From an uncultured Gammaproteobacteria bacterium (GTDB lineage: Bacteria > Pseudomonadota > Gammaproteobacteria > QNFN01), in assembly GCA_965364245.1 (NCBI GenBank), contig CBDTVS010000001.1, positions 1-34,819 of the forward strand: 34,819 nt of DNA, written 5' to 3'. A model generated the notes under the pieces. That model worked only from the letters and a program-made list of their open reading frames with translations, was not told where the DNA came from and did not search any database. Shown in pieces: positions 1 to 34,819 of this stretch. Both the position numbers and the translations under genes were made by a program. How positions within the stretch are numbered: position 1 is the first letter of the stretch; the number at the start of each line of letters is the position of its first letter.

Positions 1-1148
1 TCGGCCAGCAGCCGGTCGGCGTAGCGCACCAGCAGCGGGGTCAACGCCATGCTCAGCGCCACCACCAGGATCGCGCGTTGGAACAGCAGGGCCTCTAGCA
101 GTCCGGCGTGATAGGCGACGCCGAACAGCACGAAGCCGAACTCGCCGCCCTGGGCCATGAACAGCGCCACCGCCTTGGCCGACGCGCCGCGCAGCCCGGC
201 GGCCAGCGCCAGCGGCCAGAGGATCACCGCCTTGACCACCAGCAGGACGACTAGCCAGAGCACCACCTGGGGCAGATCGTCTACCAGGCCGCCGAAGTCG
301 ATCACCATGCCCACCGACATGAAGAACAGGCCGAGCAGCAGGCCGCGGAACGGCAGGATGTCGGCCACCACCTGGTGGCGGTACTCCGAATCGGCGATCA
401 GCAGCCCGGCGATGAACGCACCCATCGCCATCGACAGGCCGGCCTCCTCCATGATCAGCGCGGTGCCGAGCACCAGCAGCAGAGCCGAGGCGGTGAACAC
501 CTCGCTGTTGCGGCTGGAGGCCACGTGGCGGAACAGCGGTCCGAGCAGGTAGCGTCCAGCGAGCAGTACAGCACCGAAGATGGCCGCCGACTCGAGCAGC
601 GCGACGCCGACGTTGAGGCCGAGCTGGCGCTCGGGGTCGCCGAGCAACGGCACCAGCGCCAGCAGCGGCACCACGGCCAGGTCCTGCAGCAGCAGGATCG
701 CGAACGACAGCCGGCCGTGGTGGCTGGCCAGTTCGTTGCGTTCGGCGAGCACCTGCAGCACGAACGCGGTCGAGGAGAGCGCCAGCGCAGAACCGAGCAG
801 CAACGGCACCGGTGGAGGCAGGCCGGCCAGGCGGCCGAGGCCGGTCAGCACGAGCGTCGTGATCAGCACCTGCGCGAGGCCGAAGCCGAACACCTGCTTG
901 CGCATGCGCCACAGGCGCGAGGGTTTCAACTCGATGCCGATCAGGAACAGCAGGAAGACGATGCCGAACTCGGCGAGGTGCTGGATCGCCTCGACGTCGG
1001 TAATCAGGCCCAGACCCCACGGCCCGATCAGCACCCCGGCGGCGAGGAAGCCGAGCACGCTGCCGAGGCCCAGGCGCTGGAAGACCGGCACCAGGACTAC
1101 GGCGCTAGCGAGCAGGATCAGGATCTCGAGGAGGGGGCTGGGATTCAC
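1..1148 (-). CDS. CPA2-family monovalent cation:proton antiporter (KefB/KefC-like), N-terminal membrane domain; the 3' end runs off the window
   Basis: Absent from the ORF track because no stop codon lies in the window. My own minus-strand translation from GTG at 1148-1146 gives VNPSPLLEILILLASAVVLVPVFQRLGLGSVLGFLAAGVLIGPWGLGLI...LLLQDLAVVPLLALVPLL...AQGGEFGFVLF. This is an uninterrupted multi-TM frame typical of Kef/CPA2 exchangers. The + strand ORFs listed here (375..1262, 580..1179) are Arg/Gln/Ala-rich antisense artefacts. Confidence 0.85.
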   Translation of the reverse strand, partial: MNPSPLLEILILLASAVVLVPVFQRLGLGSVLGFLAAGVLIGPWGLGLITDVEAIQHLAEFGIVFLLFLIGIELKPSRLWRMRKQVFGFGLAQVLITTLVLTGLGRLAGLPPPVPLLLGSALALSSTAFVLQVLAERNELASHHGRLSFAILLLQDLAVVPLLALVPLLGDPERQLGLNVGVALLESAAIFGAVLLAGRYLLGPLFRHVASSRNSEVFTASALLLVLGTALIMEEAGLSMAMGAFIAGLLIADSEYRHQVVADILPFRGLLLGLFFMSVGMVIDFGGLVDDLPQVVLWLVVLLVVKAVILWPLALAAGLRGASAKAVALFMAQGGEFGFVLFGVAYHAGLLEALLFQRAILVVALSMALTPLLVRYADRLLA

Positions 1149-1177
1149 ACGACGGCTCCATCTCTTCGTCCGATTCT

Positions 1178-1206
1178 AACGCGCCCTGCAACTGACGTGG
1201 CGCGTT
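1178..1206. promoter_or_regulatory. Perfect 8-bp inverted repeat (AACGCGCC-N13-GGCGCGTT) in the divergent kef-like / yjgR-like intergenic region; possible operator
   Basis: Read directly: aacgcgcc at 1178-1185 and ggcgcgtt at 1199-1206, between two divergently transcribed genes. No cognate regulator identified. Confidence 0.2.
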
Positions 1207-1258
1207 GCAAATCCCCCCATGCTGGCCAACACTTCGCGGACGCAAGAGAGGGTATGAC

Positions 1259-2740
1259 ATGACCGACAACCTGATTCTGCTCGGCGGTGGCGATACTGGC
1301 ACGGTGCAGCTCGACGCTGGCATGGCCAACCGGCACGGCCTGGTCGCCGGCGCCACCGGCACGGGCAAGACCGTGACCCTACAGGTGCTCGCCGAGGGTT
1401 TTTCGCGCATCGGCGTCCCGGTGTTCCTCGCCGACGTCAAGGGCGACCTCTCGGGGCTCGCCGAACCGGCCCGCCCGCACCCGAAGATCGACGAGCGCGT
1501 CACCCGGATCGGCATCGACGACTACCGTGCCGAGGGCAGCCCGACGCTGTTCTGGGATCTCGCCGGCGCCAAGGGTCACCCGATTCGTGCCACCGTCTCG
1601 GAGCTCGGACCGCTGCTGCTGTCGAACCTGTTCGAGCTCAACGAGACGCAGAGCGGCATCCTCTATGCGGCCTTCCGCATCGCCGATGACCAGGGGCTGC
1701 TGCTGCTTGACCTCAAGGACCTGCGCGCGTTGCTCAACTGGATGGGTGAGAACGCCAAGACGCTGCGCTCCGCGTACGGCAACATCTCGACGGCCAGCCT
1801 CGGCGCCATCCAGCGCCGCCTGCTGGTACTCGAGCAGGAGGGCGGCGCCGATTTTCTCGCCGAGCCGGCGGTGCAGCTGGGCGACCTGATGCAGCGCGAC
1901 TTCTCGGGGCGCGGGGTGATCAGCCTGCTCGACGTCAGCCGCCTGGTGCACGAGGCGCCGCGCCTCTACGCGACGTTCCTGCTGTGGCTGCTCTCGGAGC
2001 TGTTCGAAAACCTGCCGGAGGTCGGCGACGCCGACCGCCCGAAGCTGGTGTTCTTCTTCGACGAGGCGCACCTGCTGTTCAACGGCGCACCGAAGGCGCT
2101 GGTCGACAAGATCGAGCAGGTGGTGCGCCTGATCCGCTCCAAGGGGGTTGGCGTCTTCTTCGTCACCCAGAGCCCACTCGATCTGCCCGACGCGGTGCTC
2201 GGCCAGCTCGGCATGAAGATCCAGCACGCGCTGCGTGCCTTCACGCCGAAGGACCGCAAGGCGATCCGCGCGGTCGCCGACAGCTTTCCCGACAACCCGG
2301 CGCTCGACACGCGAACGCTGCTGACCGAACTCGGTGTCGGCGAGGCGCTGGTTTCGGTGCTCGACACCAAGGGGCGGCCGACGCCGGTGCAGAGAACGCT
2401 GCTCTGCCCACCGCGTTCGCGGATCGGGCCGCTGACCGACAGCGAACGCAGTGACCTGCTGGCGCGGTCGCCACTGGCAGGGCGCTACGACAAGGCCGTC
2501 GACCGCGAATCGGCGCACGAGCTGCTGACCGCCCGCGCGCGGGAATCCCTCGCCGCGGAGCAGGCCGCCGAATCGGCTAAATCGAGGACGCCTGCGCGAC
2601 GGACGTCGAATCGCCAGTCCTACGCCGAGGCGGCGATCAAGAGCGCGGTGCGCTCGGTCAGCAGCACCGTCGGTCGCTCCCTTGGGCGCCAGATCGTCCG
2701 CGGGCTGCTCGGTGGCCTGTTCGGCGGACAGCGGCGCTGA
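1259..2740 (+). CDS. yjgR: HerA-like helicase/ATPase domain protein, DUF853 family (YjgR-like P-loop NTPase)
   Basis: ORF 1205..2740 trimmed to the ATG at 1259, which is preceded by agagaggg. The N-terminus LILLGGGDTGTVQLDAGMANRHGLVAGATGTGKTVTLQVLAEGFSRIGVPVFLADVKGDLSGL carries a Walker A (GATGTGKT). FFFDEAHLLF is the Walker B. The basic C-terminal tail is typical of YjgR/DUF853. Confidence 0.9.
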   Translation: MTDNLILLGGGDTGTVQLDAGMANRHGLVAGATGTGKTVTLQVLAEGFSRIGVPVFLADVKGDLSGLAEPARPHPKIDERVTRIGIDDYRAEGSPTLFWDLAGAKGHPIRATVSELGPLLLSNLFELNETQSGILYAAFRIADDQGLLLLDLKDLRALLNWMGENAKTLRSAYGNISTASLGAIQRRLLVLEQEGGADFLAEPAVQLGDLMQRDFSGRGVISLLDVSRLVHEAPRLYATFLLWLLSELFENLPEVGDADRPKLVFFFDEAHLLFNGAPKALVDKIEQVVRLIRSKGVGVFFVTQSPLDLPDAVLGQLGMKIQHALRAFTPKDRKAIRAVADSFPDNPALDTRTLLTELGVGEALVSVLDTKGRPTPVQRTLLCPPRSRIGPLTDSERSDLLARSPLAGRYDKAVDRESAHELLTARARESLAAEQAAESAKSRTPARRTSNRQSYAEAAIKSAVRSVSSTVGRSLGRQIVRGLLGGLFGGQRR

Positions 2741-2752
2741 GGCACCGCTGAC

Positions 2753-4096
2753 ATGACGGAGGACCTCGTCTCACGCGCGCGCGTCTACGGCACCCATGCC
2801 CACCGGCGCATCGACCAGCAGCGCAAGTACACCCATCAGCCCTACGAGGTGCACCTCAAGGCGGTGTCGCAACTGCTCGGCGAGGTGACCGACGACCCGG
2901 CCATGATCGCCGCGGCCTGGCTGCACGACACCGTCGAGGACACCGAGGCGACCCTCGAGGACATCCGTAGCGAGTTCGGCGACCGTGTCGCGCAGCTGGT
3001 TGGCGAGCTCACCGACGTCAGCAAGCCGAGCGACGGCAACCGCGCGGTGCGCAAGGCGATCGACCGCGCCCACCTGGCCGGCGCGTCGCCCGACGCGAAG
3101 ACGGTCAAGCTCGCCGACCTGATCGACAACTGCCGCGACATCTGCACCCACGACAAGGGGTTCTGCAGGGTCTACCTCGGCGAGATGGCTGCGCTGCTCG
3201 GCGTGCTCGGCGACGGCGACCCGGTGCTGCTCGAGCGCGCGAAGAAGACCTGGCGCAAGCACGCGGCCGCTGTTGGCCTGCCTGCCGAGCTGCTCGAGGA
3301 CGACACCGCACACGGCATGCCCGTGGCGCCGGCCCTGGCCAACCGCGTGCCGCGGCTGTTCATCGACGCGTTCACCGCCGAGGCCGTCGCCGAGCCGTTG
3401 ACCTCGTTCGATGCCGAGCGGCGCGCACTGGCCGTGGCCGAGCAGTTCGCCAGCCGCCCGCGCACCGTGATCGGCATCCGCCGCGACGGGCGCATCGCCG
3501 GCTACGCTCTGCTCGCCGACCTGGTGCAGGGCACTTGCGGCGCCCACCTGCGCACGTTCCATCCCGGCCAGCTGCTGTCGGCCAGCGCGCCGTTCGCCGA
3601 CGTCATCCAGGTGCTGACCCGCCACAAGCAGGCGTTCGTCGAGGGGTTCGGTCAGGTCGGCGGCATCATCACCCGGCGCGACATGCAGAAGCCGGTGGTG
3701 CGCATGTGGCTGTTCGGCATCATCACGCTGACCGAGATGCGCCTGACCCAGCTGGTGCGCGAGCGTTTTCCCGAGTCGACCTGGAGCGGGCTGATGACAC
3801 CATCACGCCTGACCAAGGCCCAGGCGCTGAAGGCCGAGCGCGAGCGTCTCGGTCAGCAGCTGGAGCTGATCGACTGCCTGCAGCTCGGTGACAAGGCGCG
3901 CATCGTCATCAGTGATCCGACGCTGCTCGACCAGTTCGGTTTCGAATCGCGTGGCGCGGCGAAGCAGGTGATCAAGGAGTTCGAGTCGCTGCGCAACCAC
4001 CTCGCGCACGCGCAGGACATCGTCAGTCACCACTGGGCGCAGATCGCGCGTATGGCGCGACGGCTCGAGATGCAGTACGAACCTCCCGCCACCTAA
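2753..4096 (+). CDS. Fusion protein: N-terminal RelA/SpoT-type HD hydrolase domain (small-alarmone-hydrolase-like), CBS pair, C-terminal helical domain with an Rx4H HEPN-like motif
   Basis: 447-aa ORF starting 12 nt after the yjgR-like stop. HD region: YEVHLKAVSQLL...AAWLHDTVEDT...FGDRVAQLVGELTDVSK...KLADLIDNCRDI. Two CBS-like units: VIGIRRDGRIAGYALLADLV and VGGIITRRDMQK. C-terminus: CLQLGDKARIV...FESLRNHLAHAQDI, with R at 3992-3994 and H at 4007-4009. Confidence 0.85.
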   Translation: MTEDLVSRARVYGTHAHRRIDQQRKYTHQPYEVHLKAVSQLLGEVTDDPAMIAAAWLHDTVEDTEATLEDIRSEFGDRVAQLVGELTDVSKPSDGNRAVRKAIDRAHLAGASPDAKTVKLADLIDNCRDICTHDKGFCRVYLGEMAALLGVLGDGDPVLLERAKKTWRKHAAAVGLPAELLEDDTAHGMPVAPALANRVPRLFIDAFTAEAVAEPLTSFDAERRALAVAEQFASRPRTVIGIRRDGRIAGYALLADLVQGTCGAHLRTFHPGQLLSASAPFADVIQVLTRHKQAFVEGFGQVGGIITRRDMQKPVVRMWLFGIITLTEMRLTQLVRERFPESTWSGLMTPSRLTKAQALKAERERLGQQLELIDCLQLGDKARIVISDPTLLDQFGFESRGAAKQVIKEFESLRNHLAHAQDIVSHHWAQIARMARRLEMQYEPPAT

Positions 4097-4107
4097 AGTC
4101 GACCCGG

Positions 4108-4125
4108 CCCGGCGACTGAGCCGGG
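4108..4125 (+). terminator. GC-rich hairpin (cccggc-gactga-gccggg) 12 nt after the HD-CBS gene stop; weak intrinsic-terminator candidate with no U-tract
   Basis: 6-bp stem and 6-nt loop read directly; no downstream T-run, so support is weak. Confidence 0.2.
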
Positions 4126-4164
4126 GATACGCCAGATAATCAGGAAATCCATAGACGAGGAGAG

Positions 4165-4956
4165 ATGATGCACGCCGCACCAACCACCATGACTGGATTC
4201 GCCGCCATGTTGATCTTTACGTTGCTGACCGGCGTCCCGGTCGCGGGCCTGGCAGGCGAGGGTGGCATGGCCACGCTCGAGGGCCGGGTCTTCTACCGTG
4301 AGCGCATCGCGCTGCCGCCGAACGCCGAGATCAGCGTGCAGCTCGAGGACGTGGCGCGCGCCGACGCCCCGGCCATCGTCATCGCCAAGACAAGCTTCGG
4401 TCCCAAGGGCGGGCCGCCATGGGACTTCACGCTCGCCTACGACCCGCTGCAGCGCGATGCGCGCGGTCGCTACGTGATGCGTGCACGCATCGAGGTCGAC
4501 GGCCGGCTCTGGTTCACCAACACCGATTCGATCCCGGCCTTCGACGGCGACGGGACGGTGCAGGTGCTGGTGCGTCGGGTCGGCAGCGACCGTCCGGCCG
4601 TGACGCCCGCCGCGCGTCCACTGGTCGGCACCCGCTGGGTGCTGGTCGAGATCGACGGTCAGCCCGCTGGCTCGGGCGCGGACGGGCGTCCGGCCGATTT
4701 CCAGCTCGACGAGACGGGGCAGGCGGCCGGCTTCGGCGGCTGCAACCGCTTCGGTGGCGGCGTGACCGTCGAGGACGATCGCCTGGTCTTCGGGCCGATG
4801 ATGTCGACGATGATGGCGTGCGCCGAGGCCGAGCGGGTCGAACAGGCCTACCTCGCCAAGCTGGTTGGTCCTGTGCGCTACAGCATCAGCGGCGATGACC
4901 TGGTGCTCTACGGCGGCGACGACTCGCGGCCGGTGCTGCGCTTCCGCGCCGAGTAG
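4165..4956 (+). CDS. Secreted YbaY-like domain + META (HslJ-like) domain protein
   Basis: ATG preceded by gaggagag. The N-terminus has a hydrophobic signal-like segment. LEGRVFYRERIALPPNAEISVQLEDV is typical of the YbaY/YscW-like lipoprotein domain. GTRWVLVEIDGQP...GFGGCNRFGG...MMSTMMAC is typical of the META domain. Confidence 0.85.
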   Translation: MMHAAPTTMTGFAAMLIFTLLTGVPVAGLAGEGGMATLEGRVFYRERIALPPNAEISVQLEDVARADAPAIVIAKTSFGPKGGPPWDFTLAYDPLQRDARGRYVMRARIEVDGRLWFTNTDSIPAFDGDGTVQVLVRRVGSDRPAVTPAARPLVGTRWVLVEIDGQPAGSGADGRPADFQLDETGQAAGFGGCNRFGGGVTVEDDRLVFGPMMSTMMACAEAERVEQAYLAKLVGPVRYSISGDDLVLYGGDDSRPVLRFRAE

Positions 4957-4983
4957 ACGTCAGTACATCACGCGTTGGGCGGC

Positions 4984-5029
4984 GCTCCTACAGGGGATCA
5001 CCATGTTGTAGGAGCGGCCCCCAGGCCGC
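4984..5029. repeat. REP-like extragenic palindromic element in a convergent intergenic region
   Basis: gctcctaca (4984-4992) pairs with tgtaggagc (5007-5015), a 9-bp stem. A second hairpin, gcggcc-ccca-ggccgc (5014-5029), follows immediately. The layout GTAGGAGC + GC hairpin + GATTC resembles Pseudomonas-type REP units (from memory, not searched). Confidence 0.35.
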
Positions 5030-5043
5030 GATTCGACAGACGC

Positions 5044-6270
5044 TCAGTCGTCGCTCTCGCCCGGCTTGTAGAGCGCCTCGCGACCGAGTCGCTCGAGACA
5101 GATCTCGGCACTCCACGGGAACATCAGCGCGCCGCAGCGCGCGTCGCGGTACATGCGCTCCAGCGGCAGGCTCTTGAGCATCGAGCGGCCGCCGCCGGGG
5201 CGGATCGCCAGCCGACAGATGTCGACCACGCCCTCCATGACCGTGTACTGCGCCGCGTAGGCGCGCTGGCGTGCCGCGTGCGACGGGTCGGGCCCGAACT
5301 CGCCGATCGCACGCAACCAGAGTGCACGCATCTGTTCGAGCTGCAGCGCCATCTGCGCCACGGTCTGCTGCTTGACCGGGTGCATGCGCGACGGGCGCGT
5401 GCCCGGCACCTCGCCGCGCAGGTAGGCGACGGTGAAGTCGTAGGCGCCCTGCGCGACGCCCATGTAGGTCGCGCTGAGCGTCATGAACATGTGCGGCACG
5501 TGGCGCGCGGCGAGGTGGTAGGTGCCGCGCGGCATCAGCTGCGCCTCGTCGGGCACGAACACGTCCTTGAGCAGAAGCGTGCGCGACACCGTGCCGCGCA
5601 TGCCGAGCGGATCCCAGTCGCCGACCACCGAGAAGCCCTCGGTGCCGTCGGGGACCGCGATGTAGAGTGTGTTCTCGCGGCTGGCGTCGATGCCCTCCTC
5701 GGTGGCGAGGATGCCGTAGTGCGTCGCGGCGCCCGACAGCGAGGCGAAGATCTTGCGCCCGTTGAGCAGCCAGCCGCCCTCGACCTTGCGCGCGCTGGTG
5801 CCGAACGGCGCCTTGCCCGACGCGGCCATGTTGCCCTCGGAGAAGGTCTGCGCGTAGAGCGCGCCGTCGTTGACGATGTTGGCGTAGTGCAGCGTGCGCA
5901 GCTGCTCGAGCTCCTCGCGCTGTTCGTCGCTGAGCCCGAGGGCGTCGAGCATGTCGCCGATCCATAGCGTCGTGCTGGCGTGCATGTTGAAGCTCAACGC
6001 CGTCGCGCCGCAGCCTCGGGCCAGTTCGGCCGAGACCATCATGTAGGTCGCGTAGTCGTGGCCGGGACCGCCGAAACGGGTCGGCACGCACATCACGTGG
6101 ATGCCCGAGTCGCGCAGGTCGGCGTAGTTCTCGTGCGGGTTGCGCGCCTCGCGGTCGATCTCCTCGGCGCGGGGTGCCAGGCGCTCGTCGGCGAGTGTGG
6201 CGGCGAGGTCGACGATGGCGCGACGGCTCTCATCCAGGGGCAGGTCGGCGTAGCGTTCGGCAGCGGACAT
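5044..6270 (-). CDS. Acyl-CoA dehydrogenase-fold flavoprotein
   Basis: ORF 5044..6408 trimmed to the ATG at 6270 (MSAAERYADLPL...). That start overlaps the upstream gene's TGA by 1 nt (TGATG). The sequence is ACAD-family throughout (GGWLLNGRKIFASLSG, DWDPLGMRGTVS, ERMYRDARCG). The discarded 46-aa N-terminal extension is Arg-rich. Confidence 0.9.
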   Translation of the reverse strand: MSAAERYADLPLDESRRAIVDLAATLADERLAPRAEEIDREARNPHENYADLRDSGIHVMCVPTRFGGPGHDYATYMMVSAELARGCGATALSFNMHASTTLWIGDMLDALGLSDEQREELEQLRTLHYANIVNDGALYAQTFSEGNMAASGKAPFGTSARKVEGGWLLNGRKIFASLSGAATHYGILATEEGIDASRENTLYIAVPDGTEGFSVVGDWDPLGMRGTVSRTLLLKDVFVPDEAQLMPRGTYHLAARHVPHMFMTLSATYMGVAQGAYDFTVAYLRGEVPGTRPSRMHPVKQQTVAQMALQLEQMRALWLRAIGEFGPDPSHAARQRAYAAQYTVMEGVVDICRLAIRPGGGRSMLKSLPLERMYRDARCGALMFPWSAEICLERLGREALYKPGESDD

Positions 6271-7064
6271 CACGCGGCGTCTCCTTGGCTCTCGACCCCG
6301 GCGAGGAAGTCGAGCAGTAGCGGGTTGAGTCGTTCGGGGCACTCGAGACCGAGCCAGTGACCGGTGCCTTCTAGCACCTCGAGGCGCGCGCCGGGCAGCG
6401 CGTCGCACAGGCGGCGCATCCCCTCAAGCGGCGCCATCGGGTCCATGTCGCCACCGACCAGCAGCGCCGGCACGTGCAGCCCCGGCAGGCGCTCGAGCAC
6501 GTCGAAGGTGGCGAGCATGCCGAGCGCGGCGCGGTAGGTCGCCTCCGGCACCGCGGCGAGCGCGGCGTACGCCAGGTCGCGGTGCGCAGGGTCGACCGGT
6601 CCGGCGAACAGCCGCGGCAGCGCGTCGTCGGCGATGTCTGCCATGGCCCGGCCGGCGTCCAGCGGCGCCAGGCGCTCGGCGACGAATCGCTGCTGCCAAC
6701 TCCCGCCCGGCGGGCCGAAGCGGCCGCTCGCCGCGAGCAGCACCAGCGAGCGCACCCGTTCGGGGTGGGCGAGGGCAAACTCCTGCGCGACCATGGCGCC
6801 CAGCGAGTGACCGACGAGGTGCGCAGCGTCGAGACCGTGCGCGTCGAGCAGGGCGGCCAGCGCGTCGCTGACCGCGGCGAAGGTCATCTCCGGCAGCGGG
6901 GCCGAGCGGCCGTAGCCGGGCATCTCCCAGGCCAACACGCGGTGGCGAGCGGAGAGGGCGTCGAGCTGCGGCCGCCACGATTCGGCGTTGCCGCCGAGGC
7001 CGTGCAGCAGCACGACCGCGGTCCCGTGGCTGCCCGCGCGCAGCGCGAACGGCACGTCGTTCAC
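6270..7064 (-). CDS. Alpha/beta-fold hydrolase
   Basis: Listed ORF 6270..7568 trimmed to the GTG at 7064. That start overlaps the upstream gene's stop (GTGA, 7064-7061). HGLGGN oxyanion motif, GHSLGA nucleophile elbow, C-terminal GTGHW. Confidence 0.9.
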   Translation of the reverse strand: MNDVPFALRAGSHGTAVVLLHGLGGNAESWRPQLDALSARHRVLAWEMPGYGRSAPLPEMTFAAVSDALAALLDAHGLDAAHLVGHSLGAMVAQEFALAHPERVRSLVLLAASGRFGPPGGSWQQRFVAERLAPLDAGRAMADIADDALPRLFAGPVDPAHRDLAYAALAAVPEATYRAALGMLATFDVLERLPGLHVPALLVGGDMDPMAPLEGMRRLCDALPGARLEVLEGTGHWLGLECPERLNPLLLDFLAGVESQGDAA

Positions 7065-8107
7065 GCGAGCTCGCCCTGCAGTTTGCCGTTGACCACGATC
7101 ATCTCGTCGTCGAGGCTGACGCTGCAGCCGCGCATCGGCAGGTCGAAGTGGCCGGCGGTGTGGCGTCCGGCGGTCTCGTTGGCGCCGGTCGAGTAGAGGA
7201 AGTTGCCGGCGAACGCGCGCAGCTCGGTGCCGTTGGTGTCGGCCTTGTCGTAGAAGGCGAGCGCCTCCCAGCGCGCGGCCGGGTTCATGCCCCAGCCGAC
7301 GTGCGACACGGCATAGGCGTCGCGATCGTCCCATGCGGCGATGTAGCTGCGGAACAGCTCGGCGTCGAGGCCGTCGCCGTCGATGCCGATGATGTAGTCG
7401 TCGAGGATCTCGAGCCGCACCGGGCTCTCGACGTAGCGCTTGAAGGTGAGGTTGACGTCGCCCGGCGCGAGCACCAGCGTGCCGCGCACGCTGCCCTGCT
7501 CGGGGAAACAGAGGCAGAGCCCGGCCGGCCAGTGCGCGACCTGCCCCGGGCGGTCGGCGTAGCCCCATGCGGCACCGAGGGGTGCCGACGAGACGTCGAT
7601 GACGAGATCGGTGCCGGCCGGCGACGTGACCTGCATGACGTTCGCGGCCTTGAGCTTGCGCAACCCGAGCTTGACCTTGTCGGTCAGCTCCGGATCGGGC
7701 AGCAGCCGTTCAAGCGCATCGGGGTGCTCGTTGCTGACCATCAGCACCCGCGCGCCGTCGGCCAGCACGCGCGGCAGCTCGGCCGCGTGCAGCAGACCCT
7801 CGAGGGTCAGGTCGACGACCAGTTCGCTCGCGGCCAGCGCCGCGATCGCCGCGTCCTGGCCGGCCAGCGCCTGGCTCGCGCCGGTGGAGCGGACCGGAAC
7901 CGGGGCGGTCTGGCGTGGGGTCGGGACTGTGACCCGGCACCAGTTGGCGCCGAGACGCTCGAGGGCGAGTTCGGCGAGCACGACGTTGAGGTCACGCGAC
8001 TGGGTCTCGGCGAGCAGCGCGACGCGCGTGCCGGGTTCGACCTTGCTCAGTTCGAACACCCTGGTGAAGGTGTCGATCCACTTGCCTTCGATGCGGTCGC
8101 TGGACAT
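7061..8107 (-). CDS. NicX-like protein (2,5-dihydroxypyridine 5,6-dioxygenase / M29 aminopeptidase-T-fold family)
   Basis: 348 aa, close to the roughly 350 aa I recall for NicX. The family call is from memory of NicX-like sequences (SHVGWGMNP, TAGHFDLPMRG near the C-terminus) and was not searched. Confidence 0.65.
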   Translation of the reverse strand: MSSDRIEGKWIDTFTRVFELSKVEPGTRVALLAETQSRDLNVVLAELALERLGANWCRVTVPTPRQTAPVPVRSTGASQALAGQDAAIAALAASELVVDLTLEGLLHAAELPRVLADGARVLMVSNEHPDALERLLPDPELTDKVKLGLRKLKAANVMQVTSPAGTDLVIDVSSAPLGAAWGYADRPGQVAHWPAGLCLCFPEQGSVRGTLVLAPGDVNLTFKRYVESPVRLEILDDYIIGIDGDGLDAELFRSYIAAWDDRDAYAVSHVGWGMNPAARWEALAFYDKADTNGTELRAFAGNFLYSTGANETAGRHTAGHFDLPMRGCSVSLDDEMIVVNGKLQGELA

Positions 8108-8202
8108 CGCTGCGGTTCCTTGCCGGCACCGGCAGATGGGTCTGTTGCCGATACTAGCAGCGCGTCGGGATGAGCTGATTGACCCGCCGCAACGTCTGGG
8201 TG

Positions 8203-10332
8203 TCAGCGCCTCATCAACGCCTTGACGCGCATCTGCAGCTCTTCTGGTGTGAAGGGTTTATGCAGGTAGTCGCTCACCCCGTAGCTTTCGAGCAGTTCGC
8301 TGGTCTCGGTGTCGTTTTCCCTGAGTAATAACAGGAACGGCAGGCCGGCCCAGGTGAAGGACGCGCGCAGCTGTCGCAGTAACGGCCTGGTCTCTACTCC
8401 GGGCATGTCCACGTCGAGGACCAGCAGGCTGATGTTGCTCTCGCGTTGCAATACGTCGATCGCCTCATCGTGACTGGTCGCCACCTGCAGCTTCAGGCCG
8501 ATGTTATCTAGAGTCTCACGCAGGCTCTCCGCGTCGTCGGGACTCCCGGCCAGGGTAAGAACGTCTGGGAGATCGGTCTTGCGGACACGCGTATCCGTCG
8601 CCATCGGTGGTAACGAGGTGATCGCGTGATCGTGGGCGAGACACAACTCACGCCAGAAGCGCCCGCCCAGCACGCGTGACGCCTCGTCGGGCGTGGTGGC
8701 CCCGGAAACGATCCAGTCCGAGGTCAGCGCGGTCATCGACCGCCCGGTACCGGAGATCGCCTCGCGGAGTGTGGCCAAATCGGTGTGGCCGTTGACCAGC
8801 ACCTCGCGCAGTTCGTCGCCAACCTCGATGATCTCGGCTATCGGAAGCCGTCCCTGATAGCCGGTGTAGTCGCACTCCGGACAGCCGGTGGCCAATGCCC
8901 CGACCGACGCTCCGGTGATCTCTGCGAACAGCAGCGAGGCGTCATCCAGATTCTCGTTAGCTTTGCGCTTGCAGGCAGGGCAGAGCTTTCGCAGCAGACG
9001 TTGCGCACTGACGCCGATCACGCTGTCGGCAACCAGGGCCGCCGGCACGTCCAGGTCGAGAAGACGTGGGATCGCGGTCAGAGCGTCGTTGGTGTGCAGC
9101 GTTGACAGCACCAGGTGGCCGGTCAGTGCGGCCTGGACCGCGATGTCGGCCGTTTCCGCGTCGCGGATCTCGCCGACCAGGACGACGTCGGGATCCTGGC
9201 GCAGGATCGAACGCAGGGCGCTCGCGAACGTCAGACCGGCTGCAGGATTCACCTCGACCTGCGAGATGCCGACGATCTCCTGTTCCACCGGGTTTTCGAT
9301 GGTGATGATGTTGATGCCCGTCTGGTTCAGACGATCGAGGAGTGCATAGAGCGTCGTGGTCTTGCCCGAGCCGGTCGGTCCGGTAACCAGGAAGATGCCG
9401 GAGGTGTGCTGGATGATGCGCAGCATCGCGGCCAATTCGGCCGGTGGAAATTCGAGACCCTCCAGTGTCACGCCCTCACCCTGTTCATGCAGGCGTGCGA
9501 CCAGTCGTTCACCACCGCGGCAGGGCAGGGTCGAGATGCGCAATTCGATTTCGCGGCCCTGGTAGGTCGTTGCGAGTTGCCCGTCCTGCGGCTTGCGGTC
9601 GTTGCTCGGGTCCATGCCGCTAACGGCCTTGATCTGGCGTACCAGGGCATGGAACACGGCGGAGGGCAGGGTGGCGATACGCTGTAGAACCCCGTCGACC
9701 CGGCAGCGGATCACGCCGCCACCGGCGAACGGCTGCACGTGGACGTCGGAAGCGCCACGCTCGACCCCGAGCCGCAGAATCTGCCTTCCGAGCACGTCTG
9801 CTGCGTTCTCCTTATCGTCTGCCGCGGGTGCCGTCTGATCCTCCATATCCAGGATGAGCAGGCGCTCGGTCTGCTTGCGCAGCGCACGGCTGTAGTTGGC
9901 CGTAATGAAGTTGTCGATGGACACCGGCGCGGCCAGATGGGTGACGATGTTTCGCGCAGAGGCTGCCCTGAGCTGTTCCAGCGCTTCCTCGTTGAACGGG
10001 TTGCTGATGGCGACGATCAGGCTGTTGCCGTCCTCGGCGATGGGCAGAGCGTGGTACTTGCGCGCCATCGATTCCGGTACGAGGCGTGTGACGAACGGTT
10101 TCGCGCTATCCAAGTCGGCGTGGGGAATGCCGTAGTGGTTGGCGACCGCCTCCGTGAGTTCGTCGTCGGTGATCTTCAGGATGTGGGTCAGCTGGTGCCA
10201 CGCCTCCTGGGCGTTCTGGCCCAGGTGGACGCCATAGAGTGCCGTGTGCTGATCGGGAAACGTCTCCTGAACGGCGAGACGCAGCCAGCGCAGGCTCTCG
10301 CGTGATTCGGGTTGTTGATCTTCCGTGTTCAC
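8203..10332 (-). CDS. GspE/PilB-family type II secretion / type IV pilus assembly ATPase fused to a C-terminal response-regulator receiver (REC) domain
   Basis: 709 aa; the GTG start forms GTGA with the upstream stop. Motifs present:
- T2SSE_N-like region
- Walker A GPTGSGKTTT
- Walker B DPDVVLVGEIRD
- His box GHLVLSTLHTND
- Tetracysteine CPAC...CPEC
The last ~125 aa (about 8206-8580) read as REC: SPDD, LLVLDVDMPG, DYLHKPF. Confidence 0.9.
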   Translation of the reverse strand: MNTEDQQPESRESLRWLRLAVQETFPDQHTALYGVHLGQNAQEAWHQLTHILKITDDELTEAVANHYGIPHADLDSAKPFVTRLVPESMARKYHALPIAEDGNSLIVAISNPFNEEALEQLRAASARNIVTHLAAPVSIDNFITANYSRALRKQTERLLILDMEDQTAPAADDKENAADVLGRQILRLGVERGASDVHVQPFAGGGVIRCRVDGVLQRIATLPSAVFHALVRQIKAVSGMDPSNDRKPQDGQLATTYQGREIELRISTLPCRGGERLVARLHEQGEGVTLEGLEFPPAELAAMLRIIQHTSGIFLVTGPTGSGKTTTLYALLDRLNQTGINIITIENPVEQEIVGISQVEVNPAAGLTFASALRSILRQDPDVVLVGEIRDAETADIAVQAALTGHLVLSTLHTNDALTAIPRLLDLDVPAALVADSVIGVSAQRLLRKLCPACKRKANENLDDASLLFAEITGASVGALATGCPECDYTGYQGRLPIAEIIEVGDELREVLVNGHTDLATLREAISGTGRSMTALTSDWIVSGATTPDEASRVLGGRFWRELCLAHDHAITSLPPMATDTRVRKTDLPDVLTLAGSPDDAESLRETLDNIGLKLQVATSHDEAIDVLQRESNISLLVLDVDMPGVETRPLLRQLRASFTWAGLPFLLLLRENDTETSELLESYGVSDYLHKPFTPEELQMRVKALMRR

Positions 10333-10769
10333 CGCGGGAGGACTTCGACGGGGCCTGGACCTGACGCGTCGGCCTGCAGTCGGACCAGGCTGTCGTGATA
10401 GGTGGTCTCGAGGGTGTAGTCCGTGTCGCCGTGCGAATAGGTCACCCAGCCGTTGAGGAAATCGATGGGCAGGGTGTCGGGGAGTTCGCCGGTCTGCTTG
10501 CGGTACATCTCGATGTCTTCGGCCGTGTGGCTGAGGATGCCAGCGATCTGCTCGACGGTCTCGCCGCTGTCATGCGGTGCGAACCACGCGCTGAAATGAT
10601 CGCGCTCCGCGTAGACGGCCAGCACCAGCGCAACCCAGACGGTGAGGGTCAGCGGCCACCTGGACCCCACAGGCTTGGCGCTGCTCGCGAGCTTTGCGCG
10701 TCGTTCCCAGGAGTCGACCTCGTTCTGGGCCGCGGAGATGGTGCTGTTCAGGTCTTGATGTTGTGCCAT
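10329..10769 (-). CDS. Small bitopic membrane protein of unknown function (146 aa)
   Basis: ORF 10329..10865 trimmed to the ATG at 10769, which is preceded by aggaac. Single TM WPLTLTVWVALVLAVYA, with about 90 aa predicted outside. It sits 14 nt after the pilin-like gene and is coupled to the ATPase gene. I recognise no family. Confidence 0.6.
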   Translation of the reverse strand: MAQHQDLNSTISAAQNEVDSWERRAKLASSAKPVGSRWPLTLTVWVALVLAVYAERDHFSAWFAPHDSGETVEQIAGILSHTAEDIEMYRKQTGELPDTLPIDFLNGWVTYSHGDTDYTLETTYHDSLVRLQADASGPGPVEVLPR

Positions 10770-10783
10770 GACGTGTTCCTCGA

Positions 10784-11905
10784 TCAGTGTGGGTAGCGGT
10801 CGCACTGCTTGAGCAGGCCCCAGGCATGGCCGTGGGGGTGACCGGCGAGGACATGCGCTACGCAATCGTTGTACTGCTGCCGAGAGGACGCCTGGGTGCC
10901 GGTATTGCTAGCGCCAGAGCCTGAGCTGGTGCCAGCTGGCTGGGTTACGACAGGCTGTTGCACGACAGGTTGCTGCACGGGAGGCTGTATCGGTGTCTGC
11001 ACTGCTGCAACGCAGGCCAAGGGGTTGGAGGTGCTGCGTACCTCGCCGGGACCGCAAGCGTTAGCACAGACGTCGAAAGCGCTTCCGCTCGGACTGGAAC
11101 CCGCGGGGATGGTGACCTTGACCTGACCCGCTGCACAGCTCTGAGGCTGCTGTGGCTGGGGTGCTGTCTGCGATTGTTTTTCGCACGACAGTGGATTGGA
11201 AGTGCTGCGAACCTCGCCGGGGCCACAAGCGTTGGCGCATACGTCGAAAGCGCTTCCGCTGGGACTGGAACCTGCGGGAATAGTGATCTTGACCTGACCC
11301 GCTGCACAGCTCTGAGGCTGCTGTGGCTGGGGGAGTGCCTGTGGTTGCGGTTTGCTCGATACGGTGCTGGGCTGGACCGCTGCCGGGGGTTGAGTCGCGG
11401 TCGCGTGACTGGCATGCCGAGCCATGGCATCGAGCAGCGGGACGACCATGGCTTTCGGCTCGAGGACCCAGGCGTAGGTGCTGTGCGGAAGGGCATGGGC
11501 GACCGCCTTGAGGTGGCGCGACTGGGTCGCGTCTCGCGCGACCAGCATCAGATAGGGGATGTCCTTGCCATCGAACGGGCCGTAATGGGTCGAGCTCTGG
11601 ATCAGATACTCATCCAGATAGTCGAACTGGAGCAACTCCGGTCCTATGGGGAACGAGGTGAGCTCCGGAGGGATCTCGCCGACCTTGCCGGCAGAGAATT
11701 TTGGAATCGCGCCCCTGGTAGCGAGTTCGGAGTGGAAGACCGTGCGCAGCGTGTCGATCGTCGTCAGCACCTGCGCGACGCGAGCCCGGGTCTGGTAGTC
11801 GTTGTAGAGTGGCACCGCGACGGCCACGAGGATGCCGAGTACCGCAATGGTCATCATCAGTTCGACCAGCGTGAATCCTGATGCGGGTTTTCCGTTGGTG
11901 TCCAT
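10784..11905 (-). CDS. Modular type IV pilin-like protein: prepilin N-terminal methylation domain plus a long Cys-rich repeat extension
   Basis: The leader MDTNGKPASG is followed by FTLVELMMTIAVLGILVAVAVPLY, the class III signal with G-1/F+1/E+5. At 373 aa it is more than twice normal pilin size. The C-terminal half has PQ-rich linkers and two 57-aa four-Cys modules. Confidence 0.85.
   Translation of the reverse strand: MDTNGKPASGFTLVELMMTIAVLGILVAVAVPLYNDYQTRARVAQVLTTIDTLRTVFHSELATRGAIPKFSAGKVGEIPPELTSFPIGPELLQFDYLDEYLIQSSTHYGPFDGKDIPYLMLVARDATQSRHLKAVAHALPHSTYAWVLEPKAMVVPLLDAMARHASHATATQPPAAVQPSTVSSKPQPQALPQPQQPQSCAAGQVKITIPAGSSPSGSAFDVCANACGPGEVRSTSNPLSCEKQSQTAPQPQQPQSCAAGQVKVTIPAGSSPSGSAFDVCANACGPGEVRSTSNPLACVAAVQTPIQPPVQQPVVQQPVVTQPAGTSSGSGASNTGTQASSRQQYNDCVAHVLAGHPHGHAWGLLKQCDRYPH
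11021..11332. repeat. In-frame tandem duplication (period 171 bp, 57 codons) inside the pilin-like gene
   Basis: 11021-11161 aligns with 11192-11332. A perfect 45-nt core lies at 11117-11161 and 11288-11332. The encoded unit is PQPQQPQSCAAGQVK[IV]TIPAGSSPSGSAFDVCANACGPGEVRSTSNPL[SA]C, present twice. Confidence 0.9.
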
Positions 11906-11937
11906 ATCCGCGCGTCACTCCGAAGGCTGTTATTTGC

Positions 11938-11953
11938 CGCACTCTAGGGTCCA
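11938..11953 (-). promoter_or_regulatory. Sigma-54-like -24/-12 candidate (TGGACC-N5-GTGCG) upstream of the pilin-like gene
   Basis: The minus strand reads TGGACCCTAGAGTGCG, with GG-N10-GC spacing against the consensus TGGCAC-N5-TTGCW. It lies about 33 nt upstream of the ATG at 11905. Found by eye only, with two deviations from consensus. Confidence 0.25.
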
Positions 11954-12074
11954 GAGTGGGGCCTGGTGATTATTCGATATGGACTGGTTATACCTTCCTT
12001 TCGGGGCAGAGGGTATGTCCTCGCTCAATTGGCCAAGCCTGGACCATGGCCCATCTATCGGGGCCGATCTCTCA

Positions 12075-12476
12075 TCAGATTCCGTGATGCTGCGGATCTT
12101 CAGGCAGCGTCGGATCGACCGTATCGGCACCAGCATCCATACCGGCATCCAGGTTGTCGTCCGGCAAGACGTTCTCCGACTGCGCGTCAGGCGCATCGTC
12201 CAGCGCCGGGTCTGGTGGCATGACGTGCTCCACGGGTTGCACATTGGCCGGGTCCACCCCCGCGGCGACGAGGTAGTCGTCGAGCGGGGAGGGGGGTGAC
12301 TTGTCAGCCGCGTCGGATGTCCCGGTCTGGTGCGTCGTGTCCGCAAACTGCATGTAATCGGCAACGGCGTCGCCCGGGTCGGACCCAGAGTCGGTTGCAC
12401 CTGCCTGATCGTCGAACGCGGTCTCGTGCGCACCCTGGGAGTTGTCATCCACGGGTGGTGTCAGATCGCCCACGGC
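12075..12476 (-). pseudogene. Orphan, diverged copy of the giant adhesin's C-terminal 133-codon acidic tail (gene remnant or stand-alone tail ORF)
   Basis: Gapless hand alignment of 133 aa to the last 133 aa of the 17442..31907 product gives 76 identities. Conserved islands are AVGDL, DYMQFADTT, SPLxDYLVAAGV and DPQHHG[IV]-stop. An in-frame stop lies at 12531-12533, the only start is GTG at 12473, and I see no Shine-Dalgarno. Confidence 0.6.
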
Positions 12477-12642
12477 GCCGGCGTGTGAAGGTGGAGTCGC
12501 GACCCGCCAGCGAGCTGGGACTAGCCCTTGTCATACCCTCAGCAGACCACCCGAGCACAGGCAGTCAGGGCATCCTCACGCTCTAATGGCTTCACCCATC
12601 CCGCACGCTGACATGTGCCCCACCCGTGGCCGAGTAGCTCAC

Positions 12643-14544
12643 TCAGCCACCAACATGAGCGTTTTGTGGCAGCACCAGATTCACGCCGTTTGGCGTTATC
12701 ACGTCGAAAAGTGACAGGAACCGCTTGGCGTCGGCTCGGTCTCCATCGATGGTGATCGACTCATGAAGCTGCCCTGTACCGATCGTCTGAAGTATCGCTG
12801 CCTTCGAGCCGCGAATCGTCACATCGGCCGCCATCAGCGGACCGTCGGTGAATGCTGCCACTTTGTTTCGGATGGTGTAGCCGGAAGTCTCGTCCGTATC
12901 GGTGGTCACGAATTGGACACTGATTTTCTCGCCAGCCGCGCGCTCAGCATTGAGGCGCACGCTCATCGTGCTGAGGATCTTGTTGGTCGGCAATACCGCG
13001 ACAATTGCCGGGTCCGCGAAATTCCAAGGCGTGGTGCGATCGATTGTGCCATCGAGCTCCGCGGCGTTCGAGAGTCCAAAGTTGCGCCAATAGATATTGG
13101 TCTGGTGGTGAGCCCACGAACGGAGTGCCTCCGACTTGAGGTTGCGCGCATCCATGTCACTCGGCTCGGAACGTGTCAGGTGCGTCAGGAGTTCTGCCGC
13201 CCAGCCGTAGTTATTGGCATCCACGGCTGCCCGAGCCCGATCCATGATGGCGTCCCGACCGCCGAGTGCCTCGACGTACTGATCCGCGAGATCGTTCATG
13301 CCGGGCCGGGCAAGTTGCGTCGCGTCACCTTCCCACCAACCGATGTAGCCGTTGTAGATGTTGCGTACGGAGTGGGCGACGGTACCGTAGTACTCCACGA
13401 GCCAAGGGTCACTCGCGAAAGGTTCGGGAAGCACGACTTTCTCGGCGAGTTGATCACGCTTGTAGCCCTGGTTGATCCAGTAAATCGTCTGATCGTGAAC
13501 GTACTGAATAGCGTCTCGGTAGTTCTGGATGCGCTCGACGATGAAGTCATTACCGACCCAGGAGCGCATGTGAGAACCCGAGTAGGATTTGGCTTTCTGC
13601 GCATACCATAGAAGCACATTGACACCGTTCATCCACTTCGCCACGTCACGGTAAGACGTGCCGCGGAGTGTGTAGAGGTTTGGAAAGGTCTCGCCCTGAA
13701 TCGTCTCGGAGCCATGCAGATGGTTGTACTCGGGAAAATAGATCGCGATCTCGTCAGTGTCCGCGTCGCCGTAGGCGTGGAACACCTCCATTTCGACACC
13801 GCCGATGTTGTACGTTCTGGGCTGCTCGTAGGGCACCTCCGAGGTTGGGAGGTAGAACGAGATTGGCCCTGCGCTAAAGGCTGGCCCCAGCCCGTTGTGC
13901 ACCGGACCTTCCGGGCCGGGTTTCAGATAGCCTGCAGCATAGGCTGTGCGCTGCGTCAGGATGTTGCCAACAACCCCAACGTCATTGACCAGATTGTCGA
14001 CGAAGTTCTCCGAAGCGATGATCTGCGTCCGCCCTGATGCCACATCCTCTGGCGTGACGCCAAAACCGGCCGAGCCAAAGGCATGGTCAGGGTGTCGGTG
14101 GGTGTAGAGAATCGCTACGATCGGCATCGTCGCGATCTCTGGCTTGACCTCGGCGAGAGTATCCAGAACATCTTTCGCCGCGTCGTCGTCGGACCCGGGG
14201 TCGATCACGATCAACCCGTTCTCGGTCACCGCGATTAAGGGCGAGGTAAGCTGGAATCCAAAGGCGTGGTAGAGCTTGTCCGGCACGATCTCGTAGATCG
14301 TCTTTGGCATCATCCGCGCAAAGGCGGTCATGGCCGGATGGATCGTATCTGCTTGTTCTGTATATGCGAGGTTTTCGCCCTGCCAGATCACAGGAGCGAG
14401 GTGCTTCAAAACGTCGGGATTGTTGAAGACGCTGGCATCCGTGCTACGCACAGGGCTGTTGAGTGGACCATATCTGGTCTGCGCGCTGGCATTGGATGCG
14501 AGCGTTAGTGAAATGAAAATTGTTAGCAGCATGTATCTTGGCAT
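12643..14544 (-). CDS. Secreted alkyl/aryl-sulfatase-like metallo-beta-lactamase-fold enzyme (SdsA1/BDS1 family)
   Basis: ORF 12643..14715 trimmed to the ATG at 14544. Signal peptide MPRYMLLTIFISLTLASNASAQ. MBL motif YTHRHPDHAFGS. The length (633 aa) and C-terminal region match alkyl sulfatases with dimerisation and SCP2-like domains (from memory). Confidence 0.8.
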   Translation of the reverse strand: MPRYMLLTIFISLTLASNASAQTRYGPLNSPVRSTDASVFNNPDVLKHLAPVIWQGENLAYTEQADTIHPAMTAFARMMPKTIYEIVPDKLYHAFGFQLTSPLIAVTENGLIVIDPGSDDDAAKDVLDTLAEVKPEIATMPIVAILYTHRHPDHAFGSAGFGVTPEDVASGRTQIIASENFVDNLVNDVGVVGNILTQRTAYAAGYLKPGPEGPVHNGLGPAFSAGPISFYLPTSEVPYEQPRTYNIGGVEMEVFHAYGDADTDEIAIYFPEYNHLHGSETIQGETFPNLYTLRGTSYRDVAKWMNGVNVLLWYAQKAKSYSGSHMRSWVGNDFIVERIQNYRDAIQYVHDQTIYWINQGYKRDQLAEKVVLPEPFASDPWLVEYYGTVAHSVRNIYNGYIGWWEGDATQLARPGMNDLADQYVEALGGRDAIMDRARAAVDANNYGWAAELLTHLTRSEPSDMDARNLKSEALRSWAHHQTNIYWRNFGLSNAAELDGTIDRTTPWNFADPAIVAVLPTNKILSTMSVRLNAERAAGEKISVQFVTTDTDETSGYTIRNKVAAFTDGPLMAADVTIRGSKAAILQTIGTGQLHESITIDGDRADAKRFLSLFDVITPNGVNLVLPQNAHVGG

Positions 14545-14773
14545 GGTCCGGAATCTCTTTAAATATCGGCCTTGAAAGGCTAGCAAAATTCGGCTTTCTG
14601 TTTTGATTTGCCTTATTACTTTCTGATGCAGATCAAGAGTCGCGGTAGCGATGACCTTGCGGTACGGAAGTCGCACTTGCAAGGTGAGATACTTGCCCTG
14701 TTCCGGCCAAACCACGAAGGTGCGTTTAACGACTGGCCATAGGCCGGACCTGAATTGGAATACTTAGCTGAAC

Positions 14774-17221
14774 ATGCCACTTCGGTTGAAAATCATACTG
14801 CTCGTAATCCTCCCAATTTGTGGGCTCTTCTTCCTGTTGAAGCTCTACGATTATTACCATTACGAGCGGCTCTCAGAGCGTGAGATAAAACAGAAGCTTC
14901 TGGAGCAATCGCAGAAGCACAGCAAAAGCGTTGACGCGATACTTCGTCAGGCGAGTTCTACCGCCACCAGCATGGCCGATTTCCTTTCCGTCACGGGTGG
15001 TGTCGTAAGTGAGGACGAACTCTACGAAGCATTGGAATTGAACCTGCTGAGAAATGACTTGGTGTACGGTTCCGCCGCCGCGTTTGTGCCGGGCTATTTC
15101 GAGGGGCGGAGGCGATTCAGCCCCTATGTCTACCGATCTGGATCGGCACTTCAAAGAATCGATATCGGTGCGAGCGCATACGACTACACCGAGCCCCAGT
15201 GGGAGTGGTTCGCCAAGCCTGTGGCAACCGGAAAGTTCGTCTGGAGCCGGCCCTATTTCGACGAGGGTGCCGGCAACATTCTGATGGTCACCTTCTCAGC
15301 CCCGGTTCGTGGACGTGGTGATGAGGTTATGGGCGTGGTCACCGTGGATCTGGATGTCACGAAGCTCCCCGAACTTGCGGCGATAGAGAGCACCGAAGGC
15401 GAGCATTTCATGCTCGTCGACCAATCCGGAATCATCATCTACGACTCCATAAGTGAGAATATTGGACTTGATTTCCTGGAGGTTGAGTATTTTTCCAACA
15501 TGCGATCGAGTGATCTCAAGTCGCTGCTTGGAGCTCCAGTACCTCGTCTGGCAGACATCGATTCTGTCGACCAGGGGGTCAGTTGGCTCGCCGTTTCCAA
15601 GGTTCCATCATCCGATTGGTTTTTCCTCGTATCCATGCGGGAAGAGAATGCGCTGGCAATACTTTTCTCCCAGCAGTTGAGGGTCATCGGCGTTGTTCTA
15701 TTCATATTGATGGTATTTGTCTTCGTCTCCTGGTTGCTGACGGGAAACATCATCAGGCCAATCAGAAAAATAGCTCTGGCAGCAGAGGACATCGCATCCG
15801 GAGATTATGGCGCGTCGTTGCCGCCCCCAACGAAAGATGAAATCGGCAGTCTCTCGGTTGCATTCGCTACGATGAGGGACCGGGTTCTTGAGCGTGAACA
15901 GGACCTCAGGGAGATCAACGAAACCCTGGAGCAGCGGATCGAAGAGCGGACTCGGCGACTTTCAGAAAGCGACCGTAATCTCCAGCTGACTCTCGACAAC
16001 ATGCCAGGCGCGCTCATCGTTACCGCGCCGGACCTGTCGATTCGTGTCCTTACATCCAATTTCAATGAGTACGTGAACCTACCGAAGGATTTTATCAGGG
16101 CGGGTGACAGTCACGAGAAGATCCTCCGCTACATGGCGATGAACGGATACTACGGGGAGGATGTGGACGTGGAGAAAGTGGTGCAGGAACGCATCCTCTC
16201 GATATTGAATCCGACAAGCGAGATTCTGTACGACCACATGCCCGACGGTCGGGTCAACGCAGTCACACGAAGGCGCTCGAAAGAAGGAGATGTCATCACC
16301 GTGGTCGTGGACGTGACCGAACAAAAGCAGCGTGAGACAGAGCTCGATGCTGCGAAAAGCAAGCTCGCCGAGAGAAATTCAGTTCTCGAGAATCTCTCAG
16401 GACAACTCGCAAAGTACCTGTCTCCGCAGATTTACGATGCGATATTCACCGGAAAGTCGGGCACTGACATCACAACTCAACGCAAGAAGCTGACGGTTTT
16501 CTTTTCCGATATCAAGGATTTCACATCAACGACGGAAGAGCTGGAACCTGAAGACATGACGTTCCTTCTCAACGACTACCTCACCAAAATGACCGATATC
16601 GCACTAGAGCATGGTGGGACGATCGACAAGTACAACGGCGATGCGATCATGGTGTTTTTCGGCGACCCCGACACGCGTGGCGTCAAGGAGGATGCCGTTG
16701 CAGCGGTCAACATGGCCATAGCGATGCAGCGGCGCATGGTGGACTTACGGGCGAAATGGACGGACATGGGCTACAGGACGCCCTTTCATATCCGCTGCGG
16801 GATCAACACCGGCTACTGCAATGTCGGTAATTTCGGCTCAGAACAAAGAATCGACTACACGATTATCGGCGGCCAGGTGAACCTAGCTGCTCGCCTGGAA
16901 TCAATTTGCGAACCGGACGGAATCACTATCGCTTACGAAACCTACACCCTCGTCAGAGATACGGTCGATGCGGAGCAGATCGAATCGATTCAGGTCAAGG
17001 GCATCAGGGATCCCGTGCAGCCCTACAAGATTTTGGGTGTCATGGAAAATTGGGACGCCTCCGAGCGCTACATCCGCAGCAACGACGTCACGGGGATGCG
17101 TCTTTGGGTCGATGTTACAAGGATATCGCCCAAGCAGCGCGATGCTTCGATTAAGCGTCTGGAAAGCGCCATCGAACGACTCAAGAATCTGGACATCGAG
17201 GCTGACGAAGGGAGCGCCTAG
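14774..17221 (+). CDS. Membrane sensor class III adenylate cyclase (TM - Cache-like periplasmic domain - TM - HAMP - coiled coil - PAS-like - CYCc)
   Basis: 815 aa. There is an N-terminal TM and a second TM, VIGVVLFILMVFVFVSWLL. HAMP: IRPIRKIALAAEDIASGDY...DEIGSLSVAFATM. Cyclase core: LTVFFSDIKDFTS, IDKYNGDAIMVFFG, DYTIIGGQVNLAARLES. The Lys (KYNGD) and Asp (DYT) at the specificity positions favour ATP. Confidence 0.9.
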   Translation: MPLRLKIILLVILPICGLFFLLKLYDYYHYERLSEREIKQKLLEQSQKHSKSVDAILRQASSTATSMADFLSVTGGVVSEDELYEALELNLLRNDLVYGSAAAFVPGYFEGRRRFSPYVYRSGSALQRIDIGASAYDYTEPQWEWFAKPVATGKFVWSRPYFDEGAGNILMVTFSAPVRGRGDEVMGVVTVDLDVTKLPELAAIESTEGEHFMLVDQSGIIIYDSISENIGLDFLEVEYFSNMRSSDLKSLLGAPVPRLADIDSVDQGVSWLAVSKVPSSDWFFLVSMREENALAILFSQQLRVIGVVLFILMVFVFVSWLLTGNIIRPIRKIALAAEDIASGDYGASLPPPTKDEIGSLSVAFATMRDRVLEREQDLREINETLEQRIEERTRRLSESDRNLQLTLDNMPGALIVTAPDLSIRVLTSNFNEYVNLPKDFIRAGDSHEKILRYMAMNGYYGEDVDVEKVVQERILSILNPTSEILYDHMPDGRVNAVTRRRSKEGDVITVVVDVTEQKQRETELDAAKSKLAERNSVLENLSGQLAKYLSPQIYDAIFTGKSGTDITTQRKKLTVFFSDIKDFTSTTEELEPEDMTFLLNDYLTKMTDIALEHGGTIDKYNGDAIMVFFGDPDTRGVKEDAVAAVNMAIAMQRRMVDLRAKWTDMGYRTPFHIRCGINTGYCNVGNFGSEQRIDYTIIGGQVNLAARLESICEPDGITIAYETYTLVRDTVDAEQIESIQVKGIRDPVQPYKILGVMENWDASERYIRSNDVTGMRLWVDVTRISPKQRDASIKRLESAIERLKNLDIEADEGSA

Positions 17222-17318
17222 TGATGGATGCATCGTTGCGTGATGTATCTATTTGGCTATAGAGATCAGTCCATCAGGTATTTAGAGTGGTGATTGAGAG
17301 GGACGGTTTAGTACTAAC

Positions 17319-17359
17319 GGCAGAGTTCTGCCCTTAGTTGGATACCAATTGACGGTATC
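17319..17359. terminator. Two short hairpins in the AT-rich 220-bp convergent spacer between the cyclase and the giant adhesin gene; weak bidirectional terminator candidates
   Basis: ggcag-agtt-ctgcc at 17319-17332 and gatacc-aattgac-ggtatc at 17341-17359. Stems are only 5-6 bp and there is no clear U-tract. Confidence 0.2.
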
Positions 17360-17441
17360 GCAAAAGCATGGAGGTTTCGATTTGTTGTTTGCGTATATCC
17401 TCACCTCACGATGGGCCCTAATTAATACGCTAGAGCAAGTG

Positions 17442-20400
17442 TTAGACGCCATGATGTTGCGGATCGTCTAGCAGTGAAGGATCAGCCACATCGCCCCCCG
17501 TATCTAAACCCTCATCGATCATATCTTCGGGAGATGTTGGCGCCGGTTGGGTATCGGGGACATCGACAAGTGTAGGGTCGGGAGAAGTGACCGATTCGAC
17601 CTGCTGCAAATCAGTAGGCTCTACGCCTGCCGCCACGAGATAGTCGGCCAGCGGGGAAGGCACGGCCCCATCCGCTGCAGCTGGTGAGTCGCCCTGCTGA
17701 GTTGTGTCCGCGAACTGCATGTAATCGTCAACGGCGTGATCGGAATCCGTACCCGAGCCCGTGGCGACCATGGTGTCGTCGTAGCTGGTATCGTGCACTT
17801 CCTGGGAGGTGTCGTCCGTGGGTGGCGAGAGATCGCCCACGGCGCCGGCCTGGTCGTCTGGCGCCGGTTCGCCCGTGTAGGCGGTGAACATCATGTCCGG
17901 GTGTTCCACGCCGACGACGCTGCCGTCGTCTATCGGCAGCAGTTCGCCGACACTGGCCGATCGGCCGTCGGGCGCGATGGTCACCTCCTGCTGCGCAAGT
18001 GCGAAGTAACCGCTCGGCAACGACGCGATGGCCACCAGTGGCGTTGCCCCATCGGGCAGCGCATGGCCGGTCGCGTCGAGGGTCCAGTGGCCGTCGGCGT
18101 CGGCAGTGGTCGTGCCGAGCTCCAGGTGGCTTGAGTCCATGGTCTGCACCTTGACCGTCGCGCCCGGTGCCGAGCTGCCGCTGATCAGGATCGTCGGGTC
18201 GCTAGTCGTGAAATCGGCCTGTGTGCCGGTATCCGGTGTGATGCCGGTGATACGCACGCCAGGAGCAACCTCGATGATCGCCGTTGCATCGACAACGTGA
18301 CCTTTGCCGTCGGTCAGCTGGTAGCTGATTGCCCGTACGCCCTGCACGCCATGCGCGGGGGTGAAGACGAAGCCACCGTGCCCGTCGTCGGTGACCTGCC
18401 CGTAGCGCGAGGAGAAGGAACCCGCGACGACGCTGAGGGCGTCGCCATCGGCGTCGGACGCGCCGCTCAGCAGCTTGTCCATCGAAAGCTTTGTGCCAGT
18501 CTCCTCGACCGCGACACCAAGATTGACCAAGCTCGAGGCGACCGGTGCGTGGTCTGGGTGGAGGACGTCGACTGTCGCGAAGGTGTCGACCGTGTGGCGG
18601 CCGTCGGTGAGCTGGTAGGCGATGTGCACGTCGTCGCCGCTGAAGCCGGGCTCCGGGTGGAACACGAAGCCAGACTGGGCGTCGCCGGTGATGGTGCCGT
18701 GCGGCGAACTCAGCGACCCCGGAACCAGGGTCAACGCGTCGCCGTCAGCATCGGTCGCGCCGGCCAGCAGTGTGTTGATGTCGAGCGGTAGCGGCGCGCC
18801 GGCCTCCACCTCACCAAGGTCGGTGTCAGACGCCGCGATCGGTACCGTGTCGACGACGAAGCTAGGGGAGGTGAGGTGGGCGCCGGTGGTCTGGCCGCGC
18901 ATCTGTCCGCCGACGTTGAACACGATGTAGAGCTCCTTGCCCTGCAGGTTCAGCAGATCGTTTTCGTCGAATGTCACCTCGAAGTGGCCGTTCGCCTCCA
19001 TTTGCACCTGGCCGCCGCCGGCCATGCCGCTGCCCTCACTTACCATGACTGCGGAGGTCAGCTGCAGCTGGCTCAGCTCGGGGCCGGTCACCTGGCCAAC
19101 GGCAACCAGCCCATGGCCGAGACGCGCGGCATCGAGGTCGCCGAGATCGGCGATCGGGTGAGTGTGCGCGGTGTCATCGGCGTAGTAGTAGCTGACGCCC
19201 TCGATCGCCATACGCGCCGGCGGGGTGATATCGAGTGTGGCGTCGGCCGTGACGCTCGTGGTGCCGTCCGTGACCGTGACTTTCACCGGAATGTCGTCGT
19301 GGGTCACGCCAGAAACCGGGGTCAAGGCCCAGCTGTCACCCGTATGGGTGATCACGCCGTACTGCGGATCGACCCAGACGCTGCTGATCGCTAGCTGGTC
19401 GGCCGCGGTGTCGACGTCGGTCGCATGCACGGTCTGCAGCAGTTCTGCGCTGGTGAAGGTCCTGGTCAGACCCTGTTCGACCGTGCCGAGGTCGCCTGCC
19501 TGGACGTTTGGCGCATCGTCGGTCCCGGCGATAGTCACGTGAAGCTGGTGGGCGGTGCCGTCGGCGCTGTTTACTGTGATGGTGTCGGTGAGTGTTTCGC
19601 CTGCGGCGAGTGCGTCGACCGCCTGATGGCTGTCGTCGAGTCGGTAGACCCAGGTCCCACCGACACTGATCGAGAAGTGACCGTAACCCTGGTCGCTCTG
19701 CGCGTTGAACAGCGGTGTGAACAGCTCCTCGTTGCTGCCGTCGAGGTCGCTGATGCCGAGGCGGCCGGTCGCTAGTCCGCTGACGTCCTCGGTGACGGTC
19801 TCATGGCTGGTGTCTGTGATCACCGCCGCGTGGCTGACCGCGACGGTGTCGAAGTCGGCATGGGTCGCGACCCGCGCGCCCTGCGGATCGACGACGTCAT
19901 AGGTTAGACGCACCGGACCCTCGTAGCCCGCCTCGGGAGTGTAGAGGTAACCACCGGCCGGGTCGGCGGTGACGGTGCCGTGAGAGACCTCCAGGTTCTG
20001 CGCGCTGTGGCCCATCGAGAGCAGCGCGCGCGCCACCTGGGTCGAGGGGCCAGTGCTGACCGAGGCGAGGTTCTCGACTGAGAGCGCGTCACCGTCGGGG
20101 TCGGATGCATGCGCCAGGAGTTGCGCCTCGCTGATGTGCAGCGGCATCGCCGCGTCGGCATCGGTCAGCGTGACGGGAGCGCTGACCACCGGCGCGTCGT
20201 TGGTCCCGGTGACGGTTACGACCAGGTGCGCGGTAGCGGTGTTGCCCGCCGCGTCGGTGATCTCGTAGGTGAATCGTTCCTGGTGTGACTCGCCGGCCGC
20301 GAGCACCTGTGCGCGGGCGTCGAGGGTGTATGTATAGCCACCGTCGGCTTGCAGCGCGAGGGTGCCGTAGGCGCCCTGCTGGTCAGCGGTGGAGGTCACC

Positions 20401-23400
20401 GTCGCGCCGGCCTCGTCGTTAGCGAGCACGTTGCCGGTGACGGGACCTGCCTGGTCCTCGGTGGCCGAGGCGCGGTCGTCCACGGCGACCGCCTTGTCAT
20501 CGAGGGCCTGTAGTGCATCCGCCTGGCCGGGCACCTCCACCATCGCCTGGCCGGCGTGGTTGACCGCCACCTTCAGCGTGAGGTCGGCCAGATCACCGAA
20601 TGAGTCCATGTTCATGACGTGGACCGGGAAGCTCTCTTCGGCGGGCGAGCCCGCCGGAATCTGTGCGGCTTTGGATGGGTCGACCACGTAGTTCCAAGTG
20701 CCGGTCAGCTCGTCGACGGTCAGGGTGCCGTACTTACCCTCGACGACCGACTGATCGCTGCCCCGCTCGAGGTCGTTGTAGTCGGCGACGAAGTTGAAGG
20801 TGTCGTGTGCGTTGTCCGGGTCGACTGCCTGCAAGTGACCACCGACCACAGCTGCGGGGCCACGCGTGCTGGTGCCGGCCACATCAACTAGCTGCAGTGG
20901 GTCGTTGTGTCCATGGATGATCACGGTGAGATCACGGTTGGCGCCGTCCTCGGTACGTACCGTGAAACGCTCTTCGTAAGGGCCGCCGGCGAGCTCCTGG
21001 GCCCGGTCGGTGTCGAGGGCGTAGGTCCAGGTGCCCTGCGCGTCGATCTGGAAGTGACCGTAGTGGCCGTCCTGACCTTCAGCGACGAAGGCGGGTGGCG
21101 TGCCCTTGTTGGTGTCGATGTCGAAGTCGCCGGTCAGCGTCGACGTGCTGTCCTCGTCGGTCAGCGCCAGAGGCGATCCTGTGATGACCGTGTAGCTTGC
21201 CCCGCTCGGATCGACGGTCACGGTTGCGGGGGCGCTGGCCGCGCTGTCGCCGGTGACCGGGTCGGTAGCGACGGCGGCGACCTGCAGGTGGAGCACCCCG
21301 GAGTGGAGCACCTGGAGACCCTGTGCCTCAGCCTCGGTCACGGTCCACGAGCCGTCGGCGTTGCGCGTGCCGGACGAGAGCTCAGCCTGTTCCAGCCCGG
21401 TGATGCGCCAGGCGAGCTGCTGATTGGTGTCGGCGCTGTCGCCTACGGCGGCGGAGAGGGTGAGCGGCGTCTCGAAGCGCAGCAGCTCGGCCTCGACGCG
21501 CTCCACACCGACGTTGGTCGAGAACTGCGTCGTGCCGCCGGAACGCGTGGCTTCCGGGGCCGGTGCCTCGGCGTGCAGCGCGACGAAGGCGAATGGGTTC
21601 TGCGTCTCGATCGGTAGCGCCTGGACGGCGGCGCCCTGGCCGGTGGACTCGAGCACGCCGTGGTCGACCGGCGTGCCGTCGGCGGCGTAGGCGGTCCACG
21701 TGAGCTTGTCCCCATGGCCGCTGAGGCCGTTGAGCAGCAGCACGGCGCTCTTCGACACGCCCTGGAGTTCGATGACCAGCGTCTCGCCGGGCTGGTCGCC
21801 CTTGTCCTGGCCCTGGATGATCTGTGAGTCAATGGAGTCCTGCTCGGGTGCGGTCCCCTGGGCAACCGCCGGCCGCGCTGCATCTACGCCGAAGGTGTCA
21901 CCATGGGCGTTGGTGCCGAGACGGGCCGTTTCGAGCGCCGGCAGCTGCAGGTTGCCGTTCGCGTCCTCGAACGCTTCGCCGAAGCCGAGGGCGTGCATGA
22001 CGAAGCCGGTCGATTGCACGCTGCCAACAGTGGCGTGCGCCTCGGCGTGGCCGGCGGCAGCCTGCGTCGCCCCCGTGGAGACAGAGAGCGACGGTGCGTC
22101 CATGCTGCCGTGGATTGTGACCGTCAGGGTGTGCGTGGTGCCGTCGAGGCTGCGCACCTCGGCGGTTTCGACCAGCGTCTGGCCCGGACCGAGAGCCTGG
22201 ATGGCCGGGTTGTTCGCATCGGCCGTGTAGAACCAGTCGCCACCGGCGGTGATGCCGAAGGTGCCCAGGCCGCTGCTGCCGTCGATCTGCAGGTCATCGA
22301 CGAACCGGTCCTCTCCGCTATCGACGTCGCTTATCGCGAGCTTGCCGGCGAGGCTTAGGTGACCCATCCTGGTGTCGTCTTCGTCCACCGAGAGGGTATC
22401 GACACCCGCGATCTGCGCGACGTCGCCGGTGCCGGCAATGTTGATGGTGACCACCTGGGGCGTGCCGTCGACGCTGCCGACGGTGATGCGCTCCACAAGA
22501 TTCTGACCTTCGGCCAGTGACTGCACATCGGGATGGTCGTTGGCGAGCGTGAAGGTCCAGGCACCCTGCGCGTCGAGGGTGAAGTGGCCGTGCGGGGTGT
22601 CACGGTCGATCGGCACGAAGGCCGATTCGCCGACGTTAGGGTCGGACACCGACATTCGGCCAGAGGTGCTGATGTCAGTATCTTCTTTGACCACGCCAAC
22701 CGTGACGCCCCCGAAGATGGCCGGGGTGTTGCCGCCCTTGATCTGCAACACGATGTCGTGGCTGGTGCCGTCTGCGGTTTCCACCCGGAAGCTCTCCGGG
22801 ACCTGTTCGCTGTCGGCGAGCCGGGCAAGGGCCGGCTGGGAGGCGTCTGCCGAGTAGCTCCAATGGCCGTCGGGATCGATGTTCAGGAATCCGTAAGCGC
22901 CCTTGATTACCCCGGCCTGGAAGAATGACTCACCATGGTCCGGATCCATGATCATCAACTGGCCGTCAACATGCACTCTGCCGTCCTTGCTGCCCGCCAC
23001 CGAGCCCATGGCGTGGTCGATCCCGCCGATAAGCGGCACGTCGTTGGTGCCAACGATGGTGATCGTGAGCGACCCCTGAGCGGTGGCACCCTGGCTGTCA
23101 GTGACCATCACCGGCACTGCGAGGCGGGTGGTTTCGCTCTCCTGCAGGCGGGCGTAGGCTGGGTTGGAGGCGTCGAAGGTGTAGCTGCCATCGGCGTGCA
23201 GGGTCAGGCCGGGCACCGTAAAGGGTGTCTCAAAGCGCAACGTGTCGCCGGGGTCAGCGTCGCTCGCGCGCAGGTGACCGGAGACGGTGCTGCCTTCCTC
23301 GACCTGGGCGTAGTTGCCGGGATCTGACACCGGCGGCGGGGCGACGCTACCGGAGCCTGGCAGGGGCGGTGCGGGTGGTACTGCACCCGGGGCGAATACC

Positions 23401-26400
23401 GGTGCGTCGTTTTGTGCGGTGATGTCGAACGTGGCGTGGGCCTCGGTCGACAGGCTGCCATCGCTGACGGTGATACGTACCGGGATCGCGTCACCCGAGA
23501 CGTCCTTCTCGGGAACGAACAGCCAGCGACCGTTGGCCAGCGCGTGGAATTCCCCGTAGGCGCTGTCGATGTCGACGCCGGTGACGAGCAGGTTGTCGCC
23601 CTCCGCATCGGTGGCGCCCACCAGGCGCAGCAAGTCTTCCTGTGTGAAGCTGCGCGCCATGTCCTCGAGTGTGGCGCCGAGGTCGGCCGGGGTACCGGCC
23701 GTGGCCGTGACTACCGGGGCGTCGTTGGTGCCAGTCAGGGTGACCACCGCGACCTGCTCGACCGACTCGGCCGTCCCGGCGACCGTCTCGCCAAGGGAAT
23801 ACTTGATGAACACCTCTGCCTTGTCGCCTGCCGCGAGGTGGTCGAAACCTGCGGCCGAGGGATCGACATGCAGGGTGTGGCCATCGGCGTTCAGCGCGAA
23901 GCCGTCCGGCACCCGAGAAGAGAAGTGGACGCCGTCGGTCGAGTAGAGCAGGGGGCCAACACTCAGGCCATCGACGCCCTCGCGCAGGTCGATCGCGCCC
24001 GCCTGGCCGTCCTCTGTCAGGTCCTGCGTCAACTGACCCTGGTCGATGATCTCGGTGCCGGTGTGCAGCGTGTGGCCGAACTTGTCGGTCGTGGTCACCT
24101 TGACCTGCCAGTCGTGATCGCCGCTGACCCGGTCCATCTGGGTGTGGTCGAGGGTCGCCGTCCAGCCGCCGCCGCTGGCCGTGGTTGCCAGGTCGTAGAC
24201 GATCGACGCGTCGTTGCGATCGACCAGGTGCAGATGCACCTGGGTGCCGTCGGGCACGCCGGTGGCGGTGCCCTGCACCGTGACGTCACCGGAGGTGATT
24301 TCGTAAGCCTCGGCGGCCCATTTGCTGCCACCGCCTCCGGGGTGATTGGCCCCATGCACCGGGTGGCCACCGCGCGTTTCGATTCGCACCTCGAGTGCAT
24401 TGTCGATTCGGTCGATCGACAGCTCGGAATGGGTTTGGGTATCGATGCTGGTCTGTGCCGGGGCGCTGGCCGGCGACGGGTTGCCGGCGGCGTCGGTGGC
24501 GAACGCGCGGAAGGTGTGGTCGCCGTCCGCGAGGTCGGTGGCCGGCGTGAAGGTAAAGGTCCCGGCGGCGGTCGCCGTGGCGGTGCCGAGCACCTGGCCG
24601 TGGTCGGTGATGGTAACGATGGCGCCCGGCTCGGCGACGCCCTGCAGCGTCGGCGTGGCGTCGGGCAGGTTGGCGGCGAGCGTGCTGAGCGTCGGGCGCA
24701 CCGGCGCGACGTCGTCGACCACCTCGAGCTGGAAGTCCTGGTGAACGCTCGCGCCGTCGGTGTCGGTGGCCTCGATGCGCAGGTTGAGCGCGCCGACATT
24801 GGCGTGGCCAGGATCGCCGCTGAAGGTCTGCGTGTCGGGGTCGAAATGGAGCCATGTGGGCAGCGGGCTGCCGTCGGCGAGGGTTGCTGCGTAGGTCAGC
24901 GTGCCGCCCTCGGCGTCGGTGAAGGTGCCGGCCGGGACACGTGCCTGAAGGTGGTCGCCCTCGCCGATGCGGAAGTTGGGGATCGCGGTGGCGACCGGAC
25001 GGTCGTTGGTGCCCTGCACCGTCACGACGACCTCGTGGGTGGTGCCGTCGGTGGTCACCACGGTGATGCGGTCGGTTTCGCTTTCGCCCGTGCCGAGGGA
25101 CTGAACGGCGGGTCGGTCGTTGTCGAGTACGTACACCCAGCTGCCGTTGGCATCGAGGTGCAGGGTGCCGAAGGTTCCGGCGTAGTCGTCGGCGCGGAAG
25201 GCGTCCTCGCCGGTGTCGGCGTCGCTGACGGTCAGCGTGCCGCGCGCGGTCGTGGCGGTGTCCTCGGTGACGGTGGCGCTGTCCGTGCCGCCGATCACTG
25301 CACGGTCGTTCGTGCCGACGATGTCGACAGTGACGGTGTGCTCGGTCCCGTCGAGGCTGGTGACCTTGAACGGGATACTCAGCTGGTCGCCGTCGCCCAG
25401 GGCCTGGATCGCTGGGTCGTCGCCATGAGCCATGAAGGTCCAGCGCCCGCTGGGGGTGAGGACAAGCACGCTTTGGTGAGGGCCGTGGATGTTCTGCGCC
25501 GCGAATCCGGCTTCGTCGGTGTCGATGTCGGACACGCTGAGCTGGCCGTGCGCGACGAGGTCATTTGACAGGGACTGGCTGAAGTCGTCCTCGTCGATGG
25601 CGGCGTGGTCCACGCCAGCGATGTGCGCGGCATCGTTGGTGCCGTGGATGGTCAGCGTGAGTATCTGCTCGGTGCCGTCGACGGTCCGCACCGTGAGCTG
25701 CTCGGTGACGCGGTCGCCCTCGCCCAGCGCCTGGACCGAGGCCAGGCCGTTGTCGAGCGCGTAGTTCCAGTGGCCGGCGGCATCGATGTGGAGCGTGCCG
25801 TAGCTGCCCGCGACGTCGCCGGCTTGGAAGTGCGCCTCGTCGCGGTCGACGTCGGCGACCGTCAGCGTGCCTCGCGCGGTGGTTGCGCTCTCCTCGGTGA
25901 CGTCGCCGCTGCGGGCGCCGCCGATCACGGCCGCGTCGTTGGCGCCCTCGATGGTGACCGTCAGCGTCTGCCGGGTGCCGTCTAGCGTGGTCACAACCAG
26001 CTGGTCGGTCACCCGCTCGCCTGCCGCGAGCTGTTGGATCGCAGGGTTGCTGTTGTCGGCGATGTAGCTCCAGCGGCCGTCGCTGTCGATGGTGAAGTGG
26101 CCGTAGCCGCCGCTGCCCTCGACGTCGGTCTGCACCTGAAAGCTGCTCTCGCCGAAATCAACGTCACTGACATTTAGGCGACCGCTGTAGGCGAGCTGGC
26201 CCGGGTGGGCTTCGCGGTCCTCCCACAGAACTGCGCCGTCATCGCCGGTGACGGTCGGACGGTCGTCGGTCCCGTTGATATGCACGACGATGTCGTGGGC
26301 GGTGCCGTCGGCGGTGCGCACGGTGAGGGTGTCGGTGGTGAAGTCGCCGTCCCCGAGTTCCTGCACTTCGGGGTTGGAGTTGTCGAGGGTGTAGGTCCAG

Positions 26401-29400
26401 GCCCCGTCTGCGTCGATGTGCAGCGTGCCGAAGACCCCGGCGACGTCGCCGGCCTGGAAATGGGCCTCGCCGGTGTCGGCGTCGCTGACGCTCAGCGCAC
26501 CGGTCGCGGTAAGCGCGTTGTCCTCGGTTACGGCACCGCTGCTCGCGCCGCCGATCACCGGGGCGTCGTTGCTGCCGGCGATGATCACGGTGACGATCTG
26601 CGGGGTGCCGTCGGCGCTGCTGACCATCACCCGCTCGGTCAGAGTGGCGCCATTGCCGAGGCCCTGGACGGCGGGGTTGGTGACGTCGAGGGTGTAGGTC
26701 CAGGTACCGTCCTCGGCGAGCGTGAAATGGCCGTGATCGGTGTCGTGGTCGACGGCGTTGAAGTGGGCCTCGGTCGGATTGGGGTCGATGACGTCGAGCT
26801 TGCGGGTGAGGCTGTTGGCCTGGTCCTCGACAACCAGGCCGCGCGACACGCCGCCGATGATCGCGGTCGAGGTGGAACCGTAGATGTTCAGGTCGATGGC
26901 GTGTTCGGTGCCGTCGGCGGTGCGCACGACGAAGTGCTCGGCCGCCGAGGCCCCGGGGCCGAGCGAGGCGAGCGCGGTCTGGGTGGCGTCGGCGCTGTAA
27001 CTCCAGCGGCCGTCCGCGCCGATGCCGAGAGTGCCGTAGCTGCCCTGGAGCAGCATCGACTGGAAATGGGATTCACCGGTGTCGACGTCGAAGATGGTGA
27101 GCTCGCCGCCGAGATGCAGATGGCCGCCGTGGGCGTCGGCGGTCGAGGCGATCGCGGCGTCGACACCACCGATGATGGGCGCGTCGTTGGTGCCGGTGAG
27201 GTGAATCTCCAGATTGCGCTGGTCGCTGGCGCCGAACTGGTCGGTGACGACGATGGGGACGGTGATGTCGCGGGTCTCGCCGGCGGCGAGGCTCTGGTAG
27301 ATCGGGTGGCTGGCGTCGAAGGTGTAGCTGCCGTCGGGGTTGAGCGTCAGGCCGAGCACCGGGGCGCCGACGCGGAAGGTGAGCTGCGCACCGCTGTCGG
27401 GATCGCTGGCGTCGAGGGTGCCGCTGATGCGCGCGCCCTCGTCGACGCTGCGCGCCGTGATCGCCTGCAGCACCGGTGCGTCGTTGGTGCCCACCAGATT
27501 GACCCTGATCGTCGTGCGGTCGCTGGCACCCTGGTCATCGGTAACGCTGACGACAAAGGTCTCGGAAGCGTGCTCGCCGAGCGCGAGGGCGCGGGTCGCG
27601 TCGCGCGACGCATCGATCGTGTAGCTCCATGCGCCGGTCGCGGTATCGAGCACTAGGCTCCCATAGCTGCCGTCGGTGTGGTCGGCGGACCAGGTCAGCG
27701 TGGCCGAGATGTCCGTGTCGGATGCAACCAGCGTGCCCGCGAGCTGGCCGCTACCGCTGCCTATCTGCAGGTTGCCGCCAGCCGTAGTGCCGGCGATTTG
27801 CGGCAGGTCGTTGGTCCCGTTGATACGCACGACGATGTTGTGGGCGGTGCCGTCGGCGGTGCGCACGGTGAGGGTGTCGGTGGTGAAGTCGCCGTCCCCG
27901 AGTTCCTGCACTTCGGGGTTGGAGTTGTCGAGGGTGTAGGTCCAGGCCCCGTCTGCGTCGATGTGCAGCGTGCCGAAGACCCCGGCGACGTCGCCGGCCT
28001 GGAAATGGGCCTCGCCGGTGTCGGCGTCGCTGACGCTCAGCGCACCGGTCGCGGTAAGCGCGTTGTCCTCGGTTACGGCACCGCTGCTCGCGCCGCCGAT
28101 CACCGGGGCGTCGTTGCTGCCGGCGATGATCACGGTGACGATCTGCGGGGTGCCGTCGGCGCTGCTGACCATCACCCGCTCGGTCAGAGTGGCGCCATTG
28201 CCGAGGCCCTGGACGGCGGGGTTGGTGACGTCGAGGGTGTAGGTCCAGGTACCGTCCTCGGCGAGCGTGAAATGGCCGTGATCGGTGTCGTGGTCGACGG
28301 CGTTGAAGTGGGCCTCGGTCGGATTGGGGTCGATGACGTCGAGCTTGCGGGTGAGGCTGTTGGCCTGGTCCTCGACAACCAGGCCGCGCGACACGCCGCC
28401 GATGATCGCGGTCGAGGTGGAACCGTAGATGTTCAGGTCGATGGCGTGTTCGGTGCCGTCGGCGGTGCGCACGACGAAGTGCTCGGCCGCCGAGGCCCCG
28501 GGGCCGAGCGAGGCGAGCGCGGTCTGGGTGGCGTCGGCGCTGTAACTCCAGCGGCCGTCCGCGCCGATGCCGAGAGTGCCGTAGCTGCCCTGGAGCAGCA
28601 TCGACTGGAAATGGGATTCACCGGTGTCGACGTCGAAGATGGTGAGCTCGCCGCCGAGATGCAGATGGCCGCCGTGGGCGTCGGCGGTCGAGGCGATCGC
28701 GGCGTCGACACCACCGATGATGGGCGCGTCGTTGGTGCCGGTGAGGTGAATCTCCAGATTGCGCTGGTCGCTGGCGCCGAACTGGTCGGTGACGACGATG
28801 GGGACGGTGATGTCGCGGGTCTCGCCGGCGGCGAGGCTCTGGTAGATCGGGTGGCTGGCGTCGAAGGTGTAGCTGCCGTCGGGGTTGAGCGTCAGGCCGA
28901 GCACCGGGGCGCCGACGCGGAAGGTGAGCTGCGCACCGCTGTCGGGATCGCTGGCGTCGAGGGTGCCGCTGATGCGCGCGCCCTCGTCGACGCTGCGCGC
29001 CGTGATCGCCTGCAGCACCGGTGCGTCGTTGGTACCAGTGACCGACACGGTCAGGGTGGCGCTGGCGCTGTTCCCGGCAGCATCGATGATGGTGTAGTCG
29101 ACGCGGTCGGGCTGCGTCTCGCCCGCGGCGAGGTGCTGGGCGTTGGTGTTGAGCGTGTAGGTGAACGACCCGTCCGACTCGAGGTGGAAGGTGCCGTATT
29201 GCCCGGCGACCCCGCCGGCGGTGGTGAGCGTGGCGCGGGTGCCGTCGTTGGCGAGTAGGTTCCCGTGGGTCGTGCCCGCCTGGTCCTCGGTGGCGGTGAA
29301 GCTGTCGTCGGTGGCCACGAGCGTGGTGTCGATCGTGACCGCGAGGTCGGGTGAGGAGGTCGGTGGCAGGCCGTTCGGGGCGGTGGCCTGCGCGCTGAGT

Positions 29401-31907
29401 GTGTGGCCGCCCTCGGCGAGGTCCTGCCCCACGGCGAGACTGTAGCGGCCCTGATCGTCGGCGTAGGCCTCACCGATTCGGGTCGCGCCGTCGAAGATCT
29501 CGACCCGTGAGTACGGGATGCCGACAGTGCCCGTCAGGGTCGGCGTGGTGTCATGGGTGATTCCGTCCTGATCGGAGGCGCCAGTGTCGCTGCTGGCGTC
29601 GAGGGCCAGTGTGACCGCATTGGTGGGCTGAGCGCTGGCCGCACCCATGGGTCCACCCACGGCTCCGGCCGGTCCGGCCTGTCCCGCGGGACCTGCAGAG
29701 GGTGGCGTGGTGCCCTGCACCGGTGGCGCATCGACTCGCACGGTGACCTGTGGCGGCAAGCCGGGTCCGGCCGGCGCGGTGACGCTCCCGGTGGGGCTGA
29801 AGGTCAGGAATTTCGAGGTGACGCCGCCGTGCCCATCGTCGACCTGCACCTCGAAGGTGTCCTGGCCGCGGTAGGTGCCACTGGCCGGGTCGAGGGTCAT
29901 GCCCTGGACCGAATCGCTCGGCATGTAGACGTAGGCGCCGGTCTGCGGGTCGACACTGAGACTGCCGAACTGGCCGCTGCCGCTGCCGGTGACGCCGAAG
30001 GTGGGCGTGTCGCCGGTGTCCACGTCGGTCTGCTCAAGCAGCCCGTGGATCGCGTCGGTGGGGGTTACGCGCAGATCCGGTGCGTCGTTGGTGCCGAGGA
30101 TGTCGACAGTGATGACGTGTTCGGTGCCGTCGAGGCTGGTGACGCGGAAGGTTTCGGTCAGTTTCTCGCCGTCGCCGAGGGCCTGCACCGCAGGCAGGCT
30201 GTTGTCGAGGGTGTAGCTCCAGTCGCCACCGGGTTGCAGCACCAGGGTGCCGCCCAGCGACCCGTGCTGGGCCTGGTTCGCGAAGCCAGCCTCGCCGGAG
30301 TCGGCATCGTAGACGTCGAGGTGCCCAGCAGCACGCAGCTCGGCCCCTTGGAGCTGATCTTCGCGCACCGTGCCATGACCGACACCGCTGATCTGCGCGG
30401 CGTCGTTGGTGCCGGTGATCTGTAGAGTGATCTGCACCACGCTGCCGTCAGCGGAACGGACGGGAATCGTTTCCTGCAGCGGTACCCCGGCAGCGAGTGC
30501 CTGAACGTCCGGGTTGGCGTTGTCGAGGTCGTAGGTCCAGGTTCCCGACGAGTCGAGGTTCAGGGTGCCGTAATGGCCGGCGATCTGACCCGCTTGGAAC
30601 TGCGCTTCACCGGCATCGGCATCCTGGATTGAAAGGGCGCCGGAGGCGCGCGCCAGTGTGTCCTCGGTAACGGCGCCGGATGCGATCCCGCCGATCACCG
30701 GCGCGTCGCCGCTTCCGGTTACGGTGACCGCGACACGCACCGGCGTGCCGACGCCGTGCTCGTCGGTCACGGTCGCGGTGAAGATCTCCTGAACCTGCTG
30801 GCCGTCACGCAGCCCCTGCGTCGCGGGGCGTGTGTTGTCGAGGGTGTAGCTCCAGCGACCGCTGATGTCATCGAACACGAGGGTGCCGTAGGCGCCATCG
30901 AGGTGGTCCACGTTCCAGTGCAGCTGGGCTCCGGTATCGGGATCGGTGACCGCGATGCGCCCCTCCACGTGACTCGTCGAGGCGTCTTCGGTGACGAGGC
31001 CGGTGGTGACCGAGCCAGAGACCAGGCGTGGGGCGTCGTTGGTGCCCTCGAGCATGATCTTGATCGGAGTCGTGACGACGGTACCCGCCGTGTCAGTAGC
31101 GATGACCGTGAATGTCTCACTGACACGCTCACCTTCGGCAAGTGCCTGGACCCCAGGACTGTTGCCGTCGAGCACGAAACGCCAGGAGCCGTCGGTGCCA
31201 ACGGTGAAGTGACCGTAGGCGCCCTGACCCTGGTCGACCTGCCAATGAACGCCTCCGGCACCGCCGCTGGCGGCGAGGTGCCCCTGCGTGGCGCTTACGT
31301 CGTCCTCGCGGACCTTGCCGCCGTACTCGCCGGTGACGATCAGCGGATTGGTGGTCGGTTGGGAGCTGGCGCTGCCACCGGCAGCCGTGCCTCCCGTGGA
31401 GCCCGCGCTGGCGTGGCCATGTGTAGTGCCTGCAGCAGTGCCGCTAGCGCTGGCAGCCGCGTCCAGCGGGGCTTCCGATCCGCGTCGTTCGGCGGCAGCG
31501 CTAGCGGTCGGAATGATGGGGCCGGAGGCGTCGCCGCTCGGGGTGATCTCGAGTCCCGTGCCGAAGTCTGCGCCAGAGGCGGTATGGCCACCTCGGCCGC
31601 GGGTCGCGGTGGCGGACGCTGATACGGACGGACTACCGGCCTGGGCGCCGGCTGCGAGGTCGGAGTCACTCGCATTGGCGGCCGCGACGGACGTGTCCTT
31701 GAGCGCCCCTCTGGCAGTGCCAGGAGCCGCGCTGGTGGGTGCAAACGTCTCGCCGTTGGGTTGCGGCTCGGCGCCCGGTTCCGACGCCAGGTCCTCGTCC
31801 CAACCGATCTCGTTCCCTGCGGCGATTTCGCTACGCGACTTTTCCTCAGGCCGTTGGTCGGGCCGGTCCTTGGCTGACTCGGGTTTCTTGCGGCGTTCGT
31901 CACTCAT
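17442..31907 (-). CDS. Giant (4,821 aa) repeat-rich surface/secreted adhesin-like protein, presumed substrate of the adjacent type I secretion system
   Basis: A single uninterrupted 14,466-nt ORF. About two dozen ~100-aa VCBS-type modules each end in G(T/S)NDAP (for example GxYGTLxxxxDGxWxYxLDNxxPxVQAL...TGTNDAP). Interspersed are Ig-like modules (TPTLTGT...), a dystroglycan/cadherin-like module (LPTWLHFDPDTQTFSG) and cadherin-like DADGDAL modules. The N-terminal ~190 aa are low-complexity Ala/Ser/Gly/Thr. It lies directly downstream of the ABC and HlyD genes on the same strand. Confidence 0.95.
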   Translation of the reverse strand: MSDERRKKPESAKDRPDQRPEEKSRSEIAAGNEIGWDEDLASEPGAEPQPNGETFAPTSAAPGTARGALKDTSVAAANASDSDLAAGAQAGSPSVSASATATRGRGGHTASGADFGTGLEITPSGDASGPIIPTASAAAERRGSEAPLDAAASASGTAAGTTHGHASAGSTGGTAAGGSASSQPTTNPLIVTGEYGGKVREDDVSATQGHLAASGGAGGVHWQVDQGQGAYGHFTVGTDGSWRFVLDGNSPGVQALAEGERVSETFTVIATDTAGTVVTTPIKIMLEGTNDAPRLVSGSVTTGLVTEDASTSHVEGRIAVTDPDTGAQLHWNVDHLDGAYGTLVFDDISGRWSYTLDNTRPATQGLRDGQQVQEIFTATVTDEHGVGTPVRVAVTVTGSGDAPVIGGIASGAVTEDTLARASGALSIQDADAGEAQFQAGQIAGHYGTLNLDSSGTWTYDLDNANPDVQALAAGVPLQETIPVRSADGSVVQITLQITGTNDAAQISGVGHGTVREDQLQGAELRAAGHLDVYDADSGEAGFANQAQHGSLGGTLVLQPGGDWSYTLDNSLPAVQALGDGEKLTETFRVTSLDGTEHVITVDILGTNDAPDLRVTPTDAIHGLLEQTDVDTGDTPTFGVTGSGSGQFGSLSVDPQTGAYVYMPSDSVQGMTLDPASGTYRGQDTFEVQVDDGHGGVTSKFLTFSPTGSVTAPAGPGLPPQVTVRVDAPPVQGTTPPSAGPAGQAGPAGAVGGPMGAASAQPTNAVTLALDASSDTGASDQDGITHDTTPTLTGTVGIPYSRVEIFDGATRIGEAYADDQGRYSLAVGQDLAEGGHTLSAQATAPNGLPPTSSPDLAVTIDTTLVATDDSFTATEDQAGTTHGNLLANDGTRATLTTAGGVAGQYGTFHLESDGSFTYTLNTNAQHLAAGETQPDRVDYTIIDAAGNSASATLTVSVTGTNDAPVLQAITARSVDEGARISGTLDASDPDSGAQLTFRVGAPVLGLTLNPDGSYTFDASHPIYQSLAAGETRDITVPIVVTDQFGASDQRNLEIHLTGTNDAPIIGGVDAAIASTADAHGGHLHLGGELTIFDVDTGESHFQSMLLQGSYGTLGIGADGRWSYSADATQTALASLGPGASAAEHFVVRTADGTEHAIDLNIYGSTSTAIIGGVSRGLVVEDQANSLTRKLDVIDPNPTEAHFNAVDHDTDHGHFTLAEDGTWTYTLDVTNPAVQGLGNGATLTERVMVSSADGTPQIVTVIIAGSNDAPVIGGASSGAVTEDNALTATGALSVSDADTGEAHFQAGDVAGVFGTLHIDADGAWTYTLDNSNPEVQELGDGDFTTDTLTVRTADGTAHNIVVRINGTNDLPQIAGTTAGGNLQIGSGSGQLAGTLVASDTDISATLTWSADHTDGSYGSLVLDTATGAWSYTIDASRDATRALALGEHASETFVVSVTDDQGASDRTTIRVNLVGTNDAPVLQAITARSVDEGARISGTLDASDPDSGAQLTFRVGAPVLGLTLNPDGSYTFDASHPIYQSLAAGETRDITVPIVVTDQFGASDQRNLEIHLTGTNDAPIIGGVDAAIASTADAHGGHLHLGGELTIFDVDTGESHFQSMLLQGSYGTLGIGADGRWSYSADATQTALASLGPGASAAEHFVVRTADGTEHAIDLNIYGSTSTAIIGGVSRGLVVEDQANSLTRKLDVIDPNPTEAHFNAVDHDTDHGHFTLAEDGTWTYTLDVTNPAVQGLGNGATLTERVMVSSADGTPQIVTVIIAGSNDAPVIGGASSGAVTEDNALTATGALSVSDADTGEAHFQAGDVAGVFGTLHIDADGAWTYTLDNSNPEVQELGDGDFTTDTLTVRTADGTAHDIVVHINGTDDRPTVTGDDGAVLWEDREAHPGQLAYSGRLNVSDVDFGESSFQVQTDVEGSGGYGHFTIDSDGRWSYIADNSNPAIQQLAAGERVTDQLVVTTLDGTRQTLTVTIEGANDAAVIGGARSGDVTEESATTARGTLTVADVDRDEAHFQAGDVAGSYGTLHIDAAGHWNYALDNGLASVQALGEGDRVTEQLTVRTVDGTEQILTLTIHGTNDAAHIAGVDHAAIDEDDFSQSLSNDLVAHGQLSVSDIDTDEAGFAAQNIHGPHQSVLVLTPSGRWTFMAHGDDPAIQALGDGDQLSIPFKVTSLDGTEHTVTVDIVGTNDRAVIGGTDSATVTEDTATTARGTLTVSDADTGEDAFRADDYAGTFGTLHLDANGSWVYVLDNDRPAVQSLGTGESETDRITVVTTDGTTHEVVVTVQGTNDRPVATAIPNFRIGEGDHLQARVPAGTFTDAEGGTLTYAATLADGSPLPTWLHFDPDTQTFSGDPGHANVGALNLRIEATDTDGASVHQDFQLEVVDDVAPVRPTLSTLAANLPDATPTLQGVAEPGAIVTITDHGQVLGTATATAAGTFTFTPATDLADGDHTFRAFATDAAGNPSPASAPAQTSIDTQTHSELSIDRIDNALEVRIETRGGHPVHGANHPGGGGSKWAAEAYEITSGDVTVQGTATGVPDGTQVHLHLVDRNDASIVYDLATTASGGGWTATLDHTQMDRVSGDHDWQVKVTTTDKFGHTLHTGTEIIDQGQLTQDLTEDGQAGAIDLREGVDGLSVGPLLYSTDGVHFSSRVPDGFALNADGHTLHVDPSAAGFDHLAAGDKAEVFIKYSLGETVAGTAESVEQVAVVTLTGTNDAPVVTATAGTPADLGATLEDMARSFTQEDLLRLVGATDAEGDNLLVTGVDIDSAYGEFHALANGRWLFVPEKDVSGDAIPVRITVSDGSLSTEAHATFDITAQNDAPVFAPGAVPPAPPLPGSGSVAPPPVSDPGNYAQVEEGSTVSGHLRASDADPGDTLRFETPFTVPGLTLHADGSYTFDASNPAYARLQESETTRLAVPVMVTDSQGATAQGSLTITIVGTNDVPLIGGIDHAMGSVAGSKDGRVHVDGQLMIMDPDHGESFFQAGVIKGAYGFLNIDPDGHWSYSADASQPALARLADSEQVPESFRVETADGTSHDIVLQIKGGNTPAIFGGVTVGVVKEDTDISTSGRMSVSDPNVGESAFVPIDRDTPHGHFTLDAQGAWTFTLANDHPDVQSLAEGQNLVERITVGSVDGTPQVVTINIAGTGDVAQIAGVDTLSVDEDDTRMGHLSLAGKLAISDVDSGEDRFVDDLQIDGSSGLGTFGITAGGDWFYTADANNPAIQALGPGQTLVETAEVRSLDGTTHTLTVTIHGSMDAPSLSVSTGATQAAAGHAEAHATVGSVQSTGFVMHALGFGEAFEDANGNLQLPALETARLGTNAHGDTFGVDAARPAVAQGTAPEQDSIDSQIIQGQDKGDQPGETLVIELQGVSKSAVLLLNGLSGHGDKLTWTAYAADGTPVDHGVLESTGQGAAVQALPIETQNPFAFVALHAEAPAPEATRSGGTTQFSTNVGVERVEAELLRFETPLTLSAAVGDSADTNQQLAWRITGLEQAELSSGTRNADGSWTVTEAEAQGLQVLHSGVLHLQVAAVATDPVTGDSAASAPATVTVDPSGASYTVITGSPLALTDEDSTSTLTGDFDIDTNKGTPPAFVAEGQDGHYGHFQIDAQGTWTYALDTDRAQELAGGPYEERFTVRTEDGANRDLTVIIHGHNDPLQLVDVAGTSTRGPAAVVGGHLQAVDPDNAHDTFNFVADYNDLERGSDQSVVEGKYGTLTVDELTGTWNYVVDPSKAAQIPAGSPAEESFPVHVMNMDSFGDLADLTLKVAVNHAGQAMVEVPGQADALQALDDKAVAVDDRASATEDQAGPVTGNVLANDEAGATVTSTADQQGAYGTLALQADGGYTYTLDARAQVLAAGESHQERFTYEITDAAGNTATAHLVVTVTGTNDAPVVSAPVTLTDADAAMPLHISEAQLLAHASDPDGDALSVENLASVSTGPSTQVARALLSMGHSAQNLEVSHGTVTADPAGGYLYTPEAGYEGPVRLTYDVVDPQGARVATHADFDTVAVSHAAVITDTSHETVTEDVSGLATGRLGISDLDGSNEELFTPLFNAQSDQGYGHFSISVGGTWVYRLDDSHQAVDALAAGETLTDTITVNSADGTAHQLHVTIAGTDDAPNVQAGDLGTVEQGLTRTFTSAELLQTVHATDVDTAADQLAISSVWVDPQYGVITHTGDSWALTPVSGVTHDDIPVKVTVTDGTTSVTADATLDITPPARMAIEGVSYYYADDTAHTHPIADLGDLDAARLGHGLVAVGQVTGPELSQLQLTSAVMVSEGSGMAGGGQVQMEANGHFEVTFDENDLLNLQGKELYIVFNVGGQMRGQTTGAHLTSPSFVVDTVPIAASDTDLGEVEAGAPLPLDINTLLAGATDADGDALTLVPGSLSSPHGTITGDAQSGFVFHPEPGFSGDDVHIAYQLTDGRHTVDTFATVDVLHPDHAPVASSLVNLGVAVEETGTKLSMDKLLSGASDADGDALSVVAGSFSSRYGQVTDDGHGGFVFTPAHGVQGVRAISYQLTDGKGHVVDATAIIEVAPGVRITGITPDTGTQADFTTSDPTILISGSSAPGATVKVQTMDSSHLELGTTTADADGHWTLDATGHALPDGATPLVAIASLPSGYFALAQQEVTIAPDGRSASVGELLPIDDGSVVGVEHPDMMFTAYTGEPAPDDQAGAVGDLSPPTDDTSQEVHDTSYDDTMVATGSGTDSDHAVDDYMQFADTTQQGDSPAAADGAVPSPLADYLVAAGVEPTDLQQVESVTSPDPTLVDVPDTQPAPTSPEDMIDEGLDTGGDVADPSLLDDPQHHGV
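17445..17843 (-). other. C-terminal 133-aa acidic Pro/Asp/Thr-rich tail module of the giant adhesin (candidate secretion signal), paralogous to 12078..12476
   Basis: Homology with the orphan copy begins at AVGDL and runs to the stop. GC is about 55-62% in hand-counted samples, against 68-75% just upstream in the same gene. Confidence 0.7.
26295..27488. repeat. Copy A of a perfect 1,194-bp direct repeat inside the giant adhesin gene (codons 1474-1871)
   Basis: Offset is exactly 1,545 bp to copy B. Flanking mismatches lie at 26294/27839 and 27489/29034. ORF-track peptides in several frames are letter-identical between the copies (26416..26697 = 27961..28242; 26639..26833 = 28184..28378; 26888..27169 = 28433..28714). 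Confidence 0.95.
27840..29033. repeat. Copy B of the perfect 1,194-bp direct repeat (codons 959-1356)
   Basis: As for copy A. The repeat is in frame (398 codons, four ~100-aa modules). The copies are separated by a unique 351-bp (117-codon) module at 27489-27839. Confidence 0.95.
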
Positions 31908-31983
31908 GATGTCAATCCGGCTGAATGCGGCTGGAGGGGCCGGCTCTCTGGCCGTCTACGCCCGTTTCGACTGTTAGGGGCTA

Positions 31984-33324
31984 TCACCGTTCATGGAAGG
32001 CGGTGTCGGCGGTGATGAACACCGGTTTGAGGATGAACTGCAGCACCGACTTGCGACCAGTCGCGATGTCCACCTCGCCGGTCATGCCCGGGATCAGGCG
32101 GCGCTCTTGGCTGCCGACGTAGGACGTGGCCAGGCTGACACGGACCTTGTAGTAGGGGGCGCCGGTCTCTGGCATCTTGTAGGTGGTCGGGGAAACCTGG
32201 GTCACGATGCCCTCGACGGCACCGAAGCGGCTGTAGTCGAAGGCGTCGAATTTGACGAGGGCCTGTTGCCCCGGGCGCACGAATCCGATGTCGCGCGGCG
32301 CGACCTGGGCCTCCATCAGGATTTCGCCGTCGACTGGGACGATCTGCGCGATCGTCCCGCCGGGCGGGACCACTGCGCCCTCGCGTGTTTCGGGCAGGCT
32401 GATCACCACGCCGTCGATCGGCGCGACCAGCAGTCTACGACCCTCGCGGGCGTTGAGCGCAGTCAGGTCCGCCTCCAGCTCGCGCATCTGTTCGACGATC
32501 TGACTGCGTTCGGTGCTTGCGTCCTTGGTGAATTCGGCGCGGATGCGCTCGAGGTCGGACTCGATGGACTCGATGGCGTTGCGTAGCGATTCGGCGCGTG
32601 AGCGGGCATCGGAACGGCGCAGTTCGAGCTCGGAGACCTGTTGACGCTCCTCGCTGAGCTGCAGGCGGCTGATCAGGCCCTTGCTGACACCCTCCTCGAC
32701 GCGCTTGAGCTTCGCTCGCGCCTCGGCCAGTTCGCGGTCCAGCAGGCGCAATTCACCCTCGACACCTTTCAGCGTTGCCTGTTGCTGCTCGACCTCGTTG
32801 CGCTTTGCCGCCAGCGCCGCATCGCGAGCGGAGACCTGCGCACGATAGGTTGCGCGCGCCTCGGCCACCATGCGCGGTCGCTCGGAGAAGGGGATGAAGT
32901 CGGGTTCGCGCTCCTCCACGAACGCACCTAGCCGTTCCAGCTCAATAGCGAAGCTGGCCATACGTGTCTGCGCCTGGGCAAGATCGCGCTCGAGGTCCGA
33001 GACGACGAAGTCGGCGATGTTCTGACCGCGGGTGACGAATTCGCCATCCTCGACGTAGAGCACGCCGACGGTGCCGCCCTCTTCGGTCTGCAGGCTCTGC
33101 ACGTTGCCCGCCGGCTCGATCTCACCGCGCGCGCGTGCAAGTTCGTCGACCTGTGCCAACGCGGCCCAGACCAGGAACGTGACGACCAGCACGACGATGC
33201 CGAGTAGGGCACGGCGCAGGGCGCGGGTCTGCCCCGATTCGTCGAGCTGCGCCTCGATGCGTTCGAGTTGCCGGTCGTCTCCGGCCGTTGCGGTCACGAT
33301 GTCGGGTGCTGAGGCTTCGTTCAT
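31984..33324 (-). CDS. HlyD-family type I secretion membrane fusion (periplasmic adaptor) protein
   Basis: ORF 31984..33429 trimmed to the ATG at 33324 (MNEASAPD...). There is one N-terminal TM (LLGIVVLVVTFLVWAALA), a long coiled-coil region, and the C-terminal motif LIPGMTGEVDIATGRKSVLQFILKPV typical of HlyD adaptors. Confidence 0.9.
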   Translation of the reverse strand: MNEASAPDIVTATAGDDRQLERIEAQLDESGQTRALRRALLGIVVLVVTFLVWAALAQVDELARARGEIEPAGNVQSLQTEEGGTVGVLYVEDGEFVTRGQNIADFVVSDLERDLAQAQTRMASFAIELERLGAFVEEREPDFIPFSERPRMVAEARATYRAQVSARDAALAAKRNEVEQQQATLKGVEGELRLLDRELAEARAKLKRVEEGVSKGLISRLQLSEERQQVSELELRRSDARSRAESLRNAIESIESDLERIRAEFTKDASTERSQIVEQMRELEADLTALNAREGRRLLVAPIDGVVISLPETREGAVVPPGGTIAQIVPVDGEILMEAQVAPRDIGFVRPGQQALVKFDAFDYSRFGAVEGIVTQVSPTTYKMPETGAPYYKVRVSLATSYVGSQERRLIPGMTGEVDIATGRKSVLQFILKPVFITADTAFHER

Positions 33325-33340
33325 TGAAGGTACTCGTCTA

Positions 33341-34819
33341 TCAGGCCTGCAGTTGGTTGTCGGGGGGTGCGGCAACCGGTCCGGCATGAACCAGATTGCC
33401 CTCGTTGAGCACCACGACCTGGTCGGCACGCTGGATTAGATCGGTGCGGTGCGTGGCGAGGATCACGGTGCTTTTGCCACGCAACCCGGCGAGGAGTTCG
33501 AGGAACGCTGTCTCGAGCACCGGATCACGATCGGCGAGTGGGTCGTCGAGGAGCAGCAGACCCGGTTCGTCGACCAGCGCCGCCGCCATGTTGACCATGA
33601 AGCGGGCTCGCCGATTAGCCCGGTCGTGGCGCCAGGGTTCGAGCCGCGTGGCCAGTGCCGCCTCGGCGCTGTCGGCGCCGATCAGCTGCCACCAGCCAAA
33701 GCCGCCGACTCGAGCCAATGCGAGCACGATCGCATCGTCGCTGGCGTTCGGGCGGCGCAGGCGGACGAACTCGCAGACAGTCAGCGGCAATCCGTGGTCG
33801 ATCTGTGGCACGTAGCCAAGCCAGGCGCGGTAGTCCGCTGGATCGAACTGGCGGATGTCGCGACCACCGACCAGCACGCGTCCATTCTGGGGCTGGCGCA
33901 CCGAAGCGAGCAGTTCGAGCAGCGTGCTCTTGCCCGCGCCATTGGGCCCGATGACGGCCACGGTCTGACCGCACTCGATCTCAAAGCTGACCCCGTTGAC
34001 CGCCGGCTCACGCTCGGCGCTGTGACGGTAGAACAGGCGGTCAGCGGTCAGCTTGGCCTGCAGAGCTTCGACCGGAGAGGTGGCAAGCGGATTCTGGTGC
34101 TCGCCCTGGGTCGCCATCAATCGCTCGAACTGGCGGCGTGAGGCGACGACCTGACGCGTGCGTGCGTGCGCTGCGAACAGTTGTTGGGCTGGCGTGGTGA
34201 CGCGCCAGATAAGCATCATCGTTGCGATCAGCCCGCCGGTAGTCATGCCACCCTCGAGTACCAATGCGATGCCCACCGCCATGGTGCAGAGCACCGTGAG
34301 CATTGCCAGTGACTGGCCGAGCGTCTGCACGAGGCCATTAGCCAGCGCATGATCCCGGTTGGCCTTGGCTGACTGCACGACAAGGTTGGCGAGGTGCTGG
34401 CGGAGCAGTGCCGAACCGCGCACGCCGCGCAGGCTGCGCAGGCGCAGCGTCAGTGCGGAGGTTGTGTCATTGAGCTCGCGTGAGACCCGTCCTGCCTTGG
34501 CCGAGCGCGTCTCGACGAGCCGTGAGGTCGGCAGCGACACGACGTAGAAGAGCAGCAAAGCGGTCAGTGGCACCACGGCGATCCAACCGCCGAGCAGCGC
34601 GATGACCAGCAGGAAAATCAGCACGAAGGGGTAATCGAGATTGACGATCCCGGCCGACCCACCGAACAGCTGGCGCACACCCTCAGCGCCGCGCAGCCGG
34701 CTGAGATTGGCGTCGACTCCACTGCGCAGGGTGCTCTCAAGCGGCAGCCGAAGTGTCTTGATGATGGCGTTGCGCGTGATGTGTGAGCCGGCCCAAGCTG
34801 ACAGATCGGCCAGCGCGCG
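33341..34819 (-). CDS. Type I secretion ABC transporter permease/ATPase (partial; the N-terminus lies beyond the window) with a non-canonical nucleotide-binding domain
   Basis: The track ORF starts at the GTG at 34678. My translation shows the frame stays open to the window edge (RALADLSAWAGSHITRNAIIKTLRLPLESTLRSGVDANLSRLRGAEGV-RQLFGG...). The TM-domain half is followed by an NBD with Walker A GPNGAGKST, Q-loop GYVPQ, Walker B LLLLDD and H-loop ATHR. No LSGGQ signature is present. Confidence 0.9.
   Translation of the reverse strand, partial: RALADLSAWAGSHITRNAIIKTLRLPLESTLRSGVDANLSRLRGAEGVRQLFGGSAGIVNLDYPFVLIFLLVIALLGGWIAVVPLTALLLFYVVSLPTSRLVETRSAKAGRVSRELNDTTSALTLRLRSLRGVRGSALLRQHLANLVVQSAKANRDHALANGLVQTLGQSLAMLTVLCTMAVGIALVLEGGMTTGGLIATMMLIWRVTTPAQQLFAAHARTRQVVASRRQFERLMATQGEHQNPLATSPVEALQAKLTADRLFYRHSAEREPAVNGVSFEIECGQTVAVIGPNGAGKSTLLELLASVRQPQNGRVLVGGRDIRQFDPADYRAWLGYVPQIDHGLPLTVCEFVRLRRPNASDDAIVLALARVGGFGWWQLIGADSAEAALATRLEPWRHDRANRRARFMVNMAAALVDEPGLLLLDDPLADRDPVLETAFLELLAGLRGKSTVILATHRTDLIQRADQVVVLNEGNLVHAGPVAAPPDNQLQA

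Follow-up and report, generated by a model that had tools for sequence, protein, structure and literature searches.

A conserved pilin, bitopic protein and ATPase module of the type IV filament superfamily that may borrow the resident pilus machine

How can a pilin and its motor ATPase be put to use when no platform protein, prepilin peptidase or secretin is encoded beside them? The question is raised by three genes on the minus strand of the 34.8-kb window (the whole stretch of DNA analysed, which is contig C1 in full), from a MAG of 396 contigs that is 75.5% complete. They encode a modular type IV pilin (10784..11905, an ORF of 373 aa), a small bitopic protein (10329..10769, 146 aa from an ATG internal to a 178-aa ORF) and a PilB/GspE-superfamily ATPase (8203..10332, an ORF of 709 aa with a GTG start); all coordinates below refer to the minus strand. 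The ORF coordinates bear out the originally predicted co-directional arrangement, with 14 nt (10770-10783) between the pilin stop and the small-gene ATG, and with the ATPase start overlapping the small-gene stop by 4 nt (10329-10332). All three genes are under purifying selection (dN/dS 0.15-0.39 against two relatives). The original prediction had also seen no platform, peptidase or secretin nearby; in a whole-genome search, none of the T2SSF (platform), Peptidase_A24 and Secretin matches fell in the window and all were on other contigs.

The original prediction had left the conservation of the three-gene set to be checked, and the trio is kept as a unit, with housekeeping genes on both sides, in six related gammaproteobacterial assemblies. 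The order pilin, small protein, ATPase is identical in G002, G003, G004 and G006 (45-78% identity), and on two metagenome contigs the trio lies between LysE and NicX- or HD_4-type genes, again with housekeeping flanks. Further afield, ten distant contexts lie on contigs long enough to show the neighbours, and in every one the small-protein family stands beside a large modular pilin, an ATPase of the same kind, or both. Distant loci with large N_methyl pilins and MshEN-T2SSE ATPases comprise G068, L038, L039/L040, L041, L042, L067, L068 and L069; no T2SSF, Peptidase_A24 or Secretin gene is called in any of them, five having 10-kb flanks on both sides. Gene orientation and order vary among distant loci, GC content spans 50 to 70%, and the annotation of one member gives a betaproteobacterial MAG as its source. 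The module is conserved in scattered Proteobacteria, and the three genes make up a single module, undescribed so far, within the type IV filament superfamily.

The ATPase had been labelled GspE-REC, which holds for its domains, as both T2SSE (363 bits) and Response_reg match, but not for a canonical protein of that kind: like all module-linked ATPases it falls below every NCBIfam equivalog cut-off (GspE 439 versus 630, PilB 417 versus 676, TfpB 386 versus 850), and its receiver lacks two conserved catalytic positions. In a tree that includes PilB, TfpB, GspE and MshE from the same genomes, all of which fall outside, the module-linked ATPases form one clade with support 100/99. The T2SSE core (residues 175-552, 8677..9810; PF00437, E=1.6e-108), for which the whole-genome search returned identical coordinates, retains intact Walker A, Asp box, Walker B, His box and CxxC...CxxC motifs; the tetracysteine motif is one that it shares with the genome's own assembly ATPases PilB, TfpB and GspE, and zinc-finger and catalytic motifs are intact among the module-linked ATPases. 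Upstream of the core lies an MshEN/T2SSE_N-type N1 domain (residues 67-151, 9880..10134; PF05157, 62.6 bits, profile positions 1-88 of 90), an arrangement shared with MshE/MshEN ATPases (PMC4624772; Wang et al. 2016, as relayed in PMC11656802). In contrast to MshE, however, the first 66 residues (10135..10332) form a clade-specific segment in the place that c-di-GMP-binding helices occupy in MshE and PilB. Its motif, LRWLRxAVxxxFPD...W.QLT, recurs in the distant module ATPases of L039, L042, L067 and L068. A regular expression for the paired 24-residue c-di-GMP motifs (RLGxxLLxxGLI-type) matched the MshE-like ATPases that G068 and G005 encode, but none of the module ATPases. At the other end, residues 601-703 (8224..8532) form an atypical receiver-like domain (PF00072, 44.5 bits versus a cut-off of 30.2). 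Aligned to CheY and solved receivers, it keeps the phospho-acceptor Asp (LLVLD) and the Lys (HKPF) and has Leu at the Thr/Ser position and Ala-Gly at the acidic pair, which is variable among relatives. Similar tails occur in the distant module ATPases of L039, L067 and L068, and none is present in those of G068, L041 and L069.

The 146-aa single-TM protein was predicted to belong to no recognisable family, and it indeed returned zero matches in Pfam, NCBIfam, PDB sequences and PADLOC. It consists of an amphipathic cytoplasmic helix with the conserved motif DLNSxISAAQxEVDxWExRA, a single TM helix (~residues 38-57) and, on the periplasmic side, a domain marked by the motif YRxxxGxLPDxLP. Its relatives fall into 18 close clusters and, in an exhaustive profile search of 1.84 billion proteins, 57 clusters at E<1e-3, nearly all 130-160 aa long with identical layout; judged by sequence comparison, this is a new family. 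The full-length AF2 model (pLDDT 76) has helices at 3-29, 38-54 (the hydrophobic segment) and 69-93, and four strands within 109-145. For the periplasmic domain (residues 60-146, 10332..10592), AF2 with a 13-row alignment predicts a long helix packed against a four-stranded beta meander (pLDDT 84.5, pTM 0.73), to which Foldseek matched nothing in the PDB (best E-value 0.67). PilN, PilO and GspM, by comparison, have ferredoxin-like folds, and the PilO/GspM-like fold that had been suggested for the protein was not recovered. A comparison with the module pilin profile by hhalign gave 0.3% probability, and the predicted fold offers no apparent hint of a partner. In the L041/L069 variants, two paralogues of the small protein are accompanied by a third single-TM protein, an ensemble that resembles a more self-contained inner-membrane assembly. 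By position, the 146-aa protein is comparable to GspL/GspM of T2SS, PilM/PilN/PilO of the type IVa pilus and TcpR-TcpT of the type IVb pilus (PMC10191384), where small bitopic inner-membrane proteins also sit beside the motor ATPase. Such anchors are thought to use a cytoplasmic segment to recruit or stabilise the ATPase and a periplasmic domain to reach the pilin side; the paired paralogues of some module variants add to the likeness. The 146-aa protein nevertheless resembles none of these anchors in sequence or fold and, unlike them, is not accompanied by a platform protein.

The pilin, which matches the N_methyl motif and TIGR02532, combines a leader of 10 residues and the cleavage signature G↓FTLVE with a ~165-aa pilin domain, followed by a Pro/Gln-rich linker, two four-Cys modules and a His-rich tail (HPHGHAWGLLKQCDRYPH). 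Along the N-terminal helix, the module pilin-domain profile matches type IVa major pilins at ~1e-15 versus 3e-4 for GspG, and the helix is close to that of a canonical PilA from the sister genome G005; by this comparison it is of the type IVa major-pilin class. With that helix, G-1, F+1 and E/D+5, the cleavage and polymerisation signature of the module pilins is canonical. In relatives the pilin domain and the tail are retained, whereas the Cys modules number anywhere from 0 to ~8 or other C-terminal domains are present; across the family the grafts include repeats of four-Cys or EGF-like type, cadherin/Big_9 domains, and beta-rich domains, pentraxin/LamG-like ones among them. A tandem duplication within the pilin gene (11025..11332; 1.8 copies of a unit of 171 nt or 57 codons; score 532 with 91% matches at period 171 in Tandem Repeats Finder) accounts for the doubling of the four-Cys module. 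The variable C-terminal head, made up here of the two disulfide-rich modules and the His-rich tail, is probably adhesive. An unrelated functional domain on the pilin C-terminus is likewise a feature of Streptococcus sanguinis PilB and PilC (PMC8179133, PMC9934059; for the concept, PMC10191384), and the module pilin may parallel the modular minor pilins that arm the pili of that organism. Those pilins, however, are encoded inside a complete pilus locus with a single motor, whereas the module pilin comes with an ATPase and adaptor of its own but without a platform.

Machinery that the trio could use is encoded elsewhere. Other contigs of the same genome carry PilB and PilC, GspD/E/F, one A24 peptidase, a second secretin, PilT/U and, on contig C107, a bona fide TfpB (892 bits versus the cut-off of 850). 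Every carrier genome tested encodes PilB/PilC, peptidase and secretin genes outside the module and at least two full platform genes on other contigs; all are MAGs, and in two the contig stops just past pilB. Type IVa pilus systems occur commonly in Proteobacteria, and the two genus members that lack the trio have platforms too, so this co-occurrence is uninformative. The alternatives first offered were borrowed machinery and a reduced or novel module; of these, borrowing is feasible with the components on other contigs. Operons of such reduced content have a counterpart in E. coli, where ppdD-hofB-hofC encodes a pilin, an ATPase and a platform with the remaining machine parts elsewhere in the chromosome; the third gene there, however, specifies the polytopic platform HofC rather than a 146-aa single-TM protein, and the trio's ATPase is of a different clade. 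Since platform, peptidase and pore are never part of the module, the likeliest reading is that it relies on the ordinary type IV pilus machine of the cell.

The same lack of a platform, seen in all of ~15 module loci (five with 10-kb flanks on both sides), could also mean that the trio is a minimal filament machine that works autonomously. A short fibre or periplasmic pseudopilus would then be built by the ATPase and the pilin together with an oligomeric form of the bitopic protein, joined in some variants by its paralogue; the bitopic protein would replace the polytopic PilC/GspF platform, and at most the prepilin peptidase would be borrowed. The small-protein family and the ATPase clade stay together despite changes in gene order, and the second paralogue and third single-TM protein of L041/L069 recall PilN/PilO or GspL/GspM pairs. 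Extension ATPases are moreover reported to be platform-specific (PMC11656802), so that docking of a deeply diverged ATPase on the resident PilC is not a given. We nevertheless regard autonomy as unlikely: the platform is one of four proteins universal to described type IV filament systems (PMC10191384), no module contains a polytopic membrane protein, platforms are present elsewhere in every carrier genome tested, and the bulky C-terminal heads of the pilins are easier to reconcile with a minor or tip subunit than with a homopolymer.

Alternatively, no filament may be built. The ATPase and its anchor could act as a regulated brake, competitor or checkpoint on a type IVa pilus or T2SS base, or the pilin could be extracted or presented unpolymerised as a periplasmic or surface sensor or adhesin, with the signal coming from the receiver-like tail or the G068 diguanylate cyclase. 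Consistent with this are the tail itself, found in one ATPase subclade, the GGDEF gene directly after the ATPase in G068, and the single pilin gene, without a minor-pilin set, of most loci. Retention of the catalytic and assembly-ATPase tetracysteine motifs and of the canonical pilin signature would be costly if the pilin never polymerised, which makes such a role rather improbable.

The original prediction further suggested that the trio may be functionally linked to the neighbouring giant T1SS adhesin; such a tie could, for instance, serve to anchor, process or co-regulate it. Both would be adhesion-related, but they are close in this genome only: a LysE gene and housekeeping genes adjoin the pilin in the six related assemblies, and neither a T1SS gene nor a giant adhesin adjoins the module there or in the ten distant loci that reach their neighbours. 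In the present genome contig C28 carries LysE, with an AraC-type gene and then T1SS ABC genes after it, and HlyD and ABC genes close the window; this indicates an adhesin/T1SS island specific to this genome, which looks to have been inserted between LysE and the pilin, and a lower-GC insert separates the giant adhesin from the trio. Synteny thus contradicts the tie, which we consider very improbable. Least probable of all is a reading raised at the outset, in which rearrangement split the pilin and ATPase off from an ordinary T2SS or type IV pilus operon; the 146-aa gene would then be filler. The domain families are the same, but PilB, TfpB and GspE are separately encoded in this genome, the module ATPase lies outside their clades and below their cut-offs, and the trio is stable across genera with its small gene under purifying selection, all of which contradict the idea.

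We therefore return to the trio as an accessory module that borrows the resident type IVa pilus machine, a mechanism to which we give an even chance. Two extension ATPases are able to serve one type IVa machine, and modular pilins are a known concept (PMC11656802, PMC10191384). The nearest precedent is TfpB (NCBIfam NF053534; review PMC11656802), which in Acinetobacter baylyi serves as a second extension ATPase of the type IVa pilus and, like the module ATPase, is of the assembly type and encoded apart from platform genes. TfpB acts on the PilB/PilC machine already present in the cell, and a part in priming assembly has been proposed for it, a parallel that we propose for the module ATPase. 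The two differ, as the latter scores far below the TfpB cut-off, in a separate clade, and always comes with its own bitopic protein and pilin, often with a receiver-like tail, whereas the TfpB on C107 lacks such neighbours. In the borrowing scheme, the prepilin would be cleaved by the housekeeping prepilin peptidase, and the small protein would keep the ATPase at the membrane, its cytoplasmic helix binding the clade-specific ATPase N-terminus. The receiver-like tail may gate the motor, probably without a classical phospho-switch. Acting on the type IVa pilus base that the cell already has (PilC as platform, with PilMNOPQ), the ATPase would prime or extend pili that bear the modular pilin, probably as a tip or low-abundance subunit.

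The module comprises three minus-strand genes arranged head to tail: a modular pilin (10784-11905, 373 aa), a small bitopic protein (10329-10769, 146 aa when counted from the ATG with a GAGGAA ribosome-binding site) and a PilB/GspE-type ATPase (8203-10332, 709 aa). Their spacing in the original prediction, a 14-nt gap followed by a 4-nt overlap, was confirmed from the ORFs, and domain searches bore out its observation that the trio stands without a platform, prepilin peptidase or secretin. Profile searches of the genome, a MAG of 2.09 Mb in 396 contigs (75.5% complete) whose contig C1 is the whole of the window, returned no match to T2SSF, Peptidase_A24 or Secretin on this contig. A polytopic platform protein (PilC/GspF, PF00482) was found neither in the 34.8-kb window nor in any related or distant module locus, and no multi-pass membrane protein occurs in any module examined. 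The prepilin peptidase (PF01478) is likewise absent from the module; its single genome copy resides on contig C346. According to PMC10191384, no type IV filament system is without any of four core proteins, namely pilin, peptidase, extension ATPase and platform; of these, the module supplies the pilin and the extension ATPase and lacks the platform and the peptidase. A promoter and terminator scan gave results at chance level. Across window 8001-18000, GC content is 0.62-0.65 over the trio, compared with 0.69-0.74 for the housekeeping genes to the left and 0.53-0.58 for the cyclase/sulfatase insert; because the trio site is conserved in the family, the lower GC of the trio does not mean that this genome acquired it recently. 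Downstream of the ATPase lies a gene (7061-8107, minus strand) with no Pfam match, and its orthologue on the metagenome contig L026, 87% identical, is recorded with PF26233 (NicX). A NicX-type gene follows the trio in the related carrier G002 and in L026; in carrier G003 and metagenome contig L025, an HD_4 gene like that at window 2753-4096 is found there instead.

The trio is conserved as a unit among close relatives. The 146-aa protein is present in three of five same-genus genomes and in one sister-genus genome, and tblastn recovered pilin, small protein and ATPase in the same order and with the same spacing in all four carriers, at identities of 68-78% for the ATPase, 54-70% for the small protein and 45-65% for the pilin. 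Purifying selection acts on each of the three genes (dN/dS 0.15-0.39, with dS near 1). On two metagenome contigs, with flanks of up to 10 kb, the trio lies between LysE and a NicX-like or HD_4 gene, in surroundings that consist of housekeeping genes only. The same-genus genomes G005 (100% complete) and G001 (70% complete) lack the trio, which makes it accessory even among members of one genus.

A locus search with the close alignment of the small-protein family re-found only the four related MAGs, and a word-indexed search yielded only 18 small-protein clusters, all from uncultured Gammaproteobacteria. Exhaustive profile search of 1.84 billion representatives raised the family to 57 clusters at E<1e-3, nearly all of 130-160 aa and alignable along most of the protein; for one member, the annotation gives a betaproteobacterial MAG as the source. 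Eleven distant contexts were read, one of which (L037, a 774-bp contig) is too short to contain neighbours. In all ten of the remaining contexts, the small gene lies next to at least one of two partners, a large N_methyl protein and an MshEN-T2SSE ATPase. The distant carrier genome G068 (99% complete, 51% GC) encodes a pilin of 252 aa, a small protein of 153 aa, an ATPase of 564 aa and then a GGDEF protein. L039 and L040 hold an ATPase (700 aa), the small protein, a pilin (373 aa), a DsbC-like protein and another pilin (378 aa), and the short contig L038 holds the small protein and then a pilin (432 aa). In L067 an ATPase-REC protein of 713 aa is divergent from the small gene and a 261-aa pilin, and in L068 the small gene and a 385-aa pilin are convergent with a 698-aa ATPase. 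Three further loci represent a second variant of the module, with a small-protein paralogue (L041 711-1680, L069 10456-11452 and L042 3481-4383) that has 144-155 aa or, in a form whose cytoplasmic part is greatly extended, 300 aa. L041 runs from the small protein through a 180-aa protein, a 144-aa paralogue and a 579-aa ATPase to a pilin of 544 aa with about eight Cys-rich repeats; L069 comprises the small protein, a 178-aa protein, a 155-aa paralogue, a 577-aa ATPase and a 621-aa pilin; L042 has the small protein, a 388-aa pilin, the 300-aa long paralogue and the ATPase. The additional protein of about 180 aa in L041 and L069 has an N-terminal transmembrane (TM) helix and no family match. Gene order and orientation vary between loci while the three partners remain together, which is the usual mark of a functional module. 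No T2SSF, A24 or Secretin gene was called in the distant loci, five of which (L039, L040, L067, L068 and L069) were read for 10 kb on both sides. With a divergent family alignment, a search of 400 genomes of the class located the module in at least one genus outside the home family, that of G068, a count that is a floor as nine candidates were scored per genome.

The ATPase contains an MshEN-type N domain (residues 67-151), a T2SSE core (175-552, 363 bits) and a receiver domain (601-703, 44.5 bits). Its Walker A, Asp box, Walker B, His box and tetracysteine motifs are intact, as in PilB, TfpB and GspE of the same genome, and identify it as an extension ATPase of the PilB/GspE type. It falls short of the NCBIfam equivalog cut-offs for GspE (TIGR02533, 439 versus 630), PilB (TIGR02538, 417 versus 676) and TfpB (NF053534, 386 versus 850), and the distant module ATPases also score below the curated cut-offs, in a similar range. 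In a maximum-likelihood tree of 26 ATPases from the genome under study, the related carrier G004, G005, G068 and the module loci, one clade holds all 11 module-linked ATPases (support 100/99), and the PilB, TfpB, GspE and MshE-like groups each form separate clades. Because long branches meet in this tree, its root position is unreliable; the module clade itself is well supported. Within the first 66 residues, a clade-specific motif, LRWLRxAVxxxFPD...W.QLT, recurs in L039, L042, L067 and L068. The c-di-GMP motif RLGxx(L/V/I)(L/V/I)xxG(L/V/I)(L/V/I)xxxxL, found in tandem at the MshE N-terminus, was matched in no module ATPase by a regular expression, a coarse test that does detect it in the MshE-like ATPases of G068 and G005; the Pfam MshEN match in the window ATPase spans residues 67-151 only. 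The G068 module ATPase has neither a receiver tail nor the MshE-type c-di-GMP motif, and a gene for a membrane-bound GGDEF diguanylate cyclase directly follows it (L036 on contig C10 of G068, 3135-4391).

The C-terminal tail of the window ATPase matches the response-regulator receiver family (PF00072) at 44.5 bits against a cut-off of 30.2, as well as 144 solved receivers (best E=1.5e-10). Phospho-acceptor Asp57 and Lys109 (CheY numbering) are retained in all close relatives. The full set of phosphorylation residues is not present: position 87, Thr or Ser in receivers, is Leu, and the Mg-binding acidic pair, Ala-Gly in the window protein, varies among relatives. The alignment to CheY and those to PDB receivers concur on Asp57, position 87 and Lys109, and the latter put the acidic-pair positions on non-acidic residues (G-S). 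Tails of like degeneracy occur in L039, L067 and L068, and none in G068, L041 and L069. No kinase gene is linked to the tail. We read it as an atypical receiver, perhaps one that acts independently of phosphorylation.

The pilin matches N_methyl and TIGR02532 and has a prepilin cleavage/methylation motif, MDTNGKPASG/FTLVELMM, with the features of a class III signal peptide (Gly at -1, a hydrophobic residue at +1, Glu at +5 and a hydrophobic helix). The N-terminal helix aligns with PAK pilin, PilA and gonococcal pilin (type IVa) at about 1e-15 and with GspG at 3e-4; it thus favours type IVa major pilins far over pseudopilins, and is near the canonical PilA of the sister genome G005. In that non-carrier, canonical PilA is encoded on a separate 1.5-kb contig (L076, G005:C300); in two carriers, the pilB contigs L082 (G004:C49) and L083 (G068:C11) end within about 1.3 kb past pilB, the usual pilA site. 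Carriers may have a major pilin of their own besides the modular one, or the latter may serve as their main type IVa pilin. A pilin domain of about 165 aa is common to all module pilins, followed by a Pro/Gln-rich linker and a variable C-terminal part, and the proteins are modular pilins in the sense established for Streptococcus sanguinis (PMC10191384). Pilins of close relatives carry none, one or two four-Cys modules; that of the window carries two, the product of a 171-nt tandem duplication with 91% identity. Many four-Cys-type repeats are found in the L039 and L041 pilins, with a weak EGF_3 match in L041. The L038 pilin contains a weakly matched pentraxin-like domain, and the L069 pilin combines cadherin/Big_9 domains with a region resembling the pentraxin-like part of L038. 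The C-terminal region of the L068 pilin is different and had no family match in our tests. Pilins of the close family share a tail rich in His and containing Cys, HPHGH...C.RYPH, with related forms in G068, L041 and L067. This Cys-flanked tail (window 10784-10880) reads HPHGHAWGLLKQCDRYPH here and HPWQHQNQNHPGQGHGNH in G068 (L036), and the L041 and L067 pilins end in C.V/IRYPHGN...C. The tail might bind metal. Downstream of the module ATPase and small protein in L039, a gene for a DsbC-like thiol-disulfide isomerase (11565-12296, at the same coordinates in L040) is flanked by the genes of two Cys-rich modular pilins with 16 and 29 Cys; its position fits oxidative folding outside the cytoplasm.

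Searches of Pfam, NCBIfam, PADLOC and PDB sequences with the small protein and its family found nothing. Family members share an N-terminal amphipathic helix (DL..LI.AA), one TM helix and a periplasmic pattern, IE.YR...G.LPD.LP...V.Y....Y.L. Modelling by AF2 with the family alignment (pLDDT 76) predicts a cytoplasmic helix (residues 3-29), a helix at 38-54 that coincides with the hydrophobic segment, a helix at 69-93 and four strands; the periplasmic domain modelled alone reaches a pLDDT of 84.5 and a pTM of 0.73. Foldseek searches of the PDB with the full-length and periplasmic-domain models gave best E values of about 0.6-0.7 (0.67 for the periplasmic domain), and no pilus or T2SS protein was among the 50 best matches listed for the periplasmic-domain model. 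In the absence of a Foldseek match in the PDB, the protein is not demonstrably PilO/GspM-like, and the PilO/GspM-like fold raised as a question in the original prediction is unsupported: the sole Pfam trace is PAP_PilO, at E=0.15 in one of 24 members. A pilin-like fold, an idea raised by a YRxxxGxLP motif and the helix-plus-four-strand topology, is likewise unsupported: hhalign against the module pilin profile gave 0.3% probability, and there was no pilin among the 50 best Foldseek matches listed. The TM segment carries no cleavage signature. The most economical reading is that the small protein would act as a membrane adaptor of the ATPase, as suggested by the position of its gene, by the conservation of its cytoplasmic helix, and by the way it co-varies with the ATPase clade and has paired paralogues in some modules.

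The components that the module lacks are encoded elsewhere in the genome. Besides the peptidase, these contigs supply PilB and PilC (C357), GspD, GspE and GspF (C148), Tad-type platform domains (C7), a second secretin (C381) and PilT/U-type ATPases (C76 and C353). A true TfpB (NF053534, 892 bits versus a cut-off of 850) is encoded on the minus strand of C107 at about 2822-4765; it adjoins proS, without pilus genes nearby, and has orthologues in G004, G005 and G068. These small genomes have four assembly-type ATPases (PilB, TfpB, GspE and the module ATPase) and two PilC/GspF-type platforms. In every carrier genome tested, at least two complete platform genes lie on other contigs, and borrowing is therefore possible. 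Co-occurrence of module and platform is uninformative, because non-carriers have the same genes.

In relatives, the region upstream of the pilin contains LysE, a lipoprotein gene, GlcD, CysK and a DEAD-box helicase gene. In our genome these ancestral neighbours are found instead on contig C28 (5036-10427), where CysK, GlcD, the lipoprotein gene and LysE are followed by an AraC-type gene and T1SS ABC-type genes up to the contig end. The end of the window (31984-34819) is occupied by HlyD (31984-33429) and a cut-off ABC transporter gene (33341-34819). By comparison with the gene order in relatives, this genome alone has an adhesin/T1SS island, which includes the lower-GC insert, separating LysE from the trio; C28 and C1 probably adjoin, with the island inserted between LysE and the pilin. 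A functional link to the giant adhesin, as originally envisaged, is not indicated, and the synteny of relatives speaks against it. The original prediction is, overall, partly supported, its platform-less trio holding up and its adhesin link and PilO/GspM-like fold not.

The module belongs to the type IV filament superfamily, to which it adds a bitopic protein family that is new and an ATPase clade that stands apart; literature searches turned up neither the module nor a GspE/PilB-REC fusion. How it works we can only infer. We give about even chances to the view that it is an accessory that uses the resident prepilin peptidase and type IVa pilus base to install its modular pilin. The resident peptidase and base would serve the module pilin, the bitopic protein would recruit the private motor ATPase, and the receiver-like tail would gate this motor. 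The type IVa character of the pilin helix and the platforms on other contigs are consistent with such borrowing. An extension ATPase usually serves its own machine alone; the exception is Acinetobacter baylyi, in which PilB and TfpB act on a single machine (PMC11656802). A self-sufficient type IV filament without PilC/GspF would match the lack of a platform in every module locus, and is set against the occurrence of all four core proteins in every known system and the platforms of all carriers tested; we consider it unlikely. One form of it, in which the bitopic protein oligomerizes and links the dedicated ATPase to the pilin directly within the membrane, would agree with the constant company of the three partners; the lack of any multi-pass protein in the modules counts against it, and it appears improbable to us. 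A non-polymerising or regulatory role is similarly doubtful; the degenerate receiver tail and the GGDEF neighbour in G068 could be accommodated by it, and the intact ATPase motifs and cleavable type IVa-like pilin point to assembly. A standard operon split by rearrangement was rejected on the ATPase phylogeny together with the missed NCBIfam cut-offs, and so was an anti-phage system, PADLOC giving only a 21-bit P-loop match.

A pilin, a deep-branching assembly ATPase and a new bitopic protein thus travel together through changes of order, orientation and base composition, and never with a platform. Should the module work through the resident type IVa pilus, it would be a portable kit that arms pili with exchangeable heads, be they disulfide-rich, cadherin-like or lectin-like. 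Such borrowing, if true, would be the second natural case, after TfpB, of several extension motors on one machine, and the candidate adaptor could explain the choice of motor. If the module is instead platform-independent, it would break the four-protein rule and redefine the minimal machine, which would be the most interesting outcome. On either reading, the protein family is new and has a confidently modelled domain, and the ATPases form a clade of their own.

What the first reader, a model, noticed from the sequence alone, without database searches (positions are those of the whole stretch)
12075..12476. Orphan diverged copy of the giant adhesin's C-terminal tail, 5 kb downstream on the same strand
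The last 133 aa of the 4,821-aa protein and the 133 codons ending at 12078 align without gaps, with 76 identical positions by hand count. The conserved islands are AVGDL, DYMQFADTT, SPLxDYLVAAGV and DPQHHG[VI] followed by the stop. Homology starts abruptly at AGAVGDL in both. Upstream of the orphan the frame closes at TGA 12531-12533. The only start is GTG at 12473, with no visible ribosome-binding site. A short GGGCC(C)AT-type similarity about 20 nt past both stops may extend the homology, but this is weak and by eye only. Orphan C-terminal cassettes downstream of a full-length gene are a hallmark of polymorphic systems such as CdiA-CT and Rhs. I am not aware of this for a T1SS adhesin tail. 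The alternatives are a relic of a rearrangement or a small tail-only product.
Basis: seen in the sequence. Interest (0 to 1): 0.8.

Follow-up and report, generated by a model that had tools for sequence, protein, structure and literature searches.

The report
Leftover tail of giant adhesin gene
A 133-codon copy of the end of a giant secreted adhesin gene really does sit 5 kb downstream of that gene, but it is most likely a left-behind gene end from a DNA rearrangement, not a new kind of swappable cassette.

Summary
The 133 codons ending at 12078 align without gaps to the last 133 residues of the 4,821-aa adhesin (76/133 identical, composition-adjusted E=2e-46).

The tail is an unannotated, very rare C-terminal module. 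Only 10 cluster representatives matched among 1.84 billion. It always ends in QHHGV/I/M, is predicted to be mostly disordered, and lies next to type I secretion genes in several loci.

Tail-only ORFs recur in at least five other metagenomic lineages. Their 5' breakpoints differ, and in three of those lineages the surroundings are visibly decayed: an adhesin split by insertion sequences (IS), a truncated outer-membrane gene, and a fusion to a truncated dehydrogenase.

In this window the two copies flank a lower-GC segment (cyclase + alkyl sulfatase) as direct repeats. Homology starts in both at a 20-nt perfect block. The giant's present tail uses island-like codons. The orphan also sits at a synteny break upstream of a conserved pilin operon.

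Best reading (about 0.6): a young, displaced or left-over 3' gene end, laid out like icd–e14–icdC, though the segment has no integrase.

The orphan is not degenerate, so a functional tail-only product (about 0.2) is not excluded. A CdiA/Rhs-like polymorphic cassette is not supported.

The parts
12075..12473 (-). Orphan tail ORF (132 aa from GTG 12473; homology to the giant's tail spans 12078-12482). Called as a gene in public annotations (P0001).
12463..12482 (-). 20-nt block GCCGGCGCCGTGGGCGATCT at the 5' edge of the orphan's homology. It is identical to 17830-17849.
   Evidence: family D1: 77 nt, 79% identical, spacing 5367.
17830..17849 (-). The same 20-nt block inside the giant gene, at the boundary between the last folded domain and the acidic tail. 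The second assembly, L001, has one mismatch here (17847).
17442..17849 (-). Present C-terminal tail of the giant adhesin (135 codons + stop). Its last ~90 codons have island-like synonymous codon usage and low GC3 (0.53, against 0.85 in the body).
17442..31907 (-). Giant adhesin, 4,821 aa, with Cadherin_4, Big_9, Cadherin_5, VCBS and tandem-95 repeats. No RTX repeats were detected.
12643..14715 (-). Alkyl sulfatase (MBL fold plus Alkyl_sulf_dimr and Alkyl_sulf_C). The public call starts at 14544 (633 aa). Part of the lower-GC segment (56.8% GC).
14774..17221 (+). dCache-HAMP-PAS class III nucleotidyl cyclase. Part of the lower-GC segment (53.6% GC). No close homologue in the database (best 42% identity).
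31984..33429 (-). Type I secretion (T1SS) HlyD-family periplasmic adaptor (TIGR01843), immediately upstream of the giant.
33341..34819 (-). Type I secretion ABC permease/ATPase of the LssB type (TIGR03375). The reading frame runs off the contig end.
8203..11905 (-). Pilin-like gene (10784-11905), a 146-aa gene and a T2SSE/MshEN-receiver ATPase. This operon is conserved in relatives L013 and L014, which have LysE upstream instead of the orphan. It marks the synteny break.

Best explanation
**Claim.** The orphan is a young, left-behind 3' end of an adhesin gene. It was produced by the rearrangement that placed the ~5.3-kb lower-GC segment (a replacement tail, a cyclase and an alkyl sulfatase) between the adhesin body and what is now the orphan. 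It is not a gene maintained for its own function.

**Most likely form (inferred, about 0.4).**
- The orphan is the giant's original tail.
- Incoming DNA carried a homologous tail from a related adhesin and recombined at, or close to, the 20-nt block that opens the tail.
- The giant therefore now ends in the imported tail, and the native tail was displaced to the far side of the insert as a direct repeat.
- This is the layout of icd, prophage e14 and the icdC C-terminal pseudogene in E. coli.

**What the tail is.** It is an undescribed, acidic, largely disordered C-terminal module ending in QHHGV. It most likely serves as the type I secretion signal region of these adhesins. That function is inferred from position and gene linkage and has not been shown.

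**Shown:** the homology, the repeat-flanked compositional island, the codon-usage assignment, the synteny break, and recurrent tail-only remnants elsewhere.

**Inferred:** the direction and mechanism of the event, the lack of function of the orphan, and the secretion-signal role.
For: 1. **Direct repeats around a compositional island.** The two copies are in the same orientation, 5,367 nt apart. They flank the cyclase (53.6% GC) and sulfatase (56.8% GC), against 63-68% GC on either side.
2. **Sharp homology boundaries.** Homology starts abruptly in both copies at a 20-nt perfect block and ends at the stop codons.
3. **The giant's present tail looks imported.**
   - The log-likelihood ratio (native minus island model) for its last 90 codons is -20.9.
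   - That value lies outside all 52 body chunks (minimum -0.3) and all 43 native-gene chunks (minimum -9.2), and inside the island range (-31.9 to -1.5).
   - GC3 falls from 0.82-0.84 to 0.44 across the tail.
4. **The orphan looks like a normal native tail.**
   - In other family members the tail's GC3 is about 0.03-0.16 below that of the body or neighbouring genes.
   - The orphan (0.74 against 0.85) fits that pattern.
   - The giant's tail (0.53) does not.
5. **Synteny break.** Relatives L013 and L014 (ATPase 78% and 69% identical) keep pilin-p146-ATPase. Upstream they have LysE and no tail, sulfatase, cyclase or adhesin.
6. **Tail-only ORFs elsewhere have different 5' breakpoints, and three of the five lineages show decay.**
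   - L008-10: a Cadherin_4 giant split by two IS elements.
   - L003-6: a half-length OEP gene and an inserted toxin-antitoxin pair.
   - L022: half a tail fused to a truncated alcohol dehydrogenase.
   - L020: keeps a 'GTDDAP' scrap of the adhesin body.
   - L011: no secretion or adhesin gene within 6 kb.
7. **No dedicated start signals.** The orphan's GTG 'start' is simply the ancestral Val codon, present in the giant too, with no SD or promoter match.
8. **Precedent for the layout.** e14 is flanked by icd, which extends into the prophage, and by the icdC C-terminal pseudogene (PMC13626634).
Against: - **No mobility gene.** The segment holds no integrase, transposase or other mobility gene, and the intergenic gaps are under 230 nt. 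No flanking inverted repeats were found.
- **The orphan is not degenerate.** There is no indel or stop in 133 codons although synonymous sites are saturated. It departs from the family consensus at only 4 columns, all conservatively, against 9 for the giant's own tail. If it is a remnant, it must be recent.
- **The orphan's own codon usage is ambiguous** (native minus island -2.4).
- **The first 45 codons of the giant's tail are compositionally undecided**, so the left junction is not pinned down.
- **No 'empty site' relative was found** that would show the pre-insertion state.
- **Six of roughly nineteen lineages with this tail hold a tail-only copy.** That is a high share for neutral debris, although the search could only find tails (ascertainment bias).
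Confidence: 0.6

Rival explanations
1. The orphan is a functional tail-only small protein. A ~130-aa acidic polypeptide consisting only of the adhesin's C-terminal secretion-signal module would be translated from GTG 12473 or a nearby start. It would then be recognised by the adjacent type I secretion system, either as an exported peptide or as a competitor or regulator of adhesin export.
For: - The ORF is intact, with no indels despite saturated synonymous sites, and dN/dS is 0.12-0.19.
- The orphan keeps the family consensus better than the giant's own tail does (4 departures against 9).
- It begins exactly at the boundary between the last folded domain and the tail.
- Intact tail-only ORFs recur in several lineages.
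- From established knowledge of HlyA-type substrates, a C-terminal fragment alone can be secreted by a T1SS.
- Lack of an SD is not unusual in this window.
Against: - Low pairwise dN/dS is also shown by the IS-split, certainly broken copy (P0015, 0.23-0.24). It is the same for attached-attached, orphan-attached and orphan-orphan pairs. It therefore reflects history before orphaning and is not diagnostic.
- Tail-only ORFs share no conserved N-terminus, start codon or genomic context, and some are plainly deletion products.
- The orphan is absent from the otherwise conserved pilin locus of relatives.
- No promoter or SD match was found.
Confidence: 0.2
2. The orphan is a spare tail cassette. Recombination between the two direct repeats, for example at the 20-nt block, would delete the cyclase-sulfatase segment and fuse the adhesin body in frame to the orphan tail. 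This would switch the adhesin's C-terminus, as orphan CdiA-CT/Rhs modules or icd-icdC recombination do.
For: - The copies are in the same orientation and register, so any homologous crossover gives an in-frame chimera.
- The 5' edge carries 20 nt of perfect identity, and third-position identity is 0.80 over the first 15 codons against 0.25-0.47 further on. This may reflect past exchange.
- There is a precedent: icd-icdC chimeras form on e14 excision (PMC13626634).
Against: - Overall nucleotide identity is only 65%, with a longest exact run of 20 nt, which is a poor substrate for RecA.
- No recombinase is encoded in the segment.
- No toxin or immunity content, and no functional difference between the two tails, is evident.
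- The two assemblies show only the unrecombined arrangement.
- The switch would be a one-way deletion.
Confidence: 0.1
3. The orphan is the remnant of a second, separate adhesin paralogue. Its body was deleted, and the cyclase-sulfatase segment is unrelated to the event. This is a variant of the remnant reading without displacement.
For: - The two tails are each other's closest relatives (57% identity against 45% or less to any other member). Yet synonymous sites are saturated, as expected for old paralogues.
- Independent deletions that leave only tails are documented elsewhere.
- The orphan's codon usage does not match the giant's body (body minus island -10.1).
Against: - It does not explain why the giant's own tail has island-like codon usage.
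- It does not explain why homology starts at the same 20-nt identical block in both copies.
- It does not explain why the copies exactly bracket the lower-GC segment.
Confidence: 0.15

Closest known systems
icd / e14 (and phage 21) / icdC in E. coli K-12: a gene whose 3' end is supplied by an integrated element, with the displaced native C-terminal fragment left as a pseudogene at the far end (PMC13626634).
   Same: - The full-length gene runs into foreign, compositionally distinct DNA.
[quoted passage not shown]
- Homology starts at a short identical core and ends at the gene's end.
- Deleting the insert would give an in-frame chimera.
   Different: - No integrase or any phage or mobile-element gene lies in the 5.3-kb segment.
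- The two ends are far more diverged (57% amino-acid identity, saturated synonymous sites) than icd and icdC.
- The target is a giant T1SS adhesin, not a housekeeping enzyme.
- Excision has not been observed.
Orphan CdiA-CT and Rhs-CT modules downstream of full-length cdiA/rhs genes (named from my own knowledge of these systems).
   Same: - A C-terminal fragment lies downstream of, and in the same orientation as, a very large secreted protein gene.
- A short homology block at its 5' edge could support recombination.
- The probable origin is displacement by incoming DNA.
   Different: - No toxin domain (a disordered acidic tail).
- No immunity gene.
- No VENN or PxxxxDPxGL-type demarcation motif.
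- The tail is a conserved module across the family, not a hypervariable one.
- The secretion route is type I, not type V or VI.
C-terminal secretion-signal regions of non-RTX giant T1SS adhesins (LapA, BapA, SiiE and VCBS/cadherin-repeat proteins; for example NCBIfam TIGR03661, T1SS C-terminal target domain).
   Same: - Extreme C-terminal position.
- Acidic and largely unstructured, with short helices.
- Linked to ABC, HlyD and OEP genes.
- Attached to Cadherin_4, Big_9 and VCBS repeat bodies.
   Different: - No match to any Pfam, NCBIfam or PDB model.
- An invariant ...(D/T)(P)QHHGV-COOH terminus and a twice-repeated (S)PLxDYLxxA motif, which I did not find described anywhere.
- The family is extremely rare (10 representatives in 1.84 billion).

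Membership tests
Polymorphic toxin orphan cassette (CdiA-CT / Rhs-CT type) | The C-terminal region is a toxin or effector domain. | tested here: not met
   No Pfam, NCBIfam or PDB match at permissive thresholds. The AF2 model is mostly disordered, with two short helices, pTM 0.19 and mean pLDDT 60.
Polymorphic toxin orphan cassette (CdiA-CT / Rhs-CT type) | A cognate immunity gene lies immediately downstream of each C-terminal module. | tested here: not met
   After the orphan there are 170 nt of intergenic DNA, then the pilin operon conserved in relatives. After the giant's tail comes the convergent cyclase gene.
Polymorphic toxin orphan cassette (CdiA-CT / Rhs-CT type) | The C-terminal modules are hypervariable between relatives, beyond a conserved demarcation motif. 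| tested here: not met
   The tail itself is the conserved element. DYLQFA, SPLDDYLAAAGVD and DPQHHGV are kept in all 17 aligned members. No VENN or PxxxxDPxGL motif is present.
Polymorphic toxin orphan cassette (CdiA-CT / Rhs-CT type) | The orphan keeps a stretch of homology to the main gene at its 5' edge that allows recombination. | tested here: inconclusive
   There is a 20-nt perfect block, and 79% identity over the first 77 nt. That is short for RecA-dependent exchange, and no recombinant was seen in either assembly.
Displaced 3' gene end beside an inserted element (icd-e14-icdC type) | The current 3' end of the full-length gene belongs to the inserted DNA. | tested here: met
   The codon-usage log-likelihood ratio for the last 90 codons is -20.9. 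It lies within the island range and outside all body and native chunks. GC3 is 0.53 against 0.85 in the body, far beyond the 0.03-0.16 deficit seen in other members' tails. The first 45 codons are undecided.
Displaced 3' gene end beside an inserted element (icd-e14-icdC type) | A homologous C-terminal fragment in the same orientation lies at the opposite end of the insert. | tested here: met
   Orphan 12078-12482 and tail 17445-17849 bracket the 54-57% GC segment.
Displaced 3' gene end beside an inserted element (icd-e14-icdC type) | An identical core sequence sits at the edge of the duplicated region. | tested here: met
   A 20/20-nt block sits at the 5' edge of both copies. The second assembly has 19/20. 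The block encodes conserved residues with preferred codons, so chance plus codon bias is not fully excluded.
Displaced 3' gene end beside an inserted element (icd-e14-icdC type) | The insert encodes an integrase or recombinase, or shows other hallmarks of mobility. | tested here: not met
   The segment holds only a sulfatase and a cyclase, with intergenic gaps under 230 nt. No terminal inverted repeats. No Rfam match passed its gathering score in a scan of the segment. No tRNA search was run.
Displaced 3' gene end beside an inserted element (icd-e14-icdC type) | An empty site exists in relatives (a gene with the native end and no insert). | not testable with these tools
   The only relatives recovered (L013, L014) lack the whole adhesin region. 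The tail family was not found in the GTDB genome set.
T1SS C-terminal secretion signal region | It lies at the extreme C-terminus of the substrate, uncleaved, and is linked to ABC, MFP and OMP genes. | tested here: met
   All members end at the stop codon right after QHHGV/I/M. HlyD and an LssB-type ABC lie upstream of the giant. An OEP gene lies downstream of the tail in L008-10 and L018, with a remnant in L003-6.
T1SS C-terminal secretion signal region | It is necessary and sufficient for export. | not testable with these tools
   This needs a secretion assay.
Gene remnant / pseudogene | It is homologous to part of an intact gene and lacks the rest of it. | tested here: met
   Only the last 135 codons are present. 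There is no similarity upstream of the block.
Gene remnant / pseudogene | It shows relaxed constraint (excess non-synonymous change, indels or stops). | tested here: not met
   No indels or stops, and the orphan is closer to the family consensus than the giant's own tail. The IS-split control copy looks equally 'constrained', so this test only says the orphaning is recent.

The most novel reading that the evidence does not exclude
Tail-only ORFs of this family may not be debris. They could be a recurrent, selectively retained class. Two forms are possible: signal-only polypeptides that use or modulate the adhesin's type I secretion system, or spare tails that can be recombined onto the adhesin. 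That would extend the 'orphan C-terminal module' principle of CdiA/Rhs loci to T1SS adhesins.
Probability: 0.15. Interest if true: 0.7.

Novelty: new member of a known kind. Interest (0 to 1): 0.35.

Why it matters
If the main reading is right, the orphan itself is ordinary. It is a young gene remnant that annotation pipelines call as a hypothetical protein.

Two by-products are useful.

1. **A new C-terminal module.** The work defines an undescribed, very rare C-terminal module of giant cadherin/VCBS-repeat adhesins. Its motif pattern is DYLQFA, then SPLDDYLAAAGVD, then DLPPTEVL, ending in DPQHHGV-COOH. The module is linked to type I secretion genes and could be tested as a secretion signal.

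2. **Evidence of adhesin gene turnover.**
   - The 3' ends of these giant genes are repeatedly cut off and left behind by IS insertion, deletion and insertion of foreign DNA.
   - Here the gene may have been 're-tailed' by imported DNA.
   - That would be an icd/e14-like layout in an adhesin gene, without a visible integrase.
   - It bears on how giant surface proteins turn over.

If the orphan were instead shown to be expressed and exported, it would be a new type of small T1SS substrate or regulator.

Tried and rejected
- **Chance or compositional similarity:** rejected (E=2e-46 with compositional adjustment; a codon-position pattern typical of coding sequence).
- **Assembly artefact:** rejected. 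A second assembly has the same arrangement, and the copies are only 65% identical.
- **dN/dS as proof of function:** I first read ω=0.19 as purifying selection on the orphan. I then rejected it as diagnostic. It measures the whole history since the two tails split, and the IS-split copy gives the same values.
- **Polymorphism between the two assemblies:** no differences in the orphan, so uninformative. The L003-L006 variants are likewise too similar.
- **Single-sequence word-indexed search with the orphan:** it found only itself. The exhaustive profile search was needed.
- **Scans for the tail in other collections:**
  - GTDB genomes, IMG/VR viral contigs and plasmids: nothing.
- **Looking for the donor of the island through cyclase homologues:** no close relative (best 42% identity over 61% of the query).
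- **Locating the breakpoint by aligning the pilin-upstream intergenic region with L013 and L014:** the sequences could not be aligned.
- **Promoter, terminator, Rfam and RNA-folding checks around the orphan and after both stops:** nothing above background.
- **Read-through from the sulfatase into the orphan:** rejected, because the frames differ.
- **Orphan as part of the pilin operon:** rejected, because relatives lack it.

Full report
**1. The observation**

The window is a complete 34,819-bp metagenome-assembled contig.

The minus strand carries, in order:
- an LssB-type type I secretion ABC gene, cut by the contig end (33341-34819);
- a HlyD-family adaptor (31984-33429);
- a 4,821-aa protein made of Cadherin_4, Big_9, Cadherin_5, VCBS and tandem-95 repeats (17442-31907).

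Downstream of the giant come:
- a convergent dCache-HAMP-PAS nucleotidyl cyclase (14774-17221, plus strand);
- an alkyl sulfatase (12643-14715);
- the orphan ORF (12075-12473);
- a pilin-like gene, a 146-aa gene and a T2SSE/MshEN-receiver ATPase (8203-11905).

The orphan's 133 codons align to the giant's last 133 residues without gaps. There are 76 identities, 136 bits and E=2e-46 with compositional adjustment. No third copy exists in the window.

Identity by codon position is 0.78/0.76/0.43. dS is about 1.5 (saturated) and dN/dS is 0.19. This is diverged coding sequence, not a compositional look-alike.

A second assembly, L001 (99.7% identical), shows the same arrangement.

The post-stop GGGCC(C)AT similarity is not meaningful.

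**2. What the tail is**

It matches no Pfam, NCBIfam or PDB entry, even at E up to 10.

An exhaustive profile search of 1.84 billion cluster representatives found only 10 proteins at E≤0.001. A second, word-indexed profile search added a few more. Two more loci came from metagenome contigs.

All members carry the module at the extreme C-terminus. The consensus is ...DYLQFAD...(S)PLDDYLAAAGVDP...DLPPTEVLID...DDAAL...(E/D)DPQHHGV-stop.

Where the upstream part is known, the protein is a cadherin/Ig-repeat protein (window giant; L017; L008).

Type I secretion genes are adjacent in several loci:
- ABC and HlyD in the window;
- OEP in L008-10 and L018;
- an OEP remnant in L003-6.

AlphaFold2, run with the family alignment, predicts a mostly disordered chain with two short helices over the two DYL motifs (pTM 0.19).

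The tail contains no basic residues other than His.

My inference is that this is the C-terminal secretion-signal region of a small clade of non-RTX T1SS adhesins. This rests on position and linkage, not on a test.

A literature search for the terminal motif found nothing relevant.

**3. Other orphans exist, and three lineages show decay**

- **L008-L010 (Rhodoferax MAG).** A Cadherin_4 giant is cut by a Transposase_mut IS. A Pro-rich 304-aa fragment follows, then a DDE_3 IS, then a 117-aa tail ORF, then OEP.
- **L003-L006.** The order is hydrolase, 130-aa tail ORF, PhdYeFM/ParE pair, then a half-length OEP (264 aa with one OEP repeat, against 442-444 aa elsewhere).
- **L020.** A Sel1 gene is followed by a tail ORF that still carries a 'GTDDAP' scrap of the adhesin body.
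- **L011.** A tail starts only about 4 residues before DYLQFA. It lies between an alcohol dehydrogenase and a globin gene, with no secretion gene within 6 kb.
- **L022.** Half a tail, from SPLDDYL onward, abuts a truncated ADH_N gene.
- **L007.** This tail ORF has a stop codon upstream but sits on a 1.35-kb contig, so I leave its status open.

Other short 'proteins' (P0004, P0012, P0014, P0017) are open to the contig edge. P0013 and P0016 begin with adhesin-body-like sequence. All of these are truncated giants.

The 5' breakpoints differ in every tail-only case. There is no shared start or context. That is what independent truncations predict, not a conserved small-protein family.

One caveat is that I searched with the tail, so only tail-bearing remnants could be found.

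**4. Why low dN/dS does not prove function**

Pairwise dN/dS among 11 tails with DNA in hand is 0.12-0.46 in the closest pairs listed.

The range is the same whether the pair is attached-attached, orphan-attached or orphan-orphan. The IS-split, certainly broken copy gives 0.23-0.24.

The statistic therefore reports the long history before orphaning.

A relative-rate count shows the window's orphan departs from the family consensus at 4 columns, all conservatively. The giant's own tail departs at 9.

So the orphan has not drifted. It is either recent or constrained.

**5. Local anatomy**

The cyclase-sulfatase segment is 54-57% GC, against 63-68% on both sides.

The two tail copies bracket it as direct repeats, 5,367 nt apart.

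Homology begins in both at GCCGGCGCCGTGGGCGATCT, a 20/20 match. Third-position identity is 0.80 over the first 15 codons and 0.25-0.47 beyond codon 50.

Synonymous codon usage was scored with three models: giant body, island genes and other native genes.

| Segment | Native minus island LLR | Reading |
|---|---|---|
| Giant tail, last 90 codons | -20.9 | island-like |
| Giant body, 52 chunks of 90 codons | minimum -0.3 | reference |
| Other native genes, 43 chunks | minimum -9.2 | reference |
| Island genes, 16 chunks | -31.9 to -1.5 | reference |
| 135 codons just upstream of the block | +15.6 | body-like |
| Orphan, last 90 codons | -2.4 | ambiguous |
| Giant tail, first 45 codons | +0.4 | undecided |

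(All.)

In other family members the tail's GC3 is about 0.03-0.16 below the body or neighbouring genes. The orphan (0.74 against 0.85) is ordinary for a native tail. The giant's present tail (0.53 over its last 90 codons, falling to 0.44) is not.

Relatives L013 and L014 are Gammaproteobacteria MAGs whose ATPase is 78% and 69% identical. They conserve pilin-p146-ATPase (L013 also has NicX and a hydrolase). Upstream they carry a 437-439-aa gene and LysE. They have no tail, sulfatase, cyclase or adhesin.

The orphan therefore lies exactly at a synteny break.

**6. Interpretation**

The simplest account has three steps.
1. DNA carrying a homologous tail plus the cyclase and sulfatase entered at, or close to, the 20-nt block.
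2. The giant now ends in the imported tail.
3. The native tail was pushed downstream.

This is the layout of icd, e14 and icdC. There the prophage is flanked by icd, which extends into it, and by a C-terminal icdC pseudogene. Excision fuses icd to icdC (PMC13626634).

It works like that layout, but I do not file it as a member. The segment has no integrase or other mobility gene. No empty site was found, and the left junction is not pinned down.

A variant is that the orphan is what remains of a second adhesin paralogue. That explains the divergence, but not the island-like codons of the giant's tail or the shared block.

A functional tail-only product is not excluded. The ORF is intact and undegenerate, it starts at a domain boundary, and C-terminal fragments of T1SS substrates are known to be exportable. 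Nothing positive supports it: no SD or promoter, no conserved orphan architecture elsewhere, and it is absent from relatives.

A CdiA/Rhs-type polymorphic cassette fails its defining tests: no toxin, no immunity gene and no hypervariability.

**7. Verdict**

Novelty is modest: a new example of a displaced or left-over gene end, plus a previously undescribed C-terminal adhesin module. Interest is 0.35.

The most novel reading still open is tail-only ORFs as retained signal-only substrates or spare tails. I give it a probability of about 0.15. It would deserve about 0.7 if true.

Noticed in passing
window 11022-11161 and 11193-11332 (minus-strand pilin-like gene 10784-11905): The 373-aa pilin-like protein contains a tandem duplication of a ~57-aa Cys-containing segment (PQPQQPQSCAAGQVK.TIPAGSSPSGSAFDVCANACGPGEVRSTSNPL). 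The two copies are 90.7% identical at DNA level. The L014 homologue matches only residues 6-180 and 331-373, so the repeat region is variable.
   Followed up: partly
window 6490-6729 (alpha/beta hydrolase gene 6270-7064): 26 of the 50 differences between this contig and the second assembly, L001, are clustered in 240 nt of the hydrolase gene (33 per kb, against 0-2 per kb elsewhere). This suggests a local recombination tract or strain mixing in one assembly.
   Followed up: no
window 8203-10332 (-): The T2SSE-family ATPase has an N-terminal MshEN domain and a C-terminal response-regulator receiver domain fused to it. The fusion is conserved in L013 and L014.
   Followed up: no
window 14774-17221 (+): The dCache-HAMP-PAS class III cyclase has no close homologue in 5.8 billion clustered proteins (best 42% identity over 61% of the query). 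It sits tail-to-tail with the adhesin gene in a lower-GC segment.
   Followed up: partly
L008/L009 8003-8917: Between the two IS elements that split the Rhodoferax adhesin lies a 304-aa ORF made of PEPQPQPVAHVEEPMLEPPLP-type repeats. It is probably the Pro-rich linker that precedes the tail in other members. It has no Pfam match and no BLAST match to the other family proteins.
   Followed up: partly
L018 1266-3948 and L019 608-2451; compare window 4165-4956: In two loci the adhesin tail is followed by an unknown 239-259-aa gene and a META-domain gene. In L018 a full-length OEP then follows. The window has a YscW+META gene about 7 kb away from the orphan. A possible conserved accessory set for this adhesin family.
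   Followed up: no
Protein P0011 (429 aa), residues ~180-200 and the C-terminus: One family member carries an extra internal copy of the 'SPLDDYLQFA' motif far upstream of the terminal module. The terminal module itself contains the motif twice (DYLQFA and SPLDDYLAAAGV). The motif therefore behaves as a short repeat unit.
   Followed up: no
L022 1048-1646: A truncated zinc-type alcohol dehydrogenase gene (ADH_N only, 156 aa) runs in another frame into the distal half of an adhesin tail. This is a clear deletion junction with both partners truncated.
   Followed up: yes

Follow-up and report, generated by a model that had tools for sequence, protein, structure and literature searches.

The gene for a giant adhesin, presumed to be type I-secreted, in an uncultured gammaproteobacterium is compositionally chimeric: in their usage, the final ~100 codons of the C-terminal tail resemble the cyclase and sulfatase genes that lie beyond the stop codon. 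A second, start-less copy of the tail lies past those genes, where the adhesin block ends. In the best reading of this arrangement, to which we assign a probability of about 0.6, the 3' end of the adhesin gene was replaced through a crossover in the 5' portion of the tail, which is conserved, and the resident tail was displaced. This refines the model put forward in a sequence-only reading of the same DNA. The features of the window (the whole 34,819-nucleotide stretch that was analysed) are collected in Table 1.

Table 1. Features of the adhesin locus and its surroundings, in window coordinates.
Feature	Position	Strand	Remarks
Type I secretion ABC transporter, LssB type	33341–34819	-	Pfam ABC_tran, ABC_membrane; NCBIfam type_I_sec_LssB, E = 6e-72
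HlyD-family type I secretion adaptor	31984–33429	-	NCBIfam TIGR01843, 308 bits (cut-off 208); Pfam HlyD_3
Giant adhesin, 4821 aa	17442–31907	-	Cadherin-like, Ig-like and VCBS repeats (Pfam, NCBIfam)
Attached tail	17442–17852	-	Last 136–137 codons + stop; AGAVGDL...DPQHHGV*; tail-family member
Codon-usage change point	17762 (best); 17747–17834 (2-lnL support)	-	Likelihood test
Spacer, 220 nt	17222–17441		Between convergent adhesin and cyclase genes; 44.5% GC; no Rfam match
Sensor nucleotide cyclase, 815 aa	14774–17221	+	dCache, HAMP, PAS, class III cyclase (Pfam)
Alkyl-sulfatase-like metallo-beta-lactamase-fold enzyme	12643–14544	-	Pfam Lactamase_B, Alkyl_sulf_dimr, Alkyl_sulf_C
Sulfatase stop to orphan tail junction, 154 nt	12489–12642		In-frame stops; no adhesin similarity
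Orphan tail	12075–about 12485	-	Complete start-less copy; open frame, no indels
Adhesin-block edge	11906–12074		Similarity to L014 and L015 returns just upstream of pilin start
Native flank (pilin-like gene, 146/178-aa ORF, GspE/PilB ATPase)	8203–11905	-	Gene order kept in L014 and L015
Pilin-like gene	10784–11905	-	Native flank
GspE/PilB ATPase with receiver domain	8203–10332	-	Native flank

The secretion operon, the adhesin and its tail family

The ABC transporter, the HlyD adaptor and the adhesin are encoded in this order in a minus-strand operon. The transporter frame is open up to base 34819 and the ORF extends past the end of the window. The adhesin is presumed to be the substrate of the adjacent secretion system; a TolC-like gene is absent from the window. 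Pfam assigns 27 Cadherin_4, 14 Big_9 and six Cadherin_5 domains together with Big_13 to the protein, which also carries VCBS_repeat matches. No RTX (GGxGxD) or HemolysinCabind repeats were detected with Pfam and NCBIfam in the adhesin, including its last 699 residues. The gene as a whole has a GC content of 0.679 and a GC content at third codon positions (GC3) of 0.849.

The adhesin ends in an acidic, mostly disordered tail of 137 residues, which most likely carries a putative uncleaved secretion signal. Indirect support for this role comes from the position of the tail at the extreme C-terminus, its predicted disorder and the proximity of type I secretion or TolC-like genes. An AlphaFold2 model of the tail is of low confidence (pLDDT of 61, pTM of 0.20), with predicted disorder and two short helices.

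The tail represents a small, undescribed and unannotated family with the pattern DYLQFAD ... SPLDDYLAAAGVDP ... LPPTEVL ... DPQHHGV-COOH and without a match in Pfam, NCBIfam or the PDB. The family was found through an exhaustive representative search, and its members occur only in metagenomes and metagenome-assembled genomes, at the extreme C-terminus in every case. With the tail profile, no locus could be confirmed in GTDB genomes, and JGI metagenomes yielded just two adhesin ends of the ordinary kind (L002 and L003).

Comparison of the two tail copies

The presence of a duplicate tail, one copy attached to the adhesin and one orphan, had been claimed previously and is borne out by a gapless alignment with 56% amino-acid and 65% nucleotide identity (42% at third codon positions). 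The homology extends from GCCGGCGCCGTGGGCGATCT (AGAVGDL; about 17850 / 12483) to both stop codons. A stretch of 77 nt at the 5' start of both tails (17776–17852 / 12409–12485) is 79% identical, and the 5' edge of the orphan is the part of it that most resembles the adhesin gene; the longest run of identity between the tails is 20 nt. When the attached tail was searched against an index of 5.8 billion proteins, in which giant proteins are apparently under-represented, the orphan ORF was the sole match (E = 9e-33), and the resemblance is therefore far beyond chance. No further copy of the tail came up when the window was scanned in all six frames with an HMM.

The tails differ by a dN of 0.31–0.35 and a dS of 0.9–1.5 (dN/dS of about 0.2–0.4) with no indels. 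The saturated synonymous sites, the low dN/dS and the intact alignment indicate that the two tails diverged as functional coding sequences in separate lineages, and the same data indicate that the inactivation of the orphan tail is recent. Each tail is the nearest relative of the other in the family (56% identity, compared with at most 39% for any other member), which fits a donor with a compatible adhesin.

The mutual proximity of the tails and their direct-repeat layout would also be expected if the tail had been duplicated within the genome and had diverged in place, with the cyclase and sulfatase genes inserted independently and the low GC3 a local effect. We consider this very improbable, since saturated synonymous sites at a dN/dS of about 0.2–0.4 without indels would require long protein-level selection on a start-less orphan; the composition of the attached tail, described below, also speaks against it.

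A break in codon usage within the adhesin gene

The earlier proposal relied on GC values counted by hand. Computed values reproduce those for 18001–18060 (68% by hand, 68.3% computed), 17821–17880 (75%, 75.0%), the last 400 nt of the adhesin gene (55–62%, 60.2%) and the sulfatase gene (57%, 56.8%), but the hand counts were somewhat low for the orphan tail (about 60%, 65.4%) and too low for the cyclase gene (45–50%, 53.6%). The spacer is indeed poor in GC, although less so than the hand-counted value of about 40%. Absence of a GC3 discontinuity near the tail had been named in advance as a finding that would refute the proposal. The discontinuity is present, and the proposal is thus not refuted: GC3 is 0.856 for the adhesin body but drops to 0.628 for the attached tail, with the orphan tail in between at 0.745.

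With its amino-acid content and body codon usage taken into account, the attached tail has a GC3 that deviates by z = -8; none of 455 body windows of the same length (137 codons) is this low, their minimum being 0.715. The GC3 of the last 100 codons of the gene differs from that of the remainder by -0.306, compared with -0.10 to +0.07 for ten other genes in the window. A terminal drop of this size was seen in no other gene examined, which argues against divergence of a duplicate in place. The attached tail is itself chimeric, with a GC3 of 0.86 in codons 1–35 and of 0.55 in codons 36–137; the latter value resembles that of the cargo genes and lies beyond the range of native genes, a further point against in-place divergence.

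A likelihood test of body usage versus the combined usage of the cyclase and sulfatase genes yielded a change point with a support interval that overlaps the 77 nt stretch of 79% identity (Table 1). The compositional step therefore lies ~20–35 codons inside the tail. The switch had been placed at the start of tail homology, at about 17843; the coincidence holds to within about 30 codons and the exact position does not. We infer that recombination took place inside this support interval, in the conserved 5' portion of the tail.

The codon usage of the attached tail fits that of the cyclase gene (z = -0.4) and of the sulfatase gene (z = -1.3). Its log-likelihood ratio for body versus insert usage is -29.4, where simulation gave -25 ± 7.5 for tails drawn from insert usage and +22 ± 6 for tails drawn from body usage. 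The orphan tail is intermediate and does not fit the body model either (z = -3.7, log-likelihood ratio of -13 compared with an expected +22). Its GC3 is offset from that of the body by -0.11, close to the 0.05–0.09 by which the tails of three other tail-bearing adhesins lie below their bodies; with its intermediate usage, the native status of the orphan rests on a family offset taken from only three loci. Within the orphan, the difference between the first 35 codons (0.69) and the rest (0.76) is not significant. The region 12489–17762 has a GC content of 55% between flanks of 68–70%, and a GC3 of 0.55–0.69 compared with 0.72–0.94 for native genes.

The DNA between the tails

The cyclase gene has a GC content of 0.536 and a GC3 of 0.66. 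Its product has no close homologue, the best match being 42% identical over 61% of the query. The sulfatase-like enzyme has a signal peptide and a length of 633 residues when started at its ATG, a gene call taken from the sister contig L001; the ORF reaches 14715, with a GC content of 0.57 and a GC3 of 0.69. A Pfam search for an integrase, transposase or other mobility gene was negative, as was a search for tRNA genes, and the tail pair is the only repeat flanking the insert. No Rfam families were found and promoter- or terminator-like sites are not in excess. The search for a donor of the insert was negative, with plasmid matches that are only domain-level.

Native flank, sister contig and related loci

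Two related genomes (L014 and L015) share the genes for the pilin, the 146-aa ORF, PilB-REC and NicX. They carry LysE rather than an adhesin in the position of the adhesin block, and synteny returns directly past the orphan tail, the element next to the low-GC block. The insert is absent from both, as is the whole adhesin block. In the pilus genes, the lower GC content is a lineage trait and not a sign of recent transfer.

The one sister contig (L001) retrieved by exact-protein look-ups of the pilin, PilB-REC and the orphan ORF comes from a different assembly. It is 99.7% identical, aligns without gaps along 16.8 kb with 50 SNPs, and contains the insert in the same layout; the orphan tail has no SNPs between the two strains. 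A composition shift at a repeat in a metagenome contig could suggest that two organisms had been joined at the conserved tail during assembly. The identical layout in a second assembly that differs by 50 SNPs leads us to reject misassembly, which we regard as scarcely credible; in addition, no identical run between the tails exceeds 20 nt, and two switches would be required to regain the native flank.

Tails without an adhesin are also found elsewhere. Six loci (L004, L008 and L010–L013) have solitary or orphan tails with no adhesin nearby, and in L005/L006 the adhesin is split by an IS. Tails adjoin TolC-like genes in L003, L005 and L010, and intact stand-alone tail ORFs, often beside such genes, occur in several unrelated loci. 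Degraded or fused orphans are also seen (for example P0092 and P0093), and a SNP comparison of the P0076 orphan loci involved strains that are nearly identical.

Since orphan tails arise elsewhere through IS insertion or adhesin loss, the orphan in the window could have a separate origin. It might be the remnant of another adhesin, earlier or paralogous, that lay beside the pilin gene, with the chimerism at the 3' end of today's adhesin gene a separate matter or the operon a later arrival. The solitary tails and the IS-split adhesin show that such remnants are common, the codon usage of the orphan is not that of the adhesin body, and the lack of an adhesin at this site in L014 and L015 points to a block that has been rearranged. 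Even so, we judge this origin unlikely: the truncation of the orphan and the composition switch would have to coincide within the same ~30 of 4821 codons, the orphan sits precisely where the low-GC block ends on the far side, and neither tail has a closer relative than the other.

The orphan could instead be a maintained functional unit, either a small type I-exported protein or a silent cassette for exchange of the C-terminus. It has an intact frame, keeps all family-invariant residues while lacking an attached adhesin body, and is free of SNPs between the two strains; the stand-alone ORFs of other loci are in keeping with such a role. A function of this kind is nevertheless very improbable. 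There are in-frame stop codons upstream of the orphan and no Shine–Dalgarno or promoter-like site precedes its GTG at 12473. At 65% nucleotide identity and with a longest identical run of 20 nt, the tails are too divergent for routine homologous exchange. The degraded and fused copies also count against it, and HMM searches favour the detection of intact copies. For the family as a whole, there is only a slight chance that the tails are exchangeable cassettes, with intact start-less copies maintained near type I secretion or TolC-like genes in several lineages, or stand-alone small exported peptides. Recombination at the 5' edge would then swap a secretion or anchoring module, in what might be a type I counterpart of the orphan modules of toxin loci; this extension we hold to be similarly doubtful.

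Probable replacement of the 3' end

Replacement of the 3' end with displacement of the resident tail remains our preferred explanation. The foreign-segment model of the sequence-only reading stands in that the gene is chimeric, the attached tail has insert-like usage and the orphan lies at the block edge; it falls short in that the usage of the orphan is not body-like. In the refined model, an organism with a related adhesin would have supplied about 5.3 kb of lower-GC DNA comprising most of a homologous tail, the 220-nt spacer, the cyclase gene, the alkyl-sulfatase-like gene and the 154-nt junction. Crossover with the resident gene would have taken place where the tail is best conserved, in its first ~30 codons, and the adhesin would have retained a complete in-frame tail. 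With its tail complete and in frame, the adhesin should remain secretable. The resident tail would have moved 5.4 kb downstream to become a start-less remnant beside the pilin gene.

The orphan is thus probably the old tail of the adhesin. This direction is the one suggested by the composition and position of the two copies, and the event itself may have been either a single crossover of a circularized fragment or homology-facilitated illegitimate recombination. No insert-free relative with an adhesin ending in an orphan-type tail was found in the GTDB, JGI and exact-protein searches, and for this reason the displacement model is unproven. The locus is better explained as a recombination scar than as a new type of system, and a single scar that lacks an insert-free comparator has modest wider significance. 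It suggests that horizontal transfer can exchange the 3' end of the gene for a giant type I-secreted adhesin in a way that leaves an intact tail, the presumed secretion signal, and brings unrelated cargo genes into the locus. The tail family could help to recognize one class of substrates for type I secretion among uncultured Proteobacteria, and its remnants mark earlier rearrangements of adhesin loci.

Comparison with known systems

The adhesin resembles LapA, SiiE, FrhA and VCBS-type adhesins in its adjacent ABC transporter and HlyD genes, its thousands of residues in cadherin, Ig and VCBS repeats, and its acidic, unstructured C-terminal region with a presumed uncleaved secretion signal. Unlike them, it has no detected RTX nonapeptide repeats ahead of the tail, and the tail belongs to a small DPQHHGV-COOH family confined to metagenomes and metagenome-assembled genomes.

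Homology-facilitated illegitimate recombination and Campbell-type single crossover are routes by which foreign DNA is acquired. The locus is like both in having one short homologous anchor (77 nt, 79%) next to non-homologous cargo, and in the absence of an integrase, a transposase and a tRNA site.

In CdiA-CT/CdiI and Rhs-CT loci, the C-terminus is displaced by incoming DNA and start-less 3' orphan modules are kept downstream. A motif such as VENN or PxxxxDPxGL marks the variable C-terminal toxin domain, and the cognate immunity gene follows directly. To our knowledge, the retention of displaced 3' ends has until now been linked mainly to polymorphic toxin genes. Toxin/immunity displacement of the CDI/Rhs type was rejected here: by Pfam and NCBIfam, neither tail has a toxin or pre-toxin domain, the tail is instead an acidic, disordered module that is conserved within its family, and there is no immunity gene; the attached tail is followed by the spacer and the convergent cyclase gene, and the orphan by the pilin gene. 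The shared features are a very large gene for a secreted protein with a 3' end that appears to have been replaced by incoming DNA, a start-less 3' remnant downstream, and a junction at a short conserved stretch where the variable end begins. The locus differs from CDI and Rhs loci in that its two ends are homologous (56% at the amino-acid level) rather than unrelated toxins, it has a convergent cyclase gene and a sulfatase gene as its cargo, its secretion is of type I and not of type V or type VI, and it holds one remnant instead of an array.

Layout of the locus and the two tail copies

Both tail copies and the GC step at the tail boundary, as described in the sequence-only reading, were confirmed. 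The attached and orphan tails align without gaps (56% amino-acid and 65% nucleotide identity, with 42% identity at third positions) and are mutually closest, sharing at most 39% identity with any other member of the family. Their homology begins abruptly with a 20-nt identical run encoding AGAVGDL (17850 and 12483, respectively) and stops at the stop codons; beyond either edge the sequences are unrelated. The orphan reading frame has in-frame stops 16 codons upstream of the homology onset.

Features of the window and corresponding features of other loci (L002–L005, L008, L010 and L012–L015)
Feature	Position	Strand	GC3	Remarks
LssB-type ABC transporter	33341 to past window end	−		type I secretion operon
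HlyD adaptor	31984–33429	−		type I secretion operon
Giant adhesin, 4821 aa	17442–31907	−	0.856 (body)	same operon; cadherin-like, Ig-like and VCBS repeats
Attached tail	17442–17852	−	0.628	3′ end of adhesin gene
Spacer, 220 nt	directly downstream of adhesin gene			44.5% GC
Sensor cyclase	14774–17221	+	0.66	convergent with adhesin; dCache, HAMP, PAS and class III cyclase domains
Alkyl-sulfatase-like gene	12643–14544	−	0.69	
Junction, 154 nt	between alkyl-sulfatase-like gene and orphan tail			
Orphan tail	12075–12488	−	0.745	start-less copy of the final 137 codons of the adhesin
Pilin-like gene, then small ORF, then GspE/PilB ATPase with receiver domain	8203–11905 (L014 3494–7232; L015 8071–11498)	−		beyond orphan tail; conserved three-gene cluster
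Tail on giant cadherin/VCBS adhesins	L002 3704–4039; L003 851–1219; L005 9986–10351			
Stand-alone tail ORFs	L004 6092–6607; L008 5676–6056; L010 978–1370; L012 2233–2625; L013 3377–3769			no adhesin body attached

Between the tails dS is saturated (0.9–1.5), dN is 0.31–0.35, and neither indels nor stop codons occur; both copies were therefore functional coding sequence for nearly all of their divergence. This pattern points to separate lineages rather than to decay in place, which makes duplication of the tail in situ a less likely origin, and it also points to a recent inactivation of the orphan. That the orphan is a functional stand-alone unit is likewise a less likely reading.

An assembly artefact is another of the less likely accounts of the layout, and misassembly of the window is excluded by a sister contig (L001; ENA ERZ23498549) that has the same layout and aligns without gaps over 16.8 kb at 99.7% identity (50 SNPs). 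The event is thus older than the split of the two strains. More than half of the SNPs (26) fall within 240 nt of the α/β-hydrolase gene (6490–6729), a cluster that resembles a small tract of recombination. Another five lie within 150 nt of the tail boundary on its 5′ side (17847–17994), two of them non-synonymous.

The divergent sulfatase and cyclase genes are separated by 229 nt (14545–14773; ~48–50% GC), presumably a shared promoter region imported with the cargo. The likely start codon of the sulfatase is an ATG followed by a signal peptide, and the ORF as listed continues for 57 codons upstream of this ATG.

Codon usage switches inside the attached tail

The hand-counted GC values of the earlier reading were essentially right, except that the cyclase gene has 54% rather than 45–50% GC and the orphan tail 65% rather than 60%. 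GC3 is the sharper measure here, and the GC3 check proposed in that reading reveals a discontinuity between the adhesin body (0.856) and the attached tail (0.628). Conditioned on amino-acid content and body codon usage, the attached-tail GC3 is 8 SD too low, and it is below that of all 455 body windows of the same size. The change in GC3 at the gene end is −0.306 for the adhesin versus −0.10 to +0.07 in ten other genes of the window, none of which has a comparable terminal drop.

A likelihood change-point test, which set body usage (trained on codons 1–4000) against the usage of the cyclase and sulfatase genes, placed the switch at 17762 (2-lnL support interval 17747–17834). The first ~35 tail codons (GC3 of 0.86) are thus native-looking and the remaining ~100 (0.55) cargo-like. 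The log-likelihood ratio of the attached tail is −29.4, compared with simulated values of −25 ± 7.5 under insert usage and +22 ± 6 under body usage. The switch, which had been taken to coincide with the start of homology at about 17843, is indeed near it but lies slightly inside the tail, within or just past the 77-nt stretch of greatest likeness between the copies (79% identity).

In three other family members the tail GC3 is 0.05–0.09 below that of its own body. The offset of the orphan tail (−0.11) is near this pattern, and that of the attached tail (−0.23 overall, −0.31 in the last 100 codons) is outside it. The orphan GC3 also fits the adjoining pilus genes, the lower GC of which is a lineage trait common to two relatives that share the pilus flank (L014 and L015).

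The flank beyond the orphan tail

These relatives are gammaproteobacterial metagenome-assembled genomes (L014: PilB-REC 78% amino-acid and NicX 88% nucleotide identity; L015: 69%) in which the order pilin, 146-aa ORF, PilB-REC is kept. Both have LysE upstream of the pilin, with no tail and no adhesin there. Sequence similarity to both picks up again a few tens of bases past the orphan stop codon, immediately ahead of the pilin start, so the adhesin block ends with the orphan tail. Its place is the one expected for an adhesin 3′ end prior to a 5.4-kb insertion.

In the pilus cluster, the pilin-like product has an N-terminal methylation motif, the second ORF is 146/178 aa long, and the GspE/PilB ATPase combines an MshEN domain with a receiver domain at its C-terminus; no PilC or PilD genes lie near the cluster. 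The pilin-like gene contains a 171-nt tandem duplication (10983–11324, 82% identity) encoding a Cys-containing repeat. L015 (11498–11681) is without the YscW/META, hydrolase and NicX genes present at 4100–8100 in the window, and its PilB-REC gene directly adjoins an HD-domain gene; L014 retains NicX. The cluster thus has variable flanks on both sides in this lineage.

The tail family and its stand-alone members

Profile searches, one exhaustive over 1.84 billion representatives and one over a 5.8-billion set, yielded ~25 tail relatives, every one at the extreme C-terminus; Pfam, NCBIfam and the PDB contained none. The tail represents a small family of unannotated C-terminal modules, with the common motifs DYLQFAD, SPLDDYLAAAGVDP, LPPTEVL and a terminal DPQHHGV-COOH. 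All sources are metagenomes or metagenome-assembled genomes, including Rhodoferax, Accumulibacter and uncultured Gammaproteobacteria. Where the context is visible, giant cadherin/VCBS proteins end in the tail (L002, L003 and L005) and a TolC-like gene often adjoins it. In the AlphaFold2 prediction (pLDDT 61, pTM 0.20) the tail is mostly disordered, with a pair of short helices at the two DYL motifs. Type I substrates typically carry an uncleaved C-terminal secretion signal region, and the tail, together with the adjoining ABC transporter and HlyD genes, would fit such a role.

Orphan tails recur in the family, which lends credibility to the main alternative, in which the orphan in the window comes from a different, or an earlier, adhesin gene. 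The tail is solitary on a 122-kb contig (L004), partial and fused to other sequence in Accumulibacter (L008), and preceded by a kinase-like (HATPase_c) gene and a PGAP1-like hydrolase gene in L010–L013, where this type lies upstream of PhdYeFM/ParE and a truncated TolC-like gene. The last order resembles the cargo-then-orphan layout of the window; these contigs end before any upstream adhesin is visible. In a Rhodoferax metagenome-assembled genome (L005/L006, 1–10354) two IS elements (Transposase_mut and DDE_3) interrupt a giant cadherin adhesin, whose tail remains as a 117-aa ORF upstream of a TolC-like gene, a different route to an orphan. We nevertheless consider an earlier or different adhesin gene unlikely, the main argument for displacement instead being that two independent boundaries, the point where the orphan is truncated and the switch in composition of the live gene, coincide within ~30 codons in a gene of 4821 codons. 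The recurrence of intact orphan tails in this unannotated family is the one thread that may lead to something larger.

Proposed history

The displacement model of the sequence-only reading, with the crossover moved inside the tail, is the simplest history, to which we assign a probability of roughly 0.6. DNA of a donor organism that had a related adhesin would have recombined with the resident gene, with the crossover in the conserved first ~30 tail codons. Along with most of a tail and its 3′ flank, the incoming DNA would have brought in the cyclase and sulfatase genes, giving a chimeric yet complete adhesin and leaving the former tail behind as a remnant. Integration of a circularized fragment by a single crossover would make the first codons of the orphan donor-derived; orphan GC3 is 0.69 in codons 1–35 versus 0.76 thereafter, a difference in the predicted direction that is not significant. 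The related-genome search found no insert-free strain, and displacement, which is partly supported, stands as the best available explanation.

Comparison with known systems

By gene context and repeat architecture, the adhesin appears to belong to the giant type I-secreted adhesins, as a member without detectable RTX repeats and with an undescribed type of tail. Orphan C-terminal remnants of such adhesins were sought in the literature, where only CDI papers and studies on other subjects came up. C-terminal displacement in CDI and Rhs loci leaves start-less 3′ ends. Membership of that class is rejected for the window because the two 3′ ends share homology, neither is a toxin, and an immunity gene is absent. 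The likeness lies in the replacement of a 3′ end, the retention of the displaced, start-less end and the short conserved stretch at the 5′ edge of that end.

What the first reader, a model, noticed from the sequence alone, without database searches (positions are those of the whole stretch)
17445..17843. Non-RTX, strongly acidic conserved tail where a T1SS secretion signal is expected
Reading the last ~500 aa by eye, I found no GGxGxD nonapeptide (RTX) repeats. Instead, after a final Ig-like module, the protein ends in a Pro/Asp/Thr/Glu-rich segment with three conserved islands and a fixed terminus, DPQHHG[VI]. The islands are conserved in the diverged orphan copy. That argues they are under selection and are not just low complexity. 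The tail is a candidate for a distinct class of C-terminal T1SS signal or docking module matched to the unusual ABC transporter upstream.
Basis: partly seen in the sequence, partly recalled or inferred. Interest (0 to 1): 0.6.

Follow-up and report, generated by a model that had tools for sequence, protein, structure and literature searches.

The report
Rare non-RTX export tail of adhesin
The last 100-139 residues of a 4,821-residue surface adhesin form a rare, conserved, acidic tail that no protein-family library describes; it most likely is the export signal for the type I secretion genes next door, which makes it a new variant of a known theme and not a new kind of system.

Summary
The 4,821-aa VCBS/cadherin-like adhesin (17442-31907, minus strand) has no GGxGxD motif and no RTX or TIGR03661 profile hit. 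After a last Big_13 Ig domain it ends in a K/R-free, Asp/Pro/Ala/Thr-rich tail (17445-17861). That tail aligns without gaps at 57% identity to an orphan copy at 12078-12494 (dN/dS 0.20).

The tail belongs to a very rare family. There are about 14 sequence clusters among 1.8-5.8 billion proteins, and none among 185,579 species genomes. The domain always lies at the extreme C-terminus. Its motifs are LxDYLQFA, SPLDDYLAAAGVDP, LPPTEVLxD, DDAALAAxP and an almost invariant QHHGV-COOH end. It has no Pfam, NCBIfam or PDB match. AlphaFold2 predicts disorder with two short helices at the DYL motifs.

An ABC transporter and a HlyD gene lie directly upstream. A TolC gene follows a tail-bearing adhesin in one metagenome contig, and a half TolC gene follows an orphan tail in another.

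My best reading (about 0.6) is an undescribed non-RTX type I secretion targeting domain. Non-RTX T1SS adhesins are already known (SiiE, group-II DDxP proteins), so novelty is moderate. Tail-only orphans recur in four contexts. A codon-usage break inside the main tail suggests 3'-end exchange. Nothing was tested experimentally.

The parts
17445..17861 (-). C-terminal tail module of the adhesin (aa 4683-4821, 139 aa). Acidic (23% D+E), no K/R, predicted mostly disordered.
   Evidence: Gapless paralog alignment, composition, AF2 mean pLDDT 57.5, no Pfam/NCBIfam/PDB match.
17802..17849 (-). Island 1, AGAVGDLSPPTDDTSQ. Shared with the window's orphan only, not conserved across the family. Contains a 20-nt run identical in both copies.
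17700..17735 (-). Motif 1, AVDDYMQFADTT (family consensus [AP][LV]xDYLQ[FY]A[DA]). Predicted helix at tail residues 40-51. Contains a 15-nt run identical to the orphan.
17616..17660 (-). Motif 2, PSPLADYLVAAGVEP (family SPLDDYLAAAGVDP). Y, L, A, G are invariant. Predicted helix at tail residues 70-77, the highest pLDDT block (75).
17562..17585 (-). Motif 3, SPDPTLVD (family LPPTEVL[ILV]D). P and L are invariant.
17445..17465 (-). Extreme C-terminus DPQHHGV, followed by the stop codon at 17442-17444. HHG is invariant and Q and V nearly invariant in all 14 family members.
17442..31907 (-). Giant adhesin gene, 4,821 aa. It has 27-28 VCBS/Cadherin_4 units plus Big_9, Cadherin_5, Big_13 and He_PIG domains. 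No RTX, no signal peptide, no TM segment.
31984..33429 (-). HlyD-family type I secretion adaptor (TIGR01843, 308 bits, above the 208.65-bit cut-off).
33341..34819 (-). C-terminal 492 aa of a T1SS-type ABC permease/ATPase, cut by the contig end. Its best model is LssB-type TIGR03375 (252 bits, below cut-off). The NBD lacks LSGGQ and has LLLLDD in Walker B.
12078..12494 (-). Orphan paralog of the tail, 139 aa of homology. The open frame starts only at GTG 12473 (132 aa) and has no Shine-Dalgarno sequence or promoter match. It most likely is the displaced former 3' end of the adhesin gene.
   Evidence: The same layout appears in an independent assembly.

Best explanation
The tail is an undescribed, lineage-restricted family of non-RTX C-terminal targeting domain for type I secretion.

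Inferred mechanism:
1. The adhesin is made without a Sec signal.
2. Its disordered, acidic, Lys/Arg-free last ~100 residues are recognised at the cytoplasmic face by the ABC/HlyD complex encoded just upstream. These residues carry two short amphipathic DY(L/M) helices, an LPPTEVL-type motif and a fixed QHHGV carboxy-end.
3. The protein is threaded C-terminus first through a TolC-type channel.
4. Outside the cell, Ca2+-dependent folding of the VCBS/cadherin/Ig modules takes the ratchet role that RTX beta-rolls play in classical substrates, as in SiiE.
5. The uncleaved tail ends up at the distal tip of the fibre.

Shown here: the anatomy, the conservation, the extreme C-terminal position, the absence of RTX, and the gene neighbourhood.

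Inferred only: recognition by the transporter and secretion itself.
For: 1. Context: a HlyD gene (TIGR01843, 308 bits) and a T1SS-type ABC gene lie directly upstream on the same strand, with 76 nt between HlyD and the adhesin.
2. The adhesin has no signal peptide, TM segment or barrel. Its highest 15-aa Kyte-Doolittle score in the first 135 aa is 0.54. Of the known routes, only a C-terminal T1SS signal fits.
3. All 14 family members carry the domain at the very C-terminus. Wherever upstream sequence is available, it is VCBS/cadherin adhesin (L003, L004, L006, P0008-P0010, P0013/14).
4. Two further links to T1SS parts exist. A full TolC gene (TIGR01844, 293 bits) lies 1.4 kb downstream of the tail in L004. 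A half TolC gene follows the orphan tail in L008-L013.
5. The tail is under purifying selection: dN/dS 0.20, and 2 synonymous and 0 non-synonymous differences to a 99.7%-identical second assembly.
6. Its physical character fits T1SS signals. It is disordered with two short helices. Across the family's last 100 residues, K+R is 0.5% or less and D is 15-16%. PMC8861453 reports K/R depletion, D/L/T/V enrichment and a terminal [VAI] for RTX-substrate C-termini.
7. There is precedent for a non-RTX giant Ig-repeat adhesin with a C-terminal T1SS signal: SiiE (PMC12607715).
Against:
- Pro (11-16%) and His (5-13%) are enriched in the tail, whereas Pro is depleted in RTX-type signals. The penultimate residue is Gly, not the [FLI] reported in PMC8861453.
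- The conserved core (~100 aa) is longer than the 48-60 aa that suffice in HlyA, so part of it may do something else.
- The neighbouring ABC has a degenerate ATPase site, with no LSGGQ and Asp for the catalytic Glu. It might be inactive unless paired with a second ABC.
- Only one locus, this window, shows the tail together with an ABC and a HlyD gene.
- Tail-only ORFs exist without any adhesin. A pure secretion signal would not be expected to persist in that form unless these ORFs are recent remnants.
Confidence: 0.6

Rival explanations
1. The conserved module is mainly a distal-tip functional domain, for example binding a metal, mineral or ligand through the acidic stretch and the terminal His-His, or docking a partner protein. 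Only a few terminal residues, or none of the conserved motifs, would act as the secretion signal.
For: - T1SS adhesins exit C-terminus first, so the tail sits at the far end of the fibre (established for LapA/MpIBP-type adhesins, own knowledge).
- The conserved core is about 100 aa, longer than typical minimal signals.
- HHG is invariant at the carboxy-end and D makes up 15-16% of the tail.
- The SPLxDYLxxA motif is repeated, and one copy is internal in P0010.
Against: - AF2 gives no fold: mean pLDDT 57.5, pTM 0.18.
- No known binding-domain profile matches.
- The strongest conservation at the very last residues is typical of signals that a transporter reads from the free carboxy-end, as with the terminal motif of PrtG-type proteases (own knowledge).
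Confidence: 0.15
2. The tail is chiefly an exchangeable 3' cassette. Its conserved islands would serve as homology for recombination that swaps adhesin ends together with downstream genes, leaving displaced ends behind. This resembles icd/e14 or the displaced C-terminal ends of polymorphic toxins.
For: - GC3 drops inside the main tail from about 0.80 (codons 1-50) to about 0.53 (codons 51-139), p about 0.002.
- That lower value resembles the cyclase (0.66) and sulfatase (0.69) genes lying between the two copies, and not the adhesin body (0.856, minimum 0.65 in any 40-codon window).
- Identical nucleotide runs of 20 and 15 nt lie at islands 1 and 2.
- Tail-only orphans occur in four unrelated contexts with no adhesin-body remains upstream.
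- Orphans group with their own lineage and not with each other.
Against: - Protein-level constraint (dN/dS 0.20; third-position identity only 42%) shows that selection acts on the peptide and not on the DNA.
- The insert carries no integrase or immunity-like partner gene.
- This idea explains where the orphans come from but not what the tail does, so it complements the main explanation.
Confidence: 0.12
3. The tail domain is also a free-standing small acidic protein (about 100-135 aa), and the orphans are functional genes. They could be small T1SS cargo, or competitors or regulators of adhesin export.
For: - Four orphans have fully intact frames and stop codons.
- The window orphan's branch (0.25) is shorter than the main tail's (0.53).
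- P0004 is identical on 15 contigs from many samples.
Against: - The window orphan has no ATG, Shine-Dalgarno sequence or promoter match, and homology runs upstream of its only start codon.
- The N-terminal part of the L005 ORF looks like translated non-coding DNA.
- The L008 orphan lies in a decayed locus with a half TolC gene.
- A low dN/dS is equally expected if two functional alleles diverged before a recent displacement.
Confidence: 0.08
4. The tail is a low-complexity spacer of no specific function, and its resemblance to the orphan reflects a recent duplication.
For: The composition is biased (D, P, A, T make up 50%) and the AF2 confidence is low.
Against: - Synonymous sites are saturated (dS about 1.5) while dN/dS is 0.20.
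- Position-specific motifs are conserved at 30-40% overall identity in independent metagenomes, with profile E-values down to 1e-12 (2-sequence profile) and 3e-42 (10-sequence profile).
Confidence: 0.02

Closest known systems
SiiE of Salmonella enterica (SPI-4 T1SS substrate)
   Same: It is a giant (5,559 aa) adhesin built of Ca2+-binding Ig-type repeats. It has no RTX nonapeptides and a C-terminal secretion signal, and it is encoded beside its ABC/MFP/OMP genes. Its ABC has a C39-like domain (PMC12607715, PMC5466336).
   Different: The repeat families differ (BIg in SiiE; VCBS/Cadherin_4/Big_9 here). I did not test the SiiE C-terminus for similarity to this tail. SiiE has a coiled-coil N-terminal retention region, which is not seen here.
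RTX adhesins of the LapA / MpIBP / FrhA type
   Same: - These are giant repeat adhesins with C-terminus-first T1SS export.
- This assembly also encodes a LapG-like C93 protease (C215) and a LapD-like receptor (C104).
- The adhesin N-terminus carries two TAAG motifs.
   Different: The defining GGxGxD beta-roll repeats ahead of the signal are absent. No retention-module model hits. The LapG and LapD genes are on other contigs, so linkage is unproven.
[quoted passage not shown]
   Same: They are large modular proteins whose modules end in DDxP-like junctions; here these are mostly G[TS]NDAP, about 20 junctions. Most are encoded next to T1SS genes, they have no RTX in the C region, and they lack recognisable retention modules.
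   Different: None of this tail's motifs occur in that paper's text-held supplement. No relative of the tail exists in 185,579 species genomes. This C region is therefore a different sequence family.
TIGR03661, T1SS C-terminal target domain of the VC_A0849 subclass, used with LssB-type ABC transporters (own knowledge of the model's description)
   Same: It is a conserved C-terminal domain of roughly 100 aa that marks substrates of a T1SS subfamily. The ABC here scores best with the LssB-type model.
   Different: That domain follows RTX repeats. Neither the adhesin nor any of the 14 tails hits it.
Extreme C-terminal motif of PrtG/AprA-type metalloproteases (acidic residue followed by hydrophobic residues, required for secretion; own knowledge)
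   Same: A fixed motif at the free carboxy-end is conserved within one substrate family.
   Different: The motif here is D-P-Q-H-H-G-V, which is polar and His-rich with only the last residue hydrophobic. Those substrates have RTX repeats and an ABC without an N-terminal extra domain.
icd / e14 (gene 3' end supplied by inserted DNA, old end left as a pseudogene)
   Same: The main-plus-orphan layout, and a codon-usage break that places foreign-like sequence in the working 3' end together with downstream genes.
   Different: The 5.4-kb insert contains no integrase or phage genes, only a Cache/HAMP/PAS adenylate/guanylate cyclase-domain protein and an alkyl sulfatase.

Membership tests
RTX proteins / RTX adhesins | Tandem GGxGxDxUx nonapeptides (PF00353) in the C-terminal part | tested here: not met
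   0 matches to GG.G.D in 4,821 aa. No HemolysinCabind hit at E<=0.1.
RTX proteins / RTX adhesins | Encoded with T1SS ABC and membrane-fusion genes | tested here: met
   HlyD TIGR01843 at 308 bits, and a T1SS-type ABC directly upstream.
T1SS substrates in general | Uncleaved C-terminal signal that is necessary and sufficient for export | not testable with these tools
   Needs reporter fusion and truncation experiments.
T1SS substrates in general | No N-terminal Sec/Tat signal, acidic pI | tested here: met
   Highest 15-aa hydropathy in the first 135 aa is 0.54. The pI is 4.15 overall and 4.05 for the tail.
TIGR03661 VC_A0849-type T1SS C-terminal target domain | Match to the NCBIfam model | tested here: not met
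   No hit for the whole protein at E<=0.1 or for the 14 tails at E<=10.
LapA-like two-step adhesins | N-terminal retention module | tested here: not met
   No retention-module model among the NCBIfam hits. The first ~190 aa are low-complexity sequence.
LapA-like two-step adhesins | LapG (C93 protease) and LapD in the genome, and a di-alanine (T/A/P)AA(G/V) site | tested here: inconclusive
   PF06035 hit on C215 (52 bits) and PF16448 hit on C104 (141 bits). TAAG at aa 157-160 and 174-177. Linkage to this locus is unproven.
SiiE-like non-RTX Ca2+-binding Ig adhesins | Giant array of Ig-type Ca2+-binding repeats, no RTX, adjacent T1SS | tested here: met
   This shows likeness of design, not homology of the repeats.
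SiiE-like non-RTX Ca2+-binding Ig adhesins | Sequence similarity of the C-terminal signal region | not tested
   No SiiE sequence was fetched.
Sorting-signal tails (PEP-CTERM, GlyGly-CTERM, LPXTG, T9SS CTD) | Motif followed by a hydrophobic helix and basic residues, or a beta-sandwich CTD | tested here: not met
   No hydrophobic segment and no K/R in the tail. No such profile hit.
Polymorphic-toxin C-terminal cassettes (CdiA-CT/Rhs-CT with orphans) | Variable toxin domain after a conserved junction, each followed by an immunity gene | tested here: not met
   The two tails are homologous throughout and have no toxin profile. The genes that follow are a cyclase and a pilin-like gene, not small immunity genes.

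The most novel reading that the evidence does not exclude
The tail is a portable export cassette. The adhesin's secretion end would be a discrete ~100-139-aa unit that is repeatedly exchanged by recombination within its own conserved islands, together with downstream cargo genes. The displaced tail-only ORFs would stay intact because they are still made and exported as small acidic proteins through the same, possibly heterodimeric, ABC system. That would add a tier of modular evolution and small cargo to type I secretion that has not been described.
Probability: 0.12. Interest if true: 0.6.

Novelty: new variant of a known kind. Interest (0 to 1): 0.4.

Why it matters
T1SS signals are poorly defined and are usually studied in RTX proteins. 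This tail offers sharply conserved, position-specific motifs (two DYL helices and a fixed QHHGV carboxy-end) in a substrate without RTX repeats. That makes it a clean handle for asking what a T1SS ABC/HlyD complex actually reads, and whether recognition co-varies with a divergent transporter. It also gives a profile for annotating otherwise unrecognised T1SS adhesin ends in metagenomes. The family is very rare and environmental, so its practical reach is modest.

Tried and rejected
- **Known tail families:** I looked for RTX, TIGR03661 or any other known family in the tail and found none. PDB sequence search gave only chance hits.
- **Relatives in genomes:** none in 60 related genomes. None in 185,579 species genomes by motif scan followed by tblastn.
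- **Relatives in metagenomes:** only 2 contigs.
- **Long proteins carrying the tail:** only the window's own protein at 2,650-8,400 aa, and none at 740-2,355 aa. Co-occurrence with ABC/HlyD therefore could not be extended beyond this window.
- **Orthologues of the transporter:** the best match was 32% identity or less for HlyD in 12 relatives' genomes and for the ABC in 300 class-level genomes.
- **Joining contig C215 to the window end:** rejected. C215 carries the N-terminal part of an LssB-type ABC. The two fragments overlap by about 20 homologous positions but differ in sequence, so they are two genes.
- **Reciprocal GC3 gradient in the orphan (Campbell-type integration):** the trend is in the right direction but not significant, p 0.3-0.7.
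- **Promoter and terminator scans:** uninformative around both tails.
- **Exact look-up of HlyD in other assemblies:** not on record.
- **The 122-kb contig behind L005:** not held.
- **Literature and supplement search for the motifs:** nothing relevant.
- **Fold search:** not run, because the AF2 model is of low confidence.
Full report
**What is there**

The window is a whole 34.8-kb contig of a 2.09-Mb, 396-contig, about 75%-complete metagenome-assembled genome. On the minus strand, three genes follow one another:
- a 5'-truncated T1SS-type ABC permease/ATPase (33341-34819);
- a HlyD-family adaptor (31984-33429; TIGR01843, 308 bits);
- 76 nt further on, a 4,821-aa ORF (17442-31907).

The giant protein is built of 27-28 VCBS/Cadherin_4 units together with Big_9, Cadherin_5, Big_13 and He_PIG domains. 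It has no hydrophobic N-terminal signal and no TM segment, and its pI is 4.15.

**Checking the observation**

- GG.G.D occurs nowhere in the protein.
- Pfam reports no HemolysinCabind hit, and NCBIfam reports no T1SS C-terminal target model.
- In the last 500 aa the final recognised domains are Cadherin_5 (aa 4453-4547) and Big_13 (aa 4558-4627). The last 194 aa match nothing.
- The final 139 aa (17445-17861) align without a single gap to 12078-12494 on the same strand, at 57% amino-acid and 65% nucleotide identity. Nucleotide homology stops at the borders of the tail.
- Identity by codon position is 77/75/42%. dN/dS is 0.20 with dS about 1.5. The resemblance is therefore old and constrained at the protein level, not a low-complexity artefact.
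- The tail is Asp/Pro/Ala/Thr-rich with no Lys or Arg. It is not notably Glu-rich.
- An independent ENA assembly that is 99.7% identical shows the same main-plus-orphan layout, so this is not a misassembly. It differs from the main tail by two synonymous changes and from the orphan by none.

**The family**

A profile of the two tails was scored against 1.84 billion representative proteins. It found only eight other clusters, and every one matched up to its last residue. A word-indexed search of 5.8 billion proteins added a few more.

The 14-sequence alignment shows five motifs:
- [AP][LV]xDYLQ[FY]A
- SPLDDYLAAAGVDP
- LPPTEVL[ILV]D
- DDAALAAxP
- [DE]DPQHHGV at the carboxy-end, with HHG invariant

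Island 1 of the window (AGAVGDL...) is specific to this lineage.

No member hits Pfam or NCBIfam, and PDB sequences give only chance matches. No relative was found in 60 related genomes or in 185,579 species genomes. Only two JGI/GenBank metagenome contigs came up. The motifs do not occur in the searchable literature in any relevant context.

AlphaFold2 on the family alignment gives a mean pLDDT of 57.5. The only elements are two helices, at tail residues 40-51 and 70-77, which are the two DY(L/M) motifs. Across the family's last 100 residues, K+R is 0.5% or less, D is 15-16%, A 15-18%, P 11-16% and H 5-13%.

**Context elsewhere**

Wherever upstream sequence exists, the tail ends a VCBS/cadherin-type adhesin that runs off the contig (L003, L004, L006, L014, L015, L042, L043).
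- In L004, a full TolC gene (TIGR01844, 293 bits) lies 1.4 kb downstream.
- In L008-L013, a tail-only ORF is followed by a PhD/ParE pair and the N-terminal half of a TolC gene. This looks like a decayed T1SS-adhesin locus.
- No contig other than the window reaches the genes upstream of an adhesin. The proposed pairing with an ABC/HlyD type therefore cannot be counted.
- Searches for long tail-bearing proteins found none.
- HlyD has no relative above 31% identity in 12 relatives' genomes, and the ABC none above 32% in 300 class-level genomes. The whole system is divergent.

**Most likely function**

The adhesin has no other export signal. It lies in an ABC-HlyD-substrate arrangement, and it carries a conserved, disordered, acidic, K/R-free domain at the free carboxy-end. 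The best explanation is that this domain holds the T1SS targeting signal. The VCBS/cadherin/Ig modules would provide the Ca2+-driven extracellular folding that RTX repeats provide elsewhere, as described for SiiE (PMC12607715, PMC5466336).

K/R depletion, D/T/V/L enrichment and a terminal V/I agree with the C-terminal composition reported for RTX substrates. That same paper notes that 25 of 99 validated T1SS substrates have no RTX motif (PMC8861453).

Several points count against a simple reading:
- Pro and His are enriched.
- The penultimate residue is Gly.
- The conserved core (about 100 aa) is longer than the 48-60 aa signal of HlyA.
- The neighbouring ABC lacks LSGGQ and has Asp for the Walker-B Glu.

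I put this explanation at about 0.6. Nothing here shows secretion.

**The orphan copies**

Besides the window's orphan, tail-only ORFs that are not cut by contig ends occur in three other contexts:
- L005, on a 122-kb contig between an alcohol dehydrogenase gene and a globin gene;
- L007, after a Sel1 gene;
- L008-L013.

None has adhesin-body remains upstream.

In the family tree the window's two copies are sisters (100/100 support). Orphans do not group together, so they arose independently. The orphan's branch (0.25) is shorter than the main tail's (0.53).

Codon usage points to an exchange of the 3' end:
- GC3 falls within the main tail from about 0.80 to about 0.53 (p about 0.002).
- The low value is near that of the cyclase (0.66) and sulfatase (0.69) genes lying between the copies, and far from the adhesin body (0.856).
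- The switch lies near a 15-nt run in DYMQF that is identical in both copies.

Together this fits an exchange that brought in foreign-like sequence plus two genes and left the former end behind. Under that reading the low dN/dS reflects two working adhesin ends that diverged before the event. This still supports constraint on the tail, but it is not evidence that the orphan works. The orphan has no ATG, Shine-Dalgarno sequence or promoter match.

**Comparison with known systems**

In design, the adhesin works like SiiE and like the group-II (RTX-less) DDxP proteins (PMC7730722).

It shares LapG-like and LapD-like genes (on other contigs) and TAAG motifs with LapA-type adhesins. It fails their RTX and retention-module criteria.

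It is not a member of the TIGR03661 target-domain family. It is not a PEP-CTERM, LPXTG or T9SS sorting tail, and it is not a polymorphic-toxin end.

**Verdict**

This is a real, rare, undescribed C-terminal domain family that most likely serves type I secretion. I class it as a new variant of a known kind and score interest at 0.4. The recurring orphans and the break inside the tail are the less expected parts.

Noticed in passing
genome contig C215:2132-4129 (not in the window): The contig end encodes the first ~254 aa of an LssB-type ABC: a C39-like domain (PF03412, 23.6 bits) plus TM helices 1-2. Divergently upstream lies a LapG-like C93 protease (PF06035, 52 bits). This ABC fragment overlaps the window's ABC fragment by about 20 homologous positions but differs in sequence. 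The assembly therefore holds two T1SS-type ABC genes, possibly a tandem or heterodimeric pair in which the window's copy is the degenerate half.
   Followed up: partly
window 33449-33700 (-), ABC nucleotide-binding domain: Walker A (GPNGAGKST), the Q-loop and the H-loop are present. The LSGGQ signature is absent (RHDRANRRA...) and Walker B reads LLLLDD. A 30%-identical homologue from another genome keeps VSGSFQ and MLFDE.
   Followed up: partly
genome contig C104:1821-2192 (not in the window): A LapD_MoxY_N domain (PF16448, 141 bits) lies in a 649-aa frame. The genome therefore has a LapD-like c-di-GMP receptor as well as the LapG-like protease. The window's adhesin is the only giant adhesin or VCBS protein found in the assembly.
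   Followed up: partly
window 31428-31439 and 31377-31388 (-): Two TAAG motifs (aa 157-160 and 174-177) lie in the low-complexity N-terminal 190 aa of the adhesin. They have the form of LapG cleavage sites, but no retention-module profile precedes them.
   Followed up: no
window 17445-17861 against 12643-17221: GC3 breaks inside the main tail: about 0.80 for codons 1-50 and about 0.53 for codons 51-139 (p about 0.002). The lower value matches the cyclase (0.66) and alkyl sulfatase (0.69) genes between the two tail copies. The adhesin body has 0.856 and core genes of the contig 0.88-0.93.
   Followed up: partly
L005:6305-6604; L007:1635-2033; L008:1002-1367 and L010:2257-2622: Tail-only ORFs occur in three other metagenomic contexts with no adhesin body upstream. 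The L008-L013 copy is identical on 15 contigs. It sits between a PGAP1-like hydrolase gene and a PhD/ParE pair followed by the N-terminal half of a TolC gene.
   Followed up: partly
P0010 (L043:2-1291): This adhesin fragment carries an internal partial tail (ASPLDDYLQFA ... DDAALYIQAL) about 200 aa before its complete terminal tail. It looks as if an older end has been internalised.
   Followed up: no
window 6490-6729: Of the 50 differences to the 99.7%-identical ENA assembly (L034), 26 cluster in 240 nt of the alpha/beta-hydrolase gene. This looks like a short recombination tract.
   Followed up: no
L004:1266-2531 and L015:608-2451; window 4165-4956: A lipoprotein-like gene and a META-domain gene follow the tail-bearing adhesin in two metagenome loci. 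In L004 they lie before the TolC gene. The window has a YscW/META lipoprotein gene 13 kb away.
   Followed up: no
L042:982-2213 and L005:16215-16466: IS3-family transposase genes lie close to tail-bearing or orphan-tail loci.
   Followed up: no

What the first reader, a model, noticed from the sequence alone, without database searches (positions are those of the whole stretch)
33449..33949. T1SS ABC transporter whose ATPase lacks the LSGGQ signature and has Asp in place of the catalytic Glu
Walker A (GPNGAGKST), the Q-loop (GYVPQ) and the H-loop His (ATHR) are present. I anchored an alignment by hand on ...ARALVxxPxILIFDE of HlyB-type NBDs. It places ANRRA where LSGGQ should be (WRHDRANRRARFMVNMAAALVDEPGLLLLDDP, nt 33539-33631). 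Walker B is followed by Asp (LLLLDD, GAC GAC at 33542-33547) instead of Glu. The D-loop reads ADRD instead of SALD. In a homodimer both composite sites would be non-canonical. Known asymmetric ABC exporters degenerate only one site, and they split the changes between two different subunits. This suggests very slow hydrolysis, an unseen partner subunit upstream of the window, or a non-standard energy-coupling mode for exporting a 4,821-aa substrate.
Basis: partly seen in the sequence, partly recalled or inferred. Interest (0 to 1): 0.6.

Follow-up and report, generated by a model that had tools for sequence, protein, structure and literature searches.

The report
Two-subunit secretion pump, one odd ATP site
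The odd ATPase is real and conserved: it is one half of a two-protein pump for a giant adhesin that keeps a single ATP pocket, and that pocket lacks the usual ATP-splitting glutamate, so it may show what powers this kind of protein export.

Summary
The minus-strand ABC gene (33341-34819, cut by the contig end) has a Walker A, Q-loop and H-loop His. It has ANRRA where LSGGQ belongs and Asp after Walker B.

This is not decay. Of 96 orthologues, 0 have LSGGQ, 86 have Asp-Asp and 1 has Asp-Glu.

Contig C28 overlaps the window end by 55 exact bases. It carries the N-terminus of this protein (a C39-like domain) and, directly upstream, a second ABC half-transporter, ABC1.

ABC1 has the mirror-image pattern across 120 orthologues:
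- No A-loop, no Walker A Lys (0/120), no Q-loop Gln and no catalytic Glu.
- A conserved X-loop, an LDEG signature-like motif (Gly 120/120) and an SGLD D-loop.

The order ABC1-ABC2-adaptor-giant non-RTX adhesin was found in all 8 loci inspected, from Alpha-, Beta- and Gammaproteobacteria and Desulfuromonadota.

The pump is therefore most likely an obligate heterodimer. One composite ATP site is abolished. The other is complete but non-canonical (Asp for Glu, LDEG for LSGG). I infer slow hydrolysis; nothing was measured.

I found no published description. It is a new variant of type I secretion, closest to the two-ABC MARTX and NHLP exporters.

The parts
33341..34819 (-). ABC2, C-terminal 492 of 731 residues (TM helices 2-6 and the NBD). 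The first 239 residues (C39-like domain and TM1) lie on contig C28, which overlaps the window end by 55 bases.
   Evidence: 59-61% identical orthologues of 717-731 aa
34022..34036 (-). A-loop region LFYRH (aromatic Tyr kept in ABC2)
33923..33949 (-). Walker A GPNGAGKST (Lys 96/96 in orthologues)
33803..33817 (-). Q-loop GYVPQ (Gln 93/96)
33605..33619 (-). ANRRA at the position of the LSGGQ signature (signature absent in 96/96; Arg at position 4 in 85/96)
33542..33559 (-). Walker B LLLLD followed by Asp instead of the catalytic Glu (GAC GAC 33542-33547; Asp 86/96, Glu 1/96)
33524..33535 (-). D-loop ADRD (family consensus GDRD; final Asp 88/96; the usual Ser is lost)
33446..33457 (-). H-loop ATHR (His 93/96)
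31984..33429 (-). HlyD-family periplasmic adaptor. The ORF starts at GTG 33429; the likelier start is ATG 33324, 16 nt after the ABC2 stop.
   Evidence: TIGR01843 308 bits against a cut-off of 209; Pfam HlyD_3
17442..31907 (-). 4,821-aa adhesin, the presumed cargo. It has no GGxGxD (RTX) repeat. It is the fourth gene of the ABC1-ABC2-adaptor-adhesin set.
   Evidence: orthologous loci carry Cadherin_4/Big_9 giants in the same position; in L121 the 9,540-aa gene there has no Pfam hit on record

Best explanation
The NBD in the finding belongs to ABC2, a 731-aa subunit (C39-like domain, membrane domain, NBD) of a four-gene type I secretion set: ABC1, ABC2, a HlyD-type adaptor and a giant non-RTX adhesin. 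A TolC-like channel is encoded elsewhere in the genome.

ABC1 (543 aa; membrane domain plus a pseudo-NBD) and ABC2 most likely form an obligate heterodimer.

ABC2 supplies every 'head' element of one ATP site: A-loop Tyr, Walker A, Q-loop, Walker B and H-loop His. ABC1 supplies every 'tail' element of that same site: X-loop TEVG, the signature-like LDEG[I/V] and the D-loop SGLD.

The reciprocal site is abolished on both sides. ABC1 has no A-loop, P-loop, Q-loop Gln or catalytic residue, and its H-loop His is variable. ABC2 has no X-loop or signature, and its D-loop Ser is lost. That site probably cannot bind ATP at all.

Shown here: the motif pattern, its conservation, the gene pairing and the domain folds.

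Inferred: the physical heterodimer, and that the single site binds ATP and closes the NBD dimer to drive the transport cycle. Because it has Asp for the catalytic Glu and Asp-Glu for the Ser-Gly of the signature, I also infer that it hydrolyses ATP slowly. This rests on analogy with the Asp-bearing degenerate sites of TAP1, TmrB, TM287 and MRP1 NBD1. Conservation of the H-loop His, Q-loop Gln and the Asp in the main clade argues that hydrolysis is still selected for.
For: **The contigs join**
- There is a 55-base exact overlap.
- ABC2 reads through colinearly with orthologues: residues 4-246 on C28 and 234-714 on C1.
- The ABC1 stop and ABC2 start overlap as ATGA.

**Complementary conservation** (96 ABC2 and 120 ABC1 sequences)
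- ABC2: Lys 96/96, Gln 93/96, His 93/96, LSGGQ 0/96.
- ABC1: Lys 0/120, signature Gly 120/120 within L86-D91-E79-G120, D-loop Asp 120/120, Walker B Asp 118/120 followed by His in 83.
- The X-loop T-E-V-G is kept only in ABC1. The A-loop region is deleted in 119/120 ABC1 sequences.

**Pairing**
- 33 ABC2/ABC1 pairs share a contig, and the 32 tabulated all show the pattern.
- All 7 foreign loci inspected have ABC1 directly upstream of ABC2.

**No decay**
- Mean pairwise identity is 0.53 for the ABC1 NBD against 0.55 for its membrane domain, and 0.58 against 0.58 for ABC2.

**Phylogeny**
- ABC1 and ABC2 are each monophyletic (SH-aLRT 99 and 100) with matching internal groupings, so the pair is co-inherited.

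**Other components**
- The adaptor passes TIGR01843.
- The N-terminal domain model (pLDDT 86.5) best matches the C39-like domains 3B79, 3ZUA and HlyB in 7SGR/8DCK.
- TolC-like genes lie on C114 and C172.
Against: - Nothing was measured. There is no co-purification, no ATPase assay and no secretion assay.
- I could not model the heterodimer because only single-chain prediction was available.
- The live site's Asp and its acidic LDEG signature resemble known non-hydrolytic sites, so 'slow but real hydrolysis' may be wrong.
- In a divergent alphaproteobacterial clade the ABC2 subunit has Gly after Walker B, and some members have no H-loop His. That suggests hydrolysis can be lost altogether.
- The HlyB/HlyD complex holds three ABC dimers, so mixed assemblies of homodimers are not formally excluded.
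- The genome is a 75%-complete MAG.
Confidence: 0.75

Rival explanations
1. ATP binding only, with no meaningful hydrolysis. The heterodimer exists, but its single pocket acts as a nucleotide-dependent latch or gate. Export of the roughly 4,800-residue chain is powered elsewhere, by the proton-motive force or by calcium-dependent folding of the cadherin-like and Ig-like domains outside the cell.
For: - The only remaining site has Asp for the catalytic Glu in 86/96 and an acidic LDEG in place of LSGG. These are the hallmarks of non-hydrolytic degenerate sites reviewed in PMC7756269.
- A divergent clade has Gly at the catalytic position, and some members also lack the H-loop His.
- Related lineages with a catalytic Glu exist, so this clade looks like the end of a series of progressive loss.
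Against: - H-loop His (93/96), Q-loop Gln (93/96) and the Asp (86/96) are conserved in the main clade. Binding alone would not obviously require them.
- There is no direct evidence for any alternative energy source.
Confidence: 0.2
2. ABC2 works as a homodimer, with two signature-less sites. ABC1 is a separate accessory protein or forms its own homodimer within a multi-dimer complex like HlyB/HlyD.
For: - Characterised T1SS ABC proteins (HlyB, PrtD, LapB) are homodimers (general knowledge).
- The HlyB/D structures 7SGR/8DCK, which appear among my hits, contain several ABC dimers.
Against: - An ABC2 homodimer would have no signature or X-loop in either site. An ABC1 homodimer would have no P-loop in either site.
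- Every motif element is kept in exactly the subunit that a single heterodimeric site needs, and lost in the other.
- The genes are translationally coupled and always adjacent.
Confidence: 0.04
3. The motifs reflect a decaying gene or assembly or sequencing errors in a fragmented MAG.
For: The genome is a 396-contig, 75%-complete MAG, and the gene is split across two contigs.
Against: - The frame is open.
- The same substitutions occur in about 100 orthologues from isolates and metagenomes.
- The NBD is as conserved as the membrane domain.
Confidence: 0.01

Closest known systems
MARTX 'atypical' four-component type I secretion system of Vibrio (RtxB, RtxD, RtxE plus TolC; Boardman & Satchell 2004, as summarised in PMC3034196)
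   Same: Two different ABC proteins work with one HlyD-type adaptor and a TolC encoded elsewhere. The cargo is a very large protein, and both ABC genes are needed for export (PMC3034196).
   Different: - Gene order is B-D-E there and ABC1-ABC2-adaptor here.
- The cargo there is an RTX-repeat toxin. Here it is a non-RTX adhesin.
- As far as I recall, both Rtx ATPases keep a Walker A. The primary paper was not available, so this was not checked.
- Here one subunit has no P-loop at all and the other no signature.
Heterodimeric ABC exporters with one degenerate nucleotide-binding site (TM287/288, TmrAB, BmrCD, TAP1/2; reviewed in PMC7756269)
   Same: Two unlike half-transporters are encoded side by side. 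The defects of one site are split between the Walker A/B/H-loop of one subunit and the signature of the other.
   Different: - In those transporters the degenerate site still has a P-loop Lys and holds ATP, and the other site is fully canonical (Glu, LSGGQ).
- Here the degenerate site has lost the whole P-loop (Lys 0/120) and the A-loop.
- Here the remaining site carries the Asp and a non-canonical signature.
- Those are drug or peptide exporters, not tripartite protein secretion systems.
HlyB/HlyD/TolC and LapB/LapC/LapE-type T1SS with a C39-like domain; nearest NCBIfam model TIGR03375 (LssB subfamily)
   Same: The domain order is C39-like domain, six-helix membrane domain, NBD. There is an adjacent HlyD-family adaptor and a giant adhesin cargo as in the Lap system. 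JGI annotators call these proteins 'LapB'.
   Different: - Those ABC proteins are homodimers with canonical motifs.
- ABC2 scores 326 bits and ABC1 256 bits against a cut-off of 693.
- There are no RTX repeats in the cargo, and no LapG/LapD-type genes were seen in the window ORFs I scanned.
NHLP-type bacteriocin exporters with two ABC subunits (TIGR03796/TIGR03797 plus the adaptor TIGR03794; PMC2887384, PMC6959600)
   Same: Two ABC genes sit at one locus with one HlyD-type adaptor. One ABC gene has an N-terminal C39-type domain and the other does not.
   Different: - Those export small leader-bearing peptides, using an active peptidase.
- Scores here are far below the cut-offs: 146 of 853, 139 of 709, and 68 of 156 for the adaptor.

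Membership tests
Type I secretion ABC transporter with C39-like domain (HlyB/LapB/LssB type) | N-terminal C39-like domain without catalytic Cys | tested here: met
   AlphaFold2 model of residues 1-178 has pLDDT 86.5. Foldseek top hits are 3B79, 3ZUA (HlyB CLD) and HlyB in 7SGR/8DCK, each with probability 0.99-1.00 but weak E-values of 3e-3 to 6e-2. The Cys position of the orthologues (LARC) is Val here. A sequence profile against the PDB found nothing.
Type I secretion ABC transporter with C39-like domain (HlyB/LapB/LssB type) | Adjacent HlyD-family periplasmic adaptor | tested here: met
   TIGR01843 scores 308 bits against a cut-off of 209. The gene starts 16 nt after the ABC2 stop if ATG 33324 is used.
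Type I secretion ABC transporter with C39-like domain (HlyB/LapB/LssB type) | Canonical NBD (LSGGQ, Walker B followed by Glu) working as a homodimer | tested here: not met
   LSGGQ is present in 0/96 and Asp-Glu in 1/96. A second, complementary ABC gene is always present.
Type I secretion ABC transporter with C39-like domain (HlyB/LapB/LssB type) | Passes the curated NCBIfam model (TIGR03375, TIGR01846 or TIGR01842) | tested here: not met
   The best match is TIGR03375: 326 bits (ABC2) and 256 bits (ABC1) against a cut-off of 693.
Type I secretion ABC transporter with C39-like domain (HlyB/LapB/LssB type) | TolC-family outer-membrane partner | tested here: inconclusive
   Two OEP-family genes lie elsewhere in the genome (C114, C172) and none lies in the locus. 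Which one serves this system is unknown.
Type I secretion ABC transporter with C39-like domain (HlyB/LapB/LssB type) | Cargo with C-terminal RTX (GGxGxD) repeats | tested here: not met
   There is no GGxGxD in the 4,821-aa adhesin or in the 2,800-aa adhesin of locus L085.
Heterodimeric ABC exporter with one degenerate site (TM287/288, TmrAB type) | Two different half-transporters encoded adjacently, with complementary motif defects | tested here: met
Heterodimeric ABC exporter with one degenerate site (TM287/288, TmrAB type) | One fully canonical (consensus) ATP site | tested here: not met
   The only complete site has Asp for Glu (86/96) and L-D-E-G for L-S-G-G.
Heterodimeric ABC exporter with one degenerate site (TM287/288, TmrAB type) | The degenerate site still has a P-loop Lys and binds ATP | tested here: not met
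   Walker A Lys is present in 0/120 ABC1 sequences and the A-loop is deleted in 119/120. Binding itself is not testable here.
MARTX-type four-component T1SS (RtxB/D/E/TolC) | Two ABC genes plus one adaptor, with TolC elsewhere | tested here: met
MARTX-type four-component T1SS (RtxB/D/E/TolC) | Operon order ABC-adaptor-ABC, divergent from an RTX toxin operon | tested here: not met
   The order here is ABC1-ABC2-adaptor-adhesin on one strand, and the cargo has no RTX repeats.
MARTX-type four-component T1SS (RtxB/D/E/TolC) | Sequence relatedness to RtxB/RtxE | not tested
   No Rtx transporter sequence was fetched, and the primary paper is not held.
NHLP bacteriocin two-ABC exporter (TIGR03796/03797/03794) | Passes the curated equivalog models | tested here: not met
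   Scores are 146 of 853, 139 of 709 and 68 of 156 bits.

The most novel reading that the evidence does not exclude
This clade is a type I secretion engine with no hydrolytically competent ATP site of the textbook kind. Two versions fit the evidence.

(a) The single pocket only binds ATP, as a latch. Export of the giant adhesin is then driven by the proton-motive force or by extracellular calcium-dependent folding.

(b) Catalysis has been rebuilt, with a carboxylate supplied in trans by the partner's conserved L-D-E-G motif working with the Asp-His pair of ABC2.

In either version the abolished site may be held shut permanently. The contacts would be between the conserved Arg residues at ABC2's former signature (Arg 85/96 and 95/96) and the conserved acidic residues at ABC1's former P-loop (Asp 88/120).
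Probability: 0.25. Interest if true: 0.85.

Novelty: new variant of a known kind. Interest (0 to 1): 0.6.

Why it matters
How ATP use is coupled to threading a several-thousand-residue unfolded chain through a type I secretion system is still unsettled. All well-studied systems have two identical, canonical ATP sites, which makes the roles of binding and hydrolysis hard to separate.

This family is a natural, conserved version with exactly one ATP pocket. That pocket lacks the catalytic Glu and the canonical signature. Orthologues exist in culturable Pseudomonas, Aeromonas, Marinobacterium, Chitinibacter and Bradyrhizobium strains, so the question becomes directly testable with ordinary genetics and biochemistry.

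The result also has a practical use for annotation. These genes are currently labelled 'LapB' or 'bacteriocin exporter', and the Walker A-less partner is labelled only as a 'transmembrane domain-containing protein'.

Tried and rejected
- **Whole-collection scan for related loci.** The tool chose the generic Walker A peptide as its pattern and returned unrelated ABC proteins at 25-35% identity. The single scan of genome contigs was wasted. I used exact-protein look-ups instead.
- **Sequence-profile search of the N-terminal domain against the PDB.** It found nothing meaningful. The C39-like assignment rests on the fold comparison only, whose E-values are weak although the top four hits are all C39-like domains.
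- **Primary MARTX paper (PMC529086).** It is not held. What I say about Walker A in RtxB/RtxE is from memory.
- **Sequencing error or pseudogene.** Rejected.
- **Another ABC exporter of this genome as the partner.** The exporters on C41 and C297 are only distantly similar to ABC1/ABC2 (23-38% identity over partial matches). The C41 protein has canonical motifs (GASGGGKS, LSGGQ, LLVDE); the C297 protein has a Walker A and Asp-Glu, but the scan found no LSGG motif. Nothing links either to the locus.
- **Literature searches.** They found the MARTX and NHLP two-ABC systems but no description of this family. Only open-access papers and preprints were searched, so absence is not proof.
Full report
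**What is in the window**

The finding lies in a minus-strand ORF, 33341-34819, that runs off the window's end. Pfam sees an ABC exporter membrane domain and an ABC_tran NBD.

- Walker A GPNGAGKST: 33923-33949
- Q-loop GYVPQ: 33803-33817
- ANRRA: 33605-33619
- LLLLDD: 33542-33559, with GAC GAC at 33542-33547
- ADRD: 33524-33535
- ATHR: 33446-33457

A MAFFT alignment with four canonical NBDs gives the same register. HMMER alignments to ABCB1/ABCB4 find no signature. In an AlphaFold2 model (NBD pLDDT about 88-93), the helix that normally begins inside LSGGQ begins at residue 400, just before ANRRA.

**It is conserved, not broken**

A search of the protein collection returned about 100 orthologues at 44-61% identity, 700-756 aa long. 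They come from Pseudomonas, Aeromonas, Marinobacterium, Roseateles, Chitinibacter, Hyphomonas, Bradyrhizobium, Rhizobium, Trichlorobacter and many metagenomes.

In 96 full-length members:

| Element | Count |
|---|---|
| Walker A Lys | 96/96 |
| Q-loop Gln | 93/96 |
| H-loop His | 93/96 |
| Walker B Asp | 96/96 |
| Residue after Walker B Asp is Asp | 86/96 |
| Residue after Walker B Asp is Glu | 1/96 |
| LSGGQ | 0/96 |

The NBD is as conserved as the membrane domain, with mean pairwise identity 0.58 for both.

**The missing partner**

The window is a whole contig (C1) of a 396-contig, 75%-complete MAG. Using the neighbours of two orthologues as queries, I found that contig C28 carries the N-terminal 246 residues of this protein and, directly upstream, a second ABC gene.

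The 3' end of C28 and the reverse complement of the window's 3' end overlap by 55 exact bases. The joined gene encodes 731 aa, colinear with its orthologues. Its ATG overlaps the stop of the upstream gene as ATGA.

I call the upstream protein ABC1 (543 aa) and the protein of the finding ABC2.

ABC2's first 178 residues fold with pLDDT 86.5. The model is most similar to the C39-like domains 3B79 and 3ZUA and to that domain in the HlyB structures 7SGR and 8DCK. The E-values are weak, but the top four hits are all of this kind. The Cys found at the protease position in many orthologues is Val here.

**ABC1 is the mirror image**

Counts are from 120 orthologues.

| Element | State in ABC1 |
|---|---|
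| A-loop region | deleted in 119/120 |
| Walker A Lys | 0/120 |
| Q-loop Gln | replaced, mostly by Arg |
| Residue after Walker B Asp | His in 83, Glu in 12 |
| H-loop His | kept in only 15 |
| X-loop T-E-V-G | conserved (108/73/93/118) |
| Signature-like L-D-E-G-[I/V] | conserved (86/91/79/120; Gly invariant) |
| D-loop S-G-[L/I]-D | near-canonical; Asp 120/120 |

ABC2 has none of these 'tail' elements. In an NBD sandwich, each ATP is held by the head elements of one NBD and by the signature, X-loop and D-loop of the other. Every element that would serve the site 'ABC2 head plus ABC1 tail' is kept. Every element of the reciprocal site is lost, on both proteins.

ABC1's pseudo-NBD is not drifting. 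Its mean pairwise identity is 0.53, against 0.55 for its membrane domain.

**The pairing is general**

- Thirty-three ABC2 orthologues share a contig with an ABC1 orthologue, and the 32 tabulated all show the pattern.
- I inspected seven foreign loci: Pseudomonas, Marinobacterium, Bradyrhizobium, Trichlorobacter, Roseateles, Chitinibacter and Aestuariicella.
- All seven have ABC1 (518-545 aa), ABC2 (716-733 aa), a roughly 445-aa adaptor and then a giant gene, usually with overlapping stop and start codons. The giant gene carries Cadherin_4/Big_9 domains in six of them; in the Roseateles locus L121 no Pfam hit is on record for the 9,540-aa gene.
- In a tree, ABC1 and ABC2 are each monophyletic (SH-aLRT 99 and 100), and their internal groupings match, so the pair is inherited together.
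- The two proteins are only 27% identical to each other. They are old paralogues.

**The rest of the machine**

- The adaptor passes the curated HlyD T1SS model: 308 bits against a cut-off of 209.
- TolC-family genes exist only elsewhere in the genome, on C114 and C172.
- The adhesin has no GGxGxD repeat.
- None of 40 relatives carries ABC1, including five genomes of the same genus. Only one true orthologue turned up in 400 genomes sampled across the phylum. The set is therefore a sporadic accessory element.

**How it most likely works**

The motif pattern, its conservation, the gene pairing and the domain folds are shown. What follows is inferred.

ABC1 and ABC2 form an obligate heterodimer that has one nucleotide pocket. 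The other interface has lost its P-loop and A-loop, so it probably binds no nucleotide at all. This goes further than the 'degenerate sites' of TM287/288, TmrAB, TAP or MRP1, which still hold ATP (PMC7756269).

The surviving pocket is itself unusual. It has Asp instead of the catalytic Glu, and Asp-Glu instead of the Ser-Gly that normally touch the gamma-phosphate. In other ABC proteins these changes mark slow or non-hydrolytic sites. I therefore expect slow turnover.

Conservation of the H-loop His, the Q-loop Gln and the Asp in the main clade suggests that hydrolysis is still under selection. A divergent alphaproteobacterial clade has Gly at that position and sometimes no His. That keeps the 'binding only' reading alive.

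**Comparison with what is known**

- Two-ABC type I systems are in print for MARTX toxins (RtxB/D/E; PMC3034196) and for NHLP-type bacteriocins (PMC2887384; PMC6959600).
- Neither curated NHLP model nor any T1SS ABC model accepts these proteins. The best is TIGR03375, at 326 and 256 bits against a cut-off of 693.
- I found no paper describing a T1SS ABC pair with this motif pattern. Only open-access literature was searched.
- Earlier notes of this scan describe the same kind of two-ABC T1SS in other genomes. I treated them as leads and re-derived everything here.
- My tree adds that ABC1 is sister to a Walker A-positive, Glu-positive subunit with an I-D-D-G-A signature from another two-ABC family. 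ABC2 groups with signature-less but Glu-bearing relatives. This clade therefore looks like the most reduced end of a wider heterodimeric T1SS superfamily.

**Verdict**

The finding is a new variant of a known kind and is moderately to highly interesting as a natural experiment on energy coupling in type I secretion.

**Limits**

Noticed in passing
window 17442-17900 and 31600-31907 (adhesin ends); L085 13603-22005: The adhesin and the 2,800-aa adhesin beside the Bradyrhizobium pump both lack RTX repeats. Both have acidic Thr/Pro-rich C-termini with repeated D-x-Y-[L/M]-x-[L/F]-A motifs (here DDYMQFA and ADYLVAA; there DPYLELA, DPYLALA and TDYAQLA). Both also have an N-terminal charged stretch followed by I-G-W-D. 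These could be the secretion signal and a retention or recognition element of this system.
   Followed up: partly
L094-L120 (other genomes of the phylum): A second two-ABC T1SS family is common: most of the 54 of 401 sampled genomes with hits at 30-35% identity. Its ABC1-like subunit keeps Walker A (GDNGSGKT) and Asp-Glu (VLFDE) but has an I-D-D-G-A signature. Frames of about 1,100 aa in L095 and L097 suggest fused two-ABC proteins.
   Followed up: partly
L121 2993-4174; L122 3244-4392; L001 3820-6492; window 14774-17221: Nucleotide second-messenger genes often flank the pump. A response-regulator/HD-GYP-type protein lies directly upstream in Roseateles and Chitinibacter, and GGDEF proteins lie upstream in Pseudomonas. 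In this window a Cache-HAMP-PAS-cyclase lies just beyond the adhesin. This hints at second-messenger control of adhesin export.
   Followed up: no
genome-wide (G001-G040): None of five congeneric genomes, and none of 35 other relatives, has ABC1. In this organism the whole pump-adhesin set is an accessory, probably horizontally acquired block.
   Followed up: partly
window 33324-33429: The adaptor ORF as listed starts at GTG 33429 and would overlap ABC2 by 89 nt. An ATG at 33324 (MNEASAPD...), 16 nt after the ABC2 stop, is the likelier start.
   Followed up: partly
window 1205-2740 and 4165-4956: Unrelated neighbours include a HerA-like helicase (HerA_C, 715 bits) and a YscW/META-domain lipoprotein.
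   Followed up: no
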